Shown here piece after piece: positions 1 to 64,000 of a DNA stretch of 64,000 bases. Origin of the DNA: an uncultured Phycisphaerales bacterium (lineage in GTDB: Bacteria > Planctomycetota > Phycisphaerae > Tepidisphaerales > Tepidisphaeraceae); the NCBI GenBank assembly GCA_963758525.1, contig CAVWVQ010000003.1, forward strand, positions 1,152,001-1,216,000, written 5' to 3'. Under the pieces are notes generated by a model. It did no database searches. It saw nothing but the letters and a program-made list of their open reading frames with translations, and was not told the origin of the DNA. The position numbers were made by a program, and so were the translations under genes. Numbering within the stretch: the stretch's first letter is position 1; each line of letters starts with the position of its first letter.

Positions 1-34
1 TCCGGGTTGTTCCCGCCGAAAGGAAGAATGTCAG

Positions 35-1447
35 ATGCCTGAGCTGGTCGAGCCCGTAACACCTTCGCAGAAGGCATTCGCGACGTCCAAAACGTTTCTC
101 GCCCGGGCGCCGCATCCCGATGTCTTCCGTCTCCGCGCCGTCGTCGTCGCCGGCCTGCTGCTCTTCTTTTTCGTCGGAGTCCCGATTTTGGATCGTGCCG
201 GGCTCGTCGAGGATTACAAGGTCAACATCCTGGGCAAATATCTGTCGTTTGCGATTCTCGCCCTGGGCATCGACCTGATCTGGGGCTACACCGGACTTCT
301 CTCTCTCTGCCAGGCCCTGTTCTTCTGCATGGGCGGGTACATCATGGCGATGCACCTGAGCCTGCCGCAGGGCGGCGGCGACGTGCGCCCTGAGTACAAC
401 AACATTCCGCAGTTCATGTTTTTCAACAACGTGAAAGAGCTTCCGATGTTCTGGAAGCCGTTCGCGTCGATGCCTGTCACGCTGCTCGCCGGGCTCACGC
501 TGCCGGCGCTGGCCGGTGCGCTGTTTGGCTTCTTTATCCTCCGCAGCCGCGTGCGCGGCGTCTACTTTTCCATCGTCACGCAGGCGCTCGCCTGGGCGGC
601 GTTCCTGCTCATCAGCCGCAATGAAATGTTGCTGGGCGGAACAAACGGACTCACTAACTTTTACAAGCCAATGATGCAGGCCCGCGGCTGGATCATCGGG
701 CTCTACCTGCTGACGCTGACGATGGTCGTGCTCGCGTATCTGCTGTGCCGAGCCATCGTTCGCTCGCGGCTGGGGCGCGTGCTGGTGGCGATTCGCGACA
801 AGGAAACGCGTCTCTATTTCGCGGGATACAAGCCATACGTGTTCAAAGTTTTCGCGTTTGCCGTTGCCGCGATGCTCGGTGGAATCGGCGGGATGCTCTA
901 TTCCCCGCAGGTCGGAATCATCACCCCGCAGAACATGAGCGTGGAAGAATCGATCTTCATGGTCGTCTGGGTTGCCCTGGGCGGCCGAGGCAAGCTGTGG
1001 GGATCGGTCTTTGGCGCACTGCTCGTTCTGGTTGCCCGCAGTTCGCTCACCTCCGACCTTTCCGGCGCGTGGATGGTCGTGCTGGGAATGACCGCGATCT
1101 GCGCGGTGCTGCTCTTCCCGGAGGGATTCGTGGGCCTCTGGGCGAAACTCGAACGGCAGATCACGATCGGCGAACCTTTTGGACGCATCGCAACGACGAC
1201 CATACCGATCATCGCCGTCTCTGTTTTCGTCCTCGCTGAAGTGTTGGGCGTCACGCCAAGATTTTTGCAGGAGCACGCTCCCCTTGCCCTGCCGCTCAAA
1301 TACTGGCTGATGATTCTCGTGCTGGTGACCGCCGGGATATTGAACTACGTCCAGGCGAAAAATGACAAATTCGCCGCCAAAGCCCGCGGCTTTGCCGTGG
1401 ATCCCGCCGAGTCCACGGCCGAAGTCGTCGGAACAGGAAAAGCATAA
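35..1447 (+). CDS. urtC: Urea ABC transporter permease UrtC
   Basis: Branched-chain-amino-acid-type permease with DLIWGYTGLLSL, GVYFSIVTQA and GGTNGLTNF motifs; directly upstream of urtD/urtE and urease. Confidence 0.9.
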   Translation: MPELVEPVTPSQKAFATSKTFLARAPHPDVFRLRAVVVAGLLLFFFVGVPILDRAGLVEDYKVNILGKYLSFAILALGIDLIWGYTGLLSLCQALFFCMGGYIMAMHLSLPQGGGDVRPEYNNIPQFMFFNNVKELPMFWKPFASMPVTLLAGLTLPALAGALFGFFILRSRVRGVYFSIVTQALAWAAFLLISRNEMLLGGTNGLTNFYKPMMQARGWIIGLYLLTLTMVVLAYLLCRAIVRSRLGRVLVAIRDKETRLYFAGYKPYVFKVFAFAVAAMLGGIGGMLYSPQVGIITPQNMSVEESIFMVVWVALGGRGKLWGSVFGALLVLVARSSLTSDLSGAWMVVLGMTAICAVLLFPEGFVGLWAKLERQITIGEPFGRIATTTIPIIAVSVFVLAEVLGVTPRFLQEHAPLALPLKYWLMILVLVTAGILNYVQAKNDKFAAKARGFAVDPAESTAEVVGTGKA

Positions 1448-1449
1448 CC

Positions 1450-2217
1450 ATGCCCCACCCGGCCGAGCGCACGACATCCGCTGACACGCCAATGGTCGCG
1501 CTCACCGACGTCGTCGTGTCGTTCGACGGTTTCAAGGCCCTGAACATCAATTCGTTTGTCGTGCCGCAAAATCAGCTTCGCGTCGTGATCGGTCCCAACG
1601 GCGCGGGCAAGACGACCATGTGCGACGTGATCAGCGGCAAGACGCGCTCCGCATCCGGCAAAGTCGAGGTCAACGGGGTGGACGTCACACGCATGGCCGA
1701 CGTGGAGATCGCGCGGCTGGGCGTCGGCCGGAAATTTCAAACTCCGACGATCTTCGACAGCCTCACCGTGTACGAAAACATGGAACTGGCTCTGCCGGGC
1801 CGGCGCGGGATCTGGAAAAACCTGATCGGCCAGGAATCCGCCGCACAGCGCGATGCAATTCTGGCGATTCTCGAACGGGTTCATCTGATCTCCGATCTGT
1901 ACACCCCGGCCAAATATCTGAGCCACGGCCAGCGGCAATGGCTGGAAATCAGCATGCTGATCATCGCCGAGCCCAAGCTGCTGCTGGTGGATGAGCCGGC
2001 GGCGGGATTGACCGACAAGGAAACCGAGCTGACTGCCGAATTGCTCAACGAACTGAAAGGGCGTCACACGCTGATCGTGATCGAGCACGACATGGATTTC
2101 GTCCGCCGGCTCAACACGCAGGTGACCGTGCTGGATAACGGCCAGGTGCTCGCCGACGGATCGCTCGCCGAAGTGCAGGCCAACCCCGCTGTCATCGAAG
2201 CTTACCTGGGACGCTGA
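1450..2217 (+). CDS. urtD: Urea ABC transporter ATP-binding protein UrtD
   Basis: Walker A GPNGAGKT, LSHGQRQWLEI signature, Walker B LLLVDEP. Confidence 0.92.
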   Translation: MPHPAERTTSADTPMVALTDVVVSFDGFKALNINSFVVPQNQLRVVIGPNGAGKTTMCDVISGKTRSASGKVEVNGVDVTRMADVEIARLGVGRKFQTPTIFDSLTVYENMELALPGRRGIWKNLIGQESAAQRDAILAILERVHLISDLYTPAKYLSHGQRQWLEISMLIIAEPKLLLVDEPAAGLTDKETELTAELLNELKGRHTLIVIEHDMDFVRRLNTQVTVLDNGQVLADGSLAEVQANPAVIEAYLGR

Positions 2218-2219
2218 TC

Positions 2220-2915
2220 ATGCTCGCAATCGAACATCTCTCCTTCTCCTACGGCATGGTGCAGGCGCTGCACGATCTGACGATGGAAATGCCGCAGGGC
2301 AAAGTCACCTGCGTGATGGGCCGCAACGGCGTCGGCAAAACCACGCTCATGAAAAACATCATGGGGCTGCTGAAGCAATCCTCCGGAAACGTGACGCTCG
2401 GAGACAAGGTGGTCAGCGGGCTGGCGGCGCATCAGCGCGCCAAGGCCGGCATTGCCCTGGTTCCGCAGGGCCGGCAGATTTTTCCGAAACTGACCGTTGC
2501 CGAGAATCTGAAAGTAGGCCTCGAAGCCCGCACCGATGGCGTAAAGACTCCGCCGGAGGAATTGTTCGAGTTGTTTCCCATTTTGAAGACCATGTCGAAG
2601 CGCATGGGCGGCGATCTGTCCGGCGGCCAGCAGCAGCAGCTTGCCATCGCCCGCGCGCTGGCCGGCGATCCGAAGGTGCTGCTGCTCGATGAGCCGACGG
2701 AAGGGATTCAGCCCAATATCATCCAGCAGATCGGCCATGTCTTGCGGAAGCTCGTGACGGAAAAGAACATGACGATCGTGCTCGTCGAGCAGTACCTCGA
2801 TTTTGTCCGCGAGTTCGGCCATCGCTTCTACGTGATGAACCGCGGCCGGGTGGTGGCACAGGGAAACACGGAGGAATTGAACGCGGATATCGTCAATAAG
2901 CATTTGAGCGTGTAG
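2220..2915 (+). CDS. urtE: Urea ABC transporter ATP-binding protein UrtE
   Basis: GRNGVGKT, LSGGQQQQLAIARAL, DEPTEGIQP. Confidence 0.92.
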   Translation: MLAIEHLSFSYGMVQALHDLTMEMPQGKVTCVMGRNGVGKTTLMKNIMGLLKQSSGNVTLGDKVVSGLAAHQRAKAGIALVPQGRQIFPKLTVAENLKVGLEARTDGVKTPPEELFELFPILKTMSKRMGGDLSGGQQQQLAIARALAGDPKVLLLDEPTEGIQPNIIQQIGHVLRKLVTEKNMTIVLVEQYLDFVREFGHRFYVMNRGRVVAQGNTEELNADIVNKHLSV

Positions 2916-3330
2916 ATCGGCCTCGCTTGCGGAGTACCGGAAGCGAGGCCGATTTAAACGGTGTTGCTGCGCGGTGAAGCGGCGCTCATGTAGGGCGGGA
3001 TTTATCCCGCCGTGTTTTGCGGCAATGCCGAACGAAGGCGGGATGAATCCCGCCCTACGCTCTTCCGGAGTACCGGAAGCGAGGCCGATTTAAACGGTGT
3101 TGCTGCTCGCAGCCGCGGATGTACATCCGCGGCTTCCTTACGCGAAGCCGCGAGCGGAGAACGCGGGGATCATGCTTTATTGTGGTGCAGGCTTCCAGCC
3201 TGCTTTCCGAATTTAGCGGGCTGGAAGCCTGCACCACAATGAGAGTAGATGAGGGCGCATGGCGAGCGTGCTGGAAATTCCAAATCACCCTCTCCCCAGC
3301 CCTCTCCCCCACGACCGGGAGAGGGAGCAG
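2916..3330. repeat. Cluster of palindromic repeats between urtE and ureD
   Basis: 41-bp direct repeat 2930-2970/3066-3106; GTAGGGCGGGAT...ATCCCGCCCTAC inverted pair ~2990-3059; TTGTGGTGCAGGCTTCCAGCC...GGCTGGAAGCCTGCACCACAA pair ~3180-3239; CCCTCTCCC...GGGAGAGGG hairpin ~3301-3325. Confidence 0.85.
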
Positions 3331-4191
3331 GAAGTCAGTCGGCCCCATAAGACCACCTCCCGTCCCGGCGCTGGTTTTGTGACGTTCACGCGCGTCGGCC
3401 CGCATACCGCCGTCACCCGCGCCCGCGCAGAGCCCGCTGAAGCTTCTTTGCCCGCGCGGCGCCGGGCCGAGCGCCTGGGTTTTCACCAGCAACTACGGCG
3501 GCGGACTCGTCTCGGGCGACCATGTCCGCCTGCGGGTCCATGCGGGCGAACAGACTACCTGCCTGCTCAGCACGCAGGCGTCGACGAAAGTTTATCGCAG
3601 CACCTCCTCAAGCGGCGCTGGTCAGTCGATCGTTGCCCGCGTTGACGCCGGGGCGTTGTGCATCGTCGGCCCGGATCCGGTCGCCTGTTTTGCCAATGCA
3701 CGATTCGAGCAGCGGCAGCAGTTTCATCTCGATGAAAACGCATCGCTCGTGCTCATCGACTCGCTCACCAGCGGCCGACTCGCCCATGGCGAACGCTGGG
3801 CGTTCTCCCGCTATCGCAGTGCAAACGAGATCTTCCTGGGAGACCGCCGCATCTTCCGCGACACGTTGCTCCTCGATCCGCTCGACGGCCCGCTCGAGCA
3901 CCCCCAACGGCTTGGCCGTTTCGATTGCCTCGCGATGGCGTTGCTCATCGGCCCGCGCGTGCTTTCGGCAGCCGAAACATTGCTCTCGTCAATCTCCGCC
4001 CAACCGCCAGGCGTCGGTCGCCAAACCGGACTGCTCATCTCCGCCAGTCCGCTGCGCGTCGATGGACAGGCGCGCGGCGCAGTGCTCCGGATCGCGGGCG
4101 CAGCGCCCAATCCGTCAACCGATTCCTCCACGCGCAACTGGAATTTCTCGTTCAACTCCTTGGCGAAGACCCCTGGAAACGAAAGTGGTGA
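3259..4191 (+). CDS. ureD: Urease accessory protein UreD (two frameshifts in this sequence)
   Basis: Joined frames give PLKLLCPR...YGGGLVSGD...TQASTKVY...PDPVACFANARFEQ...GRLAHGERWAF...LGEDPWKRKW; shifts near 3430 and ~4105; start uncertain. Confidence 0.8.
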
Positions 4192-4197
4192 ACCGTC

Positions 4198-4953
4198 ATG
4201 CATCTGGCCCCGCGCGATATCGACAAGCTTCTGCTTCACAACGCCGGCGTCCTTGCGCAAAAGCGCCTCGCCCGCGGAACCCGGCTCAATTACCCCGAGA
4301 GCGTCGCGCTGATCGCGGCGCAGGTGCTCGAATTCATTCGCGACGGGCGAAGCGTCGCCGAGCTGATGGATATGGGCCGGCGCTTCCTCGGCCGCCGGCA
4401 GGTGATGGCGGGCGTTCCGGAGATGGTCGCCGAGGTGCAGGTCGAGGGAACGTTTCCCGACGGCACCAAGCTCGTCACGGTGCATCATCCCATTGCCGCC
4501 GAAAATGGGGACATGGAACTGGCCCTCTATGGGAGTTTTCTTCCCGTGCCTCCGTTAACGCTGTTTGATGAGAAGGAGGATGCGATTCTTCCGGGCGAAT
4601 GCCTGACCCCTGATGGTGAAATCGCGCTCAATGCAACGCGCGAAACCGTCGATCTCTCCGTCACCAACACCGGCGATCGCCCGATTCAGGTCGGGAGCCA
4701 TTACCACTTCATCGAGACCAACGCCGCCCTGCAGTTCGATCGCGGCAAAGCCTATGGCAAGCGGCTGGATATCCCCGCGGGAATGGCCGTGCGATTTGAG
4801 CCGGGCGATACGAAAACAGTGACACTCGTTTCCATCGCCGGGAACCAGGTGATCCGCGGCGGAAATAATCTCGCGGACGGGCCGGTGACGGAAGAGGGAC
4901 GCGCTCGCGCGATTGAAAAAGCGGGAGCCGCCGGATTTGGAAACACTGTTTGA
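4198..4953 (+). CDS. ureAB: Fused urease gamma/beta subunit
   Basis: N-half LNYPESVA...[14 protein letters not shown] (gamma); C-half [15 protein letters not shown]...RLDIPAG (beta). Confidence 0.95.
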
Positions 4954-4978
4954 TCGGCGCTAAGACGCCGTTGCATTA

Positions 4979-5030
4979 CCCCCTCTCCCGGTACGCCGGG
5001 AAAGGGGGAGATCTATTCCAGGGGAGGGAG
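4979..5030. repeat. CCCTCTCCC-type palindromic repeat
   Basis: CCCCTCTCCCGGTACGCCGGGAAAGGGG, same family as copies at 53217-53317, 58797-58835, 59232-59270. Confidence 0.7.
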
Positions 5031-5050
5031 AAAGAGGAACGGAAAACGCC

Positions 5051-6766
5051 ATGCCCCATCGAATTTCCCGGCACTCTTACGCCGACATCTACGGCCCCAC
5101 CACCGGCGACCGTCTTCGCCTCGGTGACACATCCCTCATCCTCGAGGTCGAAAAAGACTTCGCCGTCTACGGTGACGAATGCAAATTCGGCGGCGGGAAA
5201 ACCATTCGCGAAGGAATGGGCCAGGCCGCGGGCGTCTCGCAGAAACAGGCGCTGGACTGCGTCATCACCAACGCGCTGATCGTCGATTACACCGGCATCT
5301 ACAAAGCCGACGTCGGCATCAAGAACGGGCTGATTCACGCCATCGGCAAAGCCGGGAATCCGGATGTCATGGCCGGCGTGCATCCTGACCTGATCATCGG
5401 CGTGACCACCGAAGTCATCGCCGGCGAGGGGCTGATCCTCACCGCCGGCGGGATCGACACGCACATCCATTACATCTGCCCGCAGCAGGCGTACGAAGCC
5501 ATCGCCGCCGGTCTGACCACCATGGTCGGAGGCGGCACAGGGCCAGCCACCGGGACCTGCGCCACGACATGCACGCCGGGAGCGCATCACCTGGAGCTCA
5601 TGCTCCAGGCGACCGACGCCCTGCCGTTGAACTTCGGATTCACCGGAAAGGGAAACACGTCGCTGCCCGAGGGTCTTGCCGATCAGATTATCGGCGGCGC
5701 GATCGGCCTGAAGCTGCACGAAGACTGGGGAACCAGCCCGGCGGCAATTGACTGCTGCCTGAGCGTCGCCGAGCAATACGACGTTCAGGTGGCGATCCAT
5801 ACCGACACGTTGAATGAGTCGGGTTTTGTCGAGGCGTCGATCGCCGCGTTCAAGGGCCGCACGATTCACACGTATCATTCCGAAGGAGCCGGCGGAGGGC
5901 ACGCCCCCGACATCCTTCGCGTCTGCGGCGAGCCGAACGTGCTACCGAGTTCGACGAATCCGACCCGGCCGTACACCGTCAACACGCTCGACGAACATCT
6001 CGACATGCTGATGGTCTGCCATCACCTCGATCCCAATTTGCCGGAGGACGTTGCCTTCGCGGAAAGCCGGATTCGCGGCGAGACGATCGCCGCCGAGGAC
6101 ATTCTTCACGACCTGGGCGCCATCAGCATCATCAGCTCCGATTCGCAGGCGATGGGCCGGATCGGCGAGGTCATCACCCGCACCTGGCAAACCGCGGACA
6201 AAATGCGCTCCCAGCGCGGCACGCTGCCCGGCGAAACCGCCGGCAACGACAACCTGCGCATTCGCCGATACATCGCCAAGTACACCATCAATCCCGCCAT
6301 CGCCCACGGCTTCGGGCATCTGGTCGGCTCCATCGAGCCGGGAAAGCTCGCGGATCTGGTCCTCTGGAAACCCGCATTCTTCGGCTCGCGCCCGGAAATG
6401 GTGATCAAGGGCGGCTTCATCGCCTGGTCGCAGATGGGCGATCCCAACGCCTCGATCCCGACTCCGCAACCCGTCTACATGCGTCCCATGTTTGGAAGCT
6501 TCGGCCGAGCCGTCGGTCCGACGTCGCTCGCCCTCGTCAGCGCCGCGTCGCTGGAGAGCGGCACCGTCCAACAATATGGGCTGACAAAACGGATTGCGCC
6601 GGTAAAGAACTGCCGCAACATCGGGAAGAAGGACCTCAAGCTCAATGACGCCACGCCGAAGATCCAGGTCGACGCGGAAACGTATCACGTCACCGCCGAC
6701 GGCGTCCACCTCACCTGCGAACCGTCGGCTCGCTTGCCGCTGGCGCAGCGATACAGTTTGTTTTGA
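5051..6766 (+). CDS. ureC: Urease alpha subunit
   Basis: [39 protein letters not shown] nickel-site motifs. Confidence 0.98.
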
Positions 6767-6899
6767 GTCTTGTCGCGTTCCTCGTGCAGCCGCCGTGCTT
6801 GTTCGCAGTCTTTGGCGCAGCGGCAGAGCTTGTTTTGAGCCTTGCGGCATCGACGGTATCCTTCTTTTCAGCAACTCTGTTGTTTCCAGGAGATGACCT

Positions 6900-7190
6900 T
6901 TGACCACCGACACGAATCCCGATCCCGCCCACTCCGCCCCTGCATCGCGCACGCCTGAAGAAGTCTTCAACGCTCGCCTGGGCATCGGGCTGTTCTTTGT
7001 TTACCTCGCGATCTATGCCGGCTTCGTGCTGCTCAGCGCATTCAGCCCTGACGCGATGGGCAAGCCGGTCAGCTTCCTCGGGGGGCTCAATGTGGCCATT
7101 GTGTACGGGATGGGATTGATCCTGGCGGCGCTGGTTTTGGCGGCTGTTTACATCATCGCGTGCAAGCCGGTGACGGAGGAGTCCAAGTGA
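6900..7190 (+). CDS. DUF485/YjcH-like small membrane protein
   Basis: Two TM helices, NARLG...Y.GF...G.NVAIVYG pattern; GTGA overlap with a solute:sodium symporter. Confidence 0.75.
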   Translation: MTTDTNPDPAHSAPASRTPEEVFNARLGIGLFFVYLAIYAGFVLLSAFSPDAMGKPVSFLGGLNVAIVYGMGLILAALVLAAVYIIACKPVTEESK

Positions 7191-9353
7191 GCCAGGTCGA
7201 TCCGCTTGCCGTGTTTGTCTTCCTTGTGCTGGTCGGCGCGGTGCTGGCCATCAGTTTTTACATGGGATCCCGGGCCCGCGACGCGCGCGGATATTTCGCG
7301 GCTCACGGTGAAATACACTGGTTCGTGAACGGCGTCGCGTTCGCGGGAGACTATCTCTCGGCGGCGTCGTTCCTGGGCATCTGCGGGATGATTGCCTTTT
7401 ACGGCTACGACGGGTTTCTCTATTCAATCGGATTTCTCGCCGGCTGGGTGGTGGCGCTGTTTGTCATCGCCGAGCCGCTCAAGCGCCTGGGCCGGTTCAC
7501 GTTTGCCGACGCTCTGGACAATCGATTTCAGTCGCGCGGCATCAAGCTCAGCGCGGCGATCAGCACGCTGCTCGTGAGCCTGTTCTATCTGATTCCGCAG
7601 ATGGTCGGCGCCGTGCGCTCGTCCGTCCGCTGCTGGGATGGGAGCACTGGGCGGGCGTCCTGCTCGTCGGCGTGATCGTGACGATCATCGTCGTGACCGC
7701 AGGAATGGTTTCCACCACCTGGGTGCAGTTCATCAAGGGGTCGCTGCTGGTCTTCTTCTGCGCGATTCTGACCGTCATGATTCTCAACCGCGGGTTGACC
7801 GTCAATGCGGCGCCCTCCAACGGCACATTCACGGCGATTCCGCCCGGGCGCAGCCAGTCACTCCAGCGCCCTCCGCTGCCAAGCCCGCTGCGCCGCCGCC
7901 GAAATTTTTTGCGATCTCCCAGCCCGATGGATCGGTGCAGATCTGGCGGGAATCGGCTGGGAAAATCGACCGGCTTCGCAGCGTGACCGTCGCGTCCGAT
8001 GAATCAAAGCATTTCGCCGGATTCGCTGACGGCGAAGATCCGAAGAAGTTTTCTCCGACCAGCCGGGTGGCGGAATTGCCCGGGAAGATCAGCGAAACCG
8101 GCTCGATGGGTCCGATCAAGTATCTTGCAACGGTCCAAAACAGCGTCATGCAGTTCTGGTCATCGGAGAAATTCAGCACGCCCGCAGGCCAGACCACCGC
8201 CTACATTCCCCGCACCGCAGCCGGGACCAAGCTGCTGACGCCCGGCGGAAGTCCGACCTTTAAAGGAGTGCGGAGCCCCAAGTTCACCGACAAGCTCGAC
8301 TTTATCTCCCTCATGCTCGCGCTTTTCGGCGGCACCGCTTCGCTGCCTCACATCCTCATTCGCTATTACACGGTGAAAGATCAGGCGGCGGCCCGTAAGA
8401 GCACCGTCACCGGTATCGCGGCGATCGGGTTCTTTTACGTCCTCACTCTCTATCTGGGTCTTGGCGCGATGACCAGCGGCTCACTCGATGTGACCGTCGC
8501 GGCGAACAGCAATCTGGCCGCCCCGCTGCTCGCTAAGACATACGGCAGATTTCTCTTCGCCGTGATCTCCGCCATTGCATTCACCACGGTTCTCGGAACC
8601 GTCAGCGGTCTGATCATGGCTGCCAGCGGCGCGGTGGCGCACGACATCATGACCAACATCATGAAGATCCAGATGGACGATCGCGACAAAGTCCGCGCCG
8701 GAAAAATCGCCGCCGTTTTCGTCGGCGGCGCAGCGATGGTCCTCGGCATCGTCTTCAAAGACCTCAACGCCGGATTCCTGGTCGGCTGGGCGTTCAACGT
8801 CGCCGCCTCGGCAAATCTCCCGGCACTGATCATGCTCCTGTTCTGGCGTCGCACTACCAAGCAGGGCATTACCGCCGCCATCACGGTCGGCCTGCTCTCC
8901 AGCCTGATCTGGCTGCTGCTCAGCGCCCCCGCCTATCAATACGTGTATAAGCTCCCCCCCGCCAACGCGATCGTGCCCTTCAGCCAACCAGGAATCGTGA
9001 CAATCCCGCTGGGGTTTGCGGTGCTGGTTGTCGTCTCGTTGCTCACGCCATTACCGGTGCTTCGAAGCGAGGAATTCTCAGGGAGAATAACTGAGTCCAG
9101 ATTTGCAGCGGTTGGAGTTGTGCGCGTAATTGGATTGATCGTAGGCTACCCTACGAGCTATTTTTTTCAGCCAGGAGCTCTTCGGGCAAAGCTGTCCCTT
9201 ACGCAATACGTCCAGCATATTAGCGACGTGTTTAACAGCAAGGATTTAGTGGGAACGGCGATCGGAGTCTGGATTGGGTGTGTCATCATATTTTCGCTGC
9301 TTGGCCTGATGCTCAGCTTGGCAGCCAATTCGAGAAGGGACAGCAAACCGTGA
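7187..9353 (+). CDS. actP: Cation/acetate symporter ActP-like (SSS family), two frameshifts
   Basis: NGVAFAGDYLSAASFLG, GMVSTTWVQFIKG, GTASLPHILIRYYTV, AFNVAASANLP spread over three frames (shifts ~7620 and ~7850). Confidence 0.8.
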
Positions 9354-9940
9354 ATCGCCTTTGGGCACGACCTCCTTTGAAGCTGGCAGTTGCCCTTCTT
9401 GTCGCCACCACAATCGCTTTAGCTAACGTTCCCCGGAAGCTTGGTTATCCGCAACCTCAAAAGTGGAGGGCAGGAGATATCGTATTTCTTAACGGAAACT
9501 CCGCCCGCAGCAAGATCGTCCGCTTGCTTCAGGGTTACTGCTTAGATTATTCGCATGTCGGAATCGTTGTGATGGACAACGGCGTCCCTTTTGTCGTCAA
9601 TGCCGATCCTGCGCAGGGAAGGGTCGTAAAGCAGCGGTGGGATGCTGTCGTTGACCCGCGCCAAATCTCCGGTGGGGCGGTGTTCCGAGTGGTAAACGCG
9701 AATTTGTCGCAAATGAATAAGGCCTCGGAGGTGGCCGAAGGATATGCGAATGACGGCGTGCCCTTCGATTCTGAGTTTGATCTTCGCACCACAGATCGTC
9801 TTTTCTGTACAGAGATGGTGTGGCGGGCCTATCGGTGCGCTGGTATCGATCTTTGCAAAGATGCGGAGACGATGCATCCTCACCTGTTACCGGAAGACCT
9901 TCTTAAGTCCCATGAGCTTCAGCTTGTCCTACGGTTCTAG
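9350..9940 (+). CDS. Permuted papain-like amidase (YiiX/YebB, permuted NlpC/P60)
   Basis: GDIVF...YSHVGIV...PFDSEF...FCTEMV, His before Cys; N-terminal hydrophobic segment; GTG overlaps the actP stop. Confidence 0.8.
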   Translation: MNRLWARPPLKLAVALLVATTIALANVPRKLGYPQPQKWRAGDIVFLNGNSARSKIVRLLQGYCLDYSHVGIVVMDNGVPFVVNADPAQGRVVKQRWDAVVDPRQISGGAVFRVVNANLSQMNKASEVAEGYANDGVPFDSEFDLRTTDRLFCTEMVWRAYRCAGIDLCKDAETMHPHLLPEDLLKSHELQLVLRF

Positions 9941-10056
9941 ATCTCCGAAAAATTACAGATCTTGCGTCTGAGCGTTAACGGTGGCGTGAATACGTTATCA
10001 TTCTCTGCTCAAGACAGAAAAGTGAAGTCAGCCTGTGGGCGGCCCAGGAGGAGAGC

Positions 10057-11786
10057 GTGAGTCATATTCGAGGTTTCTGCATCGTCGCATCGTTTTCGAT
10101 GATCTTCGTATTTGCGCAGGGGTGTGCGACAGTTGGCACGACCGATGTCGGCAACTTCGGCGCGAAACCGAACACACTCGAAGACTCCACGCTCGCCGTG
10201 CGCGACGCGCTCGATGCCGTTCGCAAAAACTCGGCAACGAAGCTGGTCTTCCCTCCCGGCCGATACGACTTCTGGCCCGACCGTGCCGACGAGCAGTATG
10301 AATTCATCAGCAACAACGACGACGGCCTGAAACGCATCACGTTCCCGCTGTATGGATTCCAGAACCTCGAGATCGACGGGCAGGGCGCGCAATTTGTTTT
10401 CCACGACTCGGTCAGCCCGTTTGTCGTCGATCATTGCAAGGGCATCACGCTGCGCAATTTCTCCGTCGATTGGAAACGGCCGTTTCACAGCGAGGGGACG
10501 GTTCTGGCCGTTGGAACCGACACGATCGATCTGGCGATCTCCGAAGAGTTTCCCTACAAATTCCGCTCCGGCCTGCTCGTCTTCACCAACGAGCGCGGCG
10601 AAGATCTTCCATACAGCGGCCTGCTCGAATTCGATCCGAAAAAACGCGAGACCGCCTTTCAAGTAGTCGACTACTGGACCGAGCCAGGCGGTTTGAAAGC
10701 CGAGGAAATCGGCCCGCGCCAGGTCCGGGTTCATGTGCCGAATATTAAAGCCACGCCGGGCAATGTCATCGTGTTTGGCTATGCAAACCGCACGAATCCG
10801 GCCATCGTTCTCTCCGACAGGCGCAGACGGTCATCGCAGATGTGAGTCTCTATCACGCCGGCGGCATGGGCGTCATCGCGCAGCGCTGCGGGGACGTGGG
10901 GCTCTATCGCGACCGCATCACCACGCCGCCAGGAAGCACGCGCGTGCTCAGCCTCACCGCCGACGCGACGCACTTCTCCAACTGCACCGGCAAGATCACG
11001 ATGAGCTATTGCTTCTTCGAGAACATGGACGACGATCACACGAACATTCACGGCATCTACTTGCAGGTCCGCCGTCAGCTCGGCCCCGATTCGCTCGAAG
11101 TCAAACTCGTGCATCCGCAGCAGGCGGGATTCGACTACCTCGTGCCTGGAATGCCCGTCGAACTGGTGCGCGGGCCGAGCATGGTGACCTACGGGAACGC
11201 CATCGTGAAGTCCGTCGATCGGCTCAACAAGGAATACTCGCACGTCACGTTCGAAGTGCCCCTGCCAAAGGACGTGGTGACCGGCGATGTGATCGCGAGC
11301 ACCGCGGGCTATCCGGATGTCGACATCAATCACTGCACGTTTCGCGGCAACCGCGCGCGGGGACTGCTCATCGGCTCGCGCGGGAAAGTCGTGATCGAGA
11401 ACAACCTGTTTCACAACGCCGGCGCAGCGATTTTGTTCGAAGGGGACGGCCGCTTCTGGTTTGAGCAGGCCGGCATGCGCGATTGTGTCATCCGCTACAA
11501 TCGCTTTGAAGACTGCAATTACGGCACATGGGGAAATGCCGCCATTCAGGTCGGCGCCAACATCGCGGCGACCGAGCGCGCGGGCAGCCGGTACAACAAA
11601 AACATTCTGATCGAAGACAACACGTTCTTCGTCTTCGATCCGCGCATTCTCCACGCCTACAGCGTTGACGGCCTCACGTTCCGCAACAACCGGATCGCGC
11701 CGTCCAACGACTACCCCGCGCAGAACGAGGACGCCAAGGCGTTTGACGTGACCGACAGCGATAATGTCTGGATCGATCAGAAATAG
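10057..11786 (+). CDS. Secreted beta-helix glycosidase, GH110 alpha-1,3-galactosidase-like (frameshift ~10820)
   Basis: Lipoprotein-like signal (AQGC), LVFPPGRYDF, ADATHFSNC, MDDDHTNIHG, NRARGLLI. Confidence 0.75.
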
Positions 11787-11806
11787 CGCTTATCGCAGGA
11801 CCTTTA

Positions 11807-12220
11807 CCGTGGCACGGGCGTCCCGCCCGTGTTAGCGACGCAAGAGAAATAGAACCTCGGATATCGAGGGCTTTCTTAAGGTCCGCGCAGCTCGCATGGG
11901 CGGGACGCCCATGCCACGGGGAGAAGTCGTCGCGCGCTTATGATCGCCAGCCCGCTGTAGAATAAACGCGTAGGGCGGGATTCATCCCGCCGTTCTCTTT
12001 TCCTATAAGTCGAGATGACGCACGGAACGTATTGCGAGAGACAAATCCCGCCCGACGCGATTGCTCTGCGCCTGGCAACGTTCCCCGTGGCATGGGCGTC
12101 CCGCCCATGTCGGTTGCGCCGAGCGTAAGAAAGCCCTCGATAGCGCATGTTCTATTTCTCCCACGTTGCTAACCCAAATTCCGCTAACACGGGCGGGACG
12201 CGCGGGTCGCCCGTGCCACA
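11807..12220. repeat. Two oppositely oriented ~115-135 bp MITE-like elements plus a GTAGGGCGGGATTCATCCCGCC palindrome
   Basis: Ends CCGTGGCAYGGGCGTCCCGCCC / GGGCGGGACGCCCRTGCCAC at 11807-11920 and 12085-12220; interior resembles copies at 44008-44276. Confidence 0.85.
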
Positions 12221-13238
12221 CGTGCCGCTGGGAGAAGTCGTCGCGCCTTGACGATCGCGAACGCGAGGCCGCTGTAGAAGAAATAGAACCAATGCCAGGG
12301 GAGGATCTGAACCGTGAACCATGGGCCGCGCTTGCGGAGGAAAAAGCGATAGAAGTGCTGATTGATCACCAGGAGCGCAAGCGTGCATGCCGCGGCGAGC
12401 ATCAGCGTTTGGTGGAACCATGGAGCCGCGGCCAGCGACAGCGTCAGCAGATACACGCAGACGACGCTGAGCCGGCTGGCTGAGTTGATGTTGAGATCGT
12501 TGGCGAGATTTTTCTGGCGGAGGATCAACTCCGACCAGGGAAGCGCTCGCCGGAAAAAATCAGTTTTCACAAGCGAGACGGCGGTCCATCGCTTGAGATG
12601 CTTGACTTGCAGATCCTTGCGAAGGCGAATGCGGTGCCCGGCCGCCTTGAGGCGGTATCCCAACTCGATGTCTTCGATGGAAGGCTCGGCATAGCTGGCG
12701 TCGAAGCCGCCCATGGATTCAAACACTTCGCGCCGGATCGCGCCGCAGCCGGCCCAGAACGTGAACGCTTCCTCGCCGCCGGTCTGATGCACATAGTGGT
12801 GCTGGAGATTTTTGTACTGCGCCAGCAGTTGCGGACTGCCCGGCTCGTCATCGTAGGAGCCGATCAGCGCGGACAGACCCGGCGCTTCGTCGAATGTCTC
12901 CCGCACCTTCCCGATCGCATCCGCATGGGCGACGACATCCGCGTCAATGAAGTAGAGCAAATCGCCGCCGGCCCGTTGCGCGCCGATGTTGCGCGCCGCG
13001 CGGGGCCGCCCGAGTTGGCGCACACGATGACCCGATACCCCGCTTCCTCGGCCAAACGCCAGGCGCCGTCGGACTCGCCGTCGGCGACGATGATGATCTC
13101 ATCCGGCTGGGGCGACAGCCCGGCAATTCCGCCCAGACAGCGCGCAAACGCGTCGCCGCCGTTGTGGACCGGAACGATGACGGAGACCGTCAGCACGGCG
13201 GCAGCGGACGGGGATGGACGTGCAAGAGTCAGCGTCAC
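12184..13238 (-). CDS. GT2 glycosyltransferase with C-terminal TM helices (frameshift ~13025)
   Basis: VSVIVPVHNG...ADGESDG in one frame; ARNIGA...FIDADV...GGFD...IEDIELGYRL in the next. Confidence 0.85.
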
Positions 13239-14107
13239 GGGGAAGCCTTGCTGGCGCAGACCACCACGAAATATCCGGTGACCGCCCGCGTGGGGTATTG
13301 GGCCAGGCGTTCGAATCGCATCAGGAACCGGAGCAGCCGTTCCTGATTTTTCGGCTGGCAGCCGCGCATCAGGCGGGTGGCGAGCACCGCGAGAAATCGC
13401 GGGCAGTGCAGCGTGTAGGTCACTTCGTTGACGGTCAGTCCCGCCGCTTCGACTTGCCGGCGGAGCGCGCCGGCGCCCATCGTCGCGCCCACGTAGTACG
13501 GCACGATTCCCAGGCGATTGAGCCAGCCGAATGGCAGCGCGTTGCGGATCCCGACCACGGGGTTGGTTGGATTATCGAGCATCACAATCAATCGCCCGCC
13601 AGGCCGCAGCACCCGCGCGAGCTCCCGGATCGAGAGATGCAGCTCTTCAACATTCGTAAAATGATCGAGCGTCGAATTGGATACGATGCCGTCGAAGGAG
13701 TTCTCCGCGAACGGAAGCCGGCGCACGTCGGCGGCGGTTTGCACGAGCGTCGGATGGCGAGCGCCCGCCGCCCGCAATACCGCCGGCGAAACGTCCATAC
13801 CGACCACTGTCGCGGCCCGCTGCGAGAGAAACGGGGCCAGGCCGGCGGTGGACGATTCGTCGAACATGTCGGTCTTCAGAATCGTCGGCACTTTCGTCCG
13901 CGAGAGTCTTGCCGACAAAAACGCGATGTTGACCGCGTCGCTATGGCGGCGCCAAAGCGTGTCGCATCCGTCCGCCTGCCATTCCGCCGACGCCTCGTCC
14001 CAATAATTCGCGCTGCTTTCGAGCGCCCCGCCCGCTGCGCCCGAGACTCGTAGCGTGATGCCCACGTCTTTAAAGTCGGTTTGCCGCTGCCAAGCCTGAA
14101 CTTCCAT
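13235..14107 (-). CDS. Class I SAM-dependent methyltransferase
   Basis: GMDVS, ADVRRLPFAENSFDGIVSNSTLDHF, ELARVLRPGG; start uncertain. Confidence 0.85.
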   Translation of the reverse strand: MEVQAWQRQTDFKDVGITLRVSGAAGGALESSANYWDEASAEWQADGCDTLWRRHSDAVNIAFLSARLSRTKVPTILKTDMFDESSTAGLAPFLSQRAATVVGMDVSPAVLRAAGARHPTLVQTAADVRRLPFAENSFDGIVSNSTLDHFTNVEELHLSIRELARVLRPGGRLIVMLDNPTNPVVGIRNALPFGWLNRLGIVPYYVGATMGAGALRRQVEAAGLTVNEVTYTLHCPRFLAVLATRLMRGCQPKNQERLLRFLMRFERLAQYPTRAVTGYFVVVCASKASP

Positions 14108-14361
14108 CGCCGCGTACGACGAATTGGTTGCGTCGCACTAAGCCCGATAAATCGCCGTCACCCTCCAACGTTCTCCCCGAGTCCCAACAGTGGGCCCACC
14201 GAAACGGGAGTGCAGCCAGCGCTGACTTCCACGCTTCAAGTTCTCAAATCATTTCCACTTGTTTGCGTTGAGGCACCACGACTTCTGACCGATCCACAGT
14301 GGCAGGAATCATTGCGTGCCTGACGCATGCAGTTGTGGCAATAGTCATTTCGCGAGGAAGA

Positions 14362-16122
14362 ATGTCGAACGACGCGTTAGTCATTATCGGCGCCGGCCCC
14401 GCCGGGCTGACCGCGGCATATGAAGCAACCCGCTATGGGCGCTCGCCGGTCGTGCTGGAAAAATCCCGACTGGTCGGCGGCATCGCCCGCACGGAAACTT
14501 ACAAGGGCTTCCGTTTCGACATGGGCGGCCATCGCTTTTTCACCAAGTCTCCCGAAGTCGATCAGATGTGGCGCGAAGTCATGTCCACCGACATGCTCCG
14601 CCGGGACCGTCTGTCGCGCATCTTCTACAAGGACAAATTCTTCAGCTACCCGCTCAAGCCGCTGAACGCGCTGATGGGCCTTGGCATCTTCGAGAGCGTT
14701 CTGATTTTCGCCAGTTATCTCCGCTGGAAGCTCTTCCCCTGCAAAGTGGAAGATACCTTCGAGCAGTGGGTGACCAATCGCTTTGGCAAGCGGTTGTTCC
14801 TGACATTCTTCAAAACCTACACCGAAAAAGTCTGGGGCATCTCCTGCACTGAGCTGAAAGCGGAGTGGGCGGCGCAGCGCATCAAGGATCTGTCGCTGAA
14901 GACTGCGGTGCTCAGCATGTTCGTTCGACCCCAGAACACGATCAAGACTCTGATCGACAGCTTTGACTACCCGCGCCAGGGGCCGGGAATGCTGTGGGAA
15001 GCGGTGCGACGCGAGGTCGAGGTGCGCGGCGGCAAAATCCGCCACGACAGCGATGTGACCGCGATCCGCCGGACCGGCAACAGCATCGAATCGGTGGTCC
15101 TCAATACCAACGGCCGCAGCGAAATCATCCGCGGCGACCACTTCATCACGAGCATGCCGGTCACGGAATTCATCCGCAAGCTCGATCCCCCCGCCCCGGC
15201 CAACGTCCGGGAGGCGGCCAGCAAGCTGAAATATCGCGACTTCCTCACCGTCTGCGTCATTGTCGATAAAGCGGAGCTTTTCCCCGACAACTGGATCTAC
15301 ATCCACGATCCGTCCGTGCAGGTCGGACGGATTCAAAACTTCAAAAACTGGAGCCCGGAAATGGTTCCGGATCAGTCGAAGACGAGCCTGGGTCTTGAAT
15401 ATTTCTGCAACGAAGGGGATCAGCTCTGGACGATGTCGGATGCCGAATTGGTCGAACTCGCCCGCACCGAGTTGCAGAAAATCGGGCTCGCCCAGGGCGC
15501 CGACGTGATTGACGGATGCGTCTTCCGCGTTCCCAAATCATATCCGGTTTACGATTCGGATTATCAGACCTACCTCGCGGCGGTACGCGTCTTCATGGAC
15601 GGACTGGAGAATTGCCGCACCATCGGGCGCAACGGCCTGCACCGCTACAACAATCAGGATCACTCGATGCTGACCGGCATGTATGCGGTGCGCAATCTCC
15701 TCCTGGGCCATACGCATGAGCTGTGGAGCGTGAACGCCGACAAGGAATATCACGAGGAGCAGAGCCTGGCGCCGGCAATCGAAGAACGGCTCGCCGCGGT
15801 TTTCGCCCGGGTCGACAGCATGGCAATGGGCATTTCCGCCGGAATCATTTGTGCAGTCGGACTGTGGCTGGTGACGATGGTTCTCGTGCTCAAGGGCGGT
15901 CACAAGATCGGACCGAACCTGGCGCTGCTGGCGCAGTTTTTCCCCGGCTATTCCGTCACCCCGCTCGGAAGCCTGATCGGCCTGCTCTACGGGCTGTCCG
16001 TCGGATTCGTCGGTGGATATTCGCTGGCGGCGTTGCGAAACGTCGTCCTCTTCCTCCACTGGGCTCTGGTGCTGCGTCGCGCGGAGCATCGTTCACTCAA
16101 ACGGCTGCTTGAATATGTCTAA
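14362..16122 (+). CDS. FAD-dependent oxidoreductase (UDP-galactopyranose mutase/HemY-like fold) fused to a C-terminal membrane domain
   Basis: IIGAGPAGL, DMGGHRFF, DNWIYIHD, GRNGLHRYNNQDHSM; hydrophobic last ~110 aa. Confidence 0.85.
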   Translation: MSNDALVIIGAGPAGLTAAYEATRYGRSPVVLEKSRLVGGIARTETYKGFRFDMGGHRFFTKSPEVDQMWREVMSTDMLRRDRLSRIFYKDKFFSYPLKPLNALMGLGIFESVLIFASYLRWKLFPCKVEDTFEQWVTNRFGKRLFLTFFKTYTEKVWGISCTELKAEWAAQRIKDLSLKTAVLSMFVRPQNTIKTLIDSFDYPRQGPGMLWEAVRREVEVRGGKIRHDSDVTAIRRTGNSIESVVLNTNGRSEIIRGDHFITSMPVTEFIRKLDPPAPANVREAASKLKYRDFLTVCVIVDKAELFPDNWIYIHDPSVQVGRIQNFKNWSPEMVPDQSKTSLGLEYFCNEGDQLWTMSDAELVELARTELQKIGLAQGADVIDGCVFRVPKSYPVYDSDYQTYLAAVRVFMDGLENCRTIGRNGLHRYNNQDHSMLTGMYAVRNLLLGHTHELWSVNADKEYHEEQSLAPAIEERLAAVFARVDSMAMGISAGIICAVGLWLVTMVLVLKGGHKIGPNLALLAQFFPGYSVTPLGSLIGLLYGLSVGFVGGYSLAALRNVVLFLHWALVLRRAEHRSLKRLLEYV

Positions 16123-16453
16123 TCCTTCAGCAATCAACCCGGCGCATCGGGAACGCGAAGACTGGGATCGGTTTGCCAGAACCCGCGTCATTCGCCTCAA
16201 CGCGGGAATCCTCGGCACCGTCTTCGGACTGCTGGGCGGACTTCTCATCTTCCTGATGACCAACGTCCTCATCCTCAAGGGGGGCCCGGTGGTCGGGCCT
16301 CATCTGGCACTGCTCGCGCAGGTCTTCATCGGATATCGCGTGACCTTCGTCGGAAGCCTCATCGGATTTGCCTACGCCGGGCTTTTTGGCTGGATGACGG
16401 GATACGTCGGCGCCACGCTGTATAACGTCGCGGTGAAAATCCGCTCGCGATAA
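16115..16453 (+). CDS. Small membrane protein paralogous to the oxidoreductase C-terminal domain
   Basis: LKGGPVVGPHLALLAQVFIGYRVTFVGSLIG matches LKGGHKIGPNLALLAQFFPGYSVTPLGSLIG. Confidence 0.8.
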   Translation: MSNPSAINPAHREREDWDRFARTRVIRLNAGILGTVFGLLGGLLIFLMTNVLILKGGPVVGPHLALLAQVFIGYRVTFVGSLIGFAYAGLFGWMTGYVGATLYNVAVKIRSR

Positions 16454-16470
16454 TCCGGCGGGCACGCTCC

Positions 16471-17790
16471 ATGCAGATCTCGCAGGCGGCATTCGACGCG
16501 GCTGTTTCCACGGTCCCGCTTCCGCGCCCTTCACGGGCGCAACGCCGTCTCTCGCCCGTACGGCGCGACACCGCCATCATGCTCGCCAGCGGAGTGGTCG
16601 TCCGCATTTGCGGGCTGGTCTTCATGATGGTGCTCTCGCGCCATCTCTCCAGGCAGGACATCGGCGTCTTCTCGTTCTACGAGGCAATTGCCGACACGCT
16701 CACGCTCATTGCCGGGTTCAGCCTGGAGATGGTGATCCTCCGGCGAATCGCCGCCGGAACGCGCGAAGACGCCATGATGAACGTGGCGCCCCTGCTGGCG
16801 TTCCGCATCATGAGCGCGCCGGTCTATCTGCTCTCCATCACAATCGTCGCGCAATTCGTGAGCGGACCGCGCTGGCTCCTGCCGTGCGTCGGCTTTTACA
16901 CGCTGATGGAGAGCGCCTTTTTTTCCTTCGGGAGCTTCTTCATTGGAGTCAAGCGCATCGGACTCAAAGCCGCCATCGAGGCCGGCGCCGAGGTGGTCTT
17001 CACTTCGCTTTTTCTCGTGGCGATCTACCGATATCCCTCGATCAAGACGCTGATCGTGCTCAGCACCGCGCACAGCGCCCTACTGCTGGGAACCGGCATT
17101 TACCTCGCGCACCGCTTCCACGGCCCGCTGCACCTGCGCTTTGCGCCGGTCGAGATGCTCCGCGCAGGCGCGCCGTTCGTCTTCATGTCATTGCTTGGAC
17201 TCCTGCAGGGCAGGATGGAAACAATGCTCCTCGGCTTCCTCGCCAGCCTGTCGGCAACCGGCGCGTATGAACTCTCGCTGAAGCTCGTCGTCGCGGCGAG
17301 CTTCATTCCTCAATCGATCAATCTTGCCGTTTATCCTTATATTGCTGCCGACGGACTCACCGCGCTGAACCGCAGCCGGCTGCTGCGAGGCTTGCTCCTC
17401 CTCGCGGCCCTGGGAGTCGGATCGGCCGGCGTGCTCTTCTTCTTTTCCAATCCCGTCGCGCGCGTTCTCTTTGGGCCGATGGCAGGCGAAGTCGCCCCGG
17501 TGTTGCGCGCGATCGCTCCCGCCCTGCTGATGCGTTTCCTCGCATCGGGAATCGCCTCGGGGGTCATTGCCATGGAAGGCGAAAAAAGTGTTTTCCGCTC
17601 GCTGGTGGCTGGAACCATCGTCGGACTCGCGGCTGATTGCCTGCTCATCCCCCATTACAAAGCCTCCGGCGCCGCTATCGGCATGATGATTTCCGCCGCC
17701 TGTCAGTGCGTGGTGACCGGCGCCGCGCTGCTCTCGCTGGTTGCCAAAGCACGCGATACCGAGGGAGACCGCGAAGCGCGGATCGCGTAG
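16471..17790 (+). CDS. Oligosaccharide flippase (Wzx/MOP superfamily)
   Basis: About 12 hydrophobic segments; LLIPHYKASGAAIG C-terminal motif. Confidence 0.8.
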   Translation: MQISQAAFDAAVSTVPLPRPSRAQRRLSPVRRDTAIMLASGVVVRICGLVFMMVLSRHLSRQDIGVFSFYEAIADTLTLIAGFSLEMVILRRIAAGTREDAMMNVAPLLAFRIMSAPVYLLSITIVAQFVSGPRWLLPCVGFYTLMESAFFSFGSFFIGVKRIGLKAAIEAGAEVVFTSLFLVAIYRYPSIKTLIVLSTAHSALLLGTGIYLAHRFHGPLHLRFAPVEMLRAGAPFVFMSLLGLLQGRMETMLLGFLASLSATGAYELSLKLVVAASFIPQSINLAVYPYIAADGLTALNRSRLLRGLLLLAALGVGSAGVLFFFSNPVARVLFGPMAGEVAPVLRAIAPALLMRFLASGIASGVIAMEGEKSVFRSLVAGTIVGLAADCLLIPHYKASGAAIGMMISAACQCVVTGAALLSLVAKARDTEGDREARIA

Positions 17791-18006
17791 GCCCCTGCCA
17801 AGTCATTTTTTTTGGAGGGGACGTACGCGAAATTCCAAGACGGCTTAATCACCTCGACATGCGAGGAGGCAAGAAAAAACTCCGCAAATTCGCACGCGTT
17901 TTTTTTGTGTCTTTTGTGTTTTTGTGGCAATCTCTCTTCGCCCCCCGCGCACGTCGATCGAGCGAGGCGCATTCTGTGCCGCACCCCGCAAGTTCTCTAT
18001 GGATTG

Positions 18007-18681
18007 TCATTCGCCATTTCGGTCGGGACGCGGTTCCGTTGTCATCGCCACGTCCGGATCGAACCGGTACGCGAAATATTCGATGTCGTCCTTGCAGGTC
18101 TGTTCGACCAGCTCGCGCCCGCGCTGCGTGTAATAGGTGCGATAATCCTTGTGCTTCGAGCGATTGAGCCTTGGCAGATTCACATTGATCCCCACCTTGC
18201 GGCACACGTGCTGGAAATCGGCGTCGAGGTTCTCAAACCGGCCAATGAAGTCGATGATCTGCTTCCCCTCCTTGTCCGCCACGAAACATTTCTGCGACCA
18301 GGTCGGATGATCGACCCGGTAGCGGAGAAATTCCTCGAAGCCGCCGAGCTTGCTGATCGCGGCATGCTCGTGATGCGCTCGCCAGCGCATGATGTAGTGA
18401 TACAACGACACCTGCAAATCCCACGGATTGCGCACGAACGCAAACTTGAAGTAGCTGTCGAAAATCTCCGACGGAAGCTTCGCGCGAATCTCGTCCGCAT
18501 GCGCGTGCGACGACAATCCCGGGTACGGGTCCGGCGGCGGGAATCCGAGCCGGCGGCGGATGAAGTTCCACAGCAGATACTCCCGCCGATCGACATATGG
18601 ATTGAGCGCCGATCGCACACTCGTGCCGGCGGTCTTGAAGATATGAACGAAGATAAACCTATGCGATGTCGAGATTTGCAC
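18007..18681 (-). CDS. Sulfotransferase family 2 protein
   Basis: FIFVHIFKTAGTS (5'-PSB), FAFVRNPWD (3'-PB), FIGRFENL. Confidence 0.88.
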   Translation of the reverse strand: MQISTSHRFIFVHIFKTAGTSVRSALNPYVDRREYLLWNFIRRRLGFPPPDPYPGLSSHAHADEIRAKLPSEIFDSYFKFAFVRNPWDLQVSLYHYIMRWRAHHEHAAISKLGGFEEFLRYRVDHPTWSQKCFVADKEGKQIIDFIGRFENLDADFQHVCRKVGINVNLPRLNRSKHKDYRTYYTQRGRELVEQTCKDDIEYFAYRFDPDVAMTTEPRPDRNGE

Positions 18682-18894
18682 GCGATGCCTTGGACACCAT
18701 CTTCCTGCGCCCGATCGTCGATCCTTCTGCCGATCCAGCGTATCGGGCGGGCGCGCCGGCTACAAGAGACCAGCGACGACGCGACAGCGCGTACGCACGG
18801 ACCCGCGCAATTTCCGCCAACAGATCGTCAGCGCTGGCAATGGCTCCTTCCCCCTCCCCTGGTACTGCTCCGAACAGAGATGTGGGAGATCAAG

Positions 18895-19006
18895 AAATTT
18901 CCAAGGCCCAATGGCCAACAAAATCCCAAATCGCAATGATCAACGGGAGAACCAGCCTTGGGTTTTGGACCTTGGGGCTTTGTTGGCCATTGGGCCTTGG
19001 ACATTT
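18895..19006. repeat. Inverted repeat element of short CCAA-rich units
   Basis: Perfect 22-bp inverted repeat CCAAGGCCCAATGGCCAACAAA at 18901-18922 and 18979-19000. Confidence 0.85.
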
Positions 19007-19274
19007 CTGCTCTGATGGGGGCTTGTTCCCCTGGTCCGGAAAGTCGCCGAGCCCATGTATCCGCAGATGTTATCCGCGTTGCAAATCACGCCGATGTCAC
19101 GATTGTCATGCGTTCTGGAACCGCAACATCGGAGATTGAGTCACGACGCGGAGCGGCGAAAAACGATCTACTCGCCGGCATTCCAAAGCCCGGCGCGCCG
19201 TTTCCGGAATTAGTCGAAGCGTTGCGCCCTCAATCCCCGCGCCCATCCCGCGCAGACGCCCCGGCCGATTCATC

Positions 19275-20354
19275 GTGGCCACCGCTGAGCACGACGAATT
19301 TATCCGCACTCTCCTCCGCGACAACCCGATGCCCGGGCCGATCCAGATATCGCTGGAGAGGGAGCCAAACTATTTTGCCGGCGCCAAAATCGACGGCGCG
19401 GAGAGCACGACGATTCTGTCGCTTGAGAACGGCCGCGCCGTCTGCACCGGCTCGGCCAGCATCCGTATGCGATTTCTCAACGGCAGCGCGAATCGCGTCG
19501 GTTACCTCGGCGGGCTGCGGCTCGACAACTCCCATCGCGGTCATGCGTCGATCCTGCTGCGCGCGTATCGATTCTTCCGCGAGCTTCACCGCGCCCATTC
19601 AGATCCGCCGGTGGTCTATCTCTCCAGCATCCTCGCGAAAAACCTCCCGGCCATCCGGTTCCTCGAACGCAACCTCCCGGAGATGCCGACCTACACCCGG
19701 CTTGGCGATCTCGTCGCGGTGATGATCAAGGCTCGCCGTCACCGCGCCACGCTGCCACCCGGAACAACGCTGCGCACTGGCACAATTCAGGACCTCGGCG
19801 CGATCGCTGCTTTTCTCAATGCGCAAAACGCAAACTATCAGTTCGCCCCCTTGTGGACCGAGGAAAGTCTTCAATCCTGCACCGGCCTGAGCGTTTCCGA
19901 CTTCCACCTGATTTACGACAGCGACGGCGCGCTCATCGCCTGCGGCGCCCTCTGGGACCAGCGCTGCGTCCGTCAAACCGTGATCCGCGGCTACTCCCCG
20001 CGCCTGCGGCGCTTTCGGCCGATCATCAACCTCGCCGCCCGCCTGCTCCGTCGCCCCGGCGTGCAGGAAATCGGGCACGTGATTCCGCTCGCTTTTGCCT
20101 CTCACGTTGCCGCCACCAGCCCGGAATTGTTGACGTGCGTTCTGCAGTCCCTGCGTTCTGCCGCCTTCGACCGCGGGATCACGTTCCTGAACACCAGCTT
20201 CGATTCCCGCGATCCGCGCCTTGGCACGGTTCGCGACCAATTCCGCCCCGCCGAGTACCCCAGCCGGATCTATGTCGTCCGCTGGAACGACGGTGACGCC
20301 GTCGCCAGCAGCCTGGATAGCCGCCTGCTCAATCCCGATGTTTCGCTGCTCTAA
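19275..20354 (+). CDS. GNAT-like protein, paralog of 27924-28943
   Basis: EREPNYFAG, VGYLGGLRLD, GALWDQR, shared with the downstream paralog; GNAT fold is inferred. Confidence 0.65.
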   Translation: MATAEHDEFIRTLLRDNPMPGPIQISLEREPNYFAGAKIDGAESTTILSLENGRAVCTGSASIRMRFLNGSANRVGYLGGLRLDNSHRGHASILLRAYRFFRELHRAHSDPPVVYLSSILAKNLPAIRFLERNLPEMPTYTRLGDLVAVMIKARRHRATLPPGTTLRTGTIQDLGAIAAFLNAQNANYQFAPLWTEESLQSCTGLSVSDFHLIYDSDGALIACGALWDQRCVRQTVIRGYSPRLRRFRPIINLAARLLRRPGVQEIGHVIPLAFASHVAATSPELLTCVLQSLRSAAFDRGITFLNTSFDSRDPRLGTVRDQFRPAEYPSRIYVVRWNDGDAVASSLDSRLLNPDVSLL

Positions 20355-20684
20355 TTTTCATGAACCGAAGACCAAGGGATAGCAATCCGTTGGCTTTACC
20401 CCCAAATCGCTCGCTGCCTCCTGTGCGCCGGGCACATTGCAGTTGATCGCTGCGGTAGTTTCGTTCACACGAGAAAAGTACACATTTTTGGGCTCGCGAT
20501 GCGACGCTTACTGAGAACGGGGTAATGATCGCCGAGGGTGCCTGTCAGTCGCTTCGCGTCGTCGCGGAACTCAATCGCGGAACACCCGTCGCATGCGCAA
20601 GCGAAGGCTTAAGCTCCATGGGCGGCAAAACGCCTGCTCCAACGCGAATTCACATCACCGCGGCGGTACCATCGTGATTCGCGC

Positions 20685-21718
20685 ATGGAACCATCCGATC
20701 CTCCGACTCCTCGCGTTTCGCTCCCGACGGTGCCGCGGGGCTGGTACTACTTCTGTCGGGCGAGCGATCTTCGGCCAGGACCGGCGCGACTGGATTTTGG
20801 CGGCGAGCGCTATGCGGCCTTTCGCGCGCCCGATGGGCAAGCGGCAGTGCTAAACGCCCGGTGCTCGCATATGGGGGCGGACCTTTCCAGCGGAATGGTG
20901 ATCGACGGCGGGTTGCGCTGTCCTTTGCACGCCTGGGAATATTCCGCCGATGGGTCATGCCGGCGCCTGCCGGCCGGCGGAACGATCCCGCCTCTGGCCC
21001 GGCAGGCGGTGTTTCCATCGGCAGAAGTTGGGGGACACGTCTTCTTCTTCAATGCGCCGGTGGCGCGGCATCCGATGCCATTCTTTGCCGGCAAATCCTC
21101 GGACGAGCTGCTGGCGGCCGATCCGTTCGATCTGAAGATCAAAGCGCCATGGTACATGGTGGGGGCGAATGCGTTTGACCAGCAGCATTTTCGGGTGGCG
21201 CACGACCGGACACTTCTGGACACGCCGGTGGTGGAGTCGCCGGCGCCGTTGCGCAGCGCATCACCGCCAACTACGCGGTCGCCGGCAAGTCGCTGCGCGA
21301 CCGCATCACCCGGCGAGTGTCCGGGCCGCGCGTACGAATGACCGTCACGATCTGGGGCGGCACGCTGATTTTCGTGGAGGCCAGCTTCCAGCGGACCACC
21401 ACCTACGGGTTGGTCAGCGTTGCTCCAATCGACGATCACAGCGCAACGATGCGCACCATCGTCTGGGTCCAGAGAAGCAGCGGAGCGGTGGCTCGCGCGA
21501 TCATCGACCCGCTCGACGCGTGGCTGCGACGCCAATTTATTCATGCGTTCCTGATGGAAGACGCAGTGAGAAGCGACGGCGTACGGTACAATCCCGCGAC
21601 GGTCATCGAAGCTGATCGCGGTTTGGCGGCGTACATGGCGTGGCTCGAATCCATATGCGCCGTCCAACCTGATCCATCTCAATTCTGCCCGGGAGGTTCT
21701 CATGTCTGTCATTCGTGA
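20685..21718 (+). CDS. Rieske [2Fe-2S] oxygenase alpha subunit (frameshift ~21250)
   Basis: CSHMGADL...CPLHAWEY Rieske motif; NAFDQQHFRVAH mononuclear iron motif; C-terminal FLMED in second frame. Confidence 0.85.
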
Positions 21719-22325
21719 CCGCACTCGATGGCCCCTGTTGCTTGTGATGCTGTGTGCGATTCCGCTGCGGGCTCAGACGACGCAGGGCATCACTGAGCCC
21801 GATCCGCTCAAGGCGATCGCGGCGCTCCGCGGCGAGCTGATCGACAGCTTCAACAAGCGCGACATCGATCGGCTGCTGTCCAACCTCGATCCCGATGTGA
21901 TCGTCACGTGGCAAAACGGAGAAGTCTGCCGCGGACCGGGCGCGGTTCGGGACTACTACAACCGGATGATCGCGGGGCCTAATCCGGTGGTGGTGAATTT
22001 CACGTCCGATCCAACCGTGACCGACCGGCACGTTTACGGCGACTGGGCCGTCTCCTGGGGAAATCTTCACGACAAATACGAATTGAAAGATGGCGATCAC
22101 TTCGCTCTCAACAGCCTGTTCACGGCCACGATCGCGCGGCGCGGCGACGCGTGGAAAGTGGTGAGTTTTCACGCATCGGTCAACGCGTTTGAAAATCCGA
22201 TCCTTGGCATGGTCGCGAAGAAATCGGCGACGTGGGCAGGCATCATCGCCGCGGTTGTCGGCGCGCTGATCGGCATCGTGCTGGGCCGGCTTTCCGCGCG
22301 GCGCAAAGCGATTGTTCCCCAATGA
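21702..22325 (+). CDS. Exported NTF2/SnoaL-like protein with C-terminal TM anchor
   Basis: Signal peptide, FNKRDIDRLL, RGDAWKVVSFHAS, terminal hydrophobic helix followed by basic residues. Confidence 0.75.
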   Translation: MSVIRDRTRWPLLLVMLCAIPLRAQTTQGITEPDPLKAIAALRGELIDSFNKRDIDRLLSNLDPDVIVTWQNGEVCRGPGAVRDYYNRMIAGPNPVVVNFTSDPTVTDRHVYGDWAVSWGNLHDKYELKDGDHFALNSLFTATIARRGDAWKVVSFHASVNAFENPILGMVAKKSATWAGIIAAVVGALIGIVLGRLSARRKAIVPQ

Positions 22326-23278
22326 TCCGCAGTCCGGACAGCGACGAGGCCGAACAGTCGCTTCTCGACCGCGCTGGCGTGCATCCAATGTGTCTGCAAA
22401 GCCAGACGCCGGGGCCATCGGCCTGGCGCGAGCTGGTGGGCTCCCTGGGCATCGACTTCGCCACTGCAGTGCAATACTTGCGAGTCCGCGTGCATTCGCG
22501 GCATGCGGCGTTTGCCGATGCGGTGGAATCATCTCATTCGCGCACCCCGTCCGGTGACACGCCGCGGATCGTGATCATGCCGGGCGCCTTTTACCGGCAA
22601 TACCCGCGGACCGGAGCCGACGGAGAGATGGTGCGATCGATTGCCGGCGACCTGGGTTGGCCGGTCGAGCGTGTAGAGGTTGCGAGCATGGCAACCATGG
22701 CCGAAAACGCCGAGGCGCTGGCGGCACTGCTGCGCCGGCTTTCGTCTGGCCCGGTGATTCTGATTTCCCTGAGCAAGGGAGGCTCGGACGTGCGCACGGC
22801 GCTGGCCCGACCCGATCTCGCGGACGCGCTTGTGAAGGTGAGGATGTGGTTGAATCTCAGCGGAATCGTCACCGGAACGGCGCTTGTCGGTTGGCTGCAA
22901 TCGCACCCGCTAAACTATTGGGGCGTGCGATCGCTGCTCGCGCTGCGCCGCCAGTCGTTTGCCGCTGTTCGCGAGCTGCGGCGCGAGCCGGGGGCGCCGC
23001 TGTCCATGCCACTGACGCTGCCGGCCCATCTCACAGCAGTGCATGTGCTGGGCTTTCCGCTGATCGGGCATCTCAGCGACAACTGGGCCCGCCGCGGGCA
23101 CGCGCGGCTCGCGCCGCTGGGCCCCAACGACGGCGGCGGAATTCTCCTGGCGGATTGCGAGAGCCTGCCGGGCCAAATCTATCCAGCGTGGGGCGCGGAT
23201 CACTATCTCCGTCCCGCCTGGATCAGGAAGCGCCTGGCGACGATCGTGTCTCAGTCCGGGGTCGTTGCAATGACATAG
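22322..23278 (+). CDS. Alpha/beta-hydrolase fold protein
   Basis: IMPG oxyanion region, SLSKGG nucleophile elbow, NDGG, ADH. Confidence 0.7.
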   Translation: MIRSPDSDEAEQSLLDRAGVHPMCLQSQTPGPSAWRELVGSLGIDFATAVQYLRVRVHSRHAAFADAVESSHSRTPSGDTPRIVIMPGAFYRQYPRTGADGEMVRSIAGDLGWPVERVEVASMATMAENAEALAALLRRLSSGPVILISLSKGGSDVRTALARPDLADALVKVRMWLNLSGIVTGTALVGWLQSHPLNYWGVRSLLALRRQSFAAVRELRREPGAPLSMPLTLPAHLTAVHVLGFPLIGHLSDNWARRGHARLAPLGPNDGGGILLADCESLPGQIYPAWGADHYLRPAWIRKRLATIVSQSGVVAMT

Positions 23279-23987
23279 CAGTCGCGTCCGGCGCAGAGGC
23301 GGCGGCCGACACTCCAGCGATGTTTGGGGCGCTTTTCCGCCATGCCAGCGCATGCGCTGCCAGCCCAAGCACAGCACCGCCAAGCGTGTCGACGGCATAG
23401 TGCTCCTTGGTAGCCAGCGTGGCATAGCAAATTGCCGCGCCCCAGATGATGCACAACGCGGCGCAGGCGCGCGGCAGTTGTCCGCGAAAGCTCCGCCAGC
23501 CGAAAGCGAGGGTGTACACCAGCAAACCTACGTGCAAAGACGGAAAAGAATTGAGCGTGGCATCGTACTGGATCAGCAGCCAGCACATGCCGTGTGCATC
23601 CGGCATCGGGGGGCGAGGCGCGCGGATTGGATAGAGGATGAAGATCGCGAAACTGACAGCCGACAGCAAGACCAATCCGATGGCATACCGCCGCAAATCT
23701 TCACGGCGATCCGCGAGCCAGGGAATCAGATTGATCGGGATATACAGCGACTGATAGACCCAGATCCAAGTATAGGGATGAAATCCGATTGCCCTGTCGA
23801 GCGCGGTGAGCGGCAGCCGATGCTCCGGCATCAGCGGATGGAACCCGATCAGGAAGTAGGCTGAACAAAACAGGACTCCCGCGGCGATCTGTAACCCCGC
23901 CTTGAGCCTCCAGTGCAACCGAAGGCGCAGCGCCGCACTGCGGGCAAAGGAACGCCAGCTCGGCCTATTGAATGACCCGGCCGGCAT
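23223..23987 (-). CDS. PAP2 superfamily membrane enzyme (inositol-phosphorylceramide synthase-like)
   Basis: P...PR, NSFPSLH and EHYAVD motifs, multiple TM helices. Confidence 0.8.
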   Translation of the reverse strand: MPAGSFNRPSWRSFARSAALRLRLHWRLKAGLQIAAGVLFCSAYFLIGFHPLMPEHRLPLTALDRAIGFHPYTWIWVYQSLYIPINLIPWLADRREDLRRYAIGLVLLSAVSFAIFILYPIRAPRPPMPDAHGMCWLLIQYDATLNSFPSLHVGLLVYTLAFGWRSFRGQLPRACAALCIIWGAAICYATLATKEHYAVDTLGGAVLGLAAHALAWRKSAPNIAGVSAAASAPDATAMSLQRPRTETRSSPGAS

Positions 23988-24918
23988 ACTTGTTCTCGAC
24001 CCGCTGATCGGTGCGCCGCGGGCCGTGCCACATGCGAAGGTAGGCCAATGGCAAAAAGCCGCGCGGCTCAACTGCTTCGGTCCCTATTCGCGGGAGATGC
24101 ACCCAGGGGACGGTGGGATGTTCGTGATGCACGCGATGCCAGTTGTGATTCAGCCAGATCGCGTCGATCGGTGCGAACAGTTTCAAGTTGCGCGCGCCGC
24201 GGGTGACGTGCCGCTCGGTGGCATAATGATGCACATATTGCATCGCCGACCACGAAAAACCGAACGCTCCATACAGTGCCAGATCATTCAGCAGCGGCAC
24301 GCGGAGGAGCAGGAGAATGCACGCGTGCAGCACGATGGCGGCAATCCCTTCGCATCTGATCCACCGCAGATGCGCCGGGTTGAACGATTCGAGAAACGCC
24401 GCGCCAGGCCGGTCGAACTTCACGTGGCGTTCCACTTTGAAATGCCGGCGGTCGAGCAGAAACGGAAATGCGGCCGCAACGACATTGCTCACCACGACCA
24501 GCAGATAATACAGGCCGGTGAGAATCCCGATCCAGGCCATCCACCTCCAGACCGGATTGTCTCCCTCGAAGTAGAGATCGAACGCCTCGTCATCGGAGCG
24601 GTTGCGAAGGTGATGTCCGATGTGCCCCTGGCGCAGGAGATGGAACGGGGCGGGGAAGAACAACGCCATGAGGATGCCCGCTGCCTCGTTGACCCTTCGA
24701 TCCGGGAAGAGCATGGCGTGCTCGGCTTCGTGGATGATCGAATAAACGGAGTTCATCAGGATGGCAAATCCAACGGCCAGCCCCGCGACGGGCCAGAAGC
24801 CGTGGAGTCGTTTGGCGGCAGTGAAACAGACCGCCAGCGCGACCAGCTGCGCAGCGATGATGAGCGCATTGAAAGCGGTGGGGATCCGATGGTTTGCCGC
24901 GGCGGAATTGCGAATCAT
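23965..24918 (-). CDS. Membrane fatty acid desaturase family protein
   Basis: His boxes HEAEH, HIGHH, HRVHH; AAGGAG upstream of ATG at 24918. Confidence 0.88.
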   Translation of the reverse strand: MIRNSAAANHRIPTAFNALIIAAQLVALAVCFTAAKRLHGFWPVAGLAVGFAILMNSVYSIIHEAEHAMLFPDRRVNEAAGILMALFFPAPFHLLRQGHIGHHLRNRSDDEAFDLYFEGDNPVWRWMAWIGILTGLYYLLVVVSNVVAAAFPFLLDRRHFKVERHVKFDRPGAAFLESFNPAHLRWIRCEGIAAIVLHACILLLLRVPLLNDLALYGAFGFSWSAMQYVHHYATERHVTRGARNLKLFAPIDAIWLNHNWHRVHHEHPTVPWVHLPRIGTEAVEPRGFLPLAYLRMWHGPRRTDQRVENKYAGRVIQ

Positions 24919-25022
24919 TCGAAAACCATTCTCCTTTGGATCGACCAATATGGTACGCTTGGGATCGCACCTGGCGGTAGCGAAAAATGGCAGGTCCCCG
25001 GCAGATTGGGGTTCGTTCGCCC

Positions 25023-26426
25023 ATGTCATCGCATTCGAAGAAGCTTCGCGTTGTTTTAATTTCTCCCAAGGGACCGCTCTACCGCCATCGCGGCGGACTT
25101 TTCAAGCAATCGCTCCGCTATCAGCCGCTGACGCTGACGACGCTGGCCGCGCTGCTTCCGCCGGAACTGCCGATCGAGCTGACGCTGATCGACGAGGGAA
25201 TCGCCGACGTCCCCGACCAAATAGACGCGGACCTGGTCGGACTGACGGTGATCACCGGCACCGCGCCGCGCGCTTACGAGCTGAGCGATCGGTTCCGCGC
25301 GGCAGGCATTGCCGTCGTGCTGGGCGGCCCGCATGTCACGCTCATTCCCGAAGATGCCCAGCCGCACGCCGACGCGGTCGTCGTCGGCTACGCCGAAGAC
25401 AGTTGGCCCCAACTGCTTCGCGATTTCGCTGCCGGTGCATTGCGACCGCGTTACGACCAGTCGCCGGGGCTCGATCTGGCCGATCGTCCTTTTGCGCGTC
25501 GCGATCTTCTGCCGCGCTGGCGATACCTCACCAGCGACGTCTTCGAAGCAACGCGCGGCTGCGTTCACAACTGCGATTTCTGCGTGGTTCCGTCCGCGTG
25601 GGGACGCAAACCGTTGCAGAAGCCGGTGGAGGACGTGGTGCGCGACATCCGCGCCGAGAGAGCGAGGAAGCTGATCTTCGTGGATCTGAATCTCATCGCG
25701 GATCGCGAATATGCCGTGCGGCTGTTTACTGCACTGGTGCCGCTGGGCGTGCAATGGTACGGCCTGTCGACGGTGCTATTGACCGAAGATCGGCCGCTGC
25801 TGGATCTGGCTGCGCGAAGCGGGTGCCGCGGGTTGCTGATGGGGCTGGAGTCGATTTCGCCGGAGAATCTCCGCGCCAGTCGAAAGGGTTTCAACTCGCC
25901 CCAGCGGTATGCCGAAGTCGTTCGACGGCTGCACGATCGCGGGATCGCGCTGCAGGGATGCTTCGTCTTCGGACTCGATGGCGACGATCCGGATGTCTTC
26001 CTCAAGACCTCGCAGTTTGCCGTCGACGTGCGCATCGATCTGCCCCGATTTGCGATCGTCACGCCCTTCCCCAACACCGAGCTCTATCGGCGCCTCGTCA
26101 GCGAGGGACGCATCCTCACGAGAAACTGGGAACTGTACGACGGGCAACATGTCGTTTTTCAGCCGAAGCAAATGAGCGTTCAGGAGTTGCAGGACGGCAC
26201 CGAAGCCGCGTGGAAACACGCTTACAGCGCACGGTCGATTCTCAAACGTCTCGCGCACTCGCCCGCGCCGTGGTCGGTGCGCCTGGCGACAAATCTGGGC
26301 TACCGCTTTTACGCGAATCATCTGAGCCGTTTCTATAACTGCGACTGGATCATCGGCAGATCGCCACGGCGCGGCCGCGCCCCGTTTGTCGCGGGGCTAC
26401 CGACGGTGCAAGAGAGGCCGGCGTGA
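25023..26426 (+). CDS. B12-binding radical SAM enzyme 1
   Basis: N-terminal cobalamin-binding region (VVLGGPHVT), CVHNCDFC, TPFPNT. Confidence 0.9.
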   Translation: MSSHSKKLRVVLISPKGPLYRHRGGLFKQSLRYQPLTLTTLAALLPPELPIELTLIDEGIADVPDQIDADLVGLTVITGTAPRAYELSDRFRAAGIAVVLGGPHVTLIPEDAQPHADAVVVGYAEDSWPQLLRDFAAGALRPRYDQSPGLDLADRPFARRDLLPRWRYLTSDVFEATRGCVHNCDFCVVPSAWGRKPLQKPVEDVVRDIRAERARKLIFVDLNLIADREYAVRLFTALVPLGVQWYGLSTVLLTEDRPLLDLAARSGCRGLLMGLESISPENLRASRKGFNSPQRYAEVVRRLHDRGIALQGCFVFGLDGDDPDVFLKTSQFAVDVRIDLPRFAIVTPFPNTELYRRLVSEGRILTRNWELYDGQHVVFQPKQMSVQELQDGTEAAWKHAYSARSILKRLAHSPAPWSVRLATNLGYRFYANHLSRFYNCDWIIGRSPRRGRAPFVAGLPTVQERPA

Positions 26427-27781
26427 AACTGACGATTATTCATCCGTGCATCGGACGTCATGCGGGAGACCGCAAATACATCCGCACCTGGCAGATGGAG
26501 CCCCTGCCCGCCGCCGCGATCGCGGGACTGACGCCGCGCGACGTGGACGTGACGTTTTACGACGATCGGCTCGAATTGATCCCATTCGACGAACCGGCGG
26601 ATCTCGTGGCGATGAGCGTTGAAACATACACCGCAAAGCGCGCGTATCAGATCGCCAGCGAATATCGCCGGCGCGGCGTGCCGGTGGTGATGGGCGGCTT
26701 CCATGCGTCGCTGCTGCCGGACGAAGTCAGCCGCCACGCGGAATCCGTGGTTGTCGGGGAGGCCGAGGCGATCTGGCCGCGCATCATCGACGACGCGCGC
26801 CACGGTCGGCTGGAAAAGATCTACCGCCAGAGCGGCCGCCCGTCCCTCGCGGGCATGAAGCCCGACCGCGCGATCTTCCGCGGGAAGCGATATCTGCCGA
26901 TCGGGCTGGTGGAGGCGGGCCGCGGGTGTCATTTCAAGTGCGAGTTCTGCGCGGTGCAAACCGTCTTCGGCGCGACGCAGACGCGCCGGCCGATCGACGA
27001 CATCCTGCGCGAAGTGGCGGAGGTGCGGCACTACCGCCGGCTCTTCTTCTTCGTCGACGACAACATCACGTCCAACATGCGGCAGGCGAAGGATTTCTTC
27101 CGCGCACTGATCCCGCTGAAGATACGCTGGGTGAGTCAGGCGAGCATTAACGCCGCCCACGACGAGGAATTTCTCGACCTGCTGGTGCGCAGCGGCTGCA
27201 TGGGCGTGCTGATCGGATTCGAAAGCCTGAACCCCGCGAATTTAAAGGAGATGAACAAGTCGTTCAACACGATGCGCGGCGGATTCGCCAAGGCGCTTGC
27301 CAACCTCCGCCGTCACCGGTTGCGCGTCTATGGCACGTTCATCTTCGGATACGACCGCGACACCCGCGACAGTTTCACCGAGACGGTCGATTTCGCGCAA
27401 GAGCATGCCCTTTACATTGCCGCGTTCAATCACCTCACGCCGTTTCCCGGAACCCCGCTGTATGCGCGCCTGGAATCGGAGGGCCGGCTGCGATACCCCA
27501 GTTGGTGGCTGGATGACCGGTATCGCTACAACAATATTCCCTTCACGCCCGCGTCGATGAGCGCGGCGGATCTTCAGCGATATTGCCTGCTCGCTCGCCG
27601 GGCGTTTTATTCCTGGCCGAGCATCGTCCGACGCGGCTTCGACGCGGTGAACCGGGACGATGCGTTCATGTGGAAAAACTTCTATCTCATTAACGCAATG
27701 CATCGATCCGACGTGAGCATGCGCGACGAATATCCCCTTGGAGATGAAGCCTGGAAAGGGCCGTTCCTGTCGGCAAATTGA
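26423..27781 (+). CDS. B12-binding radical SAM enzyme 2
   Basis: VVMGGFHAS, CHFKCEFC, FVDDN, TPFPGT; GTGA overlap with enzyme 1. Confidence 0.9.
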   Translation: MKLTIIHPCIGRHAGDRKYIRTWQMEPLPAAAIAGLTPRDVDVTFYDDRLELIPFDEPADLVAMSVETYTAKRAYQIASEYRRRGVPVVMGGFHASLLPDEVSRHAESVVVGEAEAIWPRIIDDARHGRLEKIYRQSGRPSLAGMKPDRAIFRGKRYLPIGLVEAGRGCHFKCEFCAVQTVFGATQTRRPIDDILREVAEVRHYRRLFFFVDDNITSNMRQAKDFFRALIPLKIRWVSQASINAAHDEEFLDLLVRSGCMGVLIGFESLNPANLKEMNKSFNTMRGGFAKALANLRRHRLRVYGTFIFGYDRDTRDSFTETVDFAQEHALYIAAFNHLTPFPGTPLYARLESEGRLRYPSWWLDDRYRYNNIPFTPASMSAADLQRYCLLARRAFYSWPSIVRRGFDAVNRDDAFMWKNFYLINAMHRSDVSMRDEYPLGDEAWKGPFLSAN

Positions 27782-27923
27782 TGCGATGGGACACTTTGCG
27801 GAGGACTGAGGGATTCATGACTGTCATGGAGACAAAGCCTCGAGCGATCGATGGCGTTGCGGTCTTCCGGGCGCCTGCGCAGCAGATGACGAGCAGCTCC
27901 GCCGTCTGCTTCGAGAGAACCCG

Positions 27924-28943
27924 ATGCCGGCCGGGATTTCGCTCTCGATGGAGCGGGAGCCGAATTACTTCGCCGGAGCCGCGATGGACGGCTCGGAACA
28001 TCAAACCATCGTGGCGATCGAGGATGGGCGCGTCGTTTGTGCCGGCACGATCGGCGTCAGTTCCCGGTTTCTCAACGGCGTTGCGGCACGGGTTGGATAT
28101 CTCAGCGGACTGCGTCTGGATCGCGCCTGCCGAAGCCGGCCGTCCATCCTGCGGCAAGGGTATCAGGTGTTCCATGATCTTCACCGGCGCGCTGGCGAAC
28201 CCGCCGTCTATCTGACCAGCATCTTTTCTGCCAATGCACGCGCGATCCGATTTTTCGAGCGCAATCTCCCGTGGATGCCGACCTACCGCAGGATCGCGGA
28301 TTTTGTCACGGTTGTCCTTCGCGTGCGTCCGCAACTGCGCGAGGCCGACGGCGCCGCGAGCGGGTGCGCCGCCGCAGAATCGGATTTGCCGCTCATCACC
28401 GATCTGCTCAATCGGCAGAATGAACAGCTTCAATTTGCCCCGGTATGGAGTGTCGAGAAGCTCAAGCGATGCAGCGCATTACAGGCGGCCGATTTTCGCC
28501 TGGCCCGCGATCGCGACGATCACCTTGCCTGGTGCGCCGCGGTCTGGGATCAGCGCGCCGTCCGGCAAACCGTTGTCCGCGGCTACCCGCCGATGCTGCG
28601 ACGGATGCGTCCGCTCGTTAATTTCGGTGCGCGCCTTCTGCGAACGCCGCGGCTCCCTGCGGTCGGCAAGACGATTCCGCTCGCGTTTGCGTCGCATATC
28701 GCGGCAACGCCCGACTCGCTGCCGGCTGCCCTCCGGTCGCTCGAGACTGCCGCGAGCCAGCGCGGCATTGAATATCTGACGGTCGGATTTGACGCCCGCG
28801 ACCCGCGGCTTGGCGTTGTTCGCAGGCATTTCAAAGGACGCGAGTATTCGAGCCGGATCTATCTCGTTTATTGGGAAGACGGCGCCCAATGCGCCGAAGC
28901 CGTCGCCGACGGTATCGTGGCGCCGGAAGCTGCGCTCCTATGA
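27924..28943 (+). CDS. GNAT-like protein, paralog of 19275-20354
   Basis: EREPNYFAG, VGYLSGLRLD, AVWDQR; true start probably further upstream across a frameshift (DDEQLRRLLRENPM precedes the ATG in frame). Confidence 0.65.
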   Translation: MPAGISLSMEREPNYFAGAAMDGSEHQTIVAIEDGRVVCAGTIGVSSRFLNGVAARVGYLSGLRLDRACRSRPSILRQGYQVFHDLHRRAGEPAVYLTSIFSANARAIRFFERNLPWMPTYRRIADFVTVVLRVRPQLREADGAASGCAAAESDLPLITDLLNRQNEQLQFAPVWSVEKLKRCSALQAADFRLARDRDDHLAWCAAVWDQRAVRQTVVRGYPPMLRRMRPLVNFGARLLRTPRLPAVGKTIPLAFASHIAATPDSLPAALRSLETAASQRGIEYLTVGFDARDPRLGVVRRHFKGREYSSRIYLVYWEDGAQCAEAVADGIVAPEAALL

Positions 28944-29665
28944 CTCAGACCATCGCCACCACGCACCGGTTGATGCCGCGCGCCGCGCTCGCGCCGGACG
29001 AACTGGCGGAAATGCATGGTCTGCTCGACGCCTATTTCCGCGGCGTGTCGCAGCGACAATTCCTTGGCGATCTGCGGGAAAAGAATTGGGTGATCCTGAT
29101 CGAACGGGGCGGCCGGATCGTCGGATTCTCCACGATCCTGGCGTATCAGACCGAATTTGAAGGCGAGCCGCTGGCGGTCATCTATTCCGGCGACACCGTC
29201 GTGGCACGCGAGGCCTGGAACAGTTCGGCACTGGCGCGCGGGTGGATCGAATCGGTGGCGGCGCTGCGGCCGCTCTATCCCAGCGGTCGCTTCTTCTGGC
29301 TGCTTCTGACGTCCGGTTTCCGCACCTACCGGCATCTGCCCCTGTTCTGGGAAGAGTTCTATCCCCGCTTCGACGCGCCGACGCCACCGGCAACTCAAGC
29401 GCTCATCGATCATCTTTCCGCCGAGCGCTTCGGACCGTGCTGGGACCGCGCCGCCGGCGTGGTGCGATTCGCCCATCCGCAGCCGTTGCGCGACGGGCTG
29501 GCCGAGATTCCGGTCAGTCGCTCCGCTGATCCGCACATCGCATTTTTTGCCGCCCGCAATCCCGCGCACGCGAACGGCGACGAACTCGTCTGCCTGACCG
29601 AGCTGTCCCCCGGCAATCTCACCAGCGCCGGCCGCCGGATGGCATCAGCAGTTCCGATATGGTGA
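28940..29665 (+). CDS. Uncharacterised GNAT-like protein
   Basis: IVGFST, YSGDTVV, WLLLTSGFRTYR, NPAHANGDELVC; coupled to neighbours on both sides. Confidence 0.6.
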   Translation: MTQTIATTHRLMPRAALAPDELAEMHGLLDAYFRGVSQRQFLGDLREKNWVILIERGGRIVGFSTILAYQTEFEGEPLAVIYSGDTVVAREAWNSSALARGWIESVAALRPLYPSGRFFWLLLTSGFRTYRHLPLFWEEFYPRFDAPTPPATQALIDHLSAERFGPCWDRAAGVVRFAHPQPLRDGLAEIPVSRSADPHIAFFAARNPAHANGDELVCLTELSPGNLTSAGRRMASAVPIW

Positions 29666-31239
29666 AGACGCAACTCGCCAATGCCGCCTGGTTGCTCGCC
29701 AGCGCTCCTGCCTACGGGGCATTCACGCGTGCGCTCAATGATCCGGGCGCCGCGGCAGGGCAGGTGTTGCGACGGATTCTGCGCGACGGCGCCAACAGCG
29801 AGTTCGGCAGGGAACATGGATTTTCGCAGATTCGCACGCCGGAGCAATTTGCCCAAAACGTGCAGCCGCGCGATTACGACCAGATGTCCCCCTGGATCGA
29901 GCGCATCGCCCGCGGCGAAAAAAACGTGCTGGCGCCCGGCGAAGTGCGACGCCTTGTTCCCACCAGCGGCTCTGCCGCCGCCCGAAAGCTGATTCCGTAC
30001 AACGATGCCCTGCAGCGGGAGCTCAACTGCGCGATCGCGCCCTGGATTTACGATCTGCATCTGCGGCATCCCAAGGCAATGCGGGGCAGCGCCTACTGGT
30101 CGGTGACGCCGGCGGCTCCTGTTGCCCGGGAGACTTCAAAGATCCCGATCGGATTCGATGACGACTCGGCCTATCTGGGCGGCTGGCGCCGACGGTTGAT
30201 CGACGCCACGCTGGCCGTCCCCGGCGCGTTTCGCGAGGTCGCATCGATATCCGCGCTGCGATACCTCACGCTCCTGTCCCTTTTGCGCCGCCGCGATCTG
30301 AGTCTGATATCGGTCTGGCATCCTTCATTTCTCGGCCTGCTGCTCGACGAGATGCACGCGCGCCGTGCGGAATTGATTGCCGATGTGAGGAACGGCACCT
30401 GCGAGGTTGCCAATGAGATTCCACCGCACATCGTACCGTTCGCGGTCTCTCGGCCGGATCGGCGCCGCGCGAACCAGATCGCCCGGGCGAACGGGGTCGC
30501 GGAGATCTGGCCCAATCTCGCCGCCATCAGTTGCTGGGCGGACGCGAATGCCTCGGCGGCGGCTGCCAACCTCGGCGCGCTGTTTCCCGGCGTCGTGCTG
30601 CAGCCAAAGGGACTTCTCGCCACAGAGGGATTTGTTTCCATTCCGTTTGCGGGCCATCATCCGTTGGCGATTCGGTCCCACTATTTCGAATTTCTCGACG
30701 ATCGCGGACGTCTGTTCCTGCCGTGCGATCTGCGGATCGGCCAAACCTTCACGCTCCTGCTCACCACCGGCGGCGGACTCTATCGCTACCGTCTCAACGA
30801 CATGGTTCGCGTAGACGGATTCGTCGGGCGAACACCGTCGATTCGCTTCATCGGCAAGGCCGCGCTCGTCTCCGATCTGCGGGGAGAGAAATTGACCGAC
30901 GGCTTCGTCGCGACCGTGATGCAGCGCCTGCCGGTGCGAGCTCCCTTCATGCTGCTCGCCCCTGAAGAGGATGGGAACGATTGCCGCTACACTCTGTATC
31001 TCGCGTGCGCCGCCCCTGCGTCACCGCTGGACTTGGTGCTCGACGAGTTGCTCTGCGAAAATCCCCAATACGCATATTGCCGGCGGCTGGGGCAATTGAA
31101 GCCCTGCCGGGTTCACCCTGTGCGGGAAGACGCCTACGACATGTATTGCCGGCGGCTCCAGTCGCTCGGCCAACGCATCGGCGACATCAAACCCGCGTCG
31201 CTCAGCGCGCTGACCGGCTGGAGCATTTGGTTCCAGTGA
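29659..31239 (+). CDS. GH3 family adenylate-forming acyl-amido synthetase
   Basis: PTSGS...KLIPY, GLLATEG, TTGGGLYRYRLND, GEKL. Confidence 0.85.
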   Translation: MVKTQLANAAWLLASAPAYGAFTRALNDPGAAAGQVLRRILRDGANSEFGREHGFSQIRTPEQFAQNVQPRDYDQMSPWIERIARGEKNVLAPGEVRRLVPTSGSAAARKLIPYNDALQRELNCAIAPWIYDLHLRHPKAMRGSAYWSVTPAAPVARETSKIPIGFDDDSAYLGGWRRRLIDATLAVPGAFREVASISALRYLTLLSLLRRRDLSLISVWHPSFLGLLLDEMHARRAELIADVRNGTCEVANEIPPHIVPFAVSRPDRRRANQIARANGVAEIWPNLAAISCWADANASAAAANLGALFPGVVLQPKGLLATEGFVSIPFAGHHPLAIRSHYFEFLDDRGRLFLPCDLRIGQTFTLLLTTGGGLYRYRLNDMVRVDGFVGRTPSIRFIGKAALVSDLRGEKLTDGFVATVMQRLPVRAPFMLLAPEEDGNDCRYTLYLACAAPASPLDLVLDELLCENPQYAYCRRLGQLKPCRVHPVREDAYDMYCRRLQSLGQRIGDIKPASLSALTGWSIWFQ

Positions 31240-31405
31240 ACTCGGCGCTTTCGTCCATTTCCATTCGCCGAAATTTTTTGTGCGTCCACAAGAATGATGA
31301 ACGACCGCACAACCCGCGGCAGAGCCGAAGAGCATCGCGGATGTGCCGGAGTGAGCGATGCACGCCGGTCGCGGTAGTGCGTGCATCTTTCCGATTACAT
31401 CATCG

Positions 31406-32134
31406 TCAAAACTGATCCCAAATCGGCTGGAACCAATTTGGGACCTCATCCGACTTCAGCTCGATCCGTGTCCCGTCCGTGATTTCCGCAAAGTACCAGG
31501 ATTCTTCTCCGCTGGTGTCGAATAGGAACGCCCGATCGGCGAAGCGGATAGAATCGCGCAGCAGCGCCAGCGATCGATGGTACCGCGAGACGATTTTATC
31601 CTCGGGTACGTCGTGCCCTCCTCCCGAAACACGATTCTTGACGCGCTGAACATTGATGGCGGGATCTTCGGTCGCGACGTAGTAGAGGTAAGTGCGGAAT
31701 CCGCGGACTTTGGCATTTGAAAGAAGATCGACCTTGTCGCGAGCCGACATCACCGTCTCAAACGAAAACGATCTTGACGCTGCCATTGCTTTTTGCCGAA
31801 GGAAGTCCGCAAGCACCGAGGCGTAATAGGAATTTATTTGCAGAGGTCCGAACTCGAGCGTATCGGATCGAATCTCAATCGCGTGGGCGGCCGAGTCGAG
31901 TTGCTTGCGCTGAAGGAACGAGGACGAGGTAAAATGGCTTCGGATTTCTTCCGTCGTCGTACGCAGTTCGAAGGGTTTCAACGACAGCACGCCGGTTTCG
32001 CGAATGGTTGTTTCCAAATCGTCCGGATTAATGTAAATGCCAAACCATTCCGGGGTTCGGTTGAGTCCATTTTTCACCGTCGTTTTTCCTGATCCATTCG
32101 GACCAGCGAACATTCGAAGCCGCGGAGGATTCAC
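31406..32134 (-). CDS. Zeta-toxin-like P-loop kinase
   Basis: FAGPNGSGKTT, INPDD, FSFETV, RVSGGGHDVP. Confidence 0.8.
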   Translation of the reverse strand: MNPPRLRMFAGPNGSGKTTVKNGLNRTPEWFGIYINPDDLETTIRETGVLSLKPFELRTTTEEIRSHFTSSSFLQRKQLDSAAHAIEIRSDTLEFGPLQINSYYASVLADFLRQKAMAASRSFSFETVMSARDKVDLLSNAKVRGFRTYLYYVATEDPAINVQRVKNRVSGGGHDVPEDKIVSRYHRSLALLRDSIRFADRAFLFDTSGEESWYFAEITDGTRIELKSDEVPNWFQPIWDQF

Positions 32135-32349
32135 TTTGATGCTCGTTTGAGGCGCGTGGCGACCTTCCGGCGCGGCGGGAGCTTTCGAACCACTGTCATG
32201 CCGGATAGGTCGAGGCGGACCAGCGTGCTGTCGATCACAACCAGAATCGGCAGACCCGAATGGATGGCGCGGCGCGTAGCGATATTTAGAGCCTGCACGG
32301 CCGACTCTGTCACGTCTGCTTCGTTCGAATCCATGTCGATCTCGGCCAT
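32131..32349 (-). CDS. Small protein, possible antitoxin partner
   Basis: AGGAG upstream of ATG; GTGA overlap with the kinase gene. Confidence 0.6.
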   Translation of the reverse strand: MAEIDMDSNEADVTESAVQALNIATRRAIHSGLPILVVIDSTLVRLDLSGMTVVRKLPPRRKVATRLKRASK

Positions 32350-32462
32350 TGCTAACTCCTATTGTGTGACACTTGTGACACTATAGCAGAGGGCACACCC
32401 AGACGCCGCAGGCAATCGCGTCGTCGATGCGTCGCAATCACACACGAGTTACAATCGAACCC

Positions 32463-32560
32463 ATGCCGGATCGGAATCGCGTGAACGCGGCTTTGCGCTC
32501 GCTCGACGGCTTATCTGTCGGAGACGCCTTCGGCGAATGCTTCTTTTCCATCGCTTTAAC
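32463..32560 (+). pseudogene. 5' fragment of ADP-ribosylglycohydrolase
   Basis: RSLDGLSVGDAFGE N-terminal motif; similarity stops after about 30 codons. Confidence 0.6.
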
Positions 32561-32619
32561 TCCATCTTCGCATCAGACGCCATCGTCGGCGGAATCATCT
32601 CAGCAGCACAGGAAGGCGG

Positions 32620-32816
32620 GCCTCCCGCCCAGTGGATTGCCAAGCGCGAACCACTGCCGCGAGTCCGCTGACGATTCCATTTTTGCCACAGGCTGTGGCA
32701 GTTTTGGCGCCTGAAGCACTTTTGCCGCAGGCTGTGGCAAAAATCAGGCCGGATCGGGGCATGCGCGAAAGAAAGCGAGCGACCAGAAGGTCGGTGTAGT
32801 CACGCAGAGATTTCAA
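32620..32816 (-). pseudogene. Possible DUF1016/YhcG relic
   Basis: Two palindromes TTGCCRCAGGCTGTGGCA reading FLPQPAAK...KLPQPVAK on the minus strand; DYTDLL near the start. Confidence 0.4.
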
Positions 32817-32936
32817 TCTCCTCCAAACATCCTGCTACCGGCAAAACGTGCGCATTGAATCGGGCAGTTGGGTTCGTTAGGCTGCGCGCCGCACGAAATT
32901 TCATCGCGTTCATCGCCGAGTCATGGAGGACTGGCC

Positions 32937-35900
32937 ATGTCGAATGACACATCAGCGCGGGCGGCAAGCCGGCGTTTCTGGATTGCAGTTCTTTGCTTTT
33001 CCATTTTGAATGTTGGGGCGTGGGCGGGGTATGACCGCCTCTTTGCCTGGCGGCATCGGGGGACGCTGCGCGTGGATGCGTTCGAGCCGGGCGACGGGTC
33101 GGTCGTCGGGCCGCGGGAACAGTTTCGCTGGCATTTCAGCGCGGACGTGATCCCGACATCGGTCTATCACGCTGAGCCGGGGACGGTCGCGCCCGCGGTG
33201 GCGGGGCACTGGGAATGGAACGATCCGCGGACGCTCTGCTTTACGCCCGACGGCGATCTGCCGCGGGCGACGCGCGTGACGTTTACGCTGGCAACGGCCC
33301 TGTTGCGCAGCGCCACCGGCGCCAGCCTGCCGCAGCCGTGCGTGAACACGGTTTGCAGCACGCCGCTCCAATTGGAGGGGGCACGGCAGGCGGAGGCCGC
33401 GGAGGACGATCGATATGTCCTGGAGCTGCAGTTCAACGATCGCGTCGCGCCGGGCGACGCGCTGCAGCATCTGCGCGTGACAGACCCTGACGGCAAGCAG
33501 ATTCATTGCGAACTGGCCGGGCAGGCGGCTGATAAAATCGTTCGCGTGCGCACCGATTCGATCGCGGCCGCGGCGGAAAACGACAAGCGCGGCGACGGTT
33601 CGGAGACGCAGATCCAGGTGCACCTGTCGGGCGGCCTTGCCGGGGTCAGCGGGCCGATGGGCATCGCCGAGGATCAGACCGTCTGCGTCAGTCTCGGCCG
33701 GCGGATGTGCGCGACGGGCGTCGAGGTCATCGCGCCGGCGCGGGCAGCCGGAGCTGCGGCTGCGATTCAACAACGACATCGACGTCGCGACGGTGAAGGA
33801 GATTCTGTCGATCGACCCGCCGATCGCCTACACGTGTGCGTCTTCCTGGGGCTCGCAGATCGCGCTGACGGGGGATTTCAAGCCGGAGACGCGCTACACG
33901 GTGATCCTGGCAGCAGCACCTGCCGGCGCGAACGCTTCGCGCTATCCCCGGCCGGCGCGTCTGGCCGCGTTTGTCGGCGATCGCGGGCGCGGCATCTGGT
34001 TCGACAACGACGAAGGGTATCTCTCGACCAAAGGAAATCGCACGCTGCTGGCGCACACGATGAATGTCGGCCAGGTGCATGTCTCCGTGACGCGCGTGTA
34101 TGACGACAACCTCGTCGCGTGGCGCAACGCCGATTCGCGGCGGAGCTGGAGCAGCATCAATTCGTTCAGCCGGCCGCTGGCGGAACGAACGATTCACCTG
34201 CCGGCCCAGAAGAACGTGCAGCACGATGTGCCGATCGCGATCGACGAATTGCTTCCGGCCGGGGAAGCTCGCGACGGCGTCTACCAGGTCAGCGTCGAGA
34301 CCAACGCCCAGGCGACGGATGCCGACAATGACAGCGCTGGCGAGAATGAGCGGTATGGCGCGAGCGCGTCGTCGCTGATCACACTTTCCGACATCGGTCT
34401 GACCGCCAAGCGGACGCGAACCGCGATCATGGTGTGGGCTGTTTCACTGCGATCCGCCGAGCCGATGGCGGGCGTGCGCGCTCGCGTCTACTCCGATAAG
34501 AACCAGCTCCTGGGCGAAGCGACTACCGGCACCGACGGAATTGCCACGGTGCAACCCGTCCAGCCGGCCAGCGGCGAATCAGCGGAAGTCGTGCTGGCCG
34601 ATCAGCTCCCGCCCGTCAAAGTGGAGCCGCTGGGGCCTGCAACGCCGACCGCGCAGCTCGCCGCGAGGGAGCCGACGAGCCTGACCTGGCTCGATCTGCG
34701 GCGGTCGTCATGGGAGCTGGGTGGCAGCGACACCGGCGGCCGTGCGTATCTGCGCGGCGGCTACGAAGCGTTCGTCTACACCGATCGCGGAGTGTACCGG
34801 CCGGGCGAAATCGTTTACCTGCGCGATCGTCCGCGGACCCGACGGCGCGGCGCCGACCGGCGCGTTCCCCGTGCGGTGGCAATTCCGCCGGCCGGATCAT
34901 CGCAACTGGATCAATAAAACCGTGATGCTCGATTCCGACGGCGCGGCTGCGATTGACATGCCGCTCCCCAGCGACCTGGTCACCGGAAGCTGGTCCGCCT
35001 CGATCGGCCTTGCCGACAGCGCGGGCTCAGCGGACAAATCATTCGGCTCGGCCAGTTTCGGCGTGGAGGAATTCGTGCCGAACCGGATGAAGGTTCGCTT
35101 GTCGCTGCCGGGCGAGCATGCGCCAACGGCCCCGGCCGACGACAGCGCCGCGCCGAGATTCGCGACGGACGGTGATCTGCACGCGGTGGTGCAAGGCGAT
35201 TATCTCTTCGGGCGTCCCGCGGCGAATTTGCCGGTCGATCTGACGGTGCACGCCGAGCCGGCCGAGTTTGCGCCGCCGCGCTGGACGGGCTGGGCCTTCG
35301 GCAGCCCCGAGACGATTGACGTGCCGCATCCGATGCGTCGCGGTCGGACGGGCAGGAACGCGGCGCAGGCGGAGGCCGCGATGCCCGATGCGTCGCTCGA
35401 TGAAAACGGACATTACGATTGGGCAATCGACCCGGCCAAAGCGATCGGTGTCGATCCGCGGACGATGGCGGAACCATCGGTGCATCAGTTCACCGGCCCC
35501 TGGCGATTGATCGCCAGCGCAGCGGTCCGCGAAGCAGGCGGTCGCGCGGTGACTGCGGTCCGGCAGATCGAGATCGATGCGCTCCCGGCGTACATCGGCG
35601 TTCGCCGGAGCGATCCGGCGATGCCTCGGCCGGGCGAACCGTGCGGCCTGCAGATTTGCATGGTGAGGCCCGACGGCGCGATGGCGAAGGAAACTTCCGC
35701 ATCGCTGCAATGCTCCCTTTCTCGCGCGACGTGGAACACCGTGCTGAGTTTTGAGGACGGACGATATCACTACAACTCAACGCGCGTGCTGGAGCAACTC
35801 AAAAGCGAATCGATCCGCCTGGCTGGCGGGTATGGGGATTGGGCGCCGGTGATGCCCGCCGACGGGGAATACGTTGTGACACTTCGCGATGCGCAGAGCG

Positions 35901-38784
35901 GCGCGAGCACGACGTTGGAGTTGTCGGCGGAGGATGGATCGCCGTGGGATGACAATGTCGACCGGGCGAATCCGGAGCACGTCGATGTGCAGCTCGTTGA
36001 CGGGACGGATGCAGCCAACCCCGCGAAGGGCTTAGCCACAGCGAAGCGAATCGGCGAGACCGCAAACATCTTGGTCTCCAGTCCCTTCGCGGGACGACTG
36101 CTGCTCACGGTGGAAACAGACACGGTCGTGAAGACGACCGTGCTCGACATGCAGGCGTCGCACGTGATCGTTCCCGTCGAAGTCACCGATGCGATGCGGC
36201 CCAACGCGTTCATTTCGGCCAGCGTCGTGCGGCCGATCGATCCGCAGGCAAAATGGCGGACGCATCGCGCCTTCGGCGTGACGCGGCTGCGCGTCGATCC
36301 GGCCGATCGGCAACTCCATGTCGCGATCAGCGCACCGGCGGAAATGCGGCCGGAGCGGAGCCTGGATGTTGCGCTGAAAGTGACGGACGAGAACGGGCAA
36401 CCGGTCGCGAATGCGGCGGTGACCGTGGCGGCGGTGGATGAGGGAATCTGCCAGCTCACGAATTTCACGACGCCCGACCCGCTTCACTACTTTCAGGGTG
36501 ATCGCGCCCTGGGAGTTACCAGCGGCGACGTCTATTCGCTGCTGATGCCCGAAGTCGCCCGGCCGGACAAAACCAGCGCGGCCGGGGGAGACAGGGGTGA
36601 AGCCACGGATGCGCGCCATTCCTCGCCGGTGGTGGCGCGACGCTTTGTGCCGGTGTCGCTGGCGTGGCAGGAAGCACACAGCGGCGCCGACGGAACCGCG
36701 CACGTCAGCTTCCCCGTGCCGCAGTTTCAAGGGCGGCTGCGCGTGATGGCAATTGCATACGTGAATCGTTCGGCGGGTTCCGCGGAAGCGCCGGTCACGG
36801 TGCGCTCGCCGATTCTGGCGCAAACGAGCTGGCCTCGATTTGCAGCGCCGGGAGATCGATTTACCGTGCCCGTTGTTCTTTTCAATAACACGCCGACGCG
36901 CGGGCCGGCGCGAGTCAGCGTGCAACTTTCCCAACGAAGCGCGGCGACGAATCTGCTGAGCTTCGGCATCGCGAAACAGCCGGCGATCGATCTGCCGCCG
37001 GTGATGCTCAGCGGAAACGGGCAGACCCAGATCGATCTTCCCGTCTGTGCGGGAGAAGCCGCCGGAGTCGCGATGGTGCGACTGACCGCGAGCATGAATG
37101 ACGAGACGTTTGAAGAGAACATCGAGCTGCCGGTGCGCCCGCCAAGTCCGACGCTGCAGTTTGGCGGATATGCGGCCGCTTCAACAACGCAGCCGACCGT
37201 TCTCAACAACCTTGTGCCGCTGCTTCCCGGCACGGAAGCGATGAACGTGCGGGTGACTCCGTGGCCGACGCTGCGCCTGCCGCAGGGGCTGGACTATCTG
37301 GACCGCTACCCGTACGGGTGCGTCGAGCAGACCACCAGCGCGCTCTTTCCGCTGATCGCTCTGGGCGATATCGGCAAACAACTCGATCCGGCGCGGTTCG
37401 ACCCCGAGCGAATGAAGCAGACCATCGGCACCGGCATCATGCATCTCATCGAGATGCAGACTCCCGAGGGGGGCCTTGCGATGTGGCCTGGAGAGACGAC
37501 CACCTGGCCGTGGGGAACGGTGTACGCCGCCAACTTTCTCGTCGAGGCGCGATCCGCCGGCTATGACGTGCCGGACGATTTTTATGCTCATACGCTCGCG
37601 TACGTCCGGCACATGCTCGATGAGTCGACGGACGACCCCGGGAAGCTGGAGGCGCAGGCGTATGCCGCATATGTGCTGGCGCTGGCGGGAACACCGCCGC
37701 GTGCGGCAATCGATCGGCTCAGCGAATTGTCGGGCCTGAACCACGAGCCGCCGGGCAATCTCGACGATGGTGCGACGCGCGAGAATGCACGGCTGATGCT
37801 CGCGTGCGCATGGATGCTGAGCGGGCGGCGCGACATTGCCGACGGGATGATTCCGCAGGCGCTACCGATTCCGCGCGCCCATCGGCAGCGGGATGGAAAC
37901 ATCGGCTCGCCGATCCGCGACCGGGCGGTGTTGATCAACACGCTGGCGATGGTGCAGCCGACCAACGCGGCGTTGCCCGCGCTGGTGCAGCAACTGGCGG
38001 ACGAGGGATCGCTGGGCCGCTGGGCGAGCACGCAGGACAACGCGTTTGCCGTGATGGCAATCGCACGATATCTGCGGATTGAGCAAAAACGCGAGCCGTA
38101 CGAGAGCGCCCGGTTGCTGCTGGGGAACCGCGTGGTTGCGGAAGCGGACGGCGGAGCATCGCTGGCGTGGGACGCGCCGGCGATGGTCGCGCCGCCAACG
38201 ACACAACCGGCAATTGAACAATACAGCGTGCAGTTGACCGGAGCGCCCGGGGCCGTGGGGCACGTGTCGTGGCTGCAGACGGGCGTTCCGATGCTGCCGC
38301 CGGCGGACGCATCGCACGGAATCTCAATTCGCCGGCGATATCTGACGCTGGACGGAAATGAGATTCCCCGCAATACCGTGCGCAGCGGCGATCTGGTGCT
38401 CGTTGAGATCACGCTTCGATCATTGGTTCCCGAAGCGGGCCTGGCGATCGAGGACATGCTGCCGGCCGGGCTGGAGATCGAAAATGCCCAGCTCGCGACC
38501 TCCGCGAAAATGGCGGATGTGAGCTACGATCCATCGAACGCGTCCGCCCAGTTCGACGGCGAGCACATCGACGCGCGCGACGACCGCATGGTCATCATCG
38601 GCTCGATGCCCGCCGCAAGCTGCGCCGCACGTATCTGGCTCGCGCCGTAACACCCGGCGTCTATATCCTGCCGCCGGTGAGAGTGGAGGCGATGTATGAC
38701 ATCAATACGAACGCAATTTCCGGCGCAGGCGGAAAGTTCACCGTGACCTCCGCCACCGCAAATCTCGCCGATGCGGGAGAATGA
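32937..38784 (+). CDS. Bacterial alpha-2-macroglobulin (three frameshifts)
   Basis: TDRGVYRPGE, VEEFVPNR, AAVDEGI, thioester motif YPYGCVEQT, WASTQDNA, C-terminal RAVTPG...VEAMYD; shifts ~33740, ~34825, ~38625. Confidence 0.9.
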
Positions 38785-39058
38785 ATGAATGAATGAATGG
38801 ATGAATGAGCGTGCCCGATCTGCGGTGTGCAACTTCGAGTGCCGAACGGATTTCCCCCTCCCCTGGTACTCCGGGGGAGGGCCGGGGTGGGGGCTCGCTC
38901 GGGTCGCGCGCTGGTTGCCGAACCGGTTCTTCATCTCCCGCCCCCGTGGCACGGGGATCCTGCCCGTGCAGATGGCTCGGAGCGTAATGAATACTTGGAT
39001 AGCCAAATTTCTCTTCCGCACCACGCCTTTAACACGGGCTGGAAGCGCGCGCCACGGG
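38781..39058. repeat. (ATGA)n tract, CCCTCCCC-type palindrome and MITE-like element at the pbpC 5' end
   Basis: ATGAATGA... 38781-38808; CCCCCTCCCCTGGTACTCCGGGGGAGGG ~38853-38881; CCGTGGCACGGG...GCCACGGG 38944-39058. Confidence 0.8.
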
Positions 39059-41364
39059 GACGCGATCTCAGAGGTCGTCGCAGCGCGAAAGCGGGCGCGG
39101 ATGCGGCAGGTGTTGCGGCTCATTGTTGCTGCGCCGATTGCGTTGTTGTGCCTCGCGGCACTCGCGTTTCGCGGCGCAGTGAGCTGGTGGGCGTATCCCG
39201 CGGGATTCTCTTCTCCGCCACCGGCTTCCACGTGGATCGAGGATCAGGGGGGCGGGCCGCTGGCGGCATTCGCGTCGACGCGGGGCGATTGGAGACTCCC
39301 GCTGGCGGAACATCAGATCAGCCCGCATCTGCTGGATGCGATCGTGGCCGTCGAGGATTCCAGATTCTACGACCATGCCGGAGTCGATTGGCGCTCCGTT
39401 GGCGGCGCACTGTGGGAGGACATCTCCTCGCGTCGCGCTCGCCGTGGCGCCAGCACGATCGCCATGCAGTTGCAGCGGCTGCGCGAGCCGGTCCCCCGGT
39501 CGCTCTGGCAGAAGATCGAGCAGGCGGTCCGCGCGATGCAAATCGAACGAATGCAGAGCAAGCGCGCGATCCTGGTTGAATATCTGAACGACGCTCCGTT
39601 CGGCGGGAACCTCGTCGGAGCGGGAGCGGCAAGCTGGCGCTACTTTGGAAAGCCCTGTCAGGCGCTGAGCCTCGGGCAGGCGGCGCTGCTGGCGGGACTG
39701 CCGCAGAGCCCCAACCGCTTGCGGCCGGATCGGCATCCACAAGCCGCCCGCGCACGGCGGGATCACGTGCTGGATCGAATGGTTGCCTGCCGGATGATCA
39801 CACTCGCCCAACGCGCCGAGGCCGGCAACGAACCGGTCGATGCCGCCTGGCAACCGCTGCCGCAAGACGCAATCGCGGCCGACGGACTATTGCCGGCACT
39901 GACCCGCCTGGCGGAAACCCAGCCGGGCCAGACGCTCCGCGTTCACATCGACCGGGACGTGCAGCGACAATGCGCCTCGGCCATGCGCGATTCGTTGGCG
40001 ACGCTTGAGCCCTCGCATGTAAACGCGGCCGCGGTCGTCATTCTCGACACGCCCAGCGGAAACTGCCTGGCGTCGGTGAGCCTTGTCACCGCCGGCGACG
40101 CGCAGACAAACGCGATCGATCTGACCCAATGCCCGCGATCCTCCGGCTCGACGCTCAAGCCGTTTATCTACGCGGCGGCGTTCGATCTGGGGATTTGCAA
40201 ACCGGCGACCATCCTGCAGGACGCGCCGGGGGAATGGTCCGGCTATGAGCCGGTGAACTACGATCACGTCTTTCGCGGCGCGATCCCTGCCGGAGAGGCG
40301 CTGGCGCAGAGCCGGAATCTGCCGGCAATCGAGTTATTGTCACGCGTCGGCGTCGGGCGGGCCGTGGAGTTGCTGCGCGCCGCGGGGTTCGCCAACCTCT
40401 CGCGCACGCCCGATCGGTACGGCCTGCCGCTGGCCATTGGCGGAGCGGAGGTCACGCCGATGGAGCTCGCCGAGGCGTACGCATCGCTGGCGCGCGGCGG
40501 TCAGCACCGCGCCGCGGCATTGCTCTGCGACCACGGCTCGTCCGAGCCAGTTTCCAAACTGACTAAGCTGATACACGGCTTCGCATGTTCGTCACCCTCT
40601 GCCGGCACGAAGGGAGAGGGCCGTGGCGGTGATTTCGAGCACCAACAATGCGCGGTGCTCGAAGAAGCCTTCAGTCCAACCCTCCGCCGAAGCGCCGGGA
40701 GAGGAAGCGATTCAGCGACCCACTTAAAGGCAATGCTTCCCGGGCCCGCCCTTTCCCCGACGGCATGTCTCGCGACGCTCGGTTGCCTTGCCGATCCTGA
40801 TCGTACCGCCCGCGTCTGTCCGGAAGCGGCTTTGATGGGGATCGCCTGGAAAACCGGGACCAGCAGCGGACATCGCGATGCATGGTGCGCCGCGGTGACT
40901 CCGCGCCGCACCGTCGTCGTCTGGCTGGGGAACTTGGACAGCTCCGGCGCCGACCGGCTCGTGGGGCAGGAGGCGGCCGCGCCGCTGGCGCTGAAGATCA
41001 TCGCGGCGTGTGATCGCGTTCGCGGAGCTGGATTTGAGCCATGCATACCCCCAGGGAGCGTCGCCGGCGCCGCTCCGATCGCGGTGCAGCCGCGCATGAC
41101 TTTGATTCAACTGATTTCGCCCGCGGATGGCCAACAGATTATCCGCGACGGTTCGATCCCGGCTGATGCACAGCGCTGTCCGTTGGCGCGCGGGCGGGCG
41201 AGTCGTCGGGTTCGACGACGCTCTGGTGGTTTGTCGATGGATGTTTCCTCGGACAGGCCGCGGCCGATTCGTCGATGTGGTGGTCGCCCGCGCCGGGCCG
41301 GCACGAAGTGCGGGTGGTCGATGCCAGCGGTCACGCCGCCACGGCGACCGTGGGTGTGCAGTGA
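38789..41364 (+). CDS. pbpC: Penicillin-binding protein 1C (frameshift ~41190; start uncertain, alternative 39101)
   Basis: EDSRFYDHAGVD, GASTIAMQ, SGSTLKPF, SRN, KTGTS; C-terminal LWWFVDG...PGRHEVRVVD in second frame; follows alpha-2-macroglobulin. Confidence 0.9.
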
Positions 41365-41404
41365 TGCGAACGCGGATGCGCCGGCCGCCGTTGAAAGGCT
41401 GGAG

Positions 41405-41465
41405 ATCTCAAAGCTCTGAAATATCTCGAATCTGAAATCTCAGCTCTCAAATCTGAAATCTCAAA
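41405..41465. repeat. Degenerate AAATCT(C/G) heptamer array
   Basis: GAATCTGAAATCTCAGCTCTCAAATCTGAAATCTCAAA. Confidence 0.75.
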
Positions 41466-41516
41466 CATCCCGCGATCGCTTGACACTCCACAGACGCCGC
41501 ATTGCACTACGGCTCG

Positions 41517-42703
41517 ATGAGCAAACGCGTCTTTATCACTGTCGCCGAGGTGAGCGGCGACCTGCACGCGGCGCAGCTCATCAGAAGCCTCCGAAGAATG
41601 GCCCCCGATCTGATCATCGAAGGCATCGGGGGGCCGGCCATGGCGCAGGCGGGAGCCAAGCTGCACCGCGAAACGGTCGGAGGGGCGGCAATGACTGGCG
41701 CGGGGCGCTGCGGGCCGTGGAAGTCTGGAACCTGCTCCGCTGGACTCGGCGATACTTCGCGGAGTTTCAGCCGGACCTGCAGATCTGCGTGGATTCGTTC
41801 GCGATGAACATCCATTTCGCCAAAGCGGCCCGCGCGATGGGCGTGCCGGTGCTGATGTATGTCGCGCCGCAGCTTTGGGCGTGGCGCGAAGGACGGATGA
41901 AAAAACTGCGCCGAAACGTGGACCGCGTCGCTTGCCTGCTGCCATTCGAGGAGGCGTATTTCCGCGGGCACGGGGTGAACGCCACCTTCGTCGGGCATCC
42001 TCTGTTTGACGAGTTGCCGGCGGACCGCGCGCCTGCGCTCGACGCGGATGCCGCCCGCGCGGGTCTGACCGTCGGCCTGCTGCCCGGATCGCGAAAGTCG
42101 GAGGCGGCAAGCAACTTCCCGCACATGCTCGACGTGGCCGAGCAGATTCGCCGGCAGATCCCCAACGTCAATTTCCTGGTCCCAACGACTGCGGCAACGC
42201 ATCCGGTTGTCGCACGGCACATCGAAACGTGGCGGAGCGCCAACGCGGATCGCAAGATCGACTTCGCCCTGGGCGGATTTGACGAAATGGTCCCTCGTTG
42301 CGACCTGTGCATTACCGTGTCGGGAACGGCAACTCTGCATGTCGCCAGCTTTGGCGTGCCGATGATCGTCGTGTATCGGGCGCATCCGATCGCCTGGCAT
42401 GGGGCGGCGCGATGGCTGATGAAGACGCGCACCTTTGCGCTGGTGAATCTGCTGGCGGGGGGAAGGCCGCCGGATCGGAGAGACGATCGCTTGCAACATA
42501 TTGTGCCGGAGTTCGTGCCCTGGTACGGCTCGAATGTGCCGGTCGCGAACTTAGCGATCGAGCTGCTCCGCCATCCGGAGCAACGGGCGGCACAGCGGGC
42601 GCGGCTCAACCAACTGGTACGGACGCTGGATCGCCCTGGTGCATCCAACAATGTGGCACGAATAGCTCTTGAGCTAATCGCTGCACCCCATTTTTCAACT
42701 TAA
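41517..42703 (+). CDS. lpxB: Lipid-A-disaccharide synthase (frameshift ~41695)
   Basis: EVSGDLHAA, YVAPQLWAWR, LPFEE, FVGHPL, LLPGSR, SGTATL. Confidence 0.9.
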
Positions 42704-42947
42704 CTTCATGCTAATTCAAGCTTAGCGCACAATTTCCTGAAATTTCTGTTGAATTGCCGTGTCGGATCGGACATAATACAGATTCGGTGCCTGCGGAGAG
42801 AATGCAGTCCGTATGTAGGGCAATGCGAGCGCCCTGCGGGTTGTTTTCCAGCACCTCTGGGTGGCCGTTTGCTACATGCGTACTGAGGGACAGAGTAATC
42901 CGCGCCGTAAAGCAGGCGGGCATCCGCCCGCCGCAGAGTCCTGCACC

Positions 42948-43928
42948 ATGGACTTCCGCGGACTGATCGGCGATTCCCCCGCCATGCAGAGATTGTGCAA
43001 GATGGCGGCAGGCGTCGCCAAACGCCTCTGCACCGTTGTGGTTCTCGGGGAAACCGGCACCGGCAAGGAAGTGCTGGCCCGATACATTCATCAACGATCC
43101 GACCGCGTGAAAGGCCCTTTTGTGCCGGTCGATTGCGCGTCGTTGCCGGAGCCGCTTTTCGAGAGCCAGTTGTTTGGTCACGCCCGCGGGGCGTTCACCG
43201 GCGCCTCCCGCGATTCGCTGGGAGCCATCCGCAGCGCCGACGGCGGCACGCTCTTTCTCGATGAGGTAGGCGAGCTGAATCTCAACGTGCAGGCGAAGCT
43301 GCTGCGTGCATTGCAGGAGCGCGCGGTCGTGCCGGTGGGAGAATCAACCCCCCGGCCGGTTGACGTTCGCGTCATCTGCGCAACCAACCGAGATCTCCAG
43401 GCGATGGTGAAAACCGGCGCATTTCGCCAGGATTTGTTCTTCCGCCTGCATGTCGTGGTGCTCATGCTCCCGCCCCTGCGCGATCGCCGGGAAGACGTTT
43501 TCTCGCTCTGCCAGCACTTTCTGGCGATGCAGGCGCATACGTACAACGAGGCCCAGAAGCAGCTCTCCGATGAGGCCGCCGAGGCGCTCAAAGCCTACAA
43601 CTGGCCGGGAAATATCCGCGAACTGGGCAACGCGATGGAACAGGCGCACGTCCTGGCGGCCTCCGAATTGATCGGGCTTGCCGATATTCCTGCCCATATC
43701 GCCTACCCCGTCTCGACCCCTGCCTCCGCCGCCCCGGTCGGTGCGCAGAGCAAGCCCGCCGGCGACCTCAGCATGGTCGAAGTCGAACGCCGCGCCATCG
43801 GCGAAGCCTTAAAGCGAACCCGGTTCAATAAAGCCGCCGCCAGCCGCCTGCTGCAAATGAACGTCAAGCGCCTCAACCGCCGAATCATCCGCACCGGTAT
43901 CGAACTCCCCGACAAGAACACCCAGTAG
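42948..43928 (+). CDS. Sigma-54-dependent activator without an N-terminal regulatory domain
   Basis: GETGTGKE, GAFTGA, LFLDEVGE, WPGNIREL, C-terminal Fis-type HTH. Confidence 0.92.
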   Translation: MDFRGLIGDSPAMQRLCKMAAGVAKRLCTVVVLGETGTGKEVLARYIHQRSDRVKGPFVPVDCASLPEPLFESQLFGHARGAFTGASRDSLGAIRSADGGTLFLDEVGELNLNVQAKLLRALQERAVVPVGESTPRPVDVRVICATNRDLQAMVKTGAFRQDLFFRLHVVVLMLPPLRDRREDVFSLCQHFLAMQAHTYNEAQKQLSDEAAEALKAYNWPGNIRELGNAMEQAHVLAASELIGLADIPAHIAYPVSTPASAAPVGAQSKPAGDLSMVEVERRAIGEALKRTRFNKAAASRLLQMNVKRLNRRIIRTGIELPDKNTQ

Positions 43929-44007
43929 CGGCATCTTCTCCGCTGTCCACCGCTCATCATTGATCAGGTTCTCCGCCCCCCGCGTGCGCGAACCGGGCGG
44001 CGTTCGC

Positions 44008-44276
44008 CCTGGCATGAGCGTCCCGCCCATGCGAGTTGCGCAGAGCTTACTGAAGCCTTCGGATATCCGAGGTTCTCTTGCTCCCACGTCGCTAACACGG
44101 GCGGGACGCCCGCGCCACGCGGAGAATTTTTGGTGCGTTGACGATTGCAAAACGTTCCCCGTGGCATGGGCATCCTGCCCATGCGAGCTGCGCAGCGCTT
44201 ACTGAAGCCTTCGGATATCCAAGATTCTCCTTCTCCCACGTCGCTACTAACACGGGCGGGACGCCCGTGCCACGGG
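44008..44276. repeat. Two tandem MITE-like elements
   Basis: 44008-44119 and 44159-44276 share terminal inverted repeats and interior GCTTACTGAAGCCTTCGGATATCC. Confidence 0.88.
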
Positions 44277-44453
44277 CAACGCTTGGTTGCAACTCCAGCC
44301 CCATCACCGCGCCGACGGGTCATTACGGGCATCCGGCAGCCCAAAATGACCCCTCGTGGTCCGCTGCGCACTGCGCGTGCCAGAACCGCTCCGCAGCGCT
44401 CAACCCCCCGGCGTGCAGCGAGTTGCGCGAATTGCAAATTCTTGTGTTGCAGT

Positions 44454-44469
44454 CGGCACGAATCTCGCT
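44454..44469 (+). promoter_or_regulatory. Candidate sigma-54 (-24/-12) promoter
   Basis: CGGCACGAATCTCGCT against consensus TGGCACG-N4-TTGCW, with correct GG-N10-GC spacing. Confidence 0.5.
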
Positions 44470-44638
44470 TTAGGGCAGATCGCACCTTCAACGAAAGGCA
44501 GTCTGCGATATGGATACTTCGGTTTTATCACCAGCGATTTTAGCCATTTGCCTGGATCTTCGATCATTGTCATATAAAGCGGATCAGTCGTGGGCGGAAG
44601 ATGCCCGCGACCCCCTGCCGCGCTCGCTCGCCGAGCGG

Positions 44639-45025
44639 ATGACCTGGAACGCGGACGTCGCGACCGGCGGCTCGCGCTCCCGATCGCGATCGAAATCGCG
44701 GCCGGCCAGCGCCGCGGGCCGCTTCGCCGATGCGGGTCTGAACATCATGCAGGCCGAGTCGGCCACGGACGCGCTGGCGCTGCTGCGGGTGCTGCGCTTC
44801 GACCTTGGGCTGATCGGAGCCGACACGCTGGGCATGTCAGTTCCTTCGCTGCTCCGGCAGATCCAGATCGTCTCTCCGGGAACGCGATGCATCGTCGTCT
44901 CTTCAACGATGGATCAGCCCAGCGAGCGATCCATCCGTGAAGCGGGCGTGCTGGCGATCCTGGATGCGCCGCTGCCTGTCGACCAGTTGCGGGATGTCGT
45001 CAGCCACCTCGCCCTTTGCCATTAA
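44639..45025 (+). CDS. Atypical stand-alone receiver-like protein
   Basis: AESATDALALL...FDLGLIG...CIVVSS...EAGVLAIL CheY-like pattern, phospho-acceptor Asp not evident; start uncertain. Confidence 0.55.
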   Translation: MTWNADVATGGSRSRSRSKSRPASAAGRFADAGLNIMQAESATDALALLRVLRFDLGLIGADTLGMSVPSLLRQIQIVSPGTRCIVVSSTMDQPSERSIREAGVLAILDAPLPVDQLRDVVSHLALCH

Positions 45026-45067
45026 GCACGTCCCAAGGAGCCGAACGCACTCGGCGCGGAGAACCCT

Positions 45068-45904
45068 ATGCGATCCACACTTTCCCCAACCGGTCGAGCT
45101 TTCGATCACCTGCGCACGCGGACGGCCCGCATGGCCGCCGCCGCGGCGCTGTGTGCATCTACCGCAATCGCGGCAAGGGCTTCGACGGGAACCTTTACGA
45201 CATCCGAATATGTCTCGGCGGGCCAGGGCACGAGCAGCCTGGCGCGAGCCGACAATTTGTTCGGCAACAGCGCCGCGTGCAAAGCAACAACCACGACCGA
45301 TTCCGAGTTCGTCAACTTCAAGACGACCGGCGAGCCCGGCCGCATGCATTTCCCGGGCTGGACGCCCTTCCCGGTTGCCGAGCCGCACAAGGATCACAAC
45401 TTTGCGATGCACATCAGCGGCCAGGTCGAGATTCCCCAGGCGGGCGCGTGGACCTTCGGCGTGAAGAGCAACGGCGGCTTCCATCTGCAGATCGGCGACG
45501 AGTCGATGCAGCGAAAAGCGTCGTCCGGCAGCTCCAACAAAATCACGCCGATGATTTTCGAGCAGGCGGGAACGTATTCCGTCGATCTCACTTATTACGA
45601 AAAGGCCAGCCGCGCGACGCTCGAATTGTTCGCCTCCAAAGGGCGCTTCAGCCGGTTCGGCGCGCACGGCGCTGACTGGCATCTCGTCGGGGACACCGCG
45701 GATGGCGGGTTGGCGCTGACGGACGATTCAACCCCTCTTCCATCAGCGGAAAGCGATCCCAGCACGACCGCCGATGACGCGCCCTCCACCGGCGTCACTT
45801 CTGCCGCCAACGACACATCAGTGCCGGAACCAGGCGGATTCATGATGGCCCTGGCCGCGGCGCCGTGGCTTCTGGGCAGGCGATGGCGCCGCCGGCAGCG
45901 TTGA
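45068..45904 (+). CDS. PA14-like domain PEP-CTERM protein
   Basis: Signal peptide, NFAMHISG...WTFGVKSNGGFHL, C-terminal VPEP-hydrophobic-RRWRRR. Confidence 0.8.
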   Translation: MRSTLSPTGRAFDHLRTRTARMAAAAALCASTAIAARASTGTFTTSEYVSAGQGTSSLARADNLFGNSAACKATTTTDSEFVNFKTTGEPGRMHFPGWTPFPVAEPHKDHNFAMHISGQVEIPQAGAWTFGVKSNGGFHLQIGDESMQRKASSGSSNKITPMIFEQAGTYSVDLTYYEKASRATLELFASKGRFSRFGAHGADWHLVGDTADGGLALTDDSTPLPSAESDPSTTADDAPSTGVTSAANDTSVPEPGGFMMALAAAPWLLGRRWRRRQR

Positions 45905-45967
45905 AATGGACTTCACGTCGTCAGAGAGCTTCTCATTTTTTCATTCAGGATGAACGGAAAAAACAAC

Positions 45968-46759
45968 ATGCGAACCAAACGTTTCCAAATCTTCAATCAA
46001 TCAGAAGCCGGCGCGGTCCGGTCGATCCAGTGTCAAGGCGCGGCAGGGTTCCGCGCGGGGGCGATCGCCGCGCTGCTTGCGGGACTGTGCAGTTTCTTGC
46101 TGTGCGGAACGGCGCGGGCGGACAAGGTCTTTGCTTCCTTCCAGAACGCCGAGCTGGATTTCAGCAATACCGGCTCTGCCGCAACGACCGGCCTGTTTTC
46201 CGCGGGGATCCCGCTGCAGGTGACCTTCCAGTTTGACGAAAACGTCAGCGGGGATGGCGTGACCTACCTCGCCCAGGAGCCGATCAAGGCGACTGTCACC
46301 TTGAGCTCAGTCGTGGCGGACGTCGTTACCGTCGAGGGTCGAATTCTCGATCAGCCGCTCAAGAACGGAACGCTCGAATTCAAGGACGCGCTCGGACATG
46401 ATTTGCTGACGCTCAGCGGATTCACCGGTGACGTGTCGGGCTTCGCGACCGGCAGCACCGCCACGCTCGGGACGGATACGACGCTGAGCACGCTTCCCGA
46501 TGTCGGCACCTACTCTTCCGATTTCCTGAAATTCGCCCCGTCGAATTCGGTCGTGGAAAGCACCGGCCTGACGCTGGACGTGGATGGGAGTTTTACCGAA
46601 GGCGCAAACAACTACCTGTCGAGCTTCACGGCAAATGCGGACGGAAGCTTCGCGGGCGACGTCGCGTCGGTCCCCGAACCGTCTTCGCTCTGCCTGGCAG
46701 GGCTGGCAACCATCGCCCTGCTGCTCCGCCGGCAACGAAGTCCGCAACCGATTCGTTAA
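45968..46759 (+). CDS. PEP-CTERM sorting domain protein
   Basis: Signal ending TARA, C-terminal VPEPSSLCLAGLATIALLLRRQR. Confidence 0.85.
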   Translation: MRTKRFQIFNQSEAGAVRSIQCQGAAGFRAGAIAALLAGLCSFLLCGTARADKVFASFQNAELDFSNTGSAATTGLFSAGIPLQVTFQFDENVSGDGVTYLAQEPIKATVTLSSVVADVVTVEGRILDQPLKNGTLEFKDALGHDLLTLSGFTGDVSGFATGSTATLGTDTTLSTLPDVGTYSSDFLKFAPSNSVVESTGLTLDVDGSFTEGANNYLSSFTANADGSFAGDVASVPEPSSLCLAGLATIALLLRRQRSPQPIR

Positions 46760-46859
46760 ATGGACGTGCGCGATTACGCGCACGTGCGAGCAGTACGCTG
46801 CCCTTAGGGCAGCCGCTAAACGGTTTTTGGAAGCGCATAATCGCGCAAGGTCATATAGT

Positions 46860-47030
46860 TCACATGGAGTGGTTGAGAGATGACCAGCGGGCAAGAACCT
46901 TGGTGCCGACAGAAGTGATTGCTGAGATCGCCGCGACCACGATCAAGCCGGCGATGAGTGCGTATTCCAGCACCTCGCCACCGCTCTCTTCGCGGATGAC
47001 CCGGGCGAACATTGCAGACAGTTTTCTCAT
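46860..47030 (-). CDS. flp: Flp/Fap type IVb pilin (56 aa, absent from the ORF track)
   Basis: Manual translation MRKLSAMFARVIREESGGEVLEYALIAGLIVVAAISAITSVGTKVLARWSSLNHSM; G-x4-EY motif; GGAG upstream. Confidence 0.88.
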   Translation of the reverse strand: MRKLSAMFARVIREESGGEVLEYALIAGLIVVAAISAITSVGTKVLARWSSLNHSM

Positions 47031-47209
47031 TGTGGCTCTCCATCAGCACGACCAGCATTTCGCTAGGGCTAACCCCTACATCGGCAAAGAGCGTGAAGAG
47101 CGTTTGCGCGTAAGCGGTTTTTTTGGAAGACGCGGGACATTACGGTGCTTCTAAACCCGTGTATCATCGGAGGATACGCCCGTGCTGGGTCCGCAGCCGG
47201 GGGCAAATT

Positions 47210-47713
47210 CTAATAATGCAGCCCATTTCCGCGCAGATGCGTGAATGCGGGTTCATCCGTCCCGAGTTCGCCGGCGATGACCTCGGCGATGAGGACGTCA
47301 TGGTCGCCGTCGAAATCGCAGATCCGCAACACTTTGCATTCAAGCCAGGCCACTGCGTCCGAGAACACGATTTGCCCCCCGGGCGAGGTCCGCACGGCAA
47401 CGCCCTCAAACGGATCAGCCCCGCCCGCAATGGGGCGGGCATAACGCTTAAACAGGGCGGATTGCGACCTGCCCAGCACCGATAACGCGAAGGTTCCCAA
47501 CCCCCGCAGCGCGCCGAGCATCGGCCGATCTTTGGCCAGCGCCATCGAGATTGCCGGCGGCTCAAAGCCGACCTGCTGCACCCAACTCACCAGCATCGCA
47601 TGGGCATCGGGCCTCTGCCCCGCCGTCAGAATGAACAGCCCGCTGGGAATGCGCCCCAGCGCCCGCCCGATCGACGCTGCCCGGGGACTCGACGCTGAAT
47701 GAATTGTGAACAT
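47210..47713 (-). CDS. Flavin reductase-like protein
   Basis: ALGRIPSGLFILT, SWVQQVGFEPP, GDH. Confidence 0.85.
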   Translation of the reverse strand: MFTIHSASSPRAASIGRALGRIPSGLFILTAGQRPDAHAMLVSWVQQVGFEPPAISMALAKDRPMLGALRGLGTFALSVLGRSQSALFKRYARPIAGGADPFEGVAVRTSPGGQIVFSDAVAWLECKVLRICDFDGDHDVLIAEVIAGELGTDEPAFTHLRGNGLHY

Positions 47714-47794
47714 GGGTGCGGGTCTCCAAGGCTTCCTTGGTAGATCGGGTAGTTTACACGAGGGGGTGACATGGGGAAGGAACGTTGGGGAAAA

Positions 47795-47965
47795 GGCACG
47801 AAGGGAAGGGAATGGGGGAGAGGCACGAAGGCACGAAGGGAAGGAAGGGGATTTTTGTTGCTCCGCTCTGCATCACAAAGCTCTTCTTCCTCACCCTTCG
47901 TGCCTTCGTGCCTTCGTGCCTGCTTCCCTTCGTGCCTACGTGCCTTCGTGCCTCTCCCTTGGTGC
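47795..47965. repeat. GGCACGAA octamer inverted-repeat element (intergenic copy)
   Basis: GGCACGAAGGCACGAAGGG...CCCTTCGTGCCTTCGTGCC between convergent/adjacent genes. Confidence 0.85.
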
Positions 47966-47976
47966 CTTTCCCCTTG

Positions 47977-48987
47977 CTACCCAAAATTCGTCACCGCGCC
48001 GGCGGTGCTTTTGGAGAAGGCGTGGAGGTGATTGCCGTTGGCGTCGATGTGGCGAATGGTGAATGTGTCCGGGCGCAGCTCCAGATGAGAAAAACCGTAG
48101 ACCGGCTTGAAGAAAGGGCCGCGATTGTCCTCGAATGGCGACCAGCGCGTCCGTGCGCCGCCGGCTCCGCTCACCACGAAGGATGTGGGATGCCCGTCGA
48201 TCTCCAGATGCTGCAGATCGTGATCGTGGCCGGAGAGATAGAGGTCAACCTTGTGCTTGCTGAGCATCGGCTCGATCGCTTCCACGAGGTCGGCGGTGTC
48301 CCCATGTTTGCCGGCACTGAAAACCGGATGATGCCCGAAGACAAACAGCCAGGGCGTTGCCCGGGGCTTTTCCAGTTCGTCGCTGAGCCATTGCAGTTGC
48401 CGGGCGCGCTCGGCGTCGCCGACCATCTTTTCGTCGCGGTAGGAAAAATTGGTGTCGAGCACGAGAATCGTCGCCAGCGGCTTCTGTGCCGGGAGCGACA
48501 TCCGATACCACTTGGCCGGCAGTGTCCAGCGGGAAGCGGGATTTGCTGTGCGATAGTTGAGCTGCGCATCGACGGATCGATAGCCCGCTTCGTCGTTGTA
48601 GTCATGGTTGCCGAGCATCGCGTGCATCGGGCCGGGAAACGTCTCGGCGGGATACATCGCCTCCAAACTGGTCTGCCAGCGCGGCGACTGAACGCCCTTC
48701 CCGGCCAGACCGCCATAGAAGTTGTCGCCCAGCATGAACAGCGCTTCGGGGTGAAGGTCCGTCTGGATCGTGTATTTGATCATCGACGATGCGACGGCCT
48801 GCTGCCGCGGCATGTCCCCCTTGACGACGCCGTAATCTCCGATGGCCAGATAATGATGGACCAGGTCTGAAGGTGCCGCGGCCGGCTGCGTGTCGGCCGC
48901 CAGCGTGAATCGATCGTTGCCCAGGAGCGCCGCGGCCGCGCTGTAGGCGAACGTCCGCTTCAGAAAGCTTCTGCGCGAAACAGACAT
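47977..48987 (-). CDS. Tat-exported metallophosphoesterase (purple/tartrate-resistant acid phosphatase-like)
   Basis: SRRSFLK Tat motif; GDYG, GDNFY, GNHDY, GHH, GHDH. Confidence 0.9.
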   Translation of the reverse strand: MSVSRRSFLKRTFAYSAAAALLGNDRFTLAADTQPAAAPSDLVHHYLAIGDYGVVKGDMPRQQAVASSMIKYTIQTDLHPEALFMLGDNFYGGLAGKGVQSPRWQTSLEAMYPAETFPGPMHAMLGNHDYNDEAGYRSVDAQLNYRTANPASRWTLPAKWYRMSLPAQKPLATILVLDTNFSYRDEKMVGDAERARQLQWLSDELEKPRATPWLFVFGHHPVFSAGKHGDTADLVEAIEPMLSKHKVDLYLSGHDHDLQHLEIDGHPTSFVVSGAGGARTRWSPFEDNRGPFFKPVYGFSHLELRPDTFTIRHIDANGNHLHAFSKSTAGAVTNFG

Positions 48988-49183
48988 GGAGATCCTCCGA
49001 AATGGGATGACGGGAAGCGGAAACCGGCATGAAAGCTACGCGACGATTACGCGACGTCAACGCGCAATCCGTGGCGTTCGCACATTCTTCATTTCCCCCC
49101 GGGTTAGCCGCGACGCGCAGCGGAGCGCGTATTCGAACGTTCCCAGATTCATGGGCGCACTGGTGACGCCCGCGGGAGTGTCC

Positions 49184-52100
49184 CTAATTCGTCGGCACGT
49201 TGGTAATCCCCGGCTGCGTGTTGTTCGTCGGGGTAATGGTCGACCGATCAATGATGAACGCGCCGCGCCGTTGCGCCACCAGTTCCGGCGACGACGTTCC
49301 CGCGTTGCGCCATCCCTGCACGATCACGTACGCGGTGAACGAATCGGATCGCGTCGTGATCAGGTTGCTGATGCGATTGAGGGCGAGATTCTGATTTTCG
49401 AAGTCGCCGTAGACCTGGTCCGCGCCGGCGGTGGCGGAGTTGGGAGACAGATCGCCGTCTACATTGGACGCGTGCTGGCCGGGAACATTCAGAAGCACAT
49501 TGGTGGTGGGTGTGTCACTCAGGACAGTGCGGATCAAAGTCCCCTGCGGGAGCGGGCCGGGGACGCTGATCGGAACGTTATTGAGCTCAAATATACTTTG
49601 GAACGCTCCGTGCGGGTGCCCTGGAGTTGCCGGTGGCATGGGATTGGCGACCGTCTTGTCGTCCACATCGCGATAATAGACGATCGACTGGGCGATTTGC
49701 TCAGCCTCCTGTGCGGCGGTGTTCGGGGACGCTCCAAATTGCACGCCGTCGACGAATGGAAGCGTTGCCAGCACGCGCCAGTTCGCGGTGTTGATATTGA
49801 TTCGGCCATGCACCGGAACCGTTTCTTCCGTCGCCGATGGGGGAGTGTTGCTGAGTTGCGCGTTAGCGACGGTCGAGCTGACATTCGCGACCGGTTTCGG
49901 AGCGGGAGTCGCGGGATACGCGGCCGGGTCGACGTCAGGGAGATAGTCATCCTGCGGAGACTGAACGGTCACGTAATCGAAGAGACGCTGGGTCCAGTAG
50001 TATTGCGTAGGGGTCGGCCAATAGACCGGCGCGGTGGGGGCCGCCGTTGTGGGGACAAAGGGATATATGAAGTCGTCCCATGGCGGAGAAGTAAGTGTCG
50101 CATCGATTTCGGTAGGAGAGACGGGCTTGCCGGTGGCGTCGACGGTATCCGCCCAGTGGATCGGGCAGAATCGGCCGACATTTTCGCGGCCGAACTCAAT
50201 CGATGTAACCGCATGGGGATCCTGATTTTCTGGAGCGTCATTTGCAAGCGCACTGTCGGAGGGAAGCGAGTTGAGTTCGTACAGCTTCGTATTATCGAGG
50301 CTGGTGACCTGGTACGCGCCGATGAATGTGACCTGCAGCAAATCCACATTGCGGGCGAAACCGCCGAAGGGGAATAGGTTTGCCGAAGTGGTTGCCATGT
50401 TCGGCCCCGGGAAGGAGGTGTTGTTGATCTGCAGCGGGCGATCGATATAGGAACTCTCGCTGGCAGTCGGGGTGATCAGCGTTGAGGGATCCATCTTCCC
50501 GAGCGACGCCAAGGTCGTGGTCTGCGGGCTGGTATTTGAACCCACAGTTGCATAGGTCCCGGCCTGCCGCGGCGACATCGGACCGGTATTACCGTTATAG
50601 ATTGGTCCGGGATAGACAAAGTGCCAGGCCTTCCCGAAGCTGGGATCACTGGGGCGGATATAATGCCATTCATGCCCAGGGTCCGCGTCGGTTTGCGGCA
50701 GGCCCGTGAAATCGTAGGCGTCGACCGGCACCGTCGCGGTTCCGCCGCCAGTGAAGAAAGCAGGAGGCGTGCCCGGCGTCGCTGACACTGGCCGCAACAG
50801 GACCAGCTCGCTGTCCAACGCGCTCGCCAGATCGGGGAGCTCAATCAGCGCCGGCGACCCCCCGACGGTAGCGGTGGGAAGTCCCGAGATCGCCGCTGGC
50901 GGTGTTTTCGATGAGGCAAGGACGATAAAGCCGTTCTTGGGAACGACCGGACCTGTTGTGGCCCAACTGGTCGTCCCGGCGCCGACCGTCGATGGAAGCG
51001 ACGTTACCGTCAGTTGGTTCAAGCCGGTCCCTGGTCGCTTGATCGTGGCGAGCTGCCATCCGTTCAGGGGGATGTCGAACGGATACGGGTTGTACAACTC
51101 CACTGCAACGTAAGCCATCGTCGGGTCCCCGCCGTCGTGGGTGTTGGCATACACCTCCGTGATGAACGGCTGCGGCGCGCTGCCGTAGACGGTGATGTTA
51201 TACGCGGGGGTCCCATTAGCGTCGGTGATGCTGATGGTCTTGCTCAATGGAGCGGTTGTACCGGGGTTGGGAGAAGGAGTGCGAAGCTGCAGCGTGTTGA
51301 TCGCCGCCAGGGCCGCGCACAGCTGCATCTGCGGGAATCCCGGCGTGCCATTGCCCTGACCTGATATCTCCCAGGGGAAATTGCTGGCGGGATAATTGAC
51401 CGTGCGAATTGACGGCTTAAACATCGCGGTCATTCCCAGAGTCGTTCCCAGAGACGTCGCGGTCAGCGGGGCATCGGTCATTGCCGAGTAATACGCTGGC
51501 CAAAGTTGGCCGAATGTTGCGGTGTTCGCCGACGCCTTGGTGGGTCCGCTGCTCCACGACTGCGGCTCCCAGTAGGCGGTGCTCACGCCGGTCTGCGGCG
51601 AATTGCCGGTGTTCTGCTGCATGCAGACGTACGAGCGCGTAACAGTCTCAACTGCATGAGAGACGGGATCGGTGTAGGCATTATCTGTGAACGTAACCCA
51701 GTCGCCAAAGTTGTACTTCAAGGTATTGTCCCACGCGCCGCGGGCGGGCAGCTTGCTGAACGTGAAATTCGAGACGCCGTTCTGCGTGACCAGCATCGAT
51801 CGGAGCGGGACGGTGGCCGCCGCGTTGGCAAAATCGAAATTCGTCTCCGCCCAATTCAGCCAGTTGCTGGGCGAATAAGGCGAAGATGGAGTTCCCGCGA
51901 AACATGAATTGGGAAGATCCTTCTCCAGCGCCGACGAGCTCTGCCCCGAGGGGTTGTGCAGCACGAACCGGTAGGCCATCGTCTGCATTTCCGAAGTGGG
52001 AAGCGCCAGAAATTTGTCGGTGGCGGTGTTGTAGCCGGGATTGCCCAGCCGGCGGCCCAGTTGCATCCAGAATGCCTCGTATTTGGTGGCGAAGCTGAAA

Positions 52101-53194
52101 TCGGAGCGCAGCGCGCCGCTGTCGTCATACGCCGGGATGAGGGTGGGAGCGCTCGCCAGCGCGTCTTTCAATCGATCGTTGGTGTTGAACGTATCGAAGT
52201 TGGCCGCCTGATCTCCTGACACGAGCAGATCGAAGAGATCGATGTTGGTCGGAAAGAAATTACCCGGCAGCACCGTTCCCGCGTCGTATGGCTTCCAAGC
52301 GATGGCGGCATTGATCGCGGCGGCGTTATCGACGATGCGCACGCCGCCGTAATACGTCACGCCGTTGATTTGGCCAATGGGAAGCCGGAACAACCCGGCG
52401 TCGGCGATCCCGTCGCCGTCGGCGTCCGCCGCGAGAACCGTGTAGGTGGTCGTCGTCGGTGGATTGCCGGCGGGAACTCCGGACGTGGTTTGCTGAAAGT
52501 CAAACGCGGGATACGTCACATTTTGCGCCCCCCCGCCGCCGCTCACCGACCAGGACAGGCTCGTCGGGGACATCTGCGAATCCGTCGGGTAGGTCTGCGA
52601 ACGAACATGATAAGTATTGGTTGGCGGGGTGGGATGGGTGATGCCGGTTCCCGCAGTATTAACGTATGGCGTCTCAAACGTCTCATACGTCTGTTTGCTT
52701 GGGAGCGACGTGACGAAATTCCACAACGGGCGATTCCCTAACGCGACCGGGAGCGTCGGATATTGAGCCGTTGGATACCGATCGGCGATGAATCCGCTCT
52801 GCGGATTGCCCGGATAATCGGAGACCGCGTAGGCATTAGGCGTGCTGGGCGACGTCGTCGGATAGTGGAAGACCGGCGTGTTCGGCGCGGCGGCGGTGGT
52901 GCCGAAGACAGAGGCGGCGACGCCGGACTGCGTGATGTTTTCGACACCCTGCAGAAGCAAATCGATTTCGGTGTTGAACGAGTTTTGCTGCGAGGAGTAG
53001 CGGTCGGTCTGAGCGGTGTTGATGTAGGCAGTCCCCAGCAGTGCCAGCAGTACGAGCAGCGCAACGACGAGAATCAGGACCGACCCGGGCCGCGATCGGC
53101 GCAGGCGCTGATCGAACCGGTCGAACATTCGCAATCGTCTGACGGGGATTCGCGATTTCATTGCATTGTCTCCGAAGCGACACTCAGGCTTCAT
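49184..53194 (-). CDS. Very large GspK/PilX-like minor pseudopilin
   Basis: RRSRPG-SVLILVVALLVLLALLG N-terminus without Glu5; GRININTA; ITTRSDSFTAYVIVQG; last gene of the pilin operon; start 53194 or 53161. Confidence 0.75.
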   Translation of the reverse strand: MKPECRFGDNAMKSRIPVRRLRMFDRFDQRLRRSRPGSVLILVVALLVLLALLGTAYINTAQTDRYSSQQNSFNTEIDLLLQGVENITQSGVAASVFGTTAAAPNTPVFHYPTTSPSTPNAYAVSDYPGNPQSGFIADRYPTAQYPTLPVALGNRPLWNFVTSLPSKQTYETFETPYVNTAGTGITHPTPPTNTYHVRSQTYPTDSQMSPTSLSWSVSGGGGAQNVTYPAFDFQQTTSGVPAGNPPTTTTYTVLAADADGDGIADAGLFRLPIGQINGVTYYGGVRIVDNAAAINAAIAWKPYDAGTVLPGNFFPTNIDLFDLLVSGDQAANFDTFNTNDRLKDALASAPTLIPAYDDSGALRSDFSFATKYEAFWMQLGRRLGNPGYNTATDKFLALPTSEMQTMAYRFVLHNPSGQSSSALEKDLPNSCFAGTPSSPYSPSNWLNWAETNFDFANAAATVPLRSMLVTQNGVSNFTFSKLPARGAWDNTLKYNFGDWVTFTDNAYTDPVSHAVETVTRSYVCMQQNTGNSPQTGVSTAYWEPQSWSSGPTKASANTATFGQLWPAYYSAMTDAPLTATSLGTTLGMTAMFKPSIRTVNYPASNFPWEISGQGNGTPGFPQMQLCAALAAINTLQLRTPSPNPGTTAPLSKTISITDANGTPAYNITVYGSAPQPFITEVYANTHDGGDPTMAYVAVELYNPYPFDIPLNGWQLATIKRPGTGLNQLTVTSLPSTVGAGTTSWATTGPVVPKNGFIVLASSKTPPAAISGLPTATVGGSPALIELPDLASALDSELVLLRPVSATPGTPPAFFTGGGTATVPVDAYDFTGLPQTDADPGHEWHYIRPSDPSFGKAWHFVYPGPIYNGNTGPMSPRQAGTYATVGSNTSPQTTTLASLGKMDPSTLITPTASESSYIDRPLQINNTSFPGPNMATTSANLFPFGGFARNVDLLQVTFIGAYQVTSLDNTKLYELNSLPSDSALANDAPENQDPHAVTSIEFGRENVGRFCPIHWADTVDATGKPVSPTEIDATLTSPPWDDFIYPFVPTTAAPTAPVYWPTPTQYYWTQRLFDYVTVQSPQDDYLPDVDPAAYPATPAPKPVANVSSTVANAQLSNTPPSATEETVPVHGRININTANWRVLATLPFVDGVQFGASPNTAAQEAEQIAQSIVYYRDVDDKTVANPMPPATPGHPHGAFQSIFELNNVPISVPGPLPQGTLIRTVLSDTPTTNVLLNVPGQHASNVDGDLSPNSATAGADQVYGDFENQNLALNRISNLITTRSDSFTAYVIVQGWRNAGTSSPELVAQRRGAFIIDRSTITPTNNTQPGITNVPTN

Positions 53195-53216
53195 CAATAC
53201 GCCTTCTGTCTCGACT

Positions 53217-53317
53217 TCCCCCTCCCCTGGTACTTCGGGGAGGGCAGGGGTGGGGGCGCTGAGTGCTCGCCAGCGAGCCCCCACCCTAACCCTCCCCCGG
53301 AGTACCAGGGGAGGGGA
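53217..53317. repeat. Paired CCCTCCCC-type palindromes
   Basis: CCCCTCCCCTGGTACTTCGGGGAGGG and CCCTCCCCCGGAGTACCAGGGGAGGGG in inverted orientation. Confidence 0.85.
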
Positions 53318-53370
53318 CAAGAGCTTGGGGCGCTCGACACTGTCGGGCCGGGGGCCGTTTGCTGATGCAT

Positions 53371-54900
53371 TTACTGTTGCGCTCCCAGGTCGATGACATA
53401 TTCATACGTCTGCGGCGTCGCCAACCGTCCGGACGGATCATCCAGCGACAGCGTGATGCGAAGCATGCGTGGCAGGCTCGATCCTTGGCCGGTGCCGACG
53501 GGCCACATGGAATTCTCTGATCCCCACGAACAAAACAACTGTGCGTTGTTGTCGAGACTTCCGGGAACGGCGTAGTTCGTATTGGGCGCGAAGAGCCAGG
53601 ACGGGAATTCCCATGGTGGGAAGGACGCGGTAGAAGGTGCCTGAAGGCCCCCGCCACCATCAGGTTGTGGAGTTTTTTCCACATCGCGGAGGGGCACGAC
53701 ATCGTGCTTGGCGTCGATAGCGCCATCGCCGTCCGTGTCGCGCGGAAAGCCGTACCAGCGGATCTTCCTCTGTCCATTGATGACCATAAAATCGACCTGG
53801 CCATCGCCCTGTATCGCGGTCACGGCACCGTCACCGGCTTGGCCGGGTGTGTTTGTTTGGGTGAGATAGTCGCCGGCATATTCGACGATGAACTGCGAGC
53901 AGTGATTCAGAAAGATCGGCGCGACGCCTGCCGTCGTCGCGGCGCTGAGCGGCTTGACCGGGAACGGGTCGGCCTGATAGCGGGACACTGGTTGAGTTGA
54001 AGGACCCGCGAATGCCGCCGGAGCCGTCAGCATCATCGTCGATCGGAGCGCCGGAGTGTTGAACACATTAAATGAGCTGGCGGAGGCTGCGACGATGTCG
54101 TAGCGCGATGAGTAAATAGGAACATTTTTGCCATCACTGCTCAGGGCACCATAGCCGAGCGGGTTGTTGCTGGTGGTGGGCGGGTTCGGCGAAACGACAG
54201 GTGGCGCCGTGATGTAGACATCGGTTCCGCTGCTGGCGCTTGGCACCAGCAACATCGCGATACGGCCGAGAATCCATTCGGACGCGTAACGGTTGTTATC
54301 GTTGTGCTGTGAACCGTTGTCCGGGTCGCCGGGACCGAACCAAGCCGCATTGCTACCGGCAGGAACCTTCGCCTGATCATTGTTTGGCAGCACCAGGTGG
54401 CCATACCAGATGAATGCATTGGAACTGGTGGTCGGAGAGACGAAGGTGCCGTCATTGCCCGTCTGCCGCGGATACAGATCGCCGCTGGCAAAAAACCCGA
54501 GCGTGTCGAGCCGGAAGTTGCGGTTGCTGGGAAGGACATTGGAAACCGGCTGCGCGGTTCCGTTAATCGTAATCATATTAGGCACGCCGCTCGGCTCGTT
54601 GGCGAAGTCCTGTGCCGTGTTAAACGCGTAGGTCCGCTGCGAGGTGATCAGCAGCGCCGGCTGCGAGACGGTCATTGCGTTGTGGATATCTGTATAGAAA
54701 CTGAAATGTGCCGTGCGCTCGTCGCGCGTGATGGCGCTGAATGCCTGGCCCGCGCCCACGGTTTGGGCGCCGATCTTGAACACCTCGTTGATGCCCAGAA
54801 TCAGCACCAGCGCGATGGCGATCGACACCATCAGCTCGACCATGGTGAAGGCGGACCGGCGTAGCGGCAGGGGAGAAATAGTCTGTCTGATGCGAGCCAT
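53371..54900 (-). CDS. Prepilin-type protein, GspJ/PilW-like position
   Basis: RRSA-FTMVELMVSIAI; C-terminal LPRMLRITL. Confidence 0.8.
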   Translation of the reverse strand: MARIRQTISPLPLRRSAFTMVELMVSIAIALVLILGINEVFKIGAQTVGAGQAFSAITRDERTAHFSFYTDIHNAMTVSQPALLITSQRTYAFNTAQDFANEPSGVPNMITINGTAQPVSNVLPSNRNFRLDTLGFFASGDLYPRQTGNDGTFVSPTTSSNAFIWYGHLVLPNNDQAKVPAGSNAAWFGPGDPDNGSQHNDNNRYASEWILGRIAMLLVPSASSGTDVYITAPPVVSPNPPTTSNNPLGYGALSSDGKNVPIYSSRYDIVAASASSFNVFNTPALRSTMMLTAPAAFAGPSTQPVSRYQADPFPVKPLSAATTAGVAPIFLNHCSQFIVEYAGDYLTQTNTPGQAGDGAVTAIQGDGQVDFMVINGQRKIRWYGFPRDTDGDGAIDAKHDVVPLRDVEKTPQPDGGGGLQAPSTASFPPWEFPSWLFAPNTNYAVPGSLDNNAQLFCSWGSENSMWPVGTGQGSSLPRMLRITLSLDDPSGRLATPQTYEYVIDLGAQQ

Positions 54901-54909
54901 GCAAGTCCT

Positions 54910-56145
54910 TCAATGCAGTGCGAGGAACGTGGTATAGGCGGCGACATCCTGAACCGGGCCCGAATATGTTGTCGTGGCCGCGTTGGAATCGGAATAGCCG
55001 GCGCCGATGACCATGACGGTTGAATTCGCGCCGGGGGCGTACGTGGCGTTGGCCATGTCGTTCCCAGGCGCCAGGTTCCAGATGTTGCCGCTCGAATTGG
55101 TTCCGAGGCGGTAAATCCAGCCGTTGGTGTTGCCGGCATTTGAGTCGTTGGCGATGACGACAAAAGCGCCGTCGGCGAGGCATCCGAGATTGCTCTGGCC
55201 GGCCACGTCGGCGAACGTGAATTGCTGCTGCGTCGACGTGTTCGTGACAGTTGTCACAGTCAGCGGGCGGGCTTCCAGCGAGGGAATGCCGTTCGTCCGG
55301 GCCGCCAGATCGTTGGAATCGTAGAAGCTGCGGTTCCGCGCCTGCACGCCGATCAGAATCACCTGCACGTACGGCTGCCCATTGACCTGGCGGTACAACG
55401 GGATCCACGCATAGCGCGGATCGCTGGGCAAAATCAGGTTCCCGCTGATGAGCGGCCAGAGCGTGGTATTGGTCATCACCGGCTCGCCCGCCACCGCGGT
55501 TGGCCCGATCGGATGAACGTACCCGTCAGGCATCGTCGCGCTGGCGACCGCGCCGGCGGGTGTGTACCAGTAGCTCTGCGTGTTGTATTTCGCCAGGTAC
55601 GAAACCCCGCCCTTGGCGATCGTCGCGGCTGTCGTCTCTTCACTGGTGGCCTGCGTCTGCTTCAGTGCCACTGGAAAAATCGCCGCGATCAGGATGAAAC
55701 CGATGCCGAGAATCAGCACCGCGAAGAGAATTTCGGTAAAGGTGAATCCGCGGCGAGTGCGCGATCTGAGCGGCAAAGACGAAGAGCCGCGAAGGCGCCC
55801 GCCACGGCCGGCAAGCTGCGGCGCGAAGGCAGACGCGAAGCGGGGGGAAGGAACATTTCCGCGCAGTTGAGAAATCTCCGGAGCGACATGACTGGTTCGC
55901 TTCTCTCGTTTTTTCGTCACACGGTGCACTTTGAGAATGCACGACGGGGTCAAACCGTTCACGAAAAGTGCGCGGCGACTCTCCCAATTAGTGCTTCTTC
56001 TTCGCGTCTGCCTTCGCGCCGCAGCTTGCCGGCCGTGGCGGGCGCCTTCGCGGCTCTTCGCATTTTGCAGTTCGGCCGAACGGTGCGCCGCCGCCGGCGT
56101 TTCACGACGGGTGCTGGTGCGAAGTTGATGATTGCTGCCGGGCAT
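54910..56145 (-). CDS. Prepilin-type protein, GspI/PilV-like, with a repeat-containing leader
   Basis: RRG-FTFTEILFAV...AIFP; ATG at 56145 follows GGAG and the upstream stop, frame open for 133 aa to the cleavage site. Confidence 0.75.
   Translation of the reverse strand: MPGSNHQLRTSTRRETPAAAHRSAELQNAKSREGARHGRQAAARRQTRRRSTNWESRRALFVNGLTPSCILKVHRVTKKREKRTSHVAPEISQLRGNVPSPRFASAFAPQLAGRGGRLRGSSSLPLRSRTRRGFTFTEILFAVLILGIGFILIAAIFPVALKQTQATSEETTAATIAKGGVSYLAKYNTQSYWYTPAGAVASATMPDGYVHPIGPTAVAGEPVMTNTTLWPLISGNLILPSDPRYAWIPLYRQVNGQPYVQVILIGVQARNRSFYDSNDLAARTNGIPSLEARPLTVTTVTNTSTQQQFTFADVAGQSNLGCLADGAFVVIANDSNAGNTNGWIYRLGTNSSGNIWNLAPGNDMANATYAPGANSTVMVIGAGYSDSNAATTTYSGPVQDVAAYTTFLALH
55780..56060. 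repeat. Perfect 61-bp inverted repeat with 159-bp spacer
   Basis: 55780-55840 is the exact reverse complement of 56000-56060. Confidence 0.92.
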
Positions 56146-56152
56146 TCTGGTG

Positions 56153-57361
56153 TTACTCCGCGCGAATGAGCGTGCCGTTGTAGCGGTTGATGAGGATTGG
56201 AGCGCTGTTGGTGTCGAGCCAGACTTCCTCGTCGGCCTCGGTGGGAGGCGACGCCGCGGGCGTGCTCGCCACGCCGTAGCCGTTCGGTACACCAGTCGGA
56301 TCGAGCAGGTCATCTCCGATCGTTCCGCCGAAGTTGTTGAACGCTTCACGGTCAAAAAGCACGAACCCGAATTGGGAGGAAAGAGCCGCGGGCGGCGTGT
56401 AATCGACCTGCGGCGTCGGCATGACGGCGTTGGACGGAATCCCGAAAATATATTGGGCAAGGTTCGACGGGCTTGTCGAGTTGGACTGATGCAGCTTCAG
56501 GCCGTAGGTCTTGCTGGTGAGCCGGCCGTTCCCGTCGAAGAGAATCGCGCCGCCAATGCGCACCGCGGCATTGCCGCCGGCGCTGGTGATGGTGTCCGCG
56601 GCGCCGGGAGACGGGAGCGGGTTGAAGCCGATGTAGCGGTCCGGCAGGATTTGGGCGGTGTTCCAGTAGGTCGCATTGGGAGGTTCATTGGCGGTGCTGG
56701 ATACATTGGTAAGCTTGCAACTATAGAAGCTTCCGCCCACCTGCACGAGCGCGTTCTGTGCATAGGTCTGTCCCGCGGCCCAGGCGGGCGGCACCACGCC
56801 TCCATTGTTGATGACCTGCAGCCCGATCCCCGATGGCAGTTGCAGAAATTCACGGTCGGGAACGATGTCGAGATAGTACGTGGCCGGAGTCGCGGTCAGC
56901 GGGGACTCGTCGCTCGAGTCGAGCGGCACGGATTGAACGATCGACGCATTGATGCGATCGGTTGCCGGATCAAGCCAGAAGAGCACGCCGTGCACTTCCT
57001 GCAGGCCGACCGCCTCCTCGCGCGCCCGCGTGATCAGCGCCGACAGCGTGTTGTACCCCGCGTCGATGCTCCGCGAGCCAGTGAGGCCGCGGATCGCCGG
57101 GATCGCCATCGCGACCAGGAGGATGATGATTCCGATGACGACCACCATTTCCGTCAGCGTGAAGGCGCGGGAAGGCACGAAGGCACGGACGCACGGAGGC
57201 ACGGAGGGTGACGAAGGGTCTGGGGAAGGCACGGAGGCACGGAGGCACGGAGGCACGGAGGGTGAGGAAGGGTGAGGACGCGAAGAGAAGCGAAGCGACA
57301 AAAATCCCCTTCCTTCCCTTCGTGCCTTGGTGCCTTCGTGCGTTTGTGCCTGCGTTTCCAT
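56153..57361 (-). CDS. Prepilin-type protein, GspH/FimT-like, with a repeat-containing leader
   Basis: SRA-FTLTEMVVVIGII...RAREEA; ILFDGNGRL; ATG 2 nt after the upstream stop. Confidence 0.8.
   Translation of the reverse strand: METQAQTHEGTKARREGRGFLSLRFSSRPHPSSPSVPPCLRASVPSPDPSSPSVPPCVRAFVPSRAFTLTEMVVVIGIIILLVAMAIPAIRGLTGSRSIDAGYNTLSALITRAREEAVGLQEVHGVLFWLDPATDRINASIVQSVPLDSSDESPLTATPATYYLDIVPDREFLQLPSGIGLQVINNGGVVPPAWAAGQTYAQNALVQVGGSFYSCKLTNVSSTANEPPNATYWNTAQILPDRYIGFNPLPSPGAADTITSAGGNAAVRIGGAILFDGNGRLTSKTYGLKLHQSNSTSPSNLAQYIFGIPSNAVMPTPQVDYTPPAALSSQFGFVLFDREAFNNFGGTIGDDLLDPTGVPNGYGVASTPAASPPTEADEEVWLDTNSAPILINRYNGTLIRAE
57170..57345. repeat. GGCACGGA/GGCACGAA octamer element inside a prepilin leader
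   Basis: Same architecture as 47795-47965, including GGGAAGGAAGGGGATTTTTGT. Confidence 0.85.
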
Positions 57362-57363
57362 TG

Positions 57364-58053
57364 TTAATCTTTGGAATAGATGTTGTCGTCGCCCTTGGCC
57401 TGGGTGGCGCCGGTGCGCGCCCCGAAATCACCGTCAGGGCCTGCTGAGGCGAAGAAGGGGCGGTTGGCCTTCCCGGCCACGGTGATCTGCGTCGGGGTAT
57501 TTCCGTTTCCAGTTGTAACGTAGACGATCATTCCACCCCGCGGCACATAGATGATCGGATTGCCCCACCCGTCAAGAAGAACTGGAATCGTGTACGGGTT
57601 GCCGTTTGAGTCTTTCAGAATCTTGCTGGTTGGAAAAGCGGCGATCGCTTTCGCGTTGTTGGGAACGCGCATCAGCGACGCCATCGCGCCCTGGGTCTGT
57701 TGCACGATAAAGCCGGAGCGGTCTGCCTGCCCCGACGTGACATCACCGATTTCCCAAGCCTGTCCGGCCGGCCCAGTGATCCCAATACCAATGACCGGCT
57801 GAGGGAAACTCTTCATGAGGACCGGGTCGTAGTATGAATACGTCGGCAGCGCATTGCTCCCCGCCGTCGCCTCCAATTCCGCGAGCATCGAGTTGAGGTT
57901 ATCGAGCGTGACTTTCGTCTGATTCGCCGCGGCCGACCGCTCGACCACCTGGAAGCCGATCACAGCCAGCGAGATCAGGATCAGGATGACCCCGATCACA
58001 ACCAGCACTTCCAGCAGGGTAAAGGCGCTTCGCCGACGTTGCACGATGATCAA
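57364..58053 (-). CDS. GspG-like prepilin
   Basis: RRSA-FTLLEVLVVI, LDGWGNPI, SAGPDG...DDN. Confidence 0.85.
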   Translation of the reverse strand: MIIVQRRRSAFTLLEVLVVIGVILILISLAVIGFQVVERSAAANQTKVTLDNLNSMLAELEATAGSNALPTYSYYDPVLMKSFPQPVIGIGITGPAGQAWEIGDVTSGQADRSGFIVQQTQGAMASLMRVPNNAKAIAAFPTSKILKDSNGNPYTIPVLLDGWGNPIIYVPRGGMIVYVTTGNGNTPTQITVAGKANRPFFASAGPDGDFGARTGATQAKGDDNIYSKD

Positions 58054-58094
58054 CTCCTCGAGGGTATTGTTCGGGATGTCCAGCCGCCGAGAGA

Positions 58095-58240
58095 AGGTGA
58101 TTGGTGATTGGAACGTGACGGAAACGCAGAAAATTGCACGGCAGGAGGCGATTTGTCACGTTCCACGTTCCAATCACCTCTTCGGGGCTTTGTCACGTTC
58201 CACGTTCCAATCACCTCTTCGGGGCACGTTTCAATCACCT
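58095..58240. repeat. CACGTTC/CAATCAC heptamer element with a 37-bp tandem duplication
   Basis: 58152-58188 equals 58189-58225; inverted arm at ~58095-58118. Confidence 0.85.
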
Positions 58241-59203
58241 TTTTCCGACGCCCTCCCGCGGCTCGGGTCCCTTCTCATAACTGTACAAATTGTCATCCTG
58301 CGTCAGATAACGCCGGTCGGGGCCGGCGGAAAAGAAGAATGAGCGGTCCTGGGGGGCGATTCCGATCTCACGATGCATCGACGGCATGAACACAATCGGC
58401 GAGCCCCAGGCGTCGCTGAGCGTCGCCTCGTTGTAGATCGAATCAGGCAGGCCGCCGAACAGGTCGGAGCCGCTGCCGGCTTCAAGGCGCAATGCCGCGA
58501 CGAAGTCGCGATTGTTCTCGAACGCCCGCTGCTGCAGCGTTGCCTCATTGAGATGATCGGGGGCATTGGCAAACGGCGCGATCGCGGGCGTCCGGCCGTC
58601 GTGATGCAGCCGGTATTGGGCCAGCAGCACGTCGCACTGATAGAGCAACTGCTTGGTGAGCTTGACGGACGAGTCGTTGCGCACGTATCGCGCCAGATCG
58701 ACCATCAGCCCCAGCACAATCACCAGGCCGGCCACAGTCGTGAGCATTTCCAGGAGGGTGAAGCCGCGGCGGCTGGGCTTGACGTCCCCTGCTGCGCCCT
58801 CTCCCGGTACTCCGGGAGAGGGTTGGGGTGAGGGTGATTTCGAGGTCGAAAGTCTCTCGCACTCGCGAAGGATTTCTTCCAGCACCGGGTCCAGGTGCAG
58901 TCGTACATCCGTGTTGGTGAAACGGATGACGTGCGATCCGCCACGCACCAGGCGCTGTGTGCTGCGAGCGTCGTACTCAGCCTGCTCGGCATGAGAGTCT
59001 CCATCCAGCTCAACGATGAGCCCGGCTTGCGCAGTAAAAATCGGCGATGTAGGGCCGTTGCGGCGACTGACGCTTGAACTTGAATCCATCAAGCTGCCGG
59101 TCGCGCAGACGTTTCCACAAAATCGATTCGGCCGGCGCGGCGCGTGCCGCATCTGGCGGACCCGCTCGAGAAGATCGGCATGTGTGAGGGAATTCTTCGG
59201 CAC
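58235..59203 (-). CDS. GspG-like prepilin with an N-terminal DUF559 (Vsr-like nuclease) domain in its leader
   Basis: LIVELDGDSH...YDAR...VIRFTN...VLEEI, then PSPQPSPGVPGEG, then RRG-FTLLEML, DAWGSPI, SAGPD; AESILWKRLRDRQLDGFKFKRQ and PYIADFYC occur in a shifted frame ~59035-59135. Confidence 0.75.
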   Translation of the reverse strand: MPKNSLTHADLLERVRQMRHAPRRPNRFCGNVCATGSLMDSSSSVSRRNGPTSPIFTAQAGLIVELDGDSHAEQAEYDARSTQRLVRGGSHVIRFTNTDVRLHLDPVLEEILRECERLSTSKSPSPQPSPGVPGEGAAGDVKPSRRGFTLLEMLTTVAGLVIVLGLMVDLARYVRNDSSVKLTKQLLYQCDVLLAQYRLHHDGRTPAIAPFANAPDHLNEATLQQRAFENNRDFVAALRLEAGSGSDLFGGLPDSIYNEATLSDAWGSPIVFMPSMHREIGIAPQDRSFFFSAGPDRRYLTQDDNLYSYEKGPEPREGVGKR

Positions 59204-59231
59204 GGGGGCGGTTTTGTACGCTCGAAAGGCA

Positions 59232-59270
59232 CCCTCACCCTAACCCTCTCCCCGAGTACCGGGAGAGGGG
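59232..59270. repeat. CCCTCTCCC palindrome flanking DUF559 (partner at 58797-58835)
   Basis: CCCTCACCCTAACCCTCTCCCCGAGTACCGGGAGAGGG, inverted relative to CCCTCTCCCGGTACTCCGGGAGAGGGTTGGGGTGAGGG. Confidence 0.88.
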
Positions 59271-59293
59271 ACCAGAGGGAAGCTCGAGGCGCG

Positions 59294-60151
59294 TCACTGA
59301 TTGAAATTGGTTACGTCGTCGGTCTTCCCGTTGGAATCGTAGCCCCAGAGTTCATCCGAGCCGGCGCTCCAGAGGAGGTAGGGCGCTGTCGTCGCGGGAG
59401 TTTCACCAAGCGTCGGATCAATTGCGCCATCGGGCACACCAGGCGACGCGGTGCTGGTGGTGTCGCCGAGGATTCGCTGCATGTCGACAAGCAGAAATGG
59501 ATTGTTTGTCTTGATGCTGTTCTGAGAATAATCGTACATCGGAACCACCGTGGCAGGCGTTGGTGCCAGGGGTGTTTGCCCTACGAAAGCGCCCGCAGCA
59601 TTAATACTGGCAACCGGGTTCGCCCGGAAGTAAAGGTACGGTGTGCCGCGGACATCGTTGATCGTCGAGTCCAAATTGCTGGTCCCGGTGATGCCGAATT
59701 TATCCGGCGGAATGTACGGACCGTAGGTTTGTCCCTGTGTTCCGCGGATGCGGAAGCCGGGACCGTCGGCGCCGTCTCCGCTGATGGTCAGCGGCGCGGC
59801 CGACGGAGGAGCTGGAGTCGATATTGCCGGGCCCGGAGCAACCAGCGCCCAGCAGAGCGCGACGGCTCCCAGTCGATCTTTCTCAGTTCCGAGTATCGTG
59901 ACCGGATTGTTCACGGACATATCCACCGGCGGATAGTCCTTGAAATCCTTCCGATACTCTTCGAGCCCCTGCGCAATGACCTGCAGATCGAGTGCGATTC
60001 GCGTGCGCGTTGCGCTGCGGCGAGCCCGCAGCAGCACCGGCAGCGTGATGCCGATGACGATGATAATAATAGTGACCGACACCAGCAGCTCGATCAGCGT
60101 AAAGCCGTTGCGCTGGCGCAATCGGAAGTTAATTGCTGGAGATGATGTCAT
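59294..60151 (-). CDS. GspG-like prepilin
   Basis: RNG-FTLIELLVSV, EYRKDFKDYPP, WSAGSD...DDV. Confidence 0.85.
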   Translation of the reverse strand: MTSSPAINFRLRQRNGFTLIELLVSVTIIIIVIGITLPVLLRARRSATRTRIALDLQVIAQGLEEYRKDFKDYPPVDMSVNNPVTILGTEKDRLGAVALCWALVAPGPAISTPAPPSAAPLTISGDGADGPGFRIRGTQGQTYGPYIPPDKFGITGTSNLDSTINDVRGTPYLYFRANPVASINAAGAFVGQTPLAPTPATVVPMYDYSQNSIKTNNPFLLVDMQRILGDTTSTASPGVPDGAIDPTLGETPATTAPYLLWSAGSDELWGYDSNGKTDDVTNFNQ

Positions 60152-61265
60152 CTTTGGTTCCGAAGATTCGATCAGCTCCAGCGGAGATCAGCAGGAACGT
60201 GTCTTTGCCCTTGGGGGTGGGCTCGCCCGTTGCCGGAAGGGTGAAGGCCGGGTTGGCAATGTAAACGTCCGCATAATCGTACGTATACGTAGTGCCCGTC
60301 GGCGGATTCGGACTTGGGAGCGGAAAATCCGTCTGGCTCACGCCGGTCGTGACGGTGGGCGACGGTACCGCGACGGGGCTAAAAGAGTAGGGGAACAAAT
60401 GCTGGAAATTGTATTGAAAGCTGGCCGCCGTGCCCGTTCCTTCGTACAGCATTTGGGTGGCGCCGACGCGGGCTCGCAGGTAGAGGATCGGGCCGAAATT
60501 GTAGTTTCCATTGCCGCTGATGGGGCTGCCGGGCGGGCCGGTGATGTTTCCGGGAATGTGATCGAGATATTCCGGGATGTACGAGTCGCCCGTCCCAAAT
60601 TCCTGGTATCCGTGCGTCGGATCGCCCGGTGGCAATTCCTCCGGCTTGGGGGTGAAGTATGCGGTTGTCTGCTTCTGCATATTTAGCAGTACATTGAGCA
60701 CCTGCGGCCCCTTGCCGATGGACGTGAAATCATAAAGCCAATTTTGCACCGCTGGAGGCGTCGCCGTCGTATAGGAGAGATAGACTCCGCCGCTTAAACC
60801 AAGAACGAGATTCTCACTTGAGGTGATATCTGTTACCGCTGGAGTACCGGTGATGTTCTCCAGCAGTGCGAACGTGGGGGGGATTTGCGTTGGCGGAACC
60901 GGCGCACTCCCCGCGACTGCGGCCGCGGCGGCCGCGTCAATGTCGTTTTGCGCAATCGGCCCCGGATACGCACGAAAATCCTGATAATACGCCTGGCACG
61001 CGGCGCCGATCGTCGCCATCTCCTGCTTGGTGCTGGTGACGAACGCGGCCTTGCGGACGCTGGCGACGACCGGGAGCAGAATCCCGATGAGGATCACGAT
61101 GATGCCGATGGTGACCAGCAATTCGATGAGGGTAAAACCGGGGCGGGAAAGGCACGAAGGCACGGAGGCACGAAGACACGAAGGGAAGGAAGGGGATTGG
61201 GATGGGAAAGGCGCGGAGGCACGCGGAGAAGAACGGTGAAGCGACGGACGATCGCGCAACGTCAT
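60129..61265 (-). CDS. GspG-like prepilin with octamer repeat in its leader
   Basis: PSCLRASVPSCLSRPG-FTLIELLVTIGII, YYQDFRAYP, ISAGAD...DDI. Confidence 0.85.
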   Translation of the reverse strand: MTLRDRPSLHRSSPRASAPFPSQSPSFPSCLRASVPSCLSRPGFTLIELLVTIGIIVILIGILLPVVASVRKAAFVTSTKQEMATIGAACQAYYQDFRAYPGPIAQNDIDAAAAAAVAGSAPVPPTQIPPTFALLENITGTPAVTDITSSENLVLGLSGGVYLSYTTATPPAVQNWLYDFTSIGKGPQVLNVLLNMQKQTTAYFTPKPEELPPGDPTHGYQEFGTGDSYIPEYLDHIPGNITGPPGSPISGNGNYNFGPILYLRARVGATQMLYEGTGTAASFQYNFQHLFPYSFSPVAVPSPTVTTGVSQTDFPLPSPNPPTGTTYTYDYADVYIANPAFTLPATGEPTPKGKDTFLLISAGADRIFGTKDDIISSN

Positions 61266-61275
61266 TGGGGGCCGC

Positions 61276-62556
61276 TCATTTCTTGGTTGCCTGGGAGCTG
61301 ATGCCGTTGATCAGCGTGATCATGGGCATGAACAGGGCGATGACGATGAAGCCGACGATGACGCCCAGGACGACGACCATGACCGGTTCAAGAATGCTGA
61401 TGAGGGAGCCGACGAGCACGTCGACGTCGTTGTCGTAGTTGTCGGCGACTTTGAGGAGCATCTTGTCGAGATCGCCGGTCTCTTCGCCGACGTCGATCAT
61501 ATTGACCACGATGGCGTCGCACACCTTGGTGGCGCGGAGCGGGTCGGCCATCGATTCACCTTCGCGGATGGCGTCGTGCACCTTGAGCAGGGCGCGGGCG
61601 TAGACCTCGTTGCCGCTGGTTTCCTTGGTGATCATGATCGCGTCGAGAATCGGGACGCCGGCGCTGATGAGCGTTCCCAGCGTTCGCGTGAAACGGCCGA
61701 TCGTCGACTTGGAGATGATCATCCCGAGGATGGGGATTTTGGTGGCGACCAGATCGACGGCGTATCTGCCGCCGTCGCTCATCCGCAGCAGCTTGAGCAC
61801 GCCGGAAGCGACAAACGGAAACGCGATCAGGTAGGCCCACCCGTATTGGTTGGCGAAGAAGTGGCTCAGCAGCAGCAGAAACTGGGTGGGGGCGGGCAAT
61901 TCGAGCTTGAAGTCCTTGAAGATTCCCTCGAACTTGGGAATGACGAAGATCATGATGACGGTCACCACGCCCACGGCGATGCTGATGACCACCGCCGGAT
62001 AGATCATCGCGCCGATGACCTTTTTCTTGAGCTTGGCGGCTTTTTCCATGAAGTCGGCGAGGCGCGAGAGGATGAGATCGAGCACGCCGCCGATTTCCCC
62101 GGCGTTGATCATGTTGACATAGAGCTTGTCAAACGCCTTGGGGTACTTGGACATGGCGTCGGAGAGGGTGCCGCCCCCTTCGACCTCGTCGGAGACGCCG
62201 CCGATGATCGCCTTGAGCAGGCCGGGCTTTTGTTGGGATTCGAGAATCTGCAGCGAGCGAAGAATCGGCAGGCCCGCGTCCTGCAGCGTGGAAAGCTGGC
62301 GGGTGAAGCCGACGAGCTGCTTCTGCGGCACGCCGCCGAAGGAGATCGGCATCTTGCGGGTTTTGACCGGTTCGGCCTCGGCAACCGCGCCCTTCTTGCC
62401 GGCCTTTTTCTTCCCGGCGGCTTTTTCCCGGACCTTGGTCGGGAAGAAGCCCTTGCTGCGAATGCGCTGAATCGCCTCCTCCGACGAGGCGGCTTCGATT
62501 TCGTCCTTCACTTCCTGTCCGGAAGTGTTCATCGCTTCAAATGAAAACGTCGGCAT
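61276..62556 (-). CDS. pilC: Type II secretion/type IV pilus platform protein PilC/GspF
   Basis: FTRQLSTL, AGEIGGVLD, AMIYP, VGEETGDLD, ILEP. Confidence 0.93.
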   Translation of the reverse strand: MPTFSFEAMNTSGQEVKDEIEAASSEEAIQRIRSKGFFPTKVREKAAGKKKAGKKGAVAEAEPVKTRKMPISFGGVPQKQLVGFTRQLSTLQDAGLPILRSLQILESQQKPGLLKAIIGGVSDEVEGGGTLSDAMSKYPKAFDKLYVNMINAGEIGGVLDLILSRLADFMEKAAKLKKKVIGAMIYPAVVISIAVGVVTVIMIFVIPKFEGIFKDFKLELPAPTQFLLLLSHFFANQYGWAYLIAFPFVASGVLKLLRMSDGGRYAVDLVATKIPILGMIISKSTIGRFTRTLGTLISAGVPILDAIMITKETSGNEVYARALLKVHDAIREGESMADPLRATKVCDAIVVNMIDVGEETGDLDKMLLKVADNYDNDVDVLVGSLISILEPVMVVVLGVIVGFIVIALFMPMITLINGISSQATKK

Positions 62557-62639
62557 GGCGAGGTCTCCGCGTACAGCCCCACAACATTATTCGTCGTGTC
62601 CAGCAGCCGGGGGAAGCGGACATTACGCTGCCGGCGGCA

Positions 62640-62932
62640 AAACCAGAATGACGAAACCAGCATCCCGAATCAAACAATCAAACCAGAATGACGAAACCAG
62701 AAAGCAGAATCAAACCAGAATGACGAATGACCGAATGAAGAGTGAACGCACAATTGGCGGCCTCGCCCCCCGGTTGTGGAGCCCCGATCGCCGCCTGGGT
62801 CGGCTGCACTGTAGATTGCGGTCTCTTCATTCGGTCATTCGTCATTCTGGTTTCTGGTTTCGTCATTCGGACTTCCGCCCGAAGCGGCGGCGTCACTCTG
62901 ATTTCGAACTTCGTCATTCGGACTTCCGCCCG
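62640..62932. repeat. GAATGAC/AAACCAG heptamer inverted-repeat element
   Basis: Perfect 31-bp inverted repeat 62712-62742/62823-62853 plus extra tandem units. Confidence 0.88.
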
Positions 62933-62942
62933 AAATGGCGGC

Positions 62943-64000
62943 TCATCCTTCTTCCATAATCGTTTCCCGAACCACTTCCTCGATGCTGGTGACTCCGTCG
63001 TAGATCGCCATCAGGCCGCTTTCGCGCAAGGTCCGCATGCCACGCTTCTTGGATTCCAGCCGCAAGACCTGCGTGCTGGCGTGGCGGACGACCATGTCGC
63101 GCATGTCGTCGTCGAGAATCATGATCTCGTACAGACCCATTCGGCCCTTGTAGCCGGTGTTGTTGCACAGTTCGCAGCCGCGTCCGTAATAGAGCTTGCG
63201 ACCGGCGACGATTTCGGGGGTCAGTTCCAGTTCCATCAATTGCTCGGGCGTGGGGGTGTACTCGGTTTTGCAACCAGCGCACAACCGCCGGACCAGCCGC
63301 TGCGCGACGACGCCTTCCAGGGTGGCGGTCACGAGGAACGGCTCGAGACCCAGATCGAGCAGGCGGGCGATGGTCGAGGGGGCGTCGTTGGTGTGCAGCG
63401 TGCTGAAAACCAGGTGGCCGGTGAGCGACGCCTGCACGGCAATGGTGGCGGTTTCCTTGTCGCGGATTTCGCCGATCAGCACCGTGTCGGGGTCCTGACG
63501 CAGCATCGCCCGAAGGATGCGGGCAAACGTCATCTCAATATCGGGCTTGATCTGGCACTGAATGATGCCGTCGATGTCATACTCGACGGGATCCTCGGCG
63601 GTGATCAGCTTCGAGGAGATCTCGTTCAGCTCGTTCAGGGCGGAATAGAGCGTTGTCGTCTTGCCCGAACCCGTCGGCCCGGTGACCAGCACGATTCCAT
63701 TTGGCTTGTGAATGAGCTCGCGAACCATCGACAGCTCTTCATCGCGCATCCCGAGCTTGTCGAGACTGAGGCTCACGTTGCTGCGGTCCAGCACGCGCAT
63801 GACGACGGACTCGCCGAACATGGTCGGCAGCACGCTGACGCGCAAGTCGATCTGCTGGTTGTTCACCATCAGCTCAATGCGCCCGTCCTGCGGGACGCGC
63901 CGCTCGGCAATGTCGAGATTGGCCATGACCTTGATGCGCGAGCTGATGGCCGGGGCGATGTGCGCCGGCGGCGGCATCATTTCGTACAGAACGCCGTCGA
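62943..64000 (-). CDS. pilB: Pilus assembly ATPase PilB/GspE (5' end outside window)
   Basis: PQDGR, GPTGSGKTT, RQDPD, STLHTN, CxxC...CxxC zinc motif. Confidence 0.93.
   Translation of the reverse strand, partial: DGVLYEMMPPPAHIAPAISSRIKVMANLDIAERRVPQDGRIELMVNNQQIDLRVSVLPTMFGESVVMRVLDRSNVSLSLDKLGMRDEELSMVRELIHKPNGIVLVTGPTGSGKTTTLYSALNELNEISSKLITAEDPVEYDIDGIIQCQIKPDIEMTFARILRAMLRQDPDTVLIGEIRDKETATIAVQASLTGHLVFSTLHTNDAPSTIARLLDLGLEPFLVTATLEGVVAQRLVRRLCAGCKTEYTPTPEQLMELELTPEIVAGRKLYYGRGCELCNNTGYKGRMGLYEIMILDDDMRDMVVRHASTQVLRLESKKRGMRTLRESGLMAIYDGVTSIEEVVRETIMEEG

Follow-up and report, generated by a model that had tools for sequence, protein, structure and literature searches.

A widespread gene cluster with a GH3, GNAT and N-myristoyltransferase-fold core, proposed to make an amide-linked membrane lipid

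Eleven genes in the window (the whole 64,000-nucleotide stretch of DNA that was analysed) form a real cluster that is spread over many bacterial groups and has a fixed core, consisting of a GH3 ligase, a single-domain GNAT (GNc) and a tandem GNAT of predicted N-myristoyltransferase (NMT) fold (GNb). The radical SAM pair is common but dispensable and the membrane-tailoring arm is swappable, so the eleven genes, which had been read as one set, do co-occur but are not a fixed unit beyond these three. We give slightly better than an even chance to the proposal that the cluster makes a carrier-free, amide-linked membrane lipid. The sequence-only reading had suggested an unusual amide-linked, desaturated and methylated or cyclised lipid or signal molecule; an amide-linked, oxidised and radically modified lipid is still the best reading, with structure and product as proposals. 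Neither the literature nor NCBIfam model scores yielded a described pathway that matches, in agreement with that earlier view.

All eleven genes were confirmed at the positions in Table 1, with coding-like GC3 values of 0.70-0.79. Pfam recognised two Radical_SAM plus B12-binding proteins, FA_desaturase, PAP2/PAP2_3, Rieske and SnoaL/NTF2, with weak GNAT matches for all but one of the three GNAT-like genes, while AlphaFold models with fold searches predicted GNAT folds for GNc and one tandem GNAT; together these agreed with every family previously named, although the earlier title had left out the alpha/beta-hydrolase and the NTF2 protein. Hydrophobic segments occur in the desaturase, PAP2 and NTF2 proteins. 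The block had been described as tightly overlapping, and co-directional overlaps were indeed found at 5 or 6 of the 10 junctions, depending on the PAP2 start; however, it comprises three units rather than one operon, since the desaturase and PAP2 genes run on the minus strand, away from rSAM1 and towards the hydrolase gene. The Rieske gene is broken by a frameshift near 21250 and is in one frame in the closest relative (L160). Considering that the squalene-hopene cyclase gene of this genome is also split and the downstream alpha-2-macroglobulin gene is in pieces, the break is probably an assembly error, though no public contig spans it; the 5' end of GNb is possibly frameshifted as well. Three GNAT-like proteins are present, as reported, but GNa is a local duplicate of GNb (51% identical), accounting for the two tandem-GNAT copies of this genome, and is not found at the corresponding place in L160.

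Table 1. Positions in the window, strand and features of the eleven cluster genes.
Gene	Positions	Strand	Remarks
GNa, tandem GNAT of NMT-fold family	19275..20354	+	start codon uncertain
Rieske non-haem iron oxygenase	20685..21718	+	CxH...CxxH cluster motif; DxxHxxxxH site; frameshift-split
NTF2/SnoaL-fold protein	21702..22325	+	signal-peptide-like N-terminus, C-terminal membrane anchor
Alpha/beta-hydrolase	22322..23278	+	invariant Ser151, Asp270, His294
PAP2/PAP2_3 membrane protein	23223..23987	-	start ATG 23987 or TTG 23918
Membrane His-box di-iron desaturase/hydroxylase	23965..24918	-	Pfam FA_desaturase
rSAM1, B12-binding radical SAM	25023..26426	+	CxxxCxxC; DUF4070 under cut-off range of named families
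rSAM2, B12-binding radical SAM	26423..27781	+	34% identical to rSAM1
GNb, tandem GNAT, predicted NMT fold	27873..28943	+	homology from 27873, first in-frame ATG 27924
GNc, single GNAT domain with C-terminal extension	28940..29665	+	unnamed family
GH3 adenylating amide ligase	29659..31239	+	three nucleotide-binding motifs recognisable

Co-occurrence in other genomes, which had been named as the point on which the idea would stand or fall, was far above chance, with the same genes together in at least six phyla. Of the GH3 loci, 39 were fully flanked and came from several phyla; among these, GNc was present in 38, a tandem GNAT in 37 and at least two radical SAM genes in 36. Where a locus held both GNc and GH3 (76 loci), GNc was the gene immediately before GH3 in 70. 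PAP2 (30/39) and the membrane-anchored NTF2 gene (26/39) were less constant, and the hydrolase was present in 18/39 only. These counts come from loci that are related rather than independent, some of them duplicated between searches, and from profiles built on the counted loci themselves. Searches from other anchors converged on the same genes: GH3 was reached in 15 of 22 long desaturase-anchored loci, and at least 18 of 27 GNc-anchored loci held the set together. Loci L002, L020, L057 and L061, from Planctomycetota and Verrucomicrobiota, show exactly the same divergent layout, and a near-complete cluster occurs in Citrobacter. The core was found without radical SAM genes in Acinetobacter baumannii, Burkholderia arboris and 7 of 27 loci of the planctomycete phylum. 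Variable neighbours are of lipid type (MMPL, fatty-acid hydroxylase, PlsC-type acyltransferase, ICMT/PEMT and P450). Related GH3 genes occur in at least 564 species-level genomes. Among relatives the cluster is patchy, being present in 7 of 41 and in neither of two from the same genus.

The absence of PKS, NRPS, ACP or precursor peptide genes noted earlier was borne out: ACP, fatty acyl-AMP ligase and PKS/NRPS genes were found neither among families present in at least 4 of 80 loci nor among Pfam-scanned neighbours. For ORFs under 70 aa, covered by the short-ORF comparison alone, none of 1428 short ATG ORFs from 108 loci was shared beyond 2-4 close loci, and the few shared at that level were shadows, fragments or toxin-antitoxin genes.

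The GH3 protein, the only one in this genome, belongs to the acyl-acid amido synthetase family by its domains and motifs, and ATP-dependent amide formation is predicted. Its N-terminal, middle and C-terminal domains (PF03321, PF23571 and PF23572) scored above cut-off, with E 1e-39 for the first, plant GH3 structures were matched at E 2e-29, and the three nucleotide-binding motifs are conserved in 36 homologs. The motif 1 serine, S103, is kept in at least 90% of homologs and is equivalent to S115 of OlsH, which is essential there (PMC12493201). That work concerns an ornithine-lipid pathway in Singulisphaera acidiphila that, like the present cluster, is ACP-free, occurs in planctomycetes and includes a GH3 with recognisable nucleotide-binding motifs. 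Its GH3 is encoded with an alpha/beta-hydrolase, whereas here a serine hydrolase accompanies GH3 in the window but in only 18/39 fully flanked loci; OlsI is a hydrolase working as an O-acyltransferase, encoded beside a GH3. However, our GH3 falls far short of the OlsH model (35.4 bits against an NF052613 cut-off of 620, with 0/5 cluster-bearing genomes passing), no OlsG-type methyltransferase accompanies it, and the cluster has in addition two GNATs, two B12 radical SAM enzymes, oxygenases, PAP2 and NTF2. By this comparison the cluster is analogous to the OlsH/OlsI pathway and not a member of it.

The predicted model of GNb (pLDDT 91.7) gave human NMT1 as its top Foldseek matches (TM 0.59-0.60) and yeast NMT as its best VIA match (Z 19.9, rmsd 3.4 over 276 residues), with residues 1-339 aligned to yeast chain residues 105-455, as given by the first and last residues of the alignment. 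Homologs of GNb end in [ED]xxx[LV]-stop (66/66 and 20/20 full-length sequences); the last residue is scattered in five control families. Human NMT1 uses its C-terminal carboxylate as catalytic base (PMC7048800). The model places GNb as a predicted tandem GNAT with its C-terminus positioned as in NMT, and GNb and NMT1 are alike in fold, in alignment to the last residue and in a fixed hydrophobic C-terminus. By sequence GNb is not an NMT: it had no NMT Pfam match, no PDB sequence was matched at E up to 1, it differs from eukaryotic NMT1 in identity (8-11%), and no protein substrate is in sight. Since the bacterial tandem GNAT MAB_4324 (Z 17.7) was only about 2 Z units behind NMT and Eis was also aligned to its C-terminus, a preference for long acyl chains is not established by the fold.

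Class B radical SAM enzymes working on lipids include HpnP, HpnR, HpnJ, the ladderane-cluster enzyme and GrsA/B. rSAM1 and rSAM2 share their architecture, a B12-binding domain (46.8 bits in rSAM1, above cut-off; 31.1 against 32.1 in rSAM2, just under) with a CxxxCxxC radical SAM domain, and are assigned to class B from sequence; the arrangement as a pair differs. By model score neither belongs with HpnJ, HpnR, the ladderane enzyme or BchE, all NCBIfam models being far below cut-off. The best NCBIfam scores were 74 and 90 bits, and no HpnP or GrsA/B model was among the matches listed. The nearest solved relative is AprD4, a dehydratase rather than a methylase. The pair is 58-83% identical across phyla, compared with 44-57% for GH3, and the Citrobacter plasmid carries five radical SAM paralogs.

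The PAP2 protein scored above cut-off for PF14378 and has invariant PSLH and HxxxD motifs but is missing the conserved Lys/Arg of phosphatase motif 1, a pattern which we take to be that of PAP2_3 phosphotransferases resembling inositol-phosphoceramide synthase. A standard ceramide acceptor is unlikely, since no serine palmitoyltransferase passed NF047599, the one model used, in any of five cluster-bearing genomes (2 of 14 controls passed; this genome is ~91% complete). The NTF2 family has no invariant catalytic acid, and this one of the eleven supposed enzymes may not be an enzyme; it is probably a periplasmic lipid-binding protein. The hydrolase, which matches the esterase MGS0156 (E 6e-12), is a putative O-acyltransferase by analogy with OlsI. 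It was present in 62 of 197 loci and a hexapeptide acyltransferase in 29, never together, and this mutual exclusion suggests that both do the same O-acylation step. Where desaturase, NTF2 and PAP2 genes were all present (73 loci), the hydrolase/hexapeptide split was 50/16/0/7, and the label switches five times on a quick desaturase tree, at least two of the switches being forced by well-supported branches; the hydrolase profile overlooked a probable distant hydrolase in B. arboris.

We propose that GH3 would adenylate a carboxylic acid with ATP and join it to an amine, as in OlsH, that the NMT-fold GNAT, with its C-terminal carboxylate as base, would use acyl-CoA to acylate a free primary amine, and that GNc would carry out a second acyl transfer, so that the core would yield an amino-acid or diamine scaffold bearing more than one acyl group. 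The hydrolase, or elsewhere the hexapeptide acyltransferase, would add an ester-linked chain; the desaturase and the Rieske oxygenase, joined at some loci by an AurF-type di-iron enzyme, would oxidise chain or head group; and the radical SAM enzymes would methylate, or possibly cyclise, unactivated carbons. At the membrane, PAP2 would move or remove a phospho head group, and in the periplasm the product would be bound by the tethered NTF2 protein. The AurF-type partner, seen at other loci and found neither in the window nor in this genome, scored above cut-off for PF11583, has a ferritin-like fold and aligns with AurF at invariant E74, E111/H114, E170, H198, E202 and H205. Scaffolds of the kind envisaged are exemplified by glycine and serine-glycine lipids (GlsB/GlsA, flavolipin L654 and phosphatidic-acid conjugate L1256), which show that N- and O-acylation can go together with a second amino acid and a phosphatidyl group on a single amino lipid (PMC12971839); these come from Bacteroidota via OlsF-related transferases and are set beside the cluster by scaffold alone. 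More tentatively, and with doubt prevailing, the three core enzymes might be an undescribed carrier-free module for a ceramide-like amide lipid made without serine palmitoyltransferase, with chains remodelled by the radical SAM enzymes and a phospho head group added by PAP2, which would be a hitherto unrecognised class of membrane lipid, common among the Verrucomicrobiota, Acidobacteriota and Planctomycetota of soils, with a secreted acyl amide from the same core in A. baumannii.

Counting against a membrane lipid, the desaturase is nowhere nearby in 12 of 39 fully flanked loci, and a close homolog is missing genome-wide in four of five genomes tested (three no match, one weak). Conceivably, though this is rather unlikely, the product of the core is a small acyl-amide molecule for secretion (a signal, a surfactant or an antibiotic), tailored by the other genes. 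The A. baumannii triad, with no membrane enzymes and interleaved with genes for EmrA, EmrB and a TolC-type protein, fits such a molecule better; also in its favour are the patchy distribution, the seven radical-SAM-free loci with FG-GAP/ASPIC-UnbV proteins, of which two carry an RnfD-like fusion, the B. arboris locus with three desaturase domains, Rieske and a ferritin-like enzyme, and the metal-ligand pattern of the AurF-type partner. However, no conserved transporter was found next to GH3 in the 80 most similar loci, and the frequency of PAP2 and anchored NTF2 genes also argues for the membrane.

It is improbable that the target of the cluster is an isoprenoid (hopanoid, sterol-like or carotenoid) which its enzymes tailor and provide with an amide group. 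This genome has a squalene-hopene cyclase, MMPL, P450, ICMT and sterol-desaturase-family neighbours were found, five Acidobacteriota loci have a PAP2 with a long C-terminal domain that has aspartate-rich motifs but gave no squalene-synthase match in Pfam, and among named families the Rieske protein comes closest to the sterol demethylase SdmA, though with 40 bits against a cut-off of 600. Yet the cyclase was above cut-off in only three of five cluster-bearing genomes, the other two being single-chromosome assemblies, and HpnP/HpnR/HpnJ-type models scored under 100 bits for the radical SAM enzymes, against cut-offs of at least 570 for HpnJ and HpnR. Moreover, A. baumannii, which has the core, and Citrobacter, which has a near-complete cluster, are not known as hopanoid producers. 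Slightly less credit still is due to lipidation of a protein or ribosomal peptide by the NMT-fold enzyme, using a fatty acid modified by the others: the GNb fold and C-terminal architecture match protein NMT, and peptides are substrates of several B12 radical SAM families (ApyD and others gave weak matches), but a substrate encoded near the cluster is opposed by the lack of a conserved short ORF in the 108 loci, and no conserved peptidase or peptide exporter was found near GH3 loci. A chance patchwork of unrelated genes, for which the division into three transcription units, the two suspected frameshifts and the extra GNAT copy might speak, is scarcely credible and counted as already refuted by synteny from three anchors and the recurring divergent layout.

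Given the number of genomes with a related GH3 and the presence of the core in nearly all of the closest ones, the cluster represents a common pathway without a known product. It offers an entry point to three questions, namely the products of most bacterial GH3 enzymes, a matter that PMC12493201 calls open, the possible use by bacteria of an NMT-fold acyltransferase with a C-terminal catalytic base, and the action of a strongly conserved B12 radical SAM pair on a lipid. Since cultured carriers are available (Chthoniobacter flavus, Citrobacter portucalensis, on a plasmid, and Burkholderia arboris), the pathway is open to experiment now. If the proposed membrane lipid is real, a new and abundant lipid of this kind could be a soil biomarker.

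All eleven genes that the sequence-only reading had called in the cluster proved to be real (see table). Their layout comprises three units. The left one, on the plus strand, converges on the two-gene minus-strand unit, PAP2 and desaturase, which is divergent, across a gap of ~100 bases, from a five-gene unit running from rSAM1, the first of two B12-binding radical SAM enzymes, to GH3. GC content of the cluster matches that of its surroundings, the nearest relatives of GH3 come from Phycisphaerales and Tepidisphaeraceae, which makes a planctomycete host probable, and the tandem GNAT GNa is a local duplicate of the second tandem GNAT, GNb. A promoter/terminator scan of the cluster gave signal at or below chance. 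A frameshift interrupts the Rieske gene, and GNb may carry another at its 5' end; since the Rieske gene is intact in the nearest relative and other genes of the genome are split too, both are probably assembly errors. Three soil DNA runs gave short pieces only, none covering the frameshift sites.

Features of the window and of related loci (L-numbers, with coordinates within each locus)
Location	Coordinates	Strand	Feature
Window	12184-18681		Glycosyltransferase, methyltransferase, FAD oxidoreductase (PRK07208, holin-like membrane tail), flippase, sulfotransferase; probably a surface-glycan locus with no relation to the cluster
Window	19275-31239		Eleven-gene cluster
Cluster genes 1-4		+	GNa, Rieske oxygenase, NTF2 protein, alpha/beta-hydrolase
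Cluster genes 5-6		-	PAP2, desaturase
Cluster genes 7-11		+	rSAM1, rSAM2, GNb, GNc, GH3
Window	near 21250		Rieske frameshift
Window	31406-32134	-	P-loop ATPase (Pfam zeta toxin match, E 3e-7), lower-GC stretch
Window	about 32131-32349	-	Short ORF upstream of the ATPase; possibly a toxin-antitoxin pair with it
Window	32868-41419	+	Alpha-2-macroglobulin gene, broken into three probably by frameshifts, then PBP1C-type transglycosylase/transpeptidase
L084, Acinetobacter baumannii NZ_CP064203.1	7165-14838		Triad with EmrA/EmrB/TolC-type genes; amidase and LuxR-type regulator adjoining
L081, Citrobacter portucalensis plasmid NZ_CP134684.1	19914-32009		Five B12 radical SAM paralogs; alpha-2-macroglobulin locus upstream (such a gene also lies just 3' of the cluster in the window)
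L083, Azospirillum brasilense NZ_CP059450.1	5543-12837		Distant GNc homolog, GH3 absent; neighbours two ABC transporters, band-7 protein, male-sterility-type reductase, SET-domain protein
L127	12838-15534		FG-GAP/ASPIC-UnbV protein
L134	14084-17170		FG-GAP/ASPIC-UnbV protein
L135	14966-17683		FG-GAP/ASPIC-UnbV protein
L137	3968-6913		FG-GAP/ASPIC-UnbV protein
L141	13616-16594		FG-GAP/ASPIC-UnbV protein
L143	1445-4231		FG-GAP/ASPIC-UnbV protein
L147	3142-5562		FG-GAP/ASPIC-UnbV protein
L036	3726-5261		PAP2 fusion
L041	14045-15562		PAP2 fusion
L042	11639-13225		PAP2 fusion
L053	11739-13241		PAP2 fusion
L070	5074-6525		PAP2 fusion

A GH3 profile search of species-level genomes found at least 564 relatives; the best 80 were retained, and their record titles place them in Planctomycetota, Verrucomicrobiota, Acidobacteriota, Gemmatimonadota, Pseudomonadota and Binatia. 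Among the 39 of these 80 loci that reach 20 kb, the single GNAT GNc was present in 38, GNb in 37 and a radical SAM in 37 (two or more in 36), with PAP2 in 30, desaturase in 27, NTF2 protein in 26, Rieske in 20 and hydrolase in 18; an AurF-type di-iron enzyme also recurs in 15 of them and a hexapeptide-repeat membrane protein in 6, and the window has neither. When neighbourhoods were anchored on the desaturase instead (22 of 80 loci, those of at least 8 kb), the gene set was unchanged: PAP2 20, NTF2 19, Rieske 18, radical SAM 16 and GH3 15. Both anchors therefore bear out the expectation that these genes co-occur in other genomes. The radical SAMs are the best-conserved members (58-83% identity vs 44-57% for GH3), and the rSAM1 and rSAM2 counts in the best-80 synteny comparison include cross-matches between the two paralogs. 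Distribution is patchy: a sample of 401 genomes of the phylum had GNc in 28, and GNb was present in 7 of 41 relatives and in neither of two from the same genus. The viral contigs and E. coli genomes searched gave no match. Toxin-antitoxin-like or transposase-like small genes are repeatedly inserted between operon genes, with gene order kept (L011, L022, L041, L047, L059, L063, L068 and L070).

GH3, GNc and GNb constitute a triad that also occurs without radical SAMs. In A. baumannii it is interleaved with genes of an EmrA/EmrB/TolC-type pump, which may export the product of the triad; passages of PMC10812440 treat two EmrAB-like pumps of this species, possibly other than the one at L084, without mention of GH3. 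In Burkholderia arboris, the radical-SAM-free triad is accompanied by a PAP2-desaturase fusion, two further desaturases, a Rieske protein, a ferritin-like protein and a probable hydrolase. Seven of 27 loci in the phylum sample likewise had the triad free of radical SAMs, its neighbours being MMPL, fatty-acid hydroxylase, PlsC-type acyltransferase and ASPIC/UnbV proteins. On the C. portucalensis plasmid, five radical SAMs accompany the triad, together with PAP2, NTF2 and desaturase. Of five genomes tested that have no desaturase beside the operon, four had no close desaturase anywhere and one carried the entire tailoring arm at another chromosomal site. The triad is accordingly the fixed part, to which the radical SAM pair and the membrane arm are added as modules. 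FG-GAP/ASPIC-UnbV proteins lie beside seven radical-SAM-free triads, and two of these proteins are fused to an RnfD-like domain. The arrangement resembles the UnbU/UnbV pair of enediyne clusters and may mark a chemically distinct sub-type. GNc by itself, with no GH3 in the vicinity, was seen in Azospirillum and at several loci that are short or unrelated.

GH3 keeps all three nucleotide-binding motifs, including the serine described as essential in OlsH, the GH3 amide ligase of the Singulisphaera acidiphila ornithine-lipid pathway (PMC12493201), but at 35 bits against a cut-off of 620 it lies below the threshold of the OlsH family model. OlsH itself showed no activity in living E. coli and worked only in extracts, given free fatty acid. 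The predicted GNb model (pLDDT 91.7) has N-myristoyltransferases as its best structural matches and aligned with the yeast enzyme through to that enzyme's final residue, a similarity of predicted fold without membership by sequence. Full-length GNb homologs end in [ED]xxx[LV]-stop in 66 of 66 cases in a first set and 20 of 20 in a second, and distant members from Citrobacter, Burkholderia and Acinetobacter end in the same terminal alignment column, unlike control families, whose C-terminal ends were scattered. Human NMT1 uses its C-terminal carboxylate as catalytic base (PMC7048800). Since Eis-type and other bacterial tandem GNATs also matched the model (Z 15-18), the evidence supports putative acylation of an amine through an NMT/Eis-like mechanism and not myristoylation in particular. 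GNc consists of a single GNAT domain plus an extension, with no close relative of solved structure. LasI was its best structural match (Z 12.2) but tied with many GNATs, and we therefore do not claim GNc as an AHL synthase. A search for longer or fused GNc forms gave no genuine one, the single candidate being a frameshifted read-through that was discarded; such absence is weak evidence. The ESM Atlas returned only GNAT clusters that were unnamed or generic.

Among the remaining enzymes, the alpha/beta-hydrolase has an invariant Ser-Asp-His triad, while PAP2 has both distal motifs and is missing the conserved basic residues of motif 1, a pattern as compatible with a phosphotransferase as with a phosphatase. 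Thermoanaerobaculia have PAP2 as a fusion with a domain of ~280 residues that carries aspartate-rich motifs, and truncated forms of this fusion occur at L028, L030 and L059. His boxes are present in the desaturase, which scored above cut-off for no named family; the NTF2 protein combines a signal-like N-terminus with a C-terminal anchor and shows no invariant acid. Against every named model, rSAM1 and rSAM2 scored far below the cut-offs, and the closest relative of solved structure was AprD4 (E 2e-19).

Across 197 loci the hydrolase occurred in 62, the hexapeptide protein in 29 and both together in none, and the 73 loci where desaturase, NTF2 and PAP2 all occur had the hydrolase alone in 50, the hexapeptide protein alone in 16 and neither in seven, counts in which loci are related and duplicated, some contigs are truncated, the profiles derive from the same loci and a distant B. 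arboris hydrolase was missed. In a quick tree built from desaturases, covering the 83 loci that bear either label and whose desaturase reaches 230 aa, the label switches five times, at least two of them forced by well-supported branches. Since hexapeptide-repeat proteins are usually acyltransferases and the two proteins were never found together, the simplest reading, by analogy, would be that each adds an acyl chain. OlsI, the alpha/beta-hydrolase of the ornithine-lipid pathway, adds such a chain (PMC12493201).

We lean towards the view that GH3, GNb and GNc assemble, without a carrier, a membrane lipid that is amide-linked and bears several acyl chains. Tailoring would follow, by O-acylation, oxidation, methylation or cyclisation through radical chemistry, and transfer of a head group; we infer each chemical step from the genes, folds and linkage observed. 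That the product is instead a secreted acyl amide seems rather unlikely. Tailoring of an isoprenoid is improbable, a squalene-hopene cyclase scoring above cut-off in just three of five carriers, and lipidation of a protein or peptide slightly more so, considering that no peptide proved conserved across 108 loci. A chance assemblage of genes can practically be dismissed. A link to standard sphingolipids was unsupported.

In mode of action, the proposed lipid assembly most resembles OlsH/OlsI (PMC12493201), although GH3 falls outside that family by sequence. As in the sequence-only reading, the set could not be matched to a described pathway: in the open literature we found no description of the cluster, and locus-tag lookups, for which the Acinetobacter tags were partly extrapolated, may miss reports. 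The pathway is real, widespread and uncharacterised; it would belong with amino-lipid biosynthesis, and there is a fair chance that it represents a new lipid class.

Follow-up and report, generated by a model that had tools for sequence, protein, structure and literature searches.

Inteins are selfish DNA that occupies a conserved coding site, is translated with the host protein, and is removed post-translationally. The leader of a prepilin varies in length, ends in Gly or Ala, and is removed by prepilin peptidase, which acts on the cytoplasmic side, as described in the available part of PMC10191384, and these traits are shared by the long-leader type IV prepilins of that paper and the genes analyzed here. 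The Rickettsia palindromic elements (RPEs) and intragenic MITE/REP fusions (PMC10969869 and PMC3184786, in the sections available) are, like the repeats of this locus, small non-coding repeats lying in frame within protein-coding genes, with empty and filled orthologues. The available text of PMC10969869 holds no occurrence of "pilin," "signal peptide," or "leader," and the pilin passage in the available sections of PMC3184786 concerns Neisseria pilE/S recombination. IS110 elements of the IS1111 group, which use a bridge or seek RNA (PMC11208160 and PMC11187229, main texts as available), have a DEDD transposase and sub-terminal inverted repeats in common with the insertion sequence (IS) described below, as well as a long downstream non-coding end with target and donor guides and one fixed target. 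In the available main texts of these two papers "in-frame" does not occur, and "pilin" is confined to a reference in PMC11208160 and absent from PMC11187229. No paper on mobile DNA in prepilin leaders, whether small repeats or a prepilin-targeting IS, was found in a search of mostly non-subscription literature.

Pilin Genes and Leader Repeats of the Window

The stretch analyzed (the window) comprises 64,000 nucleotides from an uncultured Phycisphaerales bacterium. On its minus strand, seven N_methyl-type genes (p1–p7) lie downstream of pilC, and the genes and repeats are arranged as follows (↓, cleavage site).

61276..62556, minus strand, PilC/GspF platform gene, heads the pilin cluster
60129..61265, minus strand, prepilin p1, predicted 43-aa leader ending RPG↓FTLIELL, F+1 at 61136
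61145..61198, unstranded, GGCACG(A/G)A octamer array in the p1 leader, ends 8 nt before the cleavage site
59294..60151, minus strand, prepilin p2, short repeat-free leader (ATG -16 or TTG -6)
58235..59203, minus strand, prepilin p3, joined to a preceding DUF559 remnant, predicted 147-aa leader ending RRG↓FTLLEML, F+1 at 58762
58778..59288, unstranded, palindrome-DUF559-palindrome element at p3, CCCTC(T/A)CCC hairpin arms at 59230–59288 and 58778–58836
58086..58243, unstranded, heptamer element (GGAACGT/GATTG) separating p3 from p4, intergenic and serving as an internal control
57364..58044, minus strand, prepilin p4, GTG start with a Shine-Dalgarno (SD)-like motif, 7-aa leader, not repeat-derived
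56153..57361, minus strand, prepilin p5, predicted 66-aa leader ending SRA↓FTLTEM, F+1 at 57163
57161..57351, unstranded, octamer element with two GGCACG(A/G)A arms, fills the p5 leader, ends 5 nt before the cleavage site
54910..56145, minus strand, prepilin p6, predicted 133-aa leader ending RRG↓FTFTEIL, F+1 at 55746
55775..56065, unstranded, inverted-repeat element in the p6 leader, arms at 56000–56065 and 55775–55840, with CGCGAAG octamers and a hairpin sub-motif
53371..54900, minus strand, prepilin p7, repeat-free 17-aa leader

All seven genes have Gly or Ala at -1, a hydrophobic stretch of 20–25 residues, and usually Glu+5. Pfam N_methyl matches were obtained for six of the seven at E ≤ 0.01, four of them above the cut-off; the only Pfam match of p3 is DUF559, and its G↓FTLLEML was read directly in the sequence. 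The host genome contains two matches to the A24 prepilin peptidase family (PF01478) above the cut-off.

A preliminary description had proposed that four of the seven prepilins carry in-frame repeats ahead of the G/A↓F site, and the anatomy of the window agrees. The octamer array was found in the 43-aa leader of p1, and the 66-aa leader of p5, likewise octamer-filled, begins at an ATG 2 nt past the p4 stop (TAA). The p6 ATG lies 7 nt past the p5 stop, both ATGs being in frame, and opens a 133-aa leader whose inverted repeat, first reported as 61 bp, extends over 66 nt at 97% identity (61 nt at 100%). The p3 leader consists of the DUF559 remnant and the 3′ CCCTCTCCC palindrome, after which there is no start codon. 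Its frame opens at the remnant's own GTG, independently of the p2 stop; the middle of the remnant (about 59140–59030) lies in another frame, implying two compensating frameshifts, where an assembly error is possible. An intact palindrome-flanked DUF559 gene elsewhere in the host genome (G000:C3:1103306–1103629) likewise reads through its 3′ palindrome. The absence of repeats from the mature pilins was also confirmed, with repeat-masked bases in none of the seven mature parts in the window and in one of 62 genome-wide (17 of 48,006 nt).

The octamer family occupies ∼120 loci and the palindrome family ∼170 loci in the host genome, and related repeats flank DUF559, PF13366, and PF05635 genes, an association only. 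Contigs from soil DNA run X2, possibly from the source sample, match the end of the p6 leader (55566–55910) with one difference and no gap and the start of p5 (57285–57476) with none. X2 is among three soil DNA runs, each of low share and all from one study, whose contigs cover the window piecemeal, none reaching the DUF559 frameshifts.

Start Codons and Orthologous Operons

No stop interrupts the octamer arrays or the p6 arms in any frame of the pilin strand, and the p5 leader can be read from end to end in each of the three. Being in frame is therefore weak evidence for these segments, and for the octamer arrays it was dropped as evidence. The other two frames hold three and two stops in the p6 leader, and one and two in that of p3. 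The preliminary description had treated translation starts downstream of the repeats as decisive against its reading: none follows the repeat in p3, and late starts do exist in p1 (GTG -9), p5 (GTG -5, like that of p1 within the last octamers), and p6 (TTG -10), all of which would bypass most of the repeat.

These codons lend substance to a different reading, in which the small repeats of the window are intergenic and the pilins start in or just past the last repeat units, the IS being left unaddressed. No SD-like motif was found at the three late starts, and one was found at p6 ATG -133; such a motif is present in only 682 of the 2,151 host genes tested, so its absence says little. The heptamer repeat before p4 is itself intergenic, since p4 has its own GTG and SD-like motif after the repeat. 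What this reading leaves unexplained is p3, the in-frame ATGs of p5 and p6 so close to the upstream stops, and a p6 leader open over 133 codons beside stops in both other frames.

Orthologous operons, located in relatives through the PilC/GspF gene, showed the anticipated contrast between short leaders and leaders filled by other repeat families. Orthologues of p1 have an ATG at -13 (relative G003) or -6 (G015). The gap upstream of p3 is 36 nt in G003 as compared with 531 nt in the window, and that upstream of p6 is 34–90 nt in G007, G016, G011, and G003 as compared with 406 nt. Upstream of p5 the gap is 49–73 nt in G003, G016, and G017 and is filled by other repeats in G001, G002, G007, and G018. 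The orthologues are too diverged to set exact insertion boundaries of the repeats.

Across the window and 20 relatives, repeats occupy 25 of 73 inter-pilin gaps. A start codon follows the repeat in nine of the 25, whose repeats are thus intergenic, as the alternative would have it, and none follows in the other 16, which counts against it. The first ATG near the upstream stop is in frame in 8/11 filled gaps without a later start and in 2/6 with one. The p3 orthologue of G002 tells against long leaders: the gap is repeat-filled, the pilin frame is closed 30 codons up, and the only start is a TTG at -18.

Repeats across the Host Genome

Repeat DNA that must be translated was found in seven of 59 prepilins as compared with 67, 25, and 8 of 4,494 other genes for control anchors at 0, +30, and +60 nt, respectively (Fisher p = 4e-5, 1e-7, and 3e-10; odds ratio 9–75 by anchor), where the gene model and control anchors were home-made and fuzzy. 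Merging four look-alike leaders left 4/56 prepilins (p = 0.011, 4e-4, and 9e-6). The enrichment for which the preliminary description had proposed a test was therefore observed, and it persists with all three start codons allowed, a further point against intergenic repeats; overall, we consider that alternative unlikely, although it keeps a real foothold in the late start codons.

By contrast with obligatory translation, mere presence of repeats at leaders (10/59) is about as frequent as upstream of ordinary genes (551–626 of 4,494), more in keeping with passive tolerance than with targeting. That the small repeats actively seek out leaders is accordingly unsupported overall, although one hairpin sub-family, the p6 sub-motif, has six of its 26 genome matches at cut sites (no more than 90 nt from the cleavage position of a prepilin). 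Common ancestry of the filled leaders was also rejected, as their mature parts past residue 70 gave no mutual blastp match (E = 1e-4).

An Insertion Sequence at Prepilin Cleavage Sites

Outside the window, elsewhere in the same genome (G000), all four copies of an IS lie on the G/A↓F codons of prepilins. Each spans 1,695 nt (565 codons) without a pilin-frame stop and terminates in RPLHG↓FTLxE. The transposase matches PF01548 (DEDD), PF02371 (Transposase_20), and NF033542 (184 bits, cut-off 140), and is flanked in G000 by 78 nt of non-coding DNA upstream and 483 nt downstream. Sub-terminal inverted repeats of 10 bp, GGCCCCTACA and TGTAGGGGCY, are present (57 distinct junction sets). The terminal extensions beyond the repeats are 7 nt on the left and 4–5 nt on the right, depending on how the shared A is counted; those of IS1111 are 7 and 3 bp, respectively (PMC11187229, available text). 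By its domains, its repeats, and its long downstream non-coding end, the element is assigned from sequence to the IS110 family as IS1111-like.

Among 107 homologous loci, the target is a prepilin in 76 of the 78 with a readable right flank, and an in-frame host start lies within 50 codons in 41 of the 44 with a left flank. Complete copies measure 1,590–1,899 nt; the length is divisible by three in 58/61 and the frame is open in 56/61 (40/44 distinct types), and all 62 in-frame copies end RPLHG, the copies being kin and these counts thus not independent events. Five complete copies are closed; L022 has a stop but also its own ATG before RPLHG. A search of 400 further genomes from the phylum for the pattern of the IS ends gave no match, indicating that the element is patchy. 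No excision or circle joint was seen in the soil-read contigs, at very low cover.

In the non-coding ends, 8,752 pilin-frame codons include no stop, and the two remaining frames contain 270 and 261. Within the transposase, codons giving opposite-strand stops number 3 in 15,632, as against 54 in 7,617 in other IS110 elements (20 counted of 30 loci, nine having no ORF by pattern and one being G000's own), or 34 in 5,916 in the 17 left after removal of three doubtful ORFs. An open frame could in principle arise incidentally from high G+C content together with biased codon use, or could reflect a protein of the element's own encoded on the opposite strand, and a frame open in register over 377 codons on the opposite strand is indeed found in 268/1,501 host genes and 4/20 control IS110 genes. 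Neither version accounts for stop depletion confined to one of three sister frames, for divisibility by three across many different lengths, or for a frame that lacks its own start and stop and is highly variable over its first 90 residues. The depletion and length evidence already largely refutes this explanation, which we regard as extremely improbable.

It is also conceivable that the frame stays open only for ribosome cover, sparing transcription of the downstream pilus genes while the fusion is degraded and the pilin lost. Many targets do lie within operons, a Kyte-Doolittle value of at least 1.6 over a 19-residue window is reached in 40 of 60 read-through peptides and could disturb topology, and one of the four G000 host pilins retains only 36 aa past the cut site. 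The G-F at the IS end is, moreover, partly fixed by donor-guide pairing. Ribosome cover would not need a length divisible by three, yet in those 58 copies the element runs in frame into the mature pilin; the RPLHG end is invariant among in-frame copies, and the host pilins mostly remain long open frames. In addition, many targets have N-termini of a type presumably named DUF1559, and such genes are often solitary. Weighed together, these observations make loss of the pilin quite improbable, and retention of a functional, trimmed pilin is the reading preferred below.

Guide-like Motifs

Guide-like motifs in the non-coding end of the IS match the prepilin codons G[GC]N-TTY-A and TTC-ACN-CTG. Pattern matching recovered all four guide-like segments in 49 of 62 copies, and in 40/62 their order is left target, right target, left donor, right donor. 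Guide and target covary, with agreement at 31/42 for the -1 codon and 40/48 for the Phe codon. A single predicted fold of the guide RNA is no better than shuffles (z = -0.03); in a consensus of 14 sequences, 16 of 45 pairs are compensatory, some guide bases being themselves paired. From these motifs we infer that insertion of the IS would be RNA-guided.

Proposed Passive and Built-in Use of the Leader

Collectively, these data suggest, with good confidence, that both the leader repeats and the IS are translated and then trimmed by the host peptidase, leaving the mature pilin unchanged, and that this occurs in two modes. In the passive mode, unrelated families of small repeats, some of them remnants of nuclease-carrying elements, are dispersed in the non-coding DNA of the host genome, and copies landing between the start codon and G/A↓F without a stop would be tolerated, so that the leader behaves like intergenic DNA. 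In the built-in mode, the IS inserts at the A that follows the Phe codon, in the opposite orientation to the pilin, presumably by means of its putative RNA guides. Its full length is divisible by three and carries no pilin-frame stop, and the basic RPLHG↓F site comes from its own end. In either mode, prepilin peptidase would cut the leader off on the cytoplasmic side.

With reasonable confidence, we further propose that a widespread clade of RNA-guided IS lives in working pilin genes. Its members would be programmed for the cut-site codons, keep the opposite strand open over 1.6–1.9 kb including the guide region, and rebuild the cut site with their own end. The pilin would be translated from the host start, enter the membrane with a leader of 570 aa, be cleaved by the host peptidase in an intein-like manner without splicing, and form working pili, the repeats of the window being passive users of the same refuge. 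The IS clade is much stronger evidence for this principle than are the window repeats. The initial proposal that insertions survive through host proteolysis thus gains support from the orthologues, the enrichment, the A24 genes, and the stop-free IS clade, cleavage itself being predicted.

If correct, removal by a host processing enzyme would be a third harmless way for selfish DNA to reside within a gene, beside RNA and protein splicing, and prepilin peptidase is predicted to accept leaders of several hundred residues. The IS would be an example from nature of a bridge recombinase that recognizes a protein motif by tolerating wobble positions, and one stretch of its DNA would answer to three overlapping constraints (transposase, guide RNA, and open opposite frame). 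For annotation, odd long N termini of pilins may be genuine, and a pilin gene "interrupted" by this IS may still be intact.

Comparison with Known Systems

In contrast to inteins, no splicing domain is present among the Pfam matches of the window leaders, the NCBIfam matches of the 710-aa read-through protein are to pilin models only, and there is no ligation; the host peptidase would make its normal single cut, and only DNA upstream of that cut can be accommodated. The leaders here would be 43–147 aa when repeat-derived and about 570–640 aa with the IS, sizes not found in the available part of PMC10191384. As with RPEs, the repeats are multi-copy, in frame, and absent from empty orthologues. 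RPE peptides are kept in the mature protein (PMC10969869 and PMC3184786, as available), whereas the repeats here precede the cut site and several unrelated families gather in the segment that would be cut off. Finally, unlike the IS1111 elements described in the available texts of PMC11208160 and PMC11187229, the IS has as its target a protein-processing motif in host genes, and its opposite strand is in frame and stop-free.

Repeat-filled leaders in the pil operon

On the minus strand of the window, pilB and pilC are accompanied by seven prepilin-type genes (p1–p7), within a genome (G000) of 6.47 Mb and 61% G+C. Four leaders (the part N-terminal to the G/A↓F cleavage site) described from sequence alone as built of repeats proved to be real.

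Repeat-bearing features of the operon
p1 leader, minus strand: 43 aa, with GGCACG(A/G)A octamers
p3 leader, minus strand: 147 aa, DUF559 remnant and CCCTC(T/A)CCC palindrome
p5 leader, minus strand: 66 aa, start 2 nt past the upstream stop
p6 leader, minus strand: 133 aa, 61-nt perfect inverted repeat inside
Window 62636–62941: GAATGAC heptamer element with inverted arms, intergenic between pilB and pilC
Window 53215–53317: CCCTCCCC palindrome pair, between p7 and the pilX-like gene (49184–53320)

G000 contains ∼120 loci of the octamer family and ∼170 of the palindrome family. Repeats also occur in plain intergenic gaps of the same operon, namely ahead of pilC, of p4, and of the pilX-like gene, and their presence is therefore by itself no proof. 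The pilX-like frame is open from a TTG across the CCCTCCCC pair, with ATGs also present further downstream. At window 61276–61265, the pilC stop is overlapped by the ATG of a 5-codon mini-frame, whose own stop overlaps the p1 ATG, forming a possible coupling relay.

That the repeats stay in frame up to the cleavage site counts for more in p3 and p6, where both non-pilin frames contain stops, but carries little weight for the octamer arrays, which have no stops in any pilin-strand frame, or for the p5 leader, which is open in all three frames. Late candidate start codons, use of which would speak against the reading in the preliminary description, are present in p1, p5, and p6, all lacking an SD-like motif (found in only 682 of 2,151 G000 genes tested), whereas no start codon follows the p3 palindrome. 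The p3 frame opens at a GTG belonging to the DUF559 remnant itself, the middle portion of which lies in another frame, indicating two compensating shifts. In an intact palindrome-flanked DUF559 elsewhere, the 3′ palindrome is read through in the same register as in p3.

Translated repeats across the genome

Prepilin motifs found in G000 (n = 62) were compared with genes from a home-made hexamer gene model (4,862 genes), with repeats masked as non-coding 16-mers occurring at least 8 times (2,397 blocks). The start was taken as the latest possible ATG, GTG, or TTG, and a gene was scored if at least 16 repeat bases were still translated. With three insertion sequence-filled prepilins left out, 7 of 59 prepilins, including p1 and p3, must translate repeats, compared with 67, 25, or 8 of 4,494 other genes depending on the home-made control anchor (odds ratios of 9, 24, and 75), in keeping with the proposed genome-wide enrichment. 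Merging four look-alike leaders left 4 of 56 prepilins (p = 0.011 to 9e-6). Upstream of the latest start prepilins were not enriched (10/59 versus 551–626/4,494, p = 0.3–0.45), which argues that leaders gather repeats at roughly the intergenic rate. Mature parts are nearly free of repeats, with repeat bases in 1 of 62 genome-wide. The small repeats are consistent with passive survival in leaders.

By eye, three of the eight control genes forced to translate repeats (G000 C1 −283493, C3 +4342564, and C3 −2599668) resemble Sec or lipoprotein signal peptides, and the refuge may therefore include other cleaved N termini.

In G000, octamer or heptamer arrays like those of the leaders flank PF13366 matches (four) and PF05635 matches (seven of eight viewed), which are small PD-(D/E)xK-type and four-helix-bundle genes and possible autonomous partners; GGCACG(A/G)A-type arrays lie beside none of the genes viewed.

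Orthologous leaders in relatives

Each pilin of 20 relatives was compared against the window's pilin set, and both empty and filled leaders were found. Ahead of p3 the gap measures 36 nt in G003 versus 531 nt in G000; ahead of p6 it measures 34–90 nt in four genomes versus 406 nt, and ahead of p5 49–73 nt in three genomes versus 200 nt. A heptamer fills the leaders of six of seven pilin genes in G018, and different repeats fill the same leaders in G001, G002, G007, G011, and G023. Repeats occupy 25 of 73 inter-pilin gaps, with a start codon after the repeat absent in 16 and present in 9; as a counter-case, the G002 p3 frame is closed.

An insertion sequence at the cleavage-site codons

A 580-codon open stretch upstream, common to three listed prepilins, is an IS110-family element (the IS) on the opposite strand. 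All four G000 copies lie at G/A↓F with no stops in the pilin frame, and terminate in RRPLHG followed by FTLxE. Two occupy neighboring pilin genes. Among the four host pilins, a single one is truncated, with 36 aa after the cleavage site.

IS copies in G000
L001–L003, C3:2706497, 3871507, 4128498, and 4130672: each 1,695 nt long and without stops in the pilin frame

Homologous loci (27 from GTDB and 80 of 100 metagenome loci) share roughly 50–86% identity. The right junction was located in 96 of 107, and the target is a prepilin in 76 of the 78 with sufficient right flank; 41 of 44 left flanks hold an in-frame host start. Complete copies have a length divisible by three in 58 of 61 cases and are fully open in 56 of 61 (40 of 44 distinct types). 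The copies are related by descent, but the wide variation in their length implies that numerous indels had to preserve the frame. Among 42 in-frame types, the pilin frame of the non-coding ends contains no stops in 8,752 codons, whereas the two sister frames contain 270 and 261. TTA, CTA, and TCA together account for 3 of 15,632 transposase codons in these types, compared with 54 of 7,617 in 20 other IS110 loci. The IS shows selection for read-through directly, and its clade is the best case for the leader as refuge.

One variant, L022, has a stop shortly after the transposase start, and its own ATG and a purine-rich site ahead of RPLHG↓F; it might restart the pilin rather than be read through. 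Short host leaders ending in RRPLHG or close to it, as in the IS end (C3 +687729 and +4773164; left flanks of L115, L116, L136, L141, and L156), are perhaps footprints of older insertions or re-targeted sites. Leaders at C3 +4930281, −3070570, −3075174, and +2708192 carry a degenerate upstream (G)FTLVE copy and then Pro, which suggests another insertion or duplication at the cleavage-site codons. Near an IS-filled pilin cluster, a PilC/GspF paralogue (C3:4123754–4124942) is matched as two pieces, a frameshift or assembly error.

Proposed mechanism and relation to known elements

It is established (PMC10191384) that the prepilin leader varies in length, remains cytoplasmic and is removed by prepilin peptidase; G000 has two A24 prepilin peptidase matches. 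Translation would begin at the host start codon, ribosomes would continue through the repeat or IS in the pilin frame, and prepilin peptidase would cleave at the rebuilt G↓F, read-through and cleavage both being predicted from sequence. Against this stand the late candidate starts of p1, p5, and p6, as well as the finding that 40 of 60 read-through peptides contain hydrophobic stretches. Repeats and IS copies in prepilin leaders are a real feature, and the reading of leaders as a refuge is supported.

In-frame repeats within genes (PMC10969869 and PMC3184786) and RNA-guided IS1111 elements (PMC11208160 and PMC11187229) are already known. In main texts and the openings of abstracts, our literature search gave no account of mobile DNA in prepilin leaders or of an IS whose opposite strand is open, although supplements could list targets of this kind.

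At the junctions the Phe codon is TTC or TTT on the left (34 and 23) and TTT on the right in 54 of 54, placing the crossover at the A following this codon. Within the downstream end, one segment each matches the left target, the right target, the left donor, and the right donor, and 40 of 62 copies carry the four in this order. Guides correspond to their targets at the −1 codon in 31 of 42 cases and at the Phe codon in 40 of 48; RNA structure support for the predicted guide region was mixed. The prepilin-targeting element also bears the marks of the IS1111 group (PMC11208160 and PMC11187229), namely sub-terminal inverted repeats, here of 10 bp, and a long end on the downstream side of the transposase.

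Follow-up and report, generated by a model that had tools for sequence, protein, structure and literature searches.

The window, the whole stretch of 64,000 nucleotides that was analysed, contains a run of seven genes with prepilin motifs, which follows the genes for a GspF/PilC platform protein and a secretion ATPase. One member of this run is a minus-strand open reading frame (ORF) at 59203-58235, which starts with GTG and encodes 322 amino acids comprising a DUF559 domain and a pseudopilin. The DUF559 domain, which has the Vsr fold, occupies 58850-59203 (minus strand) and likely starts at this GTG; as assembled, its codons from 59135 to 59030 are in another frame. The domain is bracketed by two inverted hairpin motifs of three runs each, a proximal arm at 59232-59269 (minus strand) and a distal arm, the inverted copy, at 58797-58834 (plus strand). 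The proximal arm consists of a hairpin with a 9-bp stem and a TTA loop and of a third G-run, resembling BoxC/TMECO with a first loop of 8 nt. A TAG at 59242, inside this arm, closes the pilin frame on the upstream side, and the frame is free of stops from there to 58235 on the minus strand. The distal hairpin is translated in the pilin frame as PSPQPSPGVPGEG, followed by RRG|FTLLEML, with a predicted prepilin-peptidase site between Gly-1 and Phe+1 and Glu at +5 (58763-58768, minus strand; class III signal peptide definition). The mature pseudopilin of 176 amino acids (58235-58765, minus strand) is predicted to have a GspG-like fold. Upstream lies another pseudopilin gene (59294-60151, minus strand), the stop of which overlaps a GTG. 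Translational coupling from this gene was considered and rejected, as the frame of the overlapping GTG stops in the proximal arm (59237) and never reaches the pilin.

An earlier note on this DNA had described a DUF559 domain between inverted palindromes, stop-free read-through of the distal palindrome into the pilin, a segment moved out of frame and the lack of an ATG between domain and cleavage site. All four descriptions agreed with our analysis: the domain matched PF04480 between the two arms, the frame was open from 59242 to 58235, the codons from 59135 to 59030 were displaced and matched PF04480 separately, and downstream of 58873 no in-frame ATG, GTG, TTG, CTG or ATN preceded the cleavage site. 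Two in-frame GTG codons are, however, present within the DUF559 domain, at 58948 and 58885.

The hairpin motif CCCTCTCCC matched nine times in the window, where 0.5 matches were expected, and the genome contains 247 hairpin matches. Forty-nine inward-facing pairs of hairpins were found genome-wide; 34 were short doublets of one type, and 22 measured exactly 114 bp. The window's pair was the sole one of the 49 with a gene-bearing interior of 397 nt, which contains nothing but DUF559. The doublets, which are empty copies, share their arms and ends with it, and the window cassette, ∼475 bp long, is the filled form of the 114-bp doublet. The earlier note had suggested that the cassette may be the autonomous partner of the empty copies. 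The arms carry three G/C runs in the order of the BoxC/TMECO consensus. The strict BoxC consensus with a first loop of 3-6 nt had no match in the genome, and 76 matches were obtained when a loop of up to 10 nt was allowed. A second DUF559 cassette, which is intact and has variant arms (L001, G000:C3:1103259-1103738), likewise reads through its distal hairpin. It is a rival candidate for the partner of the empty copies, which may be served by either cassette. No direct repeat that could represent a target-site duplication was visible by eye at the flanks of the window cassette, and in DNA alignments of the leaders with close orthologs no empty site was close enough to fix the insertion ends. 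The patchy distribution of the cassette suggests that it is mobile.

The wider DUF559 family was surveyed at 50 loci, 47 of which could be aligned with the query. Hairpins were present on both sides of the domain at 45 of these 47 loci, and the remaining two had little flanking sequence. Of the loci that have a distal hairpin, the 28 with the best scores were counted by hand, leaving out 20 loci that had been chosen partly for their long frames, and 13 of the 28 cassettes showed read-through of this hairpin; read-through is thus a generic trait of the cassette. Judging by their source names, DUF559 relatives in the databases were fused to LysRS, RuvC, MurB, Phe hydroxylase and other proteins. 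The nearest relatives of the window's domain (P0160 and P0186, 73-74% identity) are fused ahead of the signal-peptide-like segment of a protein with a prenyltransferase fold. Searches of the open-access literature yielded no description of a DUF559-hairpin cassette or of a DUF559-prepilin fusion.

The PF04480 profile matched residues 57-115 of the ORF with an E-value of 1e-12 and 48 bits (cut-off 20.6), and the shifted piece at 59025-59138 matched profile positions 15-52 with an E-value of 5e-10, both pieces scoring above the cut-off. A match to PRK09767 was also obtained. When the domain was read through with an X at each break, it scored 129 bits on the family profile, compared to 132-138 bits for intact relatives. 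It kept 17 of the 20 near-invariant columns, including D, E-x-D-G, H and D, and retained the acidic residues and the His of E-x-D-G-x-x-H and the flanking motifs. Across 45 family members the departures number 0-1, compared to three here. In the D-x-x-R motif the window has a Ser codon (58961-58963, minus strand) in place of the Arg, whereas the 296 aligned database rows had Arg in 294 cases, Lys in two and Ser in none. This change lies away from any GCGC site and may be real. If the two frame breaks described below are assembly errors, the actual gene would encode a whole domain that is one invariant Arg short and may be weakened.

The pseudopilin part shows Gly-1|Phe+1, Glu+5 and a hydrophobic stretch. 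It scored 15.3 bits against TIGR02532, just below the cut-off of 16.3, while its ortholog P0122 passed with 21.1 bits; no PF07963 match was found in the window ORF. The mature part was predicted to fold with a pLDDT of 84 and a helix from residue 2 to 54. Structure comparison gave 3g20 as the best match to the GspG-like head (Z 8.6, rmsd 3.9 Å, 105 aligned residues), and the top 19 VIA rows were pilins or a pilus-like structure, although the E-value in Foldseek was only 0.2. The pilin is conserved in its family and under purifying selection in comparison with the ortholog at L228 (dN 0.086, dS 0.67, dN/dS 0.13). The genome also encodes a PilD-like ORF of 418 amino acids. Translation would begin at GTG 59203, at GTG 58885 or at both, giving a leader of about 145-146 or of 40 residues, respectively. 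The latter GTG (58883-58885, minus strand) is the nearest in-frame start, lies in the last DUF559 helix and is in register with the called start of the orthologs P0122 and P0354.

The pilin was present in 22 of 24 genomes of the same family. Three loci with short flanks were dropped from the ortholog count, L235 and L255 look like one organism, and L016 belongs to G004, an unpublished genome that is itself counted among the 22. At none of the 52 ortholog loci with enough upstream DNA was a DUF559 domain found within 1.2 kb upstream, and the insertion is lineage-specific. The nearest start was within 26 codons at 41 of these loci and at 27-39 codons at nine, and two had none. At L228, where the pilin is 85% identical, an empty doublet lies in frame within an open leader of 123 codons. 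P0122 and P0354 (87%) have a leader of 37 residues that aligns with the window without gaps from GTG 58885 onwards, that is, over the 3' end of the cassette. Ahead of the hairpin, the P0122 leader shared 7 of 17 residues with the window, compared to at most 5 for 100 doublet readings, a comparison made on protein only, and it is probably an eroded cassette end. The presence of filled, probably eroded and empty forms in one and the same leader is consistent with a decaying passenger; L228, P0122 and P0354 fall into one 90% cluster and are not independent of each other.

Recurrence was investigated by a pattern scan of GTDB for a hairpin followed by a prepilin motif, which covered hairpins up to 33 nt from the cleavage site and returned at least 119 stretches. 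Among the 118 distinct matches listed, 96 (97 with another de-duplication) were true prepilins by hydrophobicity, and they came from many phyla. The hairpin was open in the pilin frame in all 97 listed true prepilins, compared to 64 and 68 in the two alternative frames. At 45 nt further upstream the pilin frame of the matches listed was open in 92 of 95, compared to 43 and 35. For the listed matches that were not pilins, the frame was open through the hairpin in 16 of 22. In 67 of the 96 listed prepilins no ATG, GTG or TTG followed the hairpin. Intact DUF559-prepilin fusions, for which the earlier note had proposed a search, do occur elsewhere. One of the 96 hairpin-preceded prepilins listed is such a fusion (L164/P0356, Patescibacteria, behind pilC), with no ATG between domain and cleavage site, and a protein search added P0002 and P0006 (2 of 120). 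These three intact fusions are on mutually unrelated pilins. In P0002 and P0006 the hairpin is followed by an internal Met, and such a Met is the called start of P0351; in P0357, a member of the L164 cluster, the hairpin is in another frame and the parts are unfused.

Further searches, including a profile search with the four fusions and a junction search with the window ORF, gave no new DUF559-prepilin fusion among 82, 148 and 4 proteins. When the L164 junction was compared with 1.84 billion representatives, the 150 best matches all left the pilin part uncovered. A pattern search within the phylum found a hairpin before a prepilin in one of 400 other genomes, and in the present genome one of 66 prepilin motifs had a hairpin within 300 nt despite the 247 hairpin copies. 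At L138, a DUF559 gene lies 637 nt upstream of a hairpin-preceded prepilin and out of frame with it.

Other repeats were observed in the same operon. A second family of repeats, with 158 copies of GGCACGGAGGCAC and 199 copies of a variant, is present at 57174-57260 and 61151-61171, where its copies sit in open frames ahead of the prepilin sites 57166 and 61139. The spacers 58103-58215 and 62860-62920 are filled by two more dispersed repeat families, with 74 and 79 copies genome-wide, and the orthologous leaders in genomes G001 and G002 contain other repeat-like inserts. At ∼53200-53320 a variant hairpin is in frame ahead of an ORF of 1378 amino acids, which we take to be PilX/PilY-like, and ATG codons follow the hairpin. 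A prepilin motif at 55749-56460 has 249 open codons upstream, which represent either an exceptionally long leader or another ORF that escaped recognition.

We propose that a DUF559 cassette bounded by hairpins, which is likely selfish and mobile, has inserted into a type II secretion/type IV pilus-like operon, between two of its pseudopilin genes. The cassette would break the link to the upstream gene and provide the downstream pilin with its start and its leader. The likely reason for its tolerance is that prepilin peptidase would remove everything before Gly-1, so that an insertion in the leader would survive as long as it leaves a start codon and an uninterrupted frame. Selection would act on the open pilin frame and not on the nuclease; the leader would be removed by PilD, and any nuclease freed would be a by-product. 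With moderate confidence we regard a selfish cassette tolerated in a PilD-removed leader as the probable explanation of the locus. Since the same arrangement occurs in three unrelated bacteria, it is likely that pilin leaders offer the cassette a place to land without harm and that no purposeful device for nuclease release is involved. The analysis did not support the idea that the fusion is special or selected: 13 of 28 family cassettes read through the distal hairpin, DUF559 is commonly fused to unrelated proteins, none of the 52 ortholog loci has the domain and the internal GTG offers the pilin a separate start.

A somewhat unlikely alternative is that the fusion is an open frame on paper, the pilin being translated from GTG 58885 with its 40-residue leader, and the nuclease being a decaying and little-translated passenger with real or artefactual frameshifts. 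This would fit the start called in the same register for P0122 and P0354, the nine of 52 orthologs with their nearest start at 27-39 codons, and the internal Met of P0002 and P0006 together with the start called for P0351 and the unfused P0357. The lost invariant Arg and the departures in 3 of 20 near-invariant columns, compared to 0-1 in 45 family members, also point in this direction. However, no stop separates the two parts, so that any initiation at the cassette start yields the fusion; the acidic residues and the His of E-x-D-G-x-x-H and the flanking motifs are kept, and L164 has no ATG from the domain to the cleavage site.

For the two frame breaks, the earlier note had left a choice between sequencing error and inactivation. 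Error is favoured by our analysis and inactivation is disfavoured. Compared with the homolog P0160, the first break (59135-59143, minus strand), where two GCGC sites adjoin, lacks one base, and the second (59029-59032, minus strand), at a GCGC site, lacks two bases as judged by homolog length. A comparison with a same-genus genome revealed 23 frame breaks among 107 conserved ORFs (135 kb) of the assembly. Twenty of these were located, leaving out one likely duplicate and two of low identity; 18 of the 20 were within 9 nt of a GCGC, compared to a background of 19% (P 1e-11), and 15 were losses of one or two bases. As the GCGC position and the loss of one or two bases match this signature of the assembly, both breaks are probably assembly errors. 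Two breaks among only five GCGC sites are nevertheless unusual even here (∼1.5% per site, ∼0.2% for two). A soil sequencing run matched 9% of the sequence words, and no contig spanned 58865-59592. DNA methylation is listed among the sources of nanopore error (PMC11649196) and may underlie the GCGC errors. The genome's one C5 methyltransferase (L226, G000:C3:1631395-1635042) is split over two frames and adjoins another methyltransferase-like ORF; no link between this enzyme and GCGC was found. It is unlikely that the nuclease was inactivated in vivo and that selection then favoured the second break because it brought the pilin back into frame. Such a history would explain why the breaks lie within ∼110 nt, net in frame and with no stop between them, and would agree with the independent loss of the invariant Arg; against it stand the many breaks elsewhere in the assembly with the same signature, and GTG 58885, downstream of both breaks, makes restoring the frame unnecessary.

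It is very improbable that the cassette targets or exploits prepilin leaders, with PilD freeing an active nuclease that spreads the hairpins in an intein-like manner, or with the host tying nuclease release to pilus assembly: four unrelated fusions including the window's, the in-frame hairpins in listed prepilin leaders of many phyla and the signal-peptide-like segment behind the closest DUF559 relatives (73-74%) would agree with it, but fusions are rare (1 of 96 listed, 2 of 120 and none new among 82, 148 and 4 proteins), hairpins precede prepilins in 1 of 66 cases here and in a single one of 400 further genomes from the phylum, a free-standing cassette needs no release, and the window copy has lost an invariant Arg.

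Returning to a tolerated selfish cassette, the findings would link an orphan nuclease family, DUF559, to a long-known orphan repeat. L164, P0002 and P0006 represent a natural test of whether a folded domain as long as 130-200 residues can be removed by PilD, a question relevant to prepilin targeting and to the use of PilD as a scarless tag-removing protease. Cassette and hairpin insertions would also account for prepilin leaders of unusual length and for annotated starts that are wrong. About one fifth of the conserved genes in the present assembly (G000) are broken by a loss of one or two bases at GCGC; other frameshifted genes there may share this artefact, and its "pseudogenes" need care. 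More speculatively, DUF559-BoxC cassettes could constitute an undescribed selfish class for which PilD-erased leaders are a safe haven, the host protein remaining unscarred and an active enzyme being freed to spread hairpins, like an intein without a splicing domain.

In inteins, a nuclease passenger is made harmless at the protein level, and in REPtrons (RAYT/TnpA-REP) an enzyme gene is flanked by its own dispersed palindromes. The window cassette differs from the former in having no splicing domain (Pfam and NCBIfam scans of the ORF found no Hint domain), its removal being left to a host protease, and from the latter in that DUF559 is not an HUH tyrosine transposase. With the Ssn nucleases and their SRM/NTS repeats (PMC11893778) it shares a small nuclease gene, a hairpin repeat on both sides and hundreds of dispersed copies. 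Ssn proteins are, however, GIY-YIG nucleases whose activity on the repeat was shown, while the present system has a PD-(D/E)XK/Vsr-fold DUF559 domain and a different repeat; no GIY-YIG domain was found in the window ORF, for which PF04480 was the sole family match. DUF559, COG2852 and PDB 3hrl have been placed in one group with Vsr and the homing endonuclease of a group I intron (PMC3424549). The window copy agrees with this group in its PF04480 and PRK09767 matches and its motif residues and departs from it in being hairpin-bounded, fused to a prepilin, away from any cytosine methyltransferase and without the invariant Arg.

Type 4 pilins with class III signal peptides and the GspG/PulG pseudopilins (PMC10191384, PMC4471445) share with the window's pseudopilin Gly-1, Phe+1, Glu+5, the hydrophobic helix, a GspG-like head and an operon with PilC/GspF and an ATPase. 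According to the same sources, prepilin leaders are cytoplasmic and of variable length, and the peptidase that cleaves them after Gly works without any further component; reported class III leaders have 6-26 residues, whereas the leader described here would have 40 or ∼146. The arms share with BoxC/PIT/TMECO, an intrastrand-triplex motif (PMC4666352), the layout CCCTCNCCC-loop-GGGNGAGGG-N3-GGGNGAGGG, and the second loop of the proximal arm, TTA, is that of TMECO type A. The first loop of the consensus has 3-6 nt, compared to 8 nt in the window's arm. That paper reports TMECO in E. coli only between genes, and its main text contains neither "endonuclease" nor "DUF559". A parallel to the translated hairpin is provided by the Rickettsia palindromic elements and intragenic MITEs (PMC10969869), where unrelated host proteins likewise have a palindrome translated in frame, either within them or in front of them, and the 114-bp doublet, a multiple of three that is read through at L228, resembles them in this respect. 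Here, by contrast, a filled form with a nuclease gene exists, and the insertion lies in a part of the protein that is predicted to be cut off, while the Rickettsia elements are kept in the folded protein.
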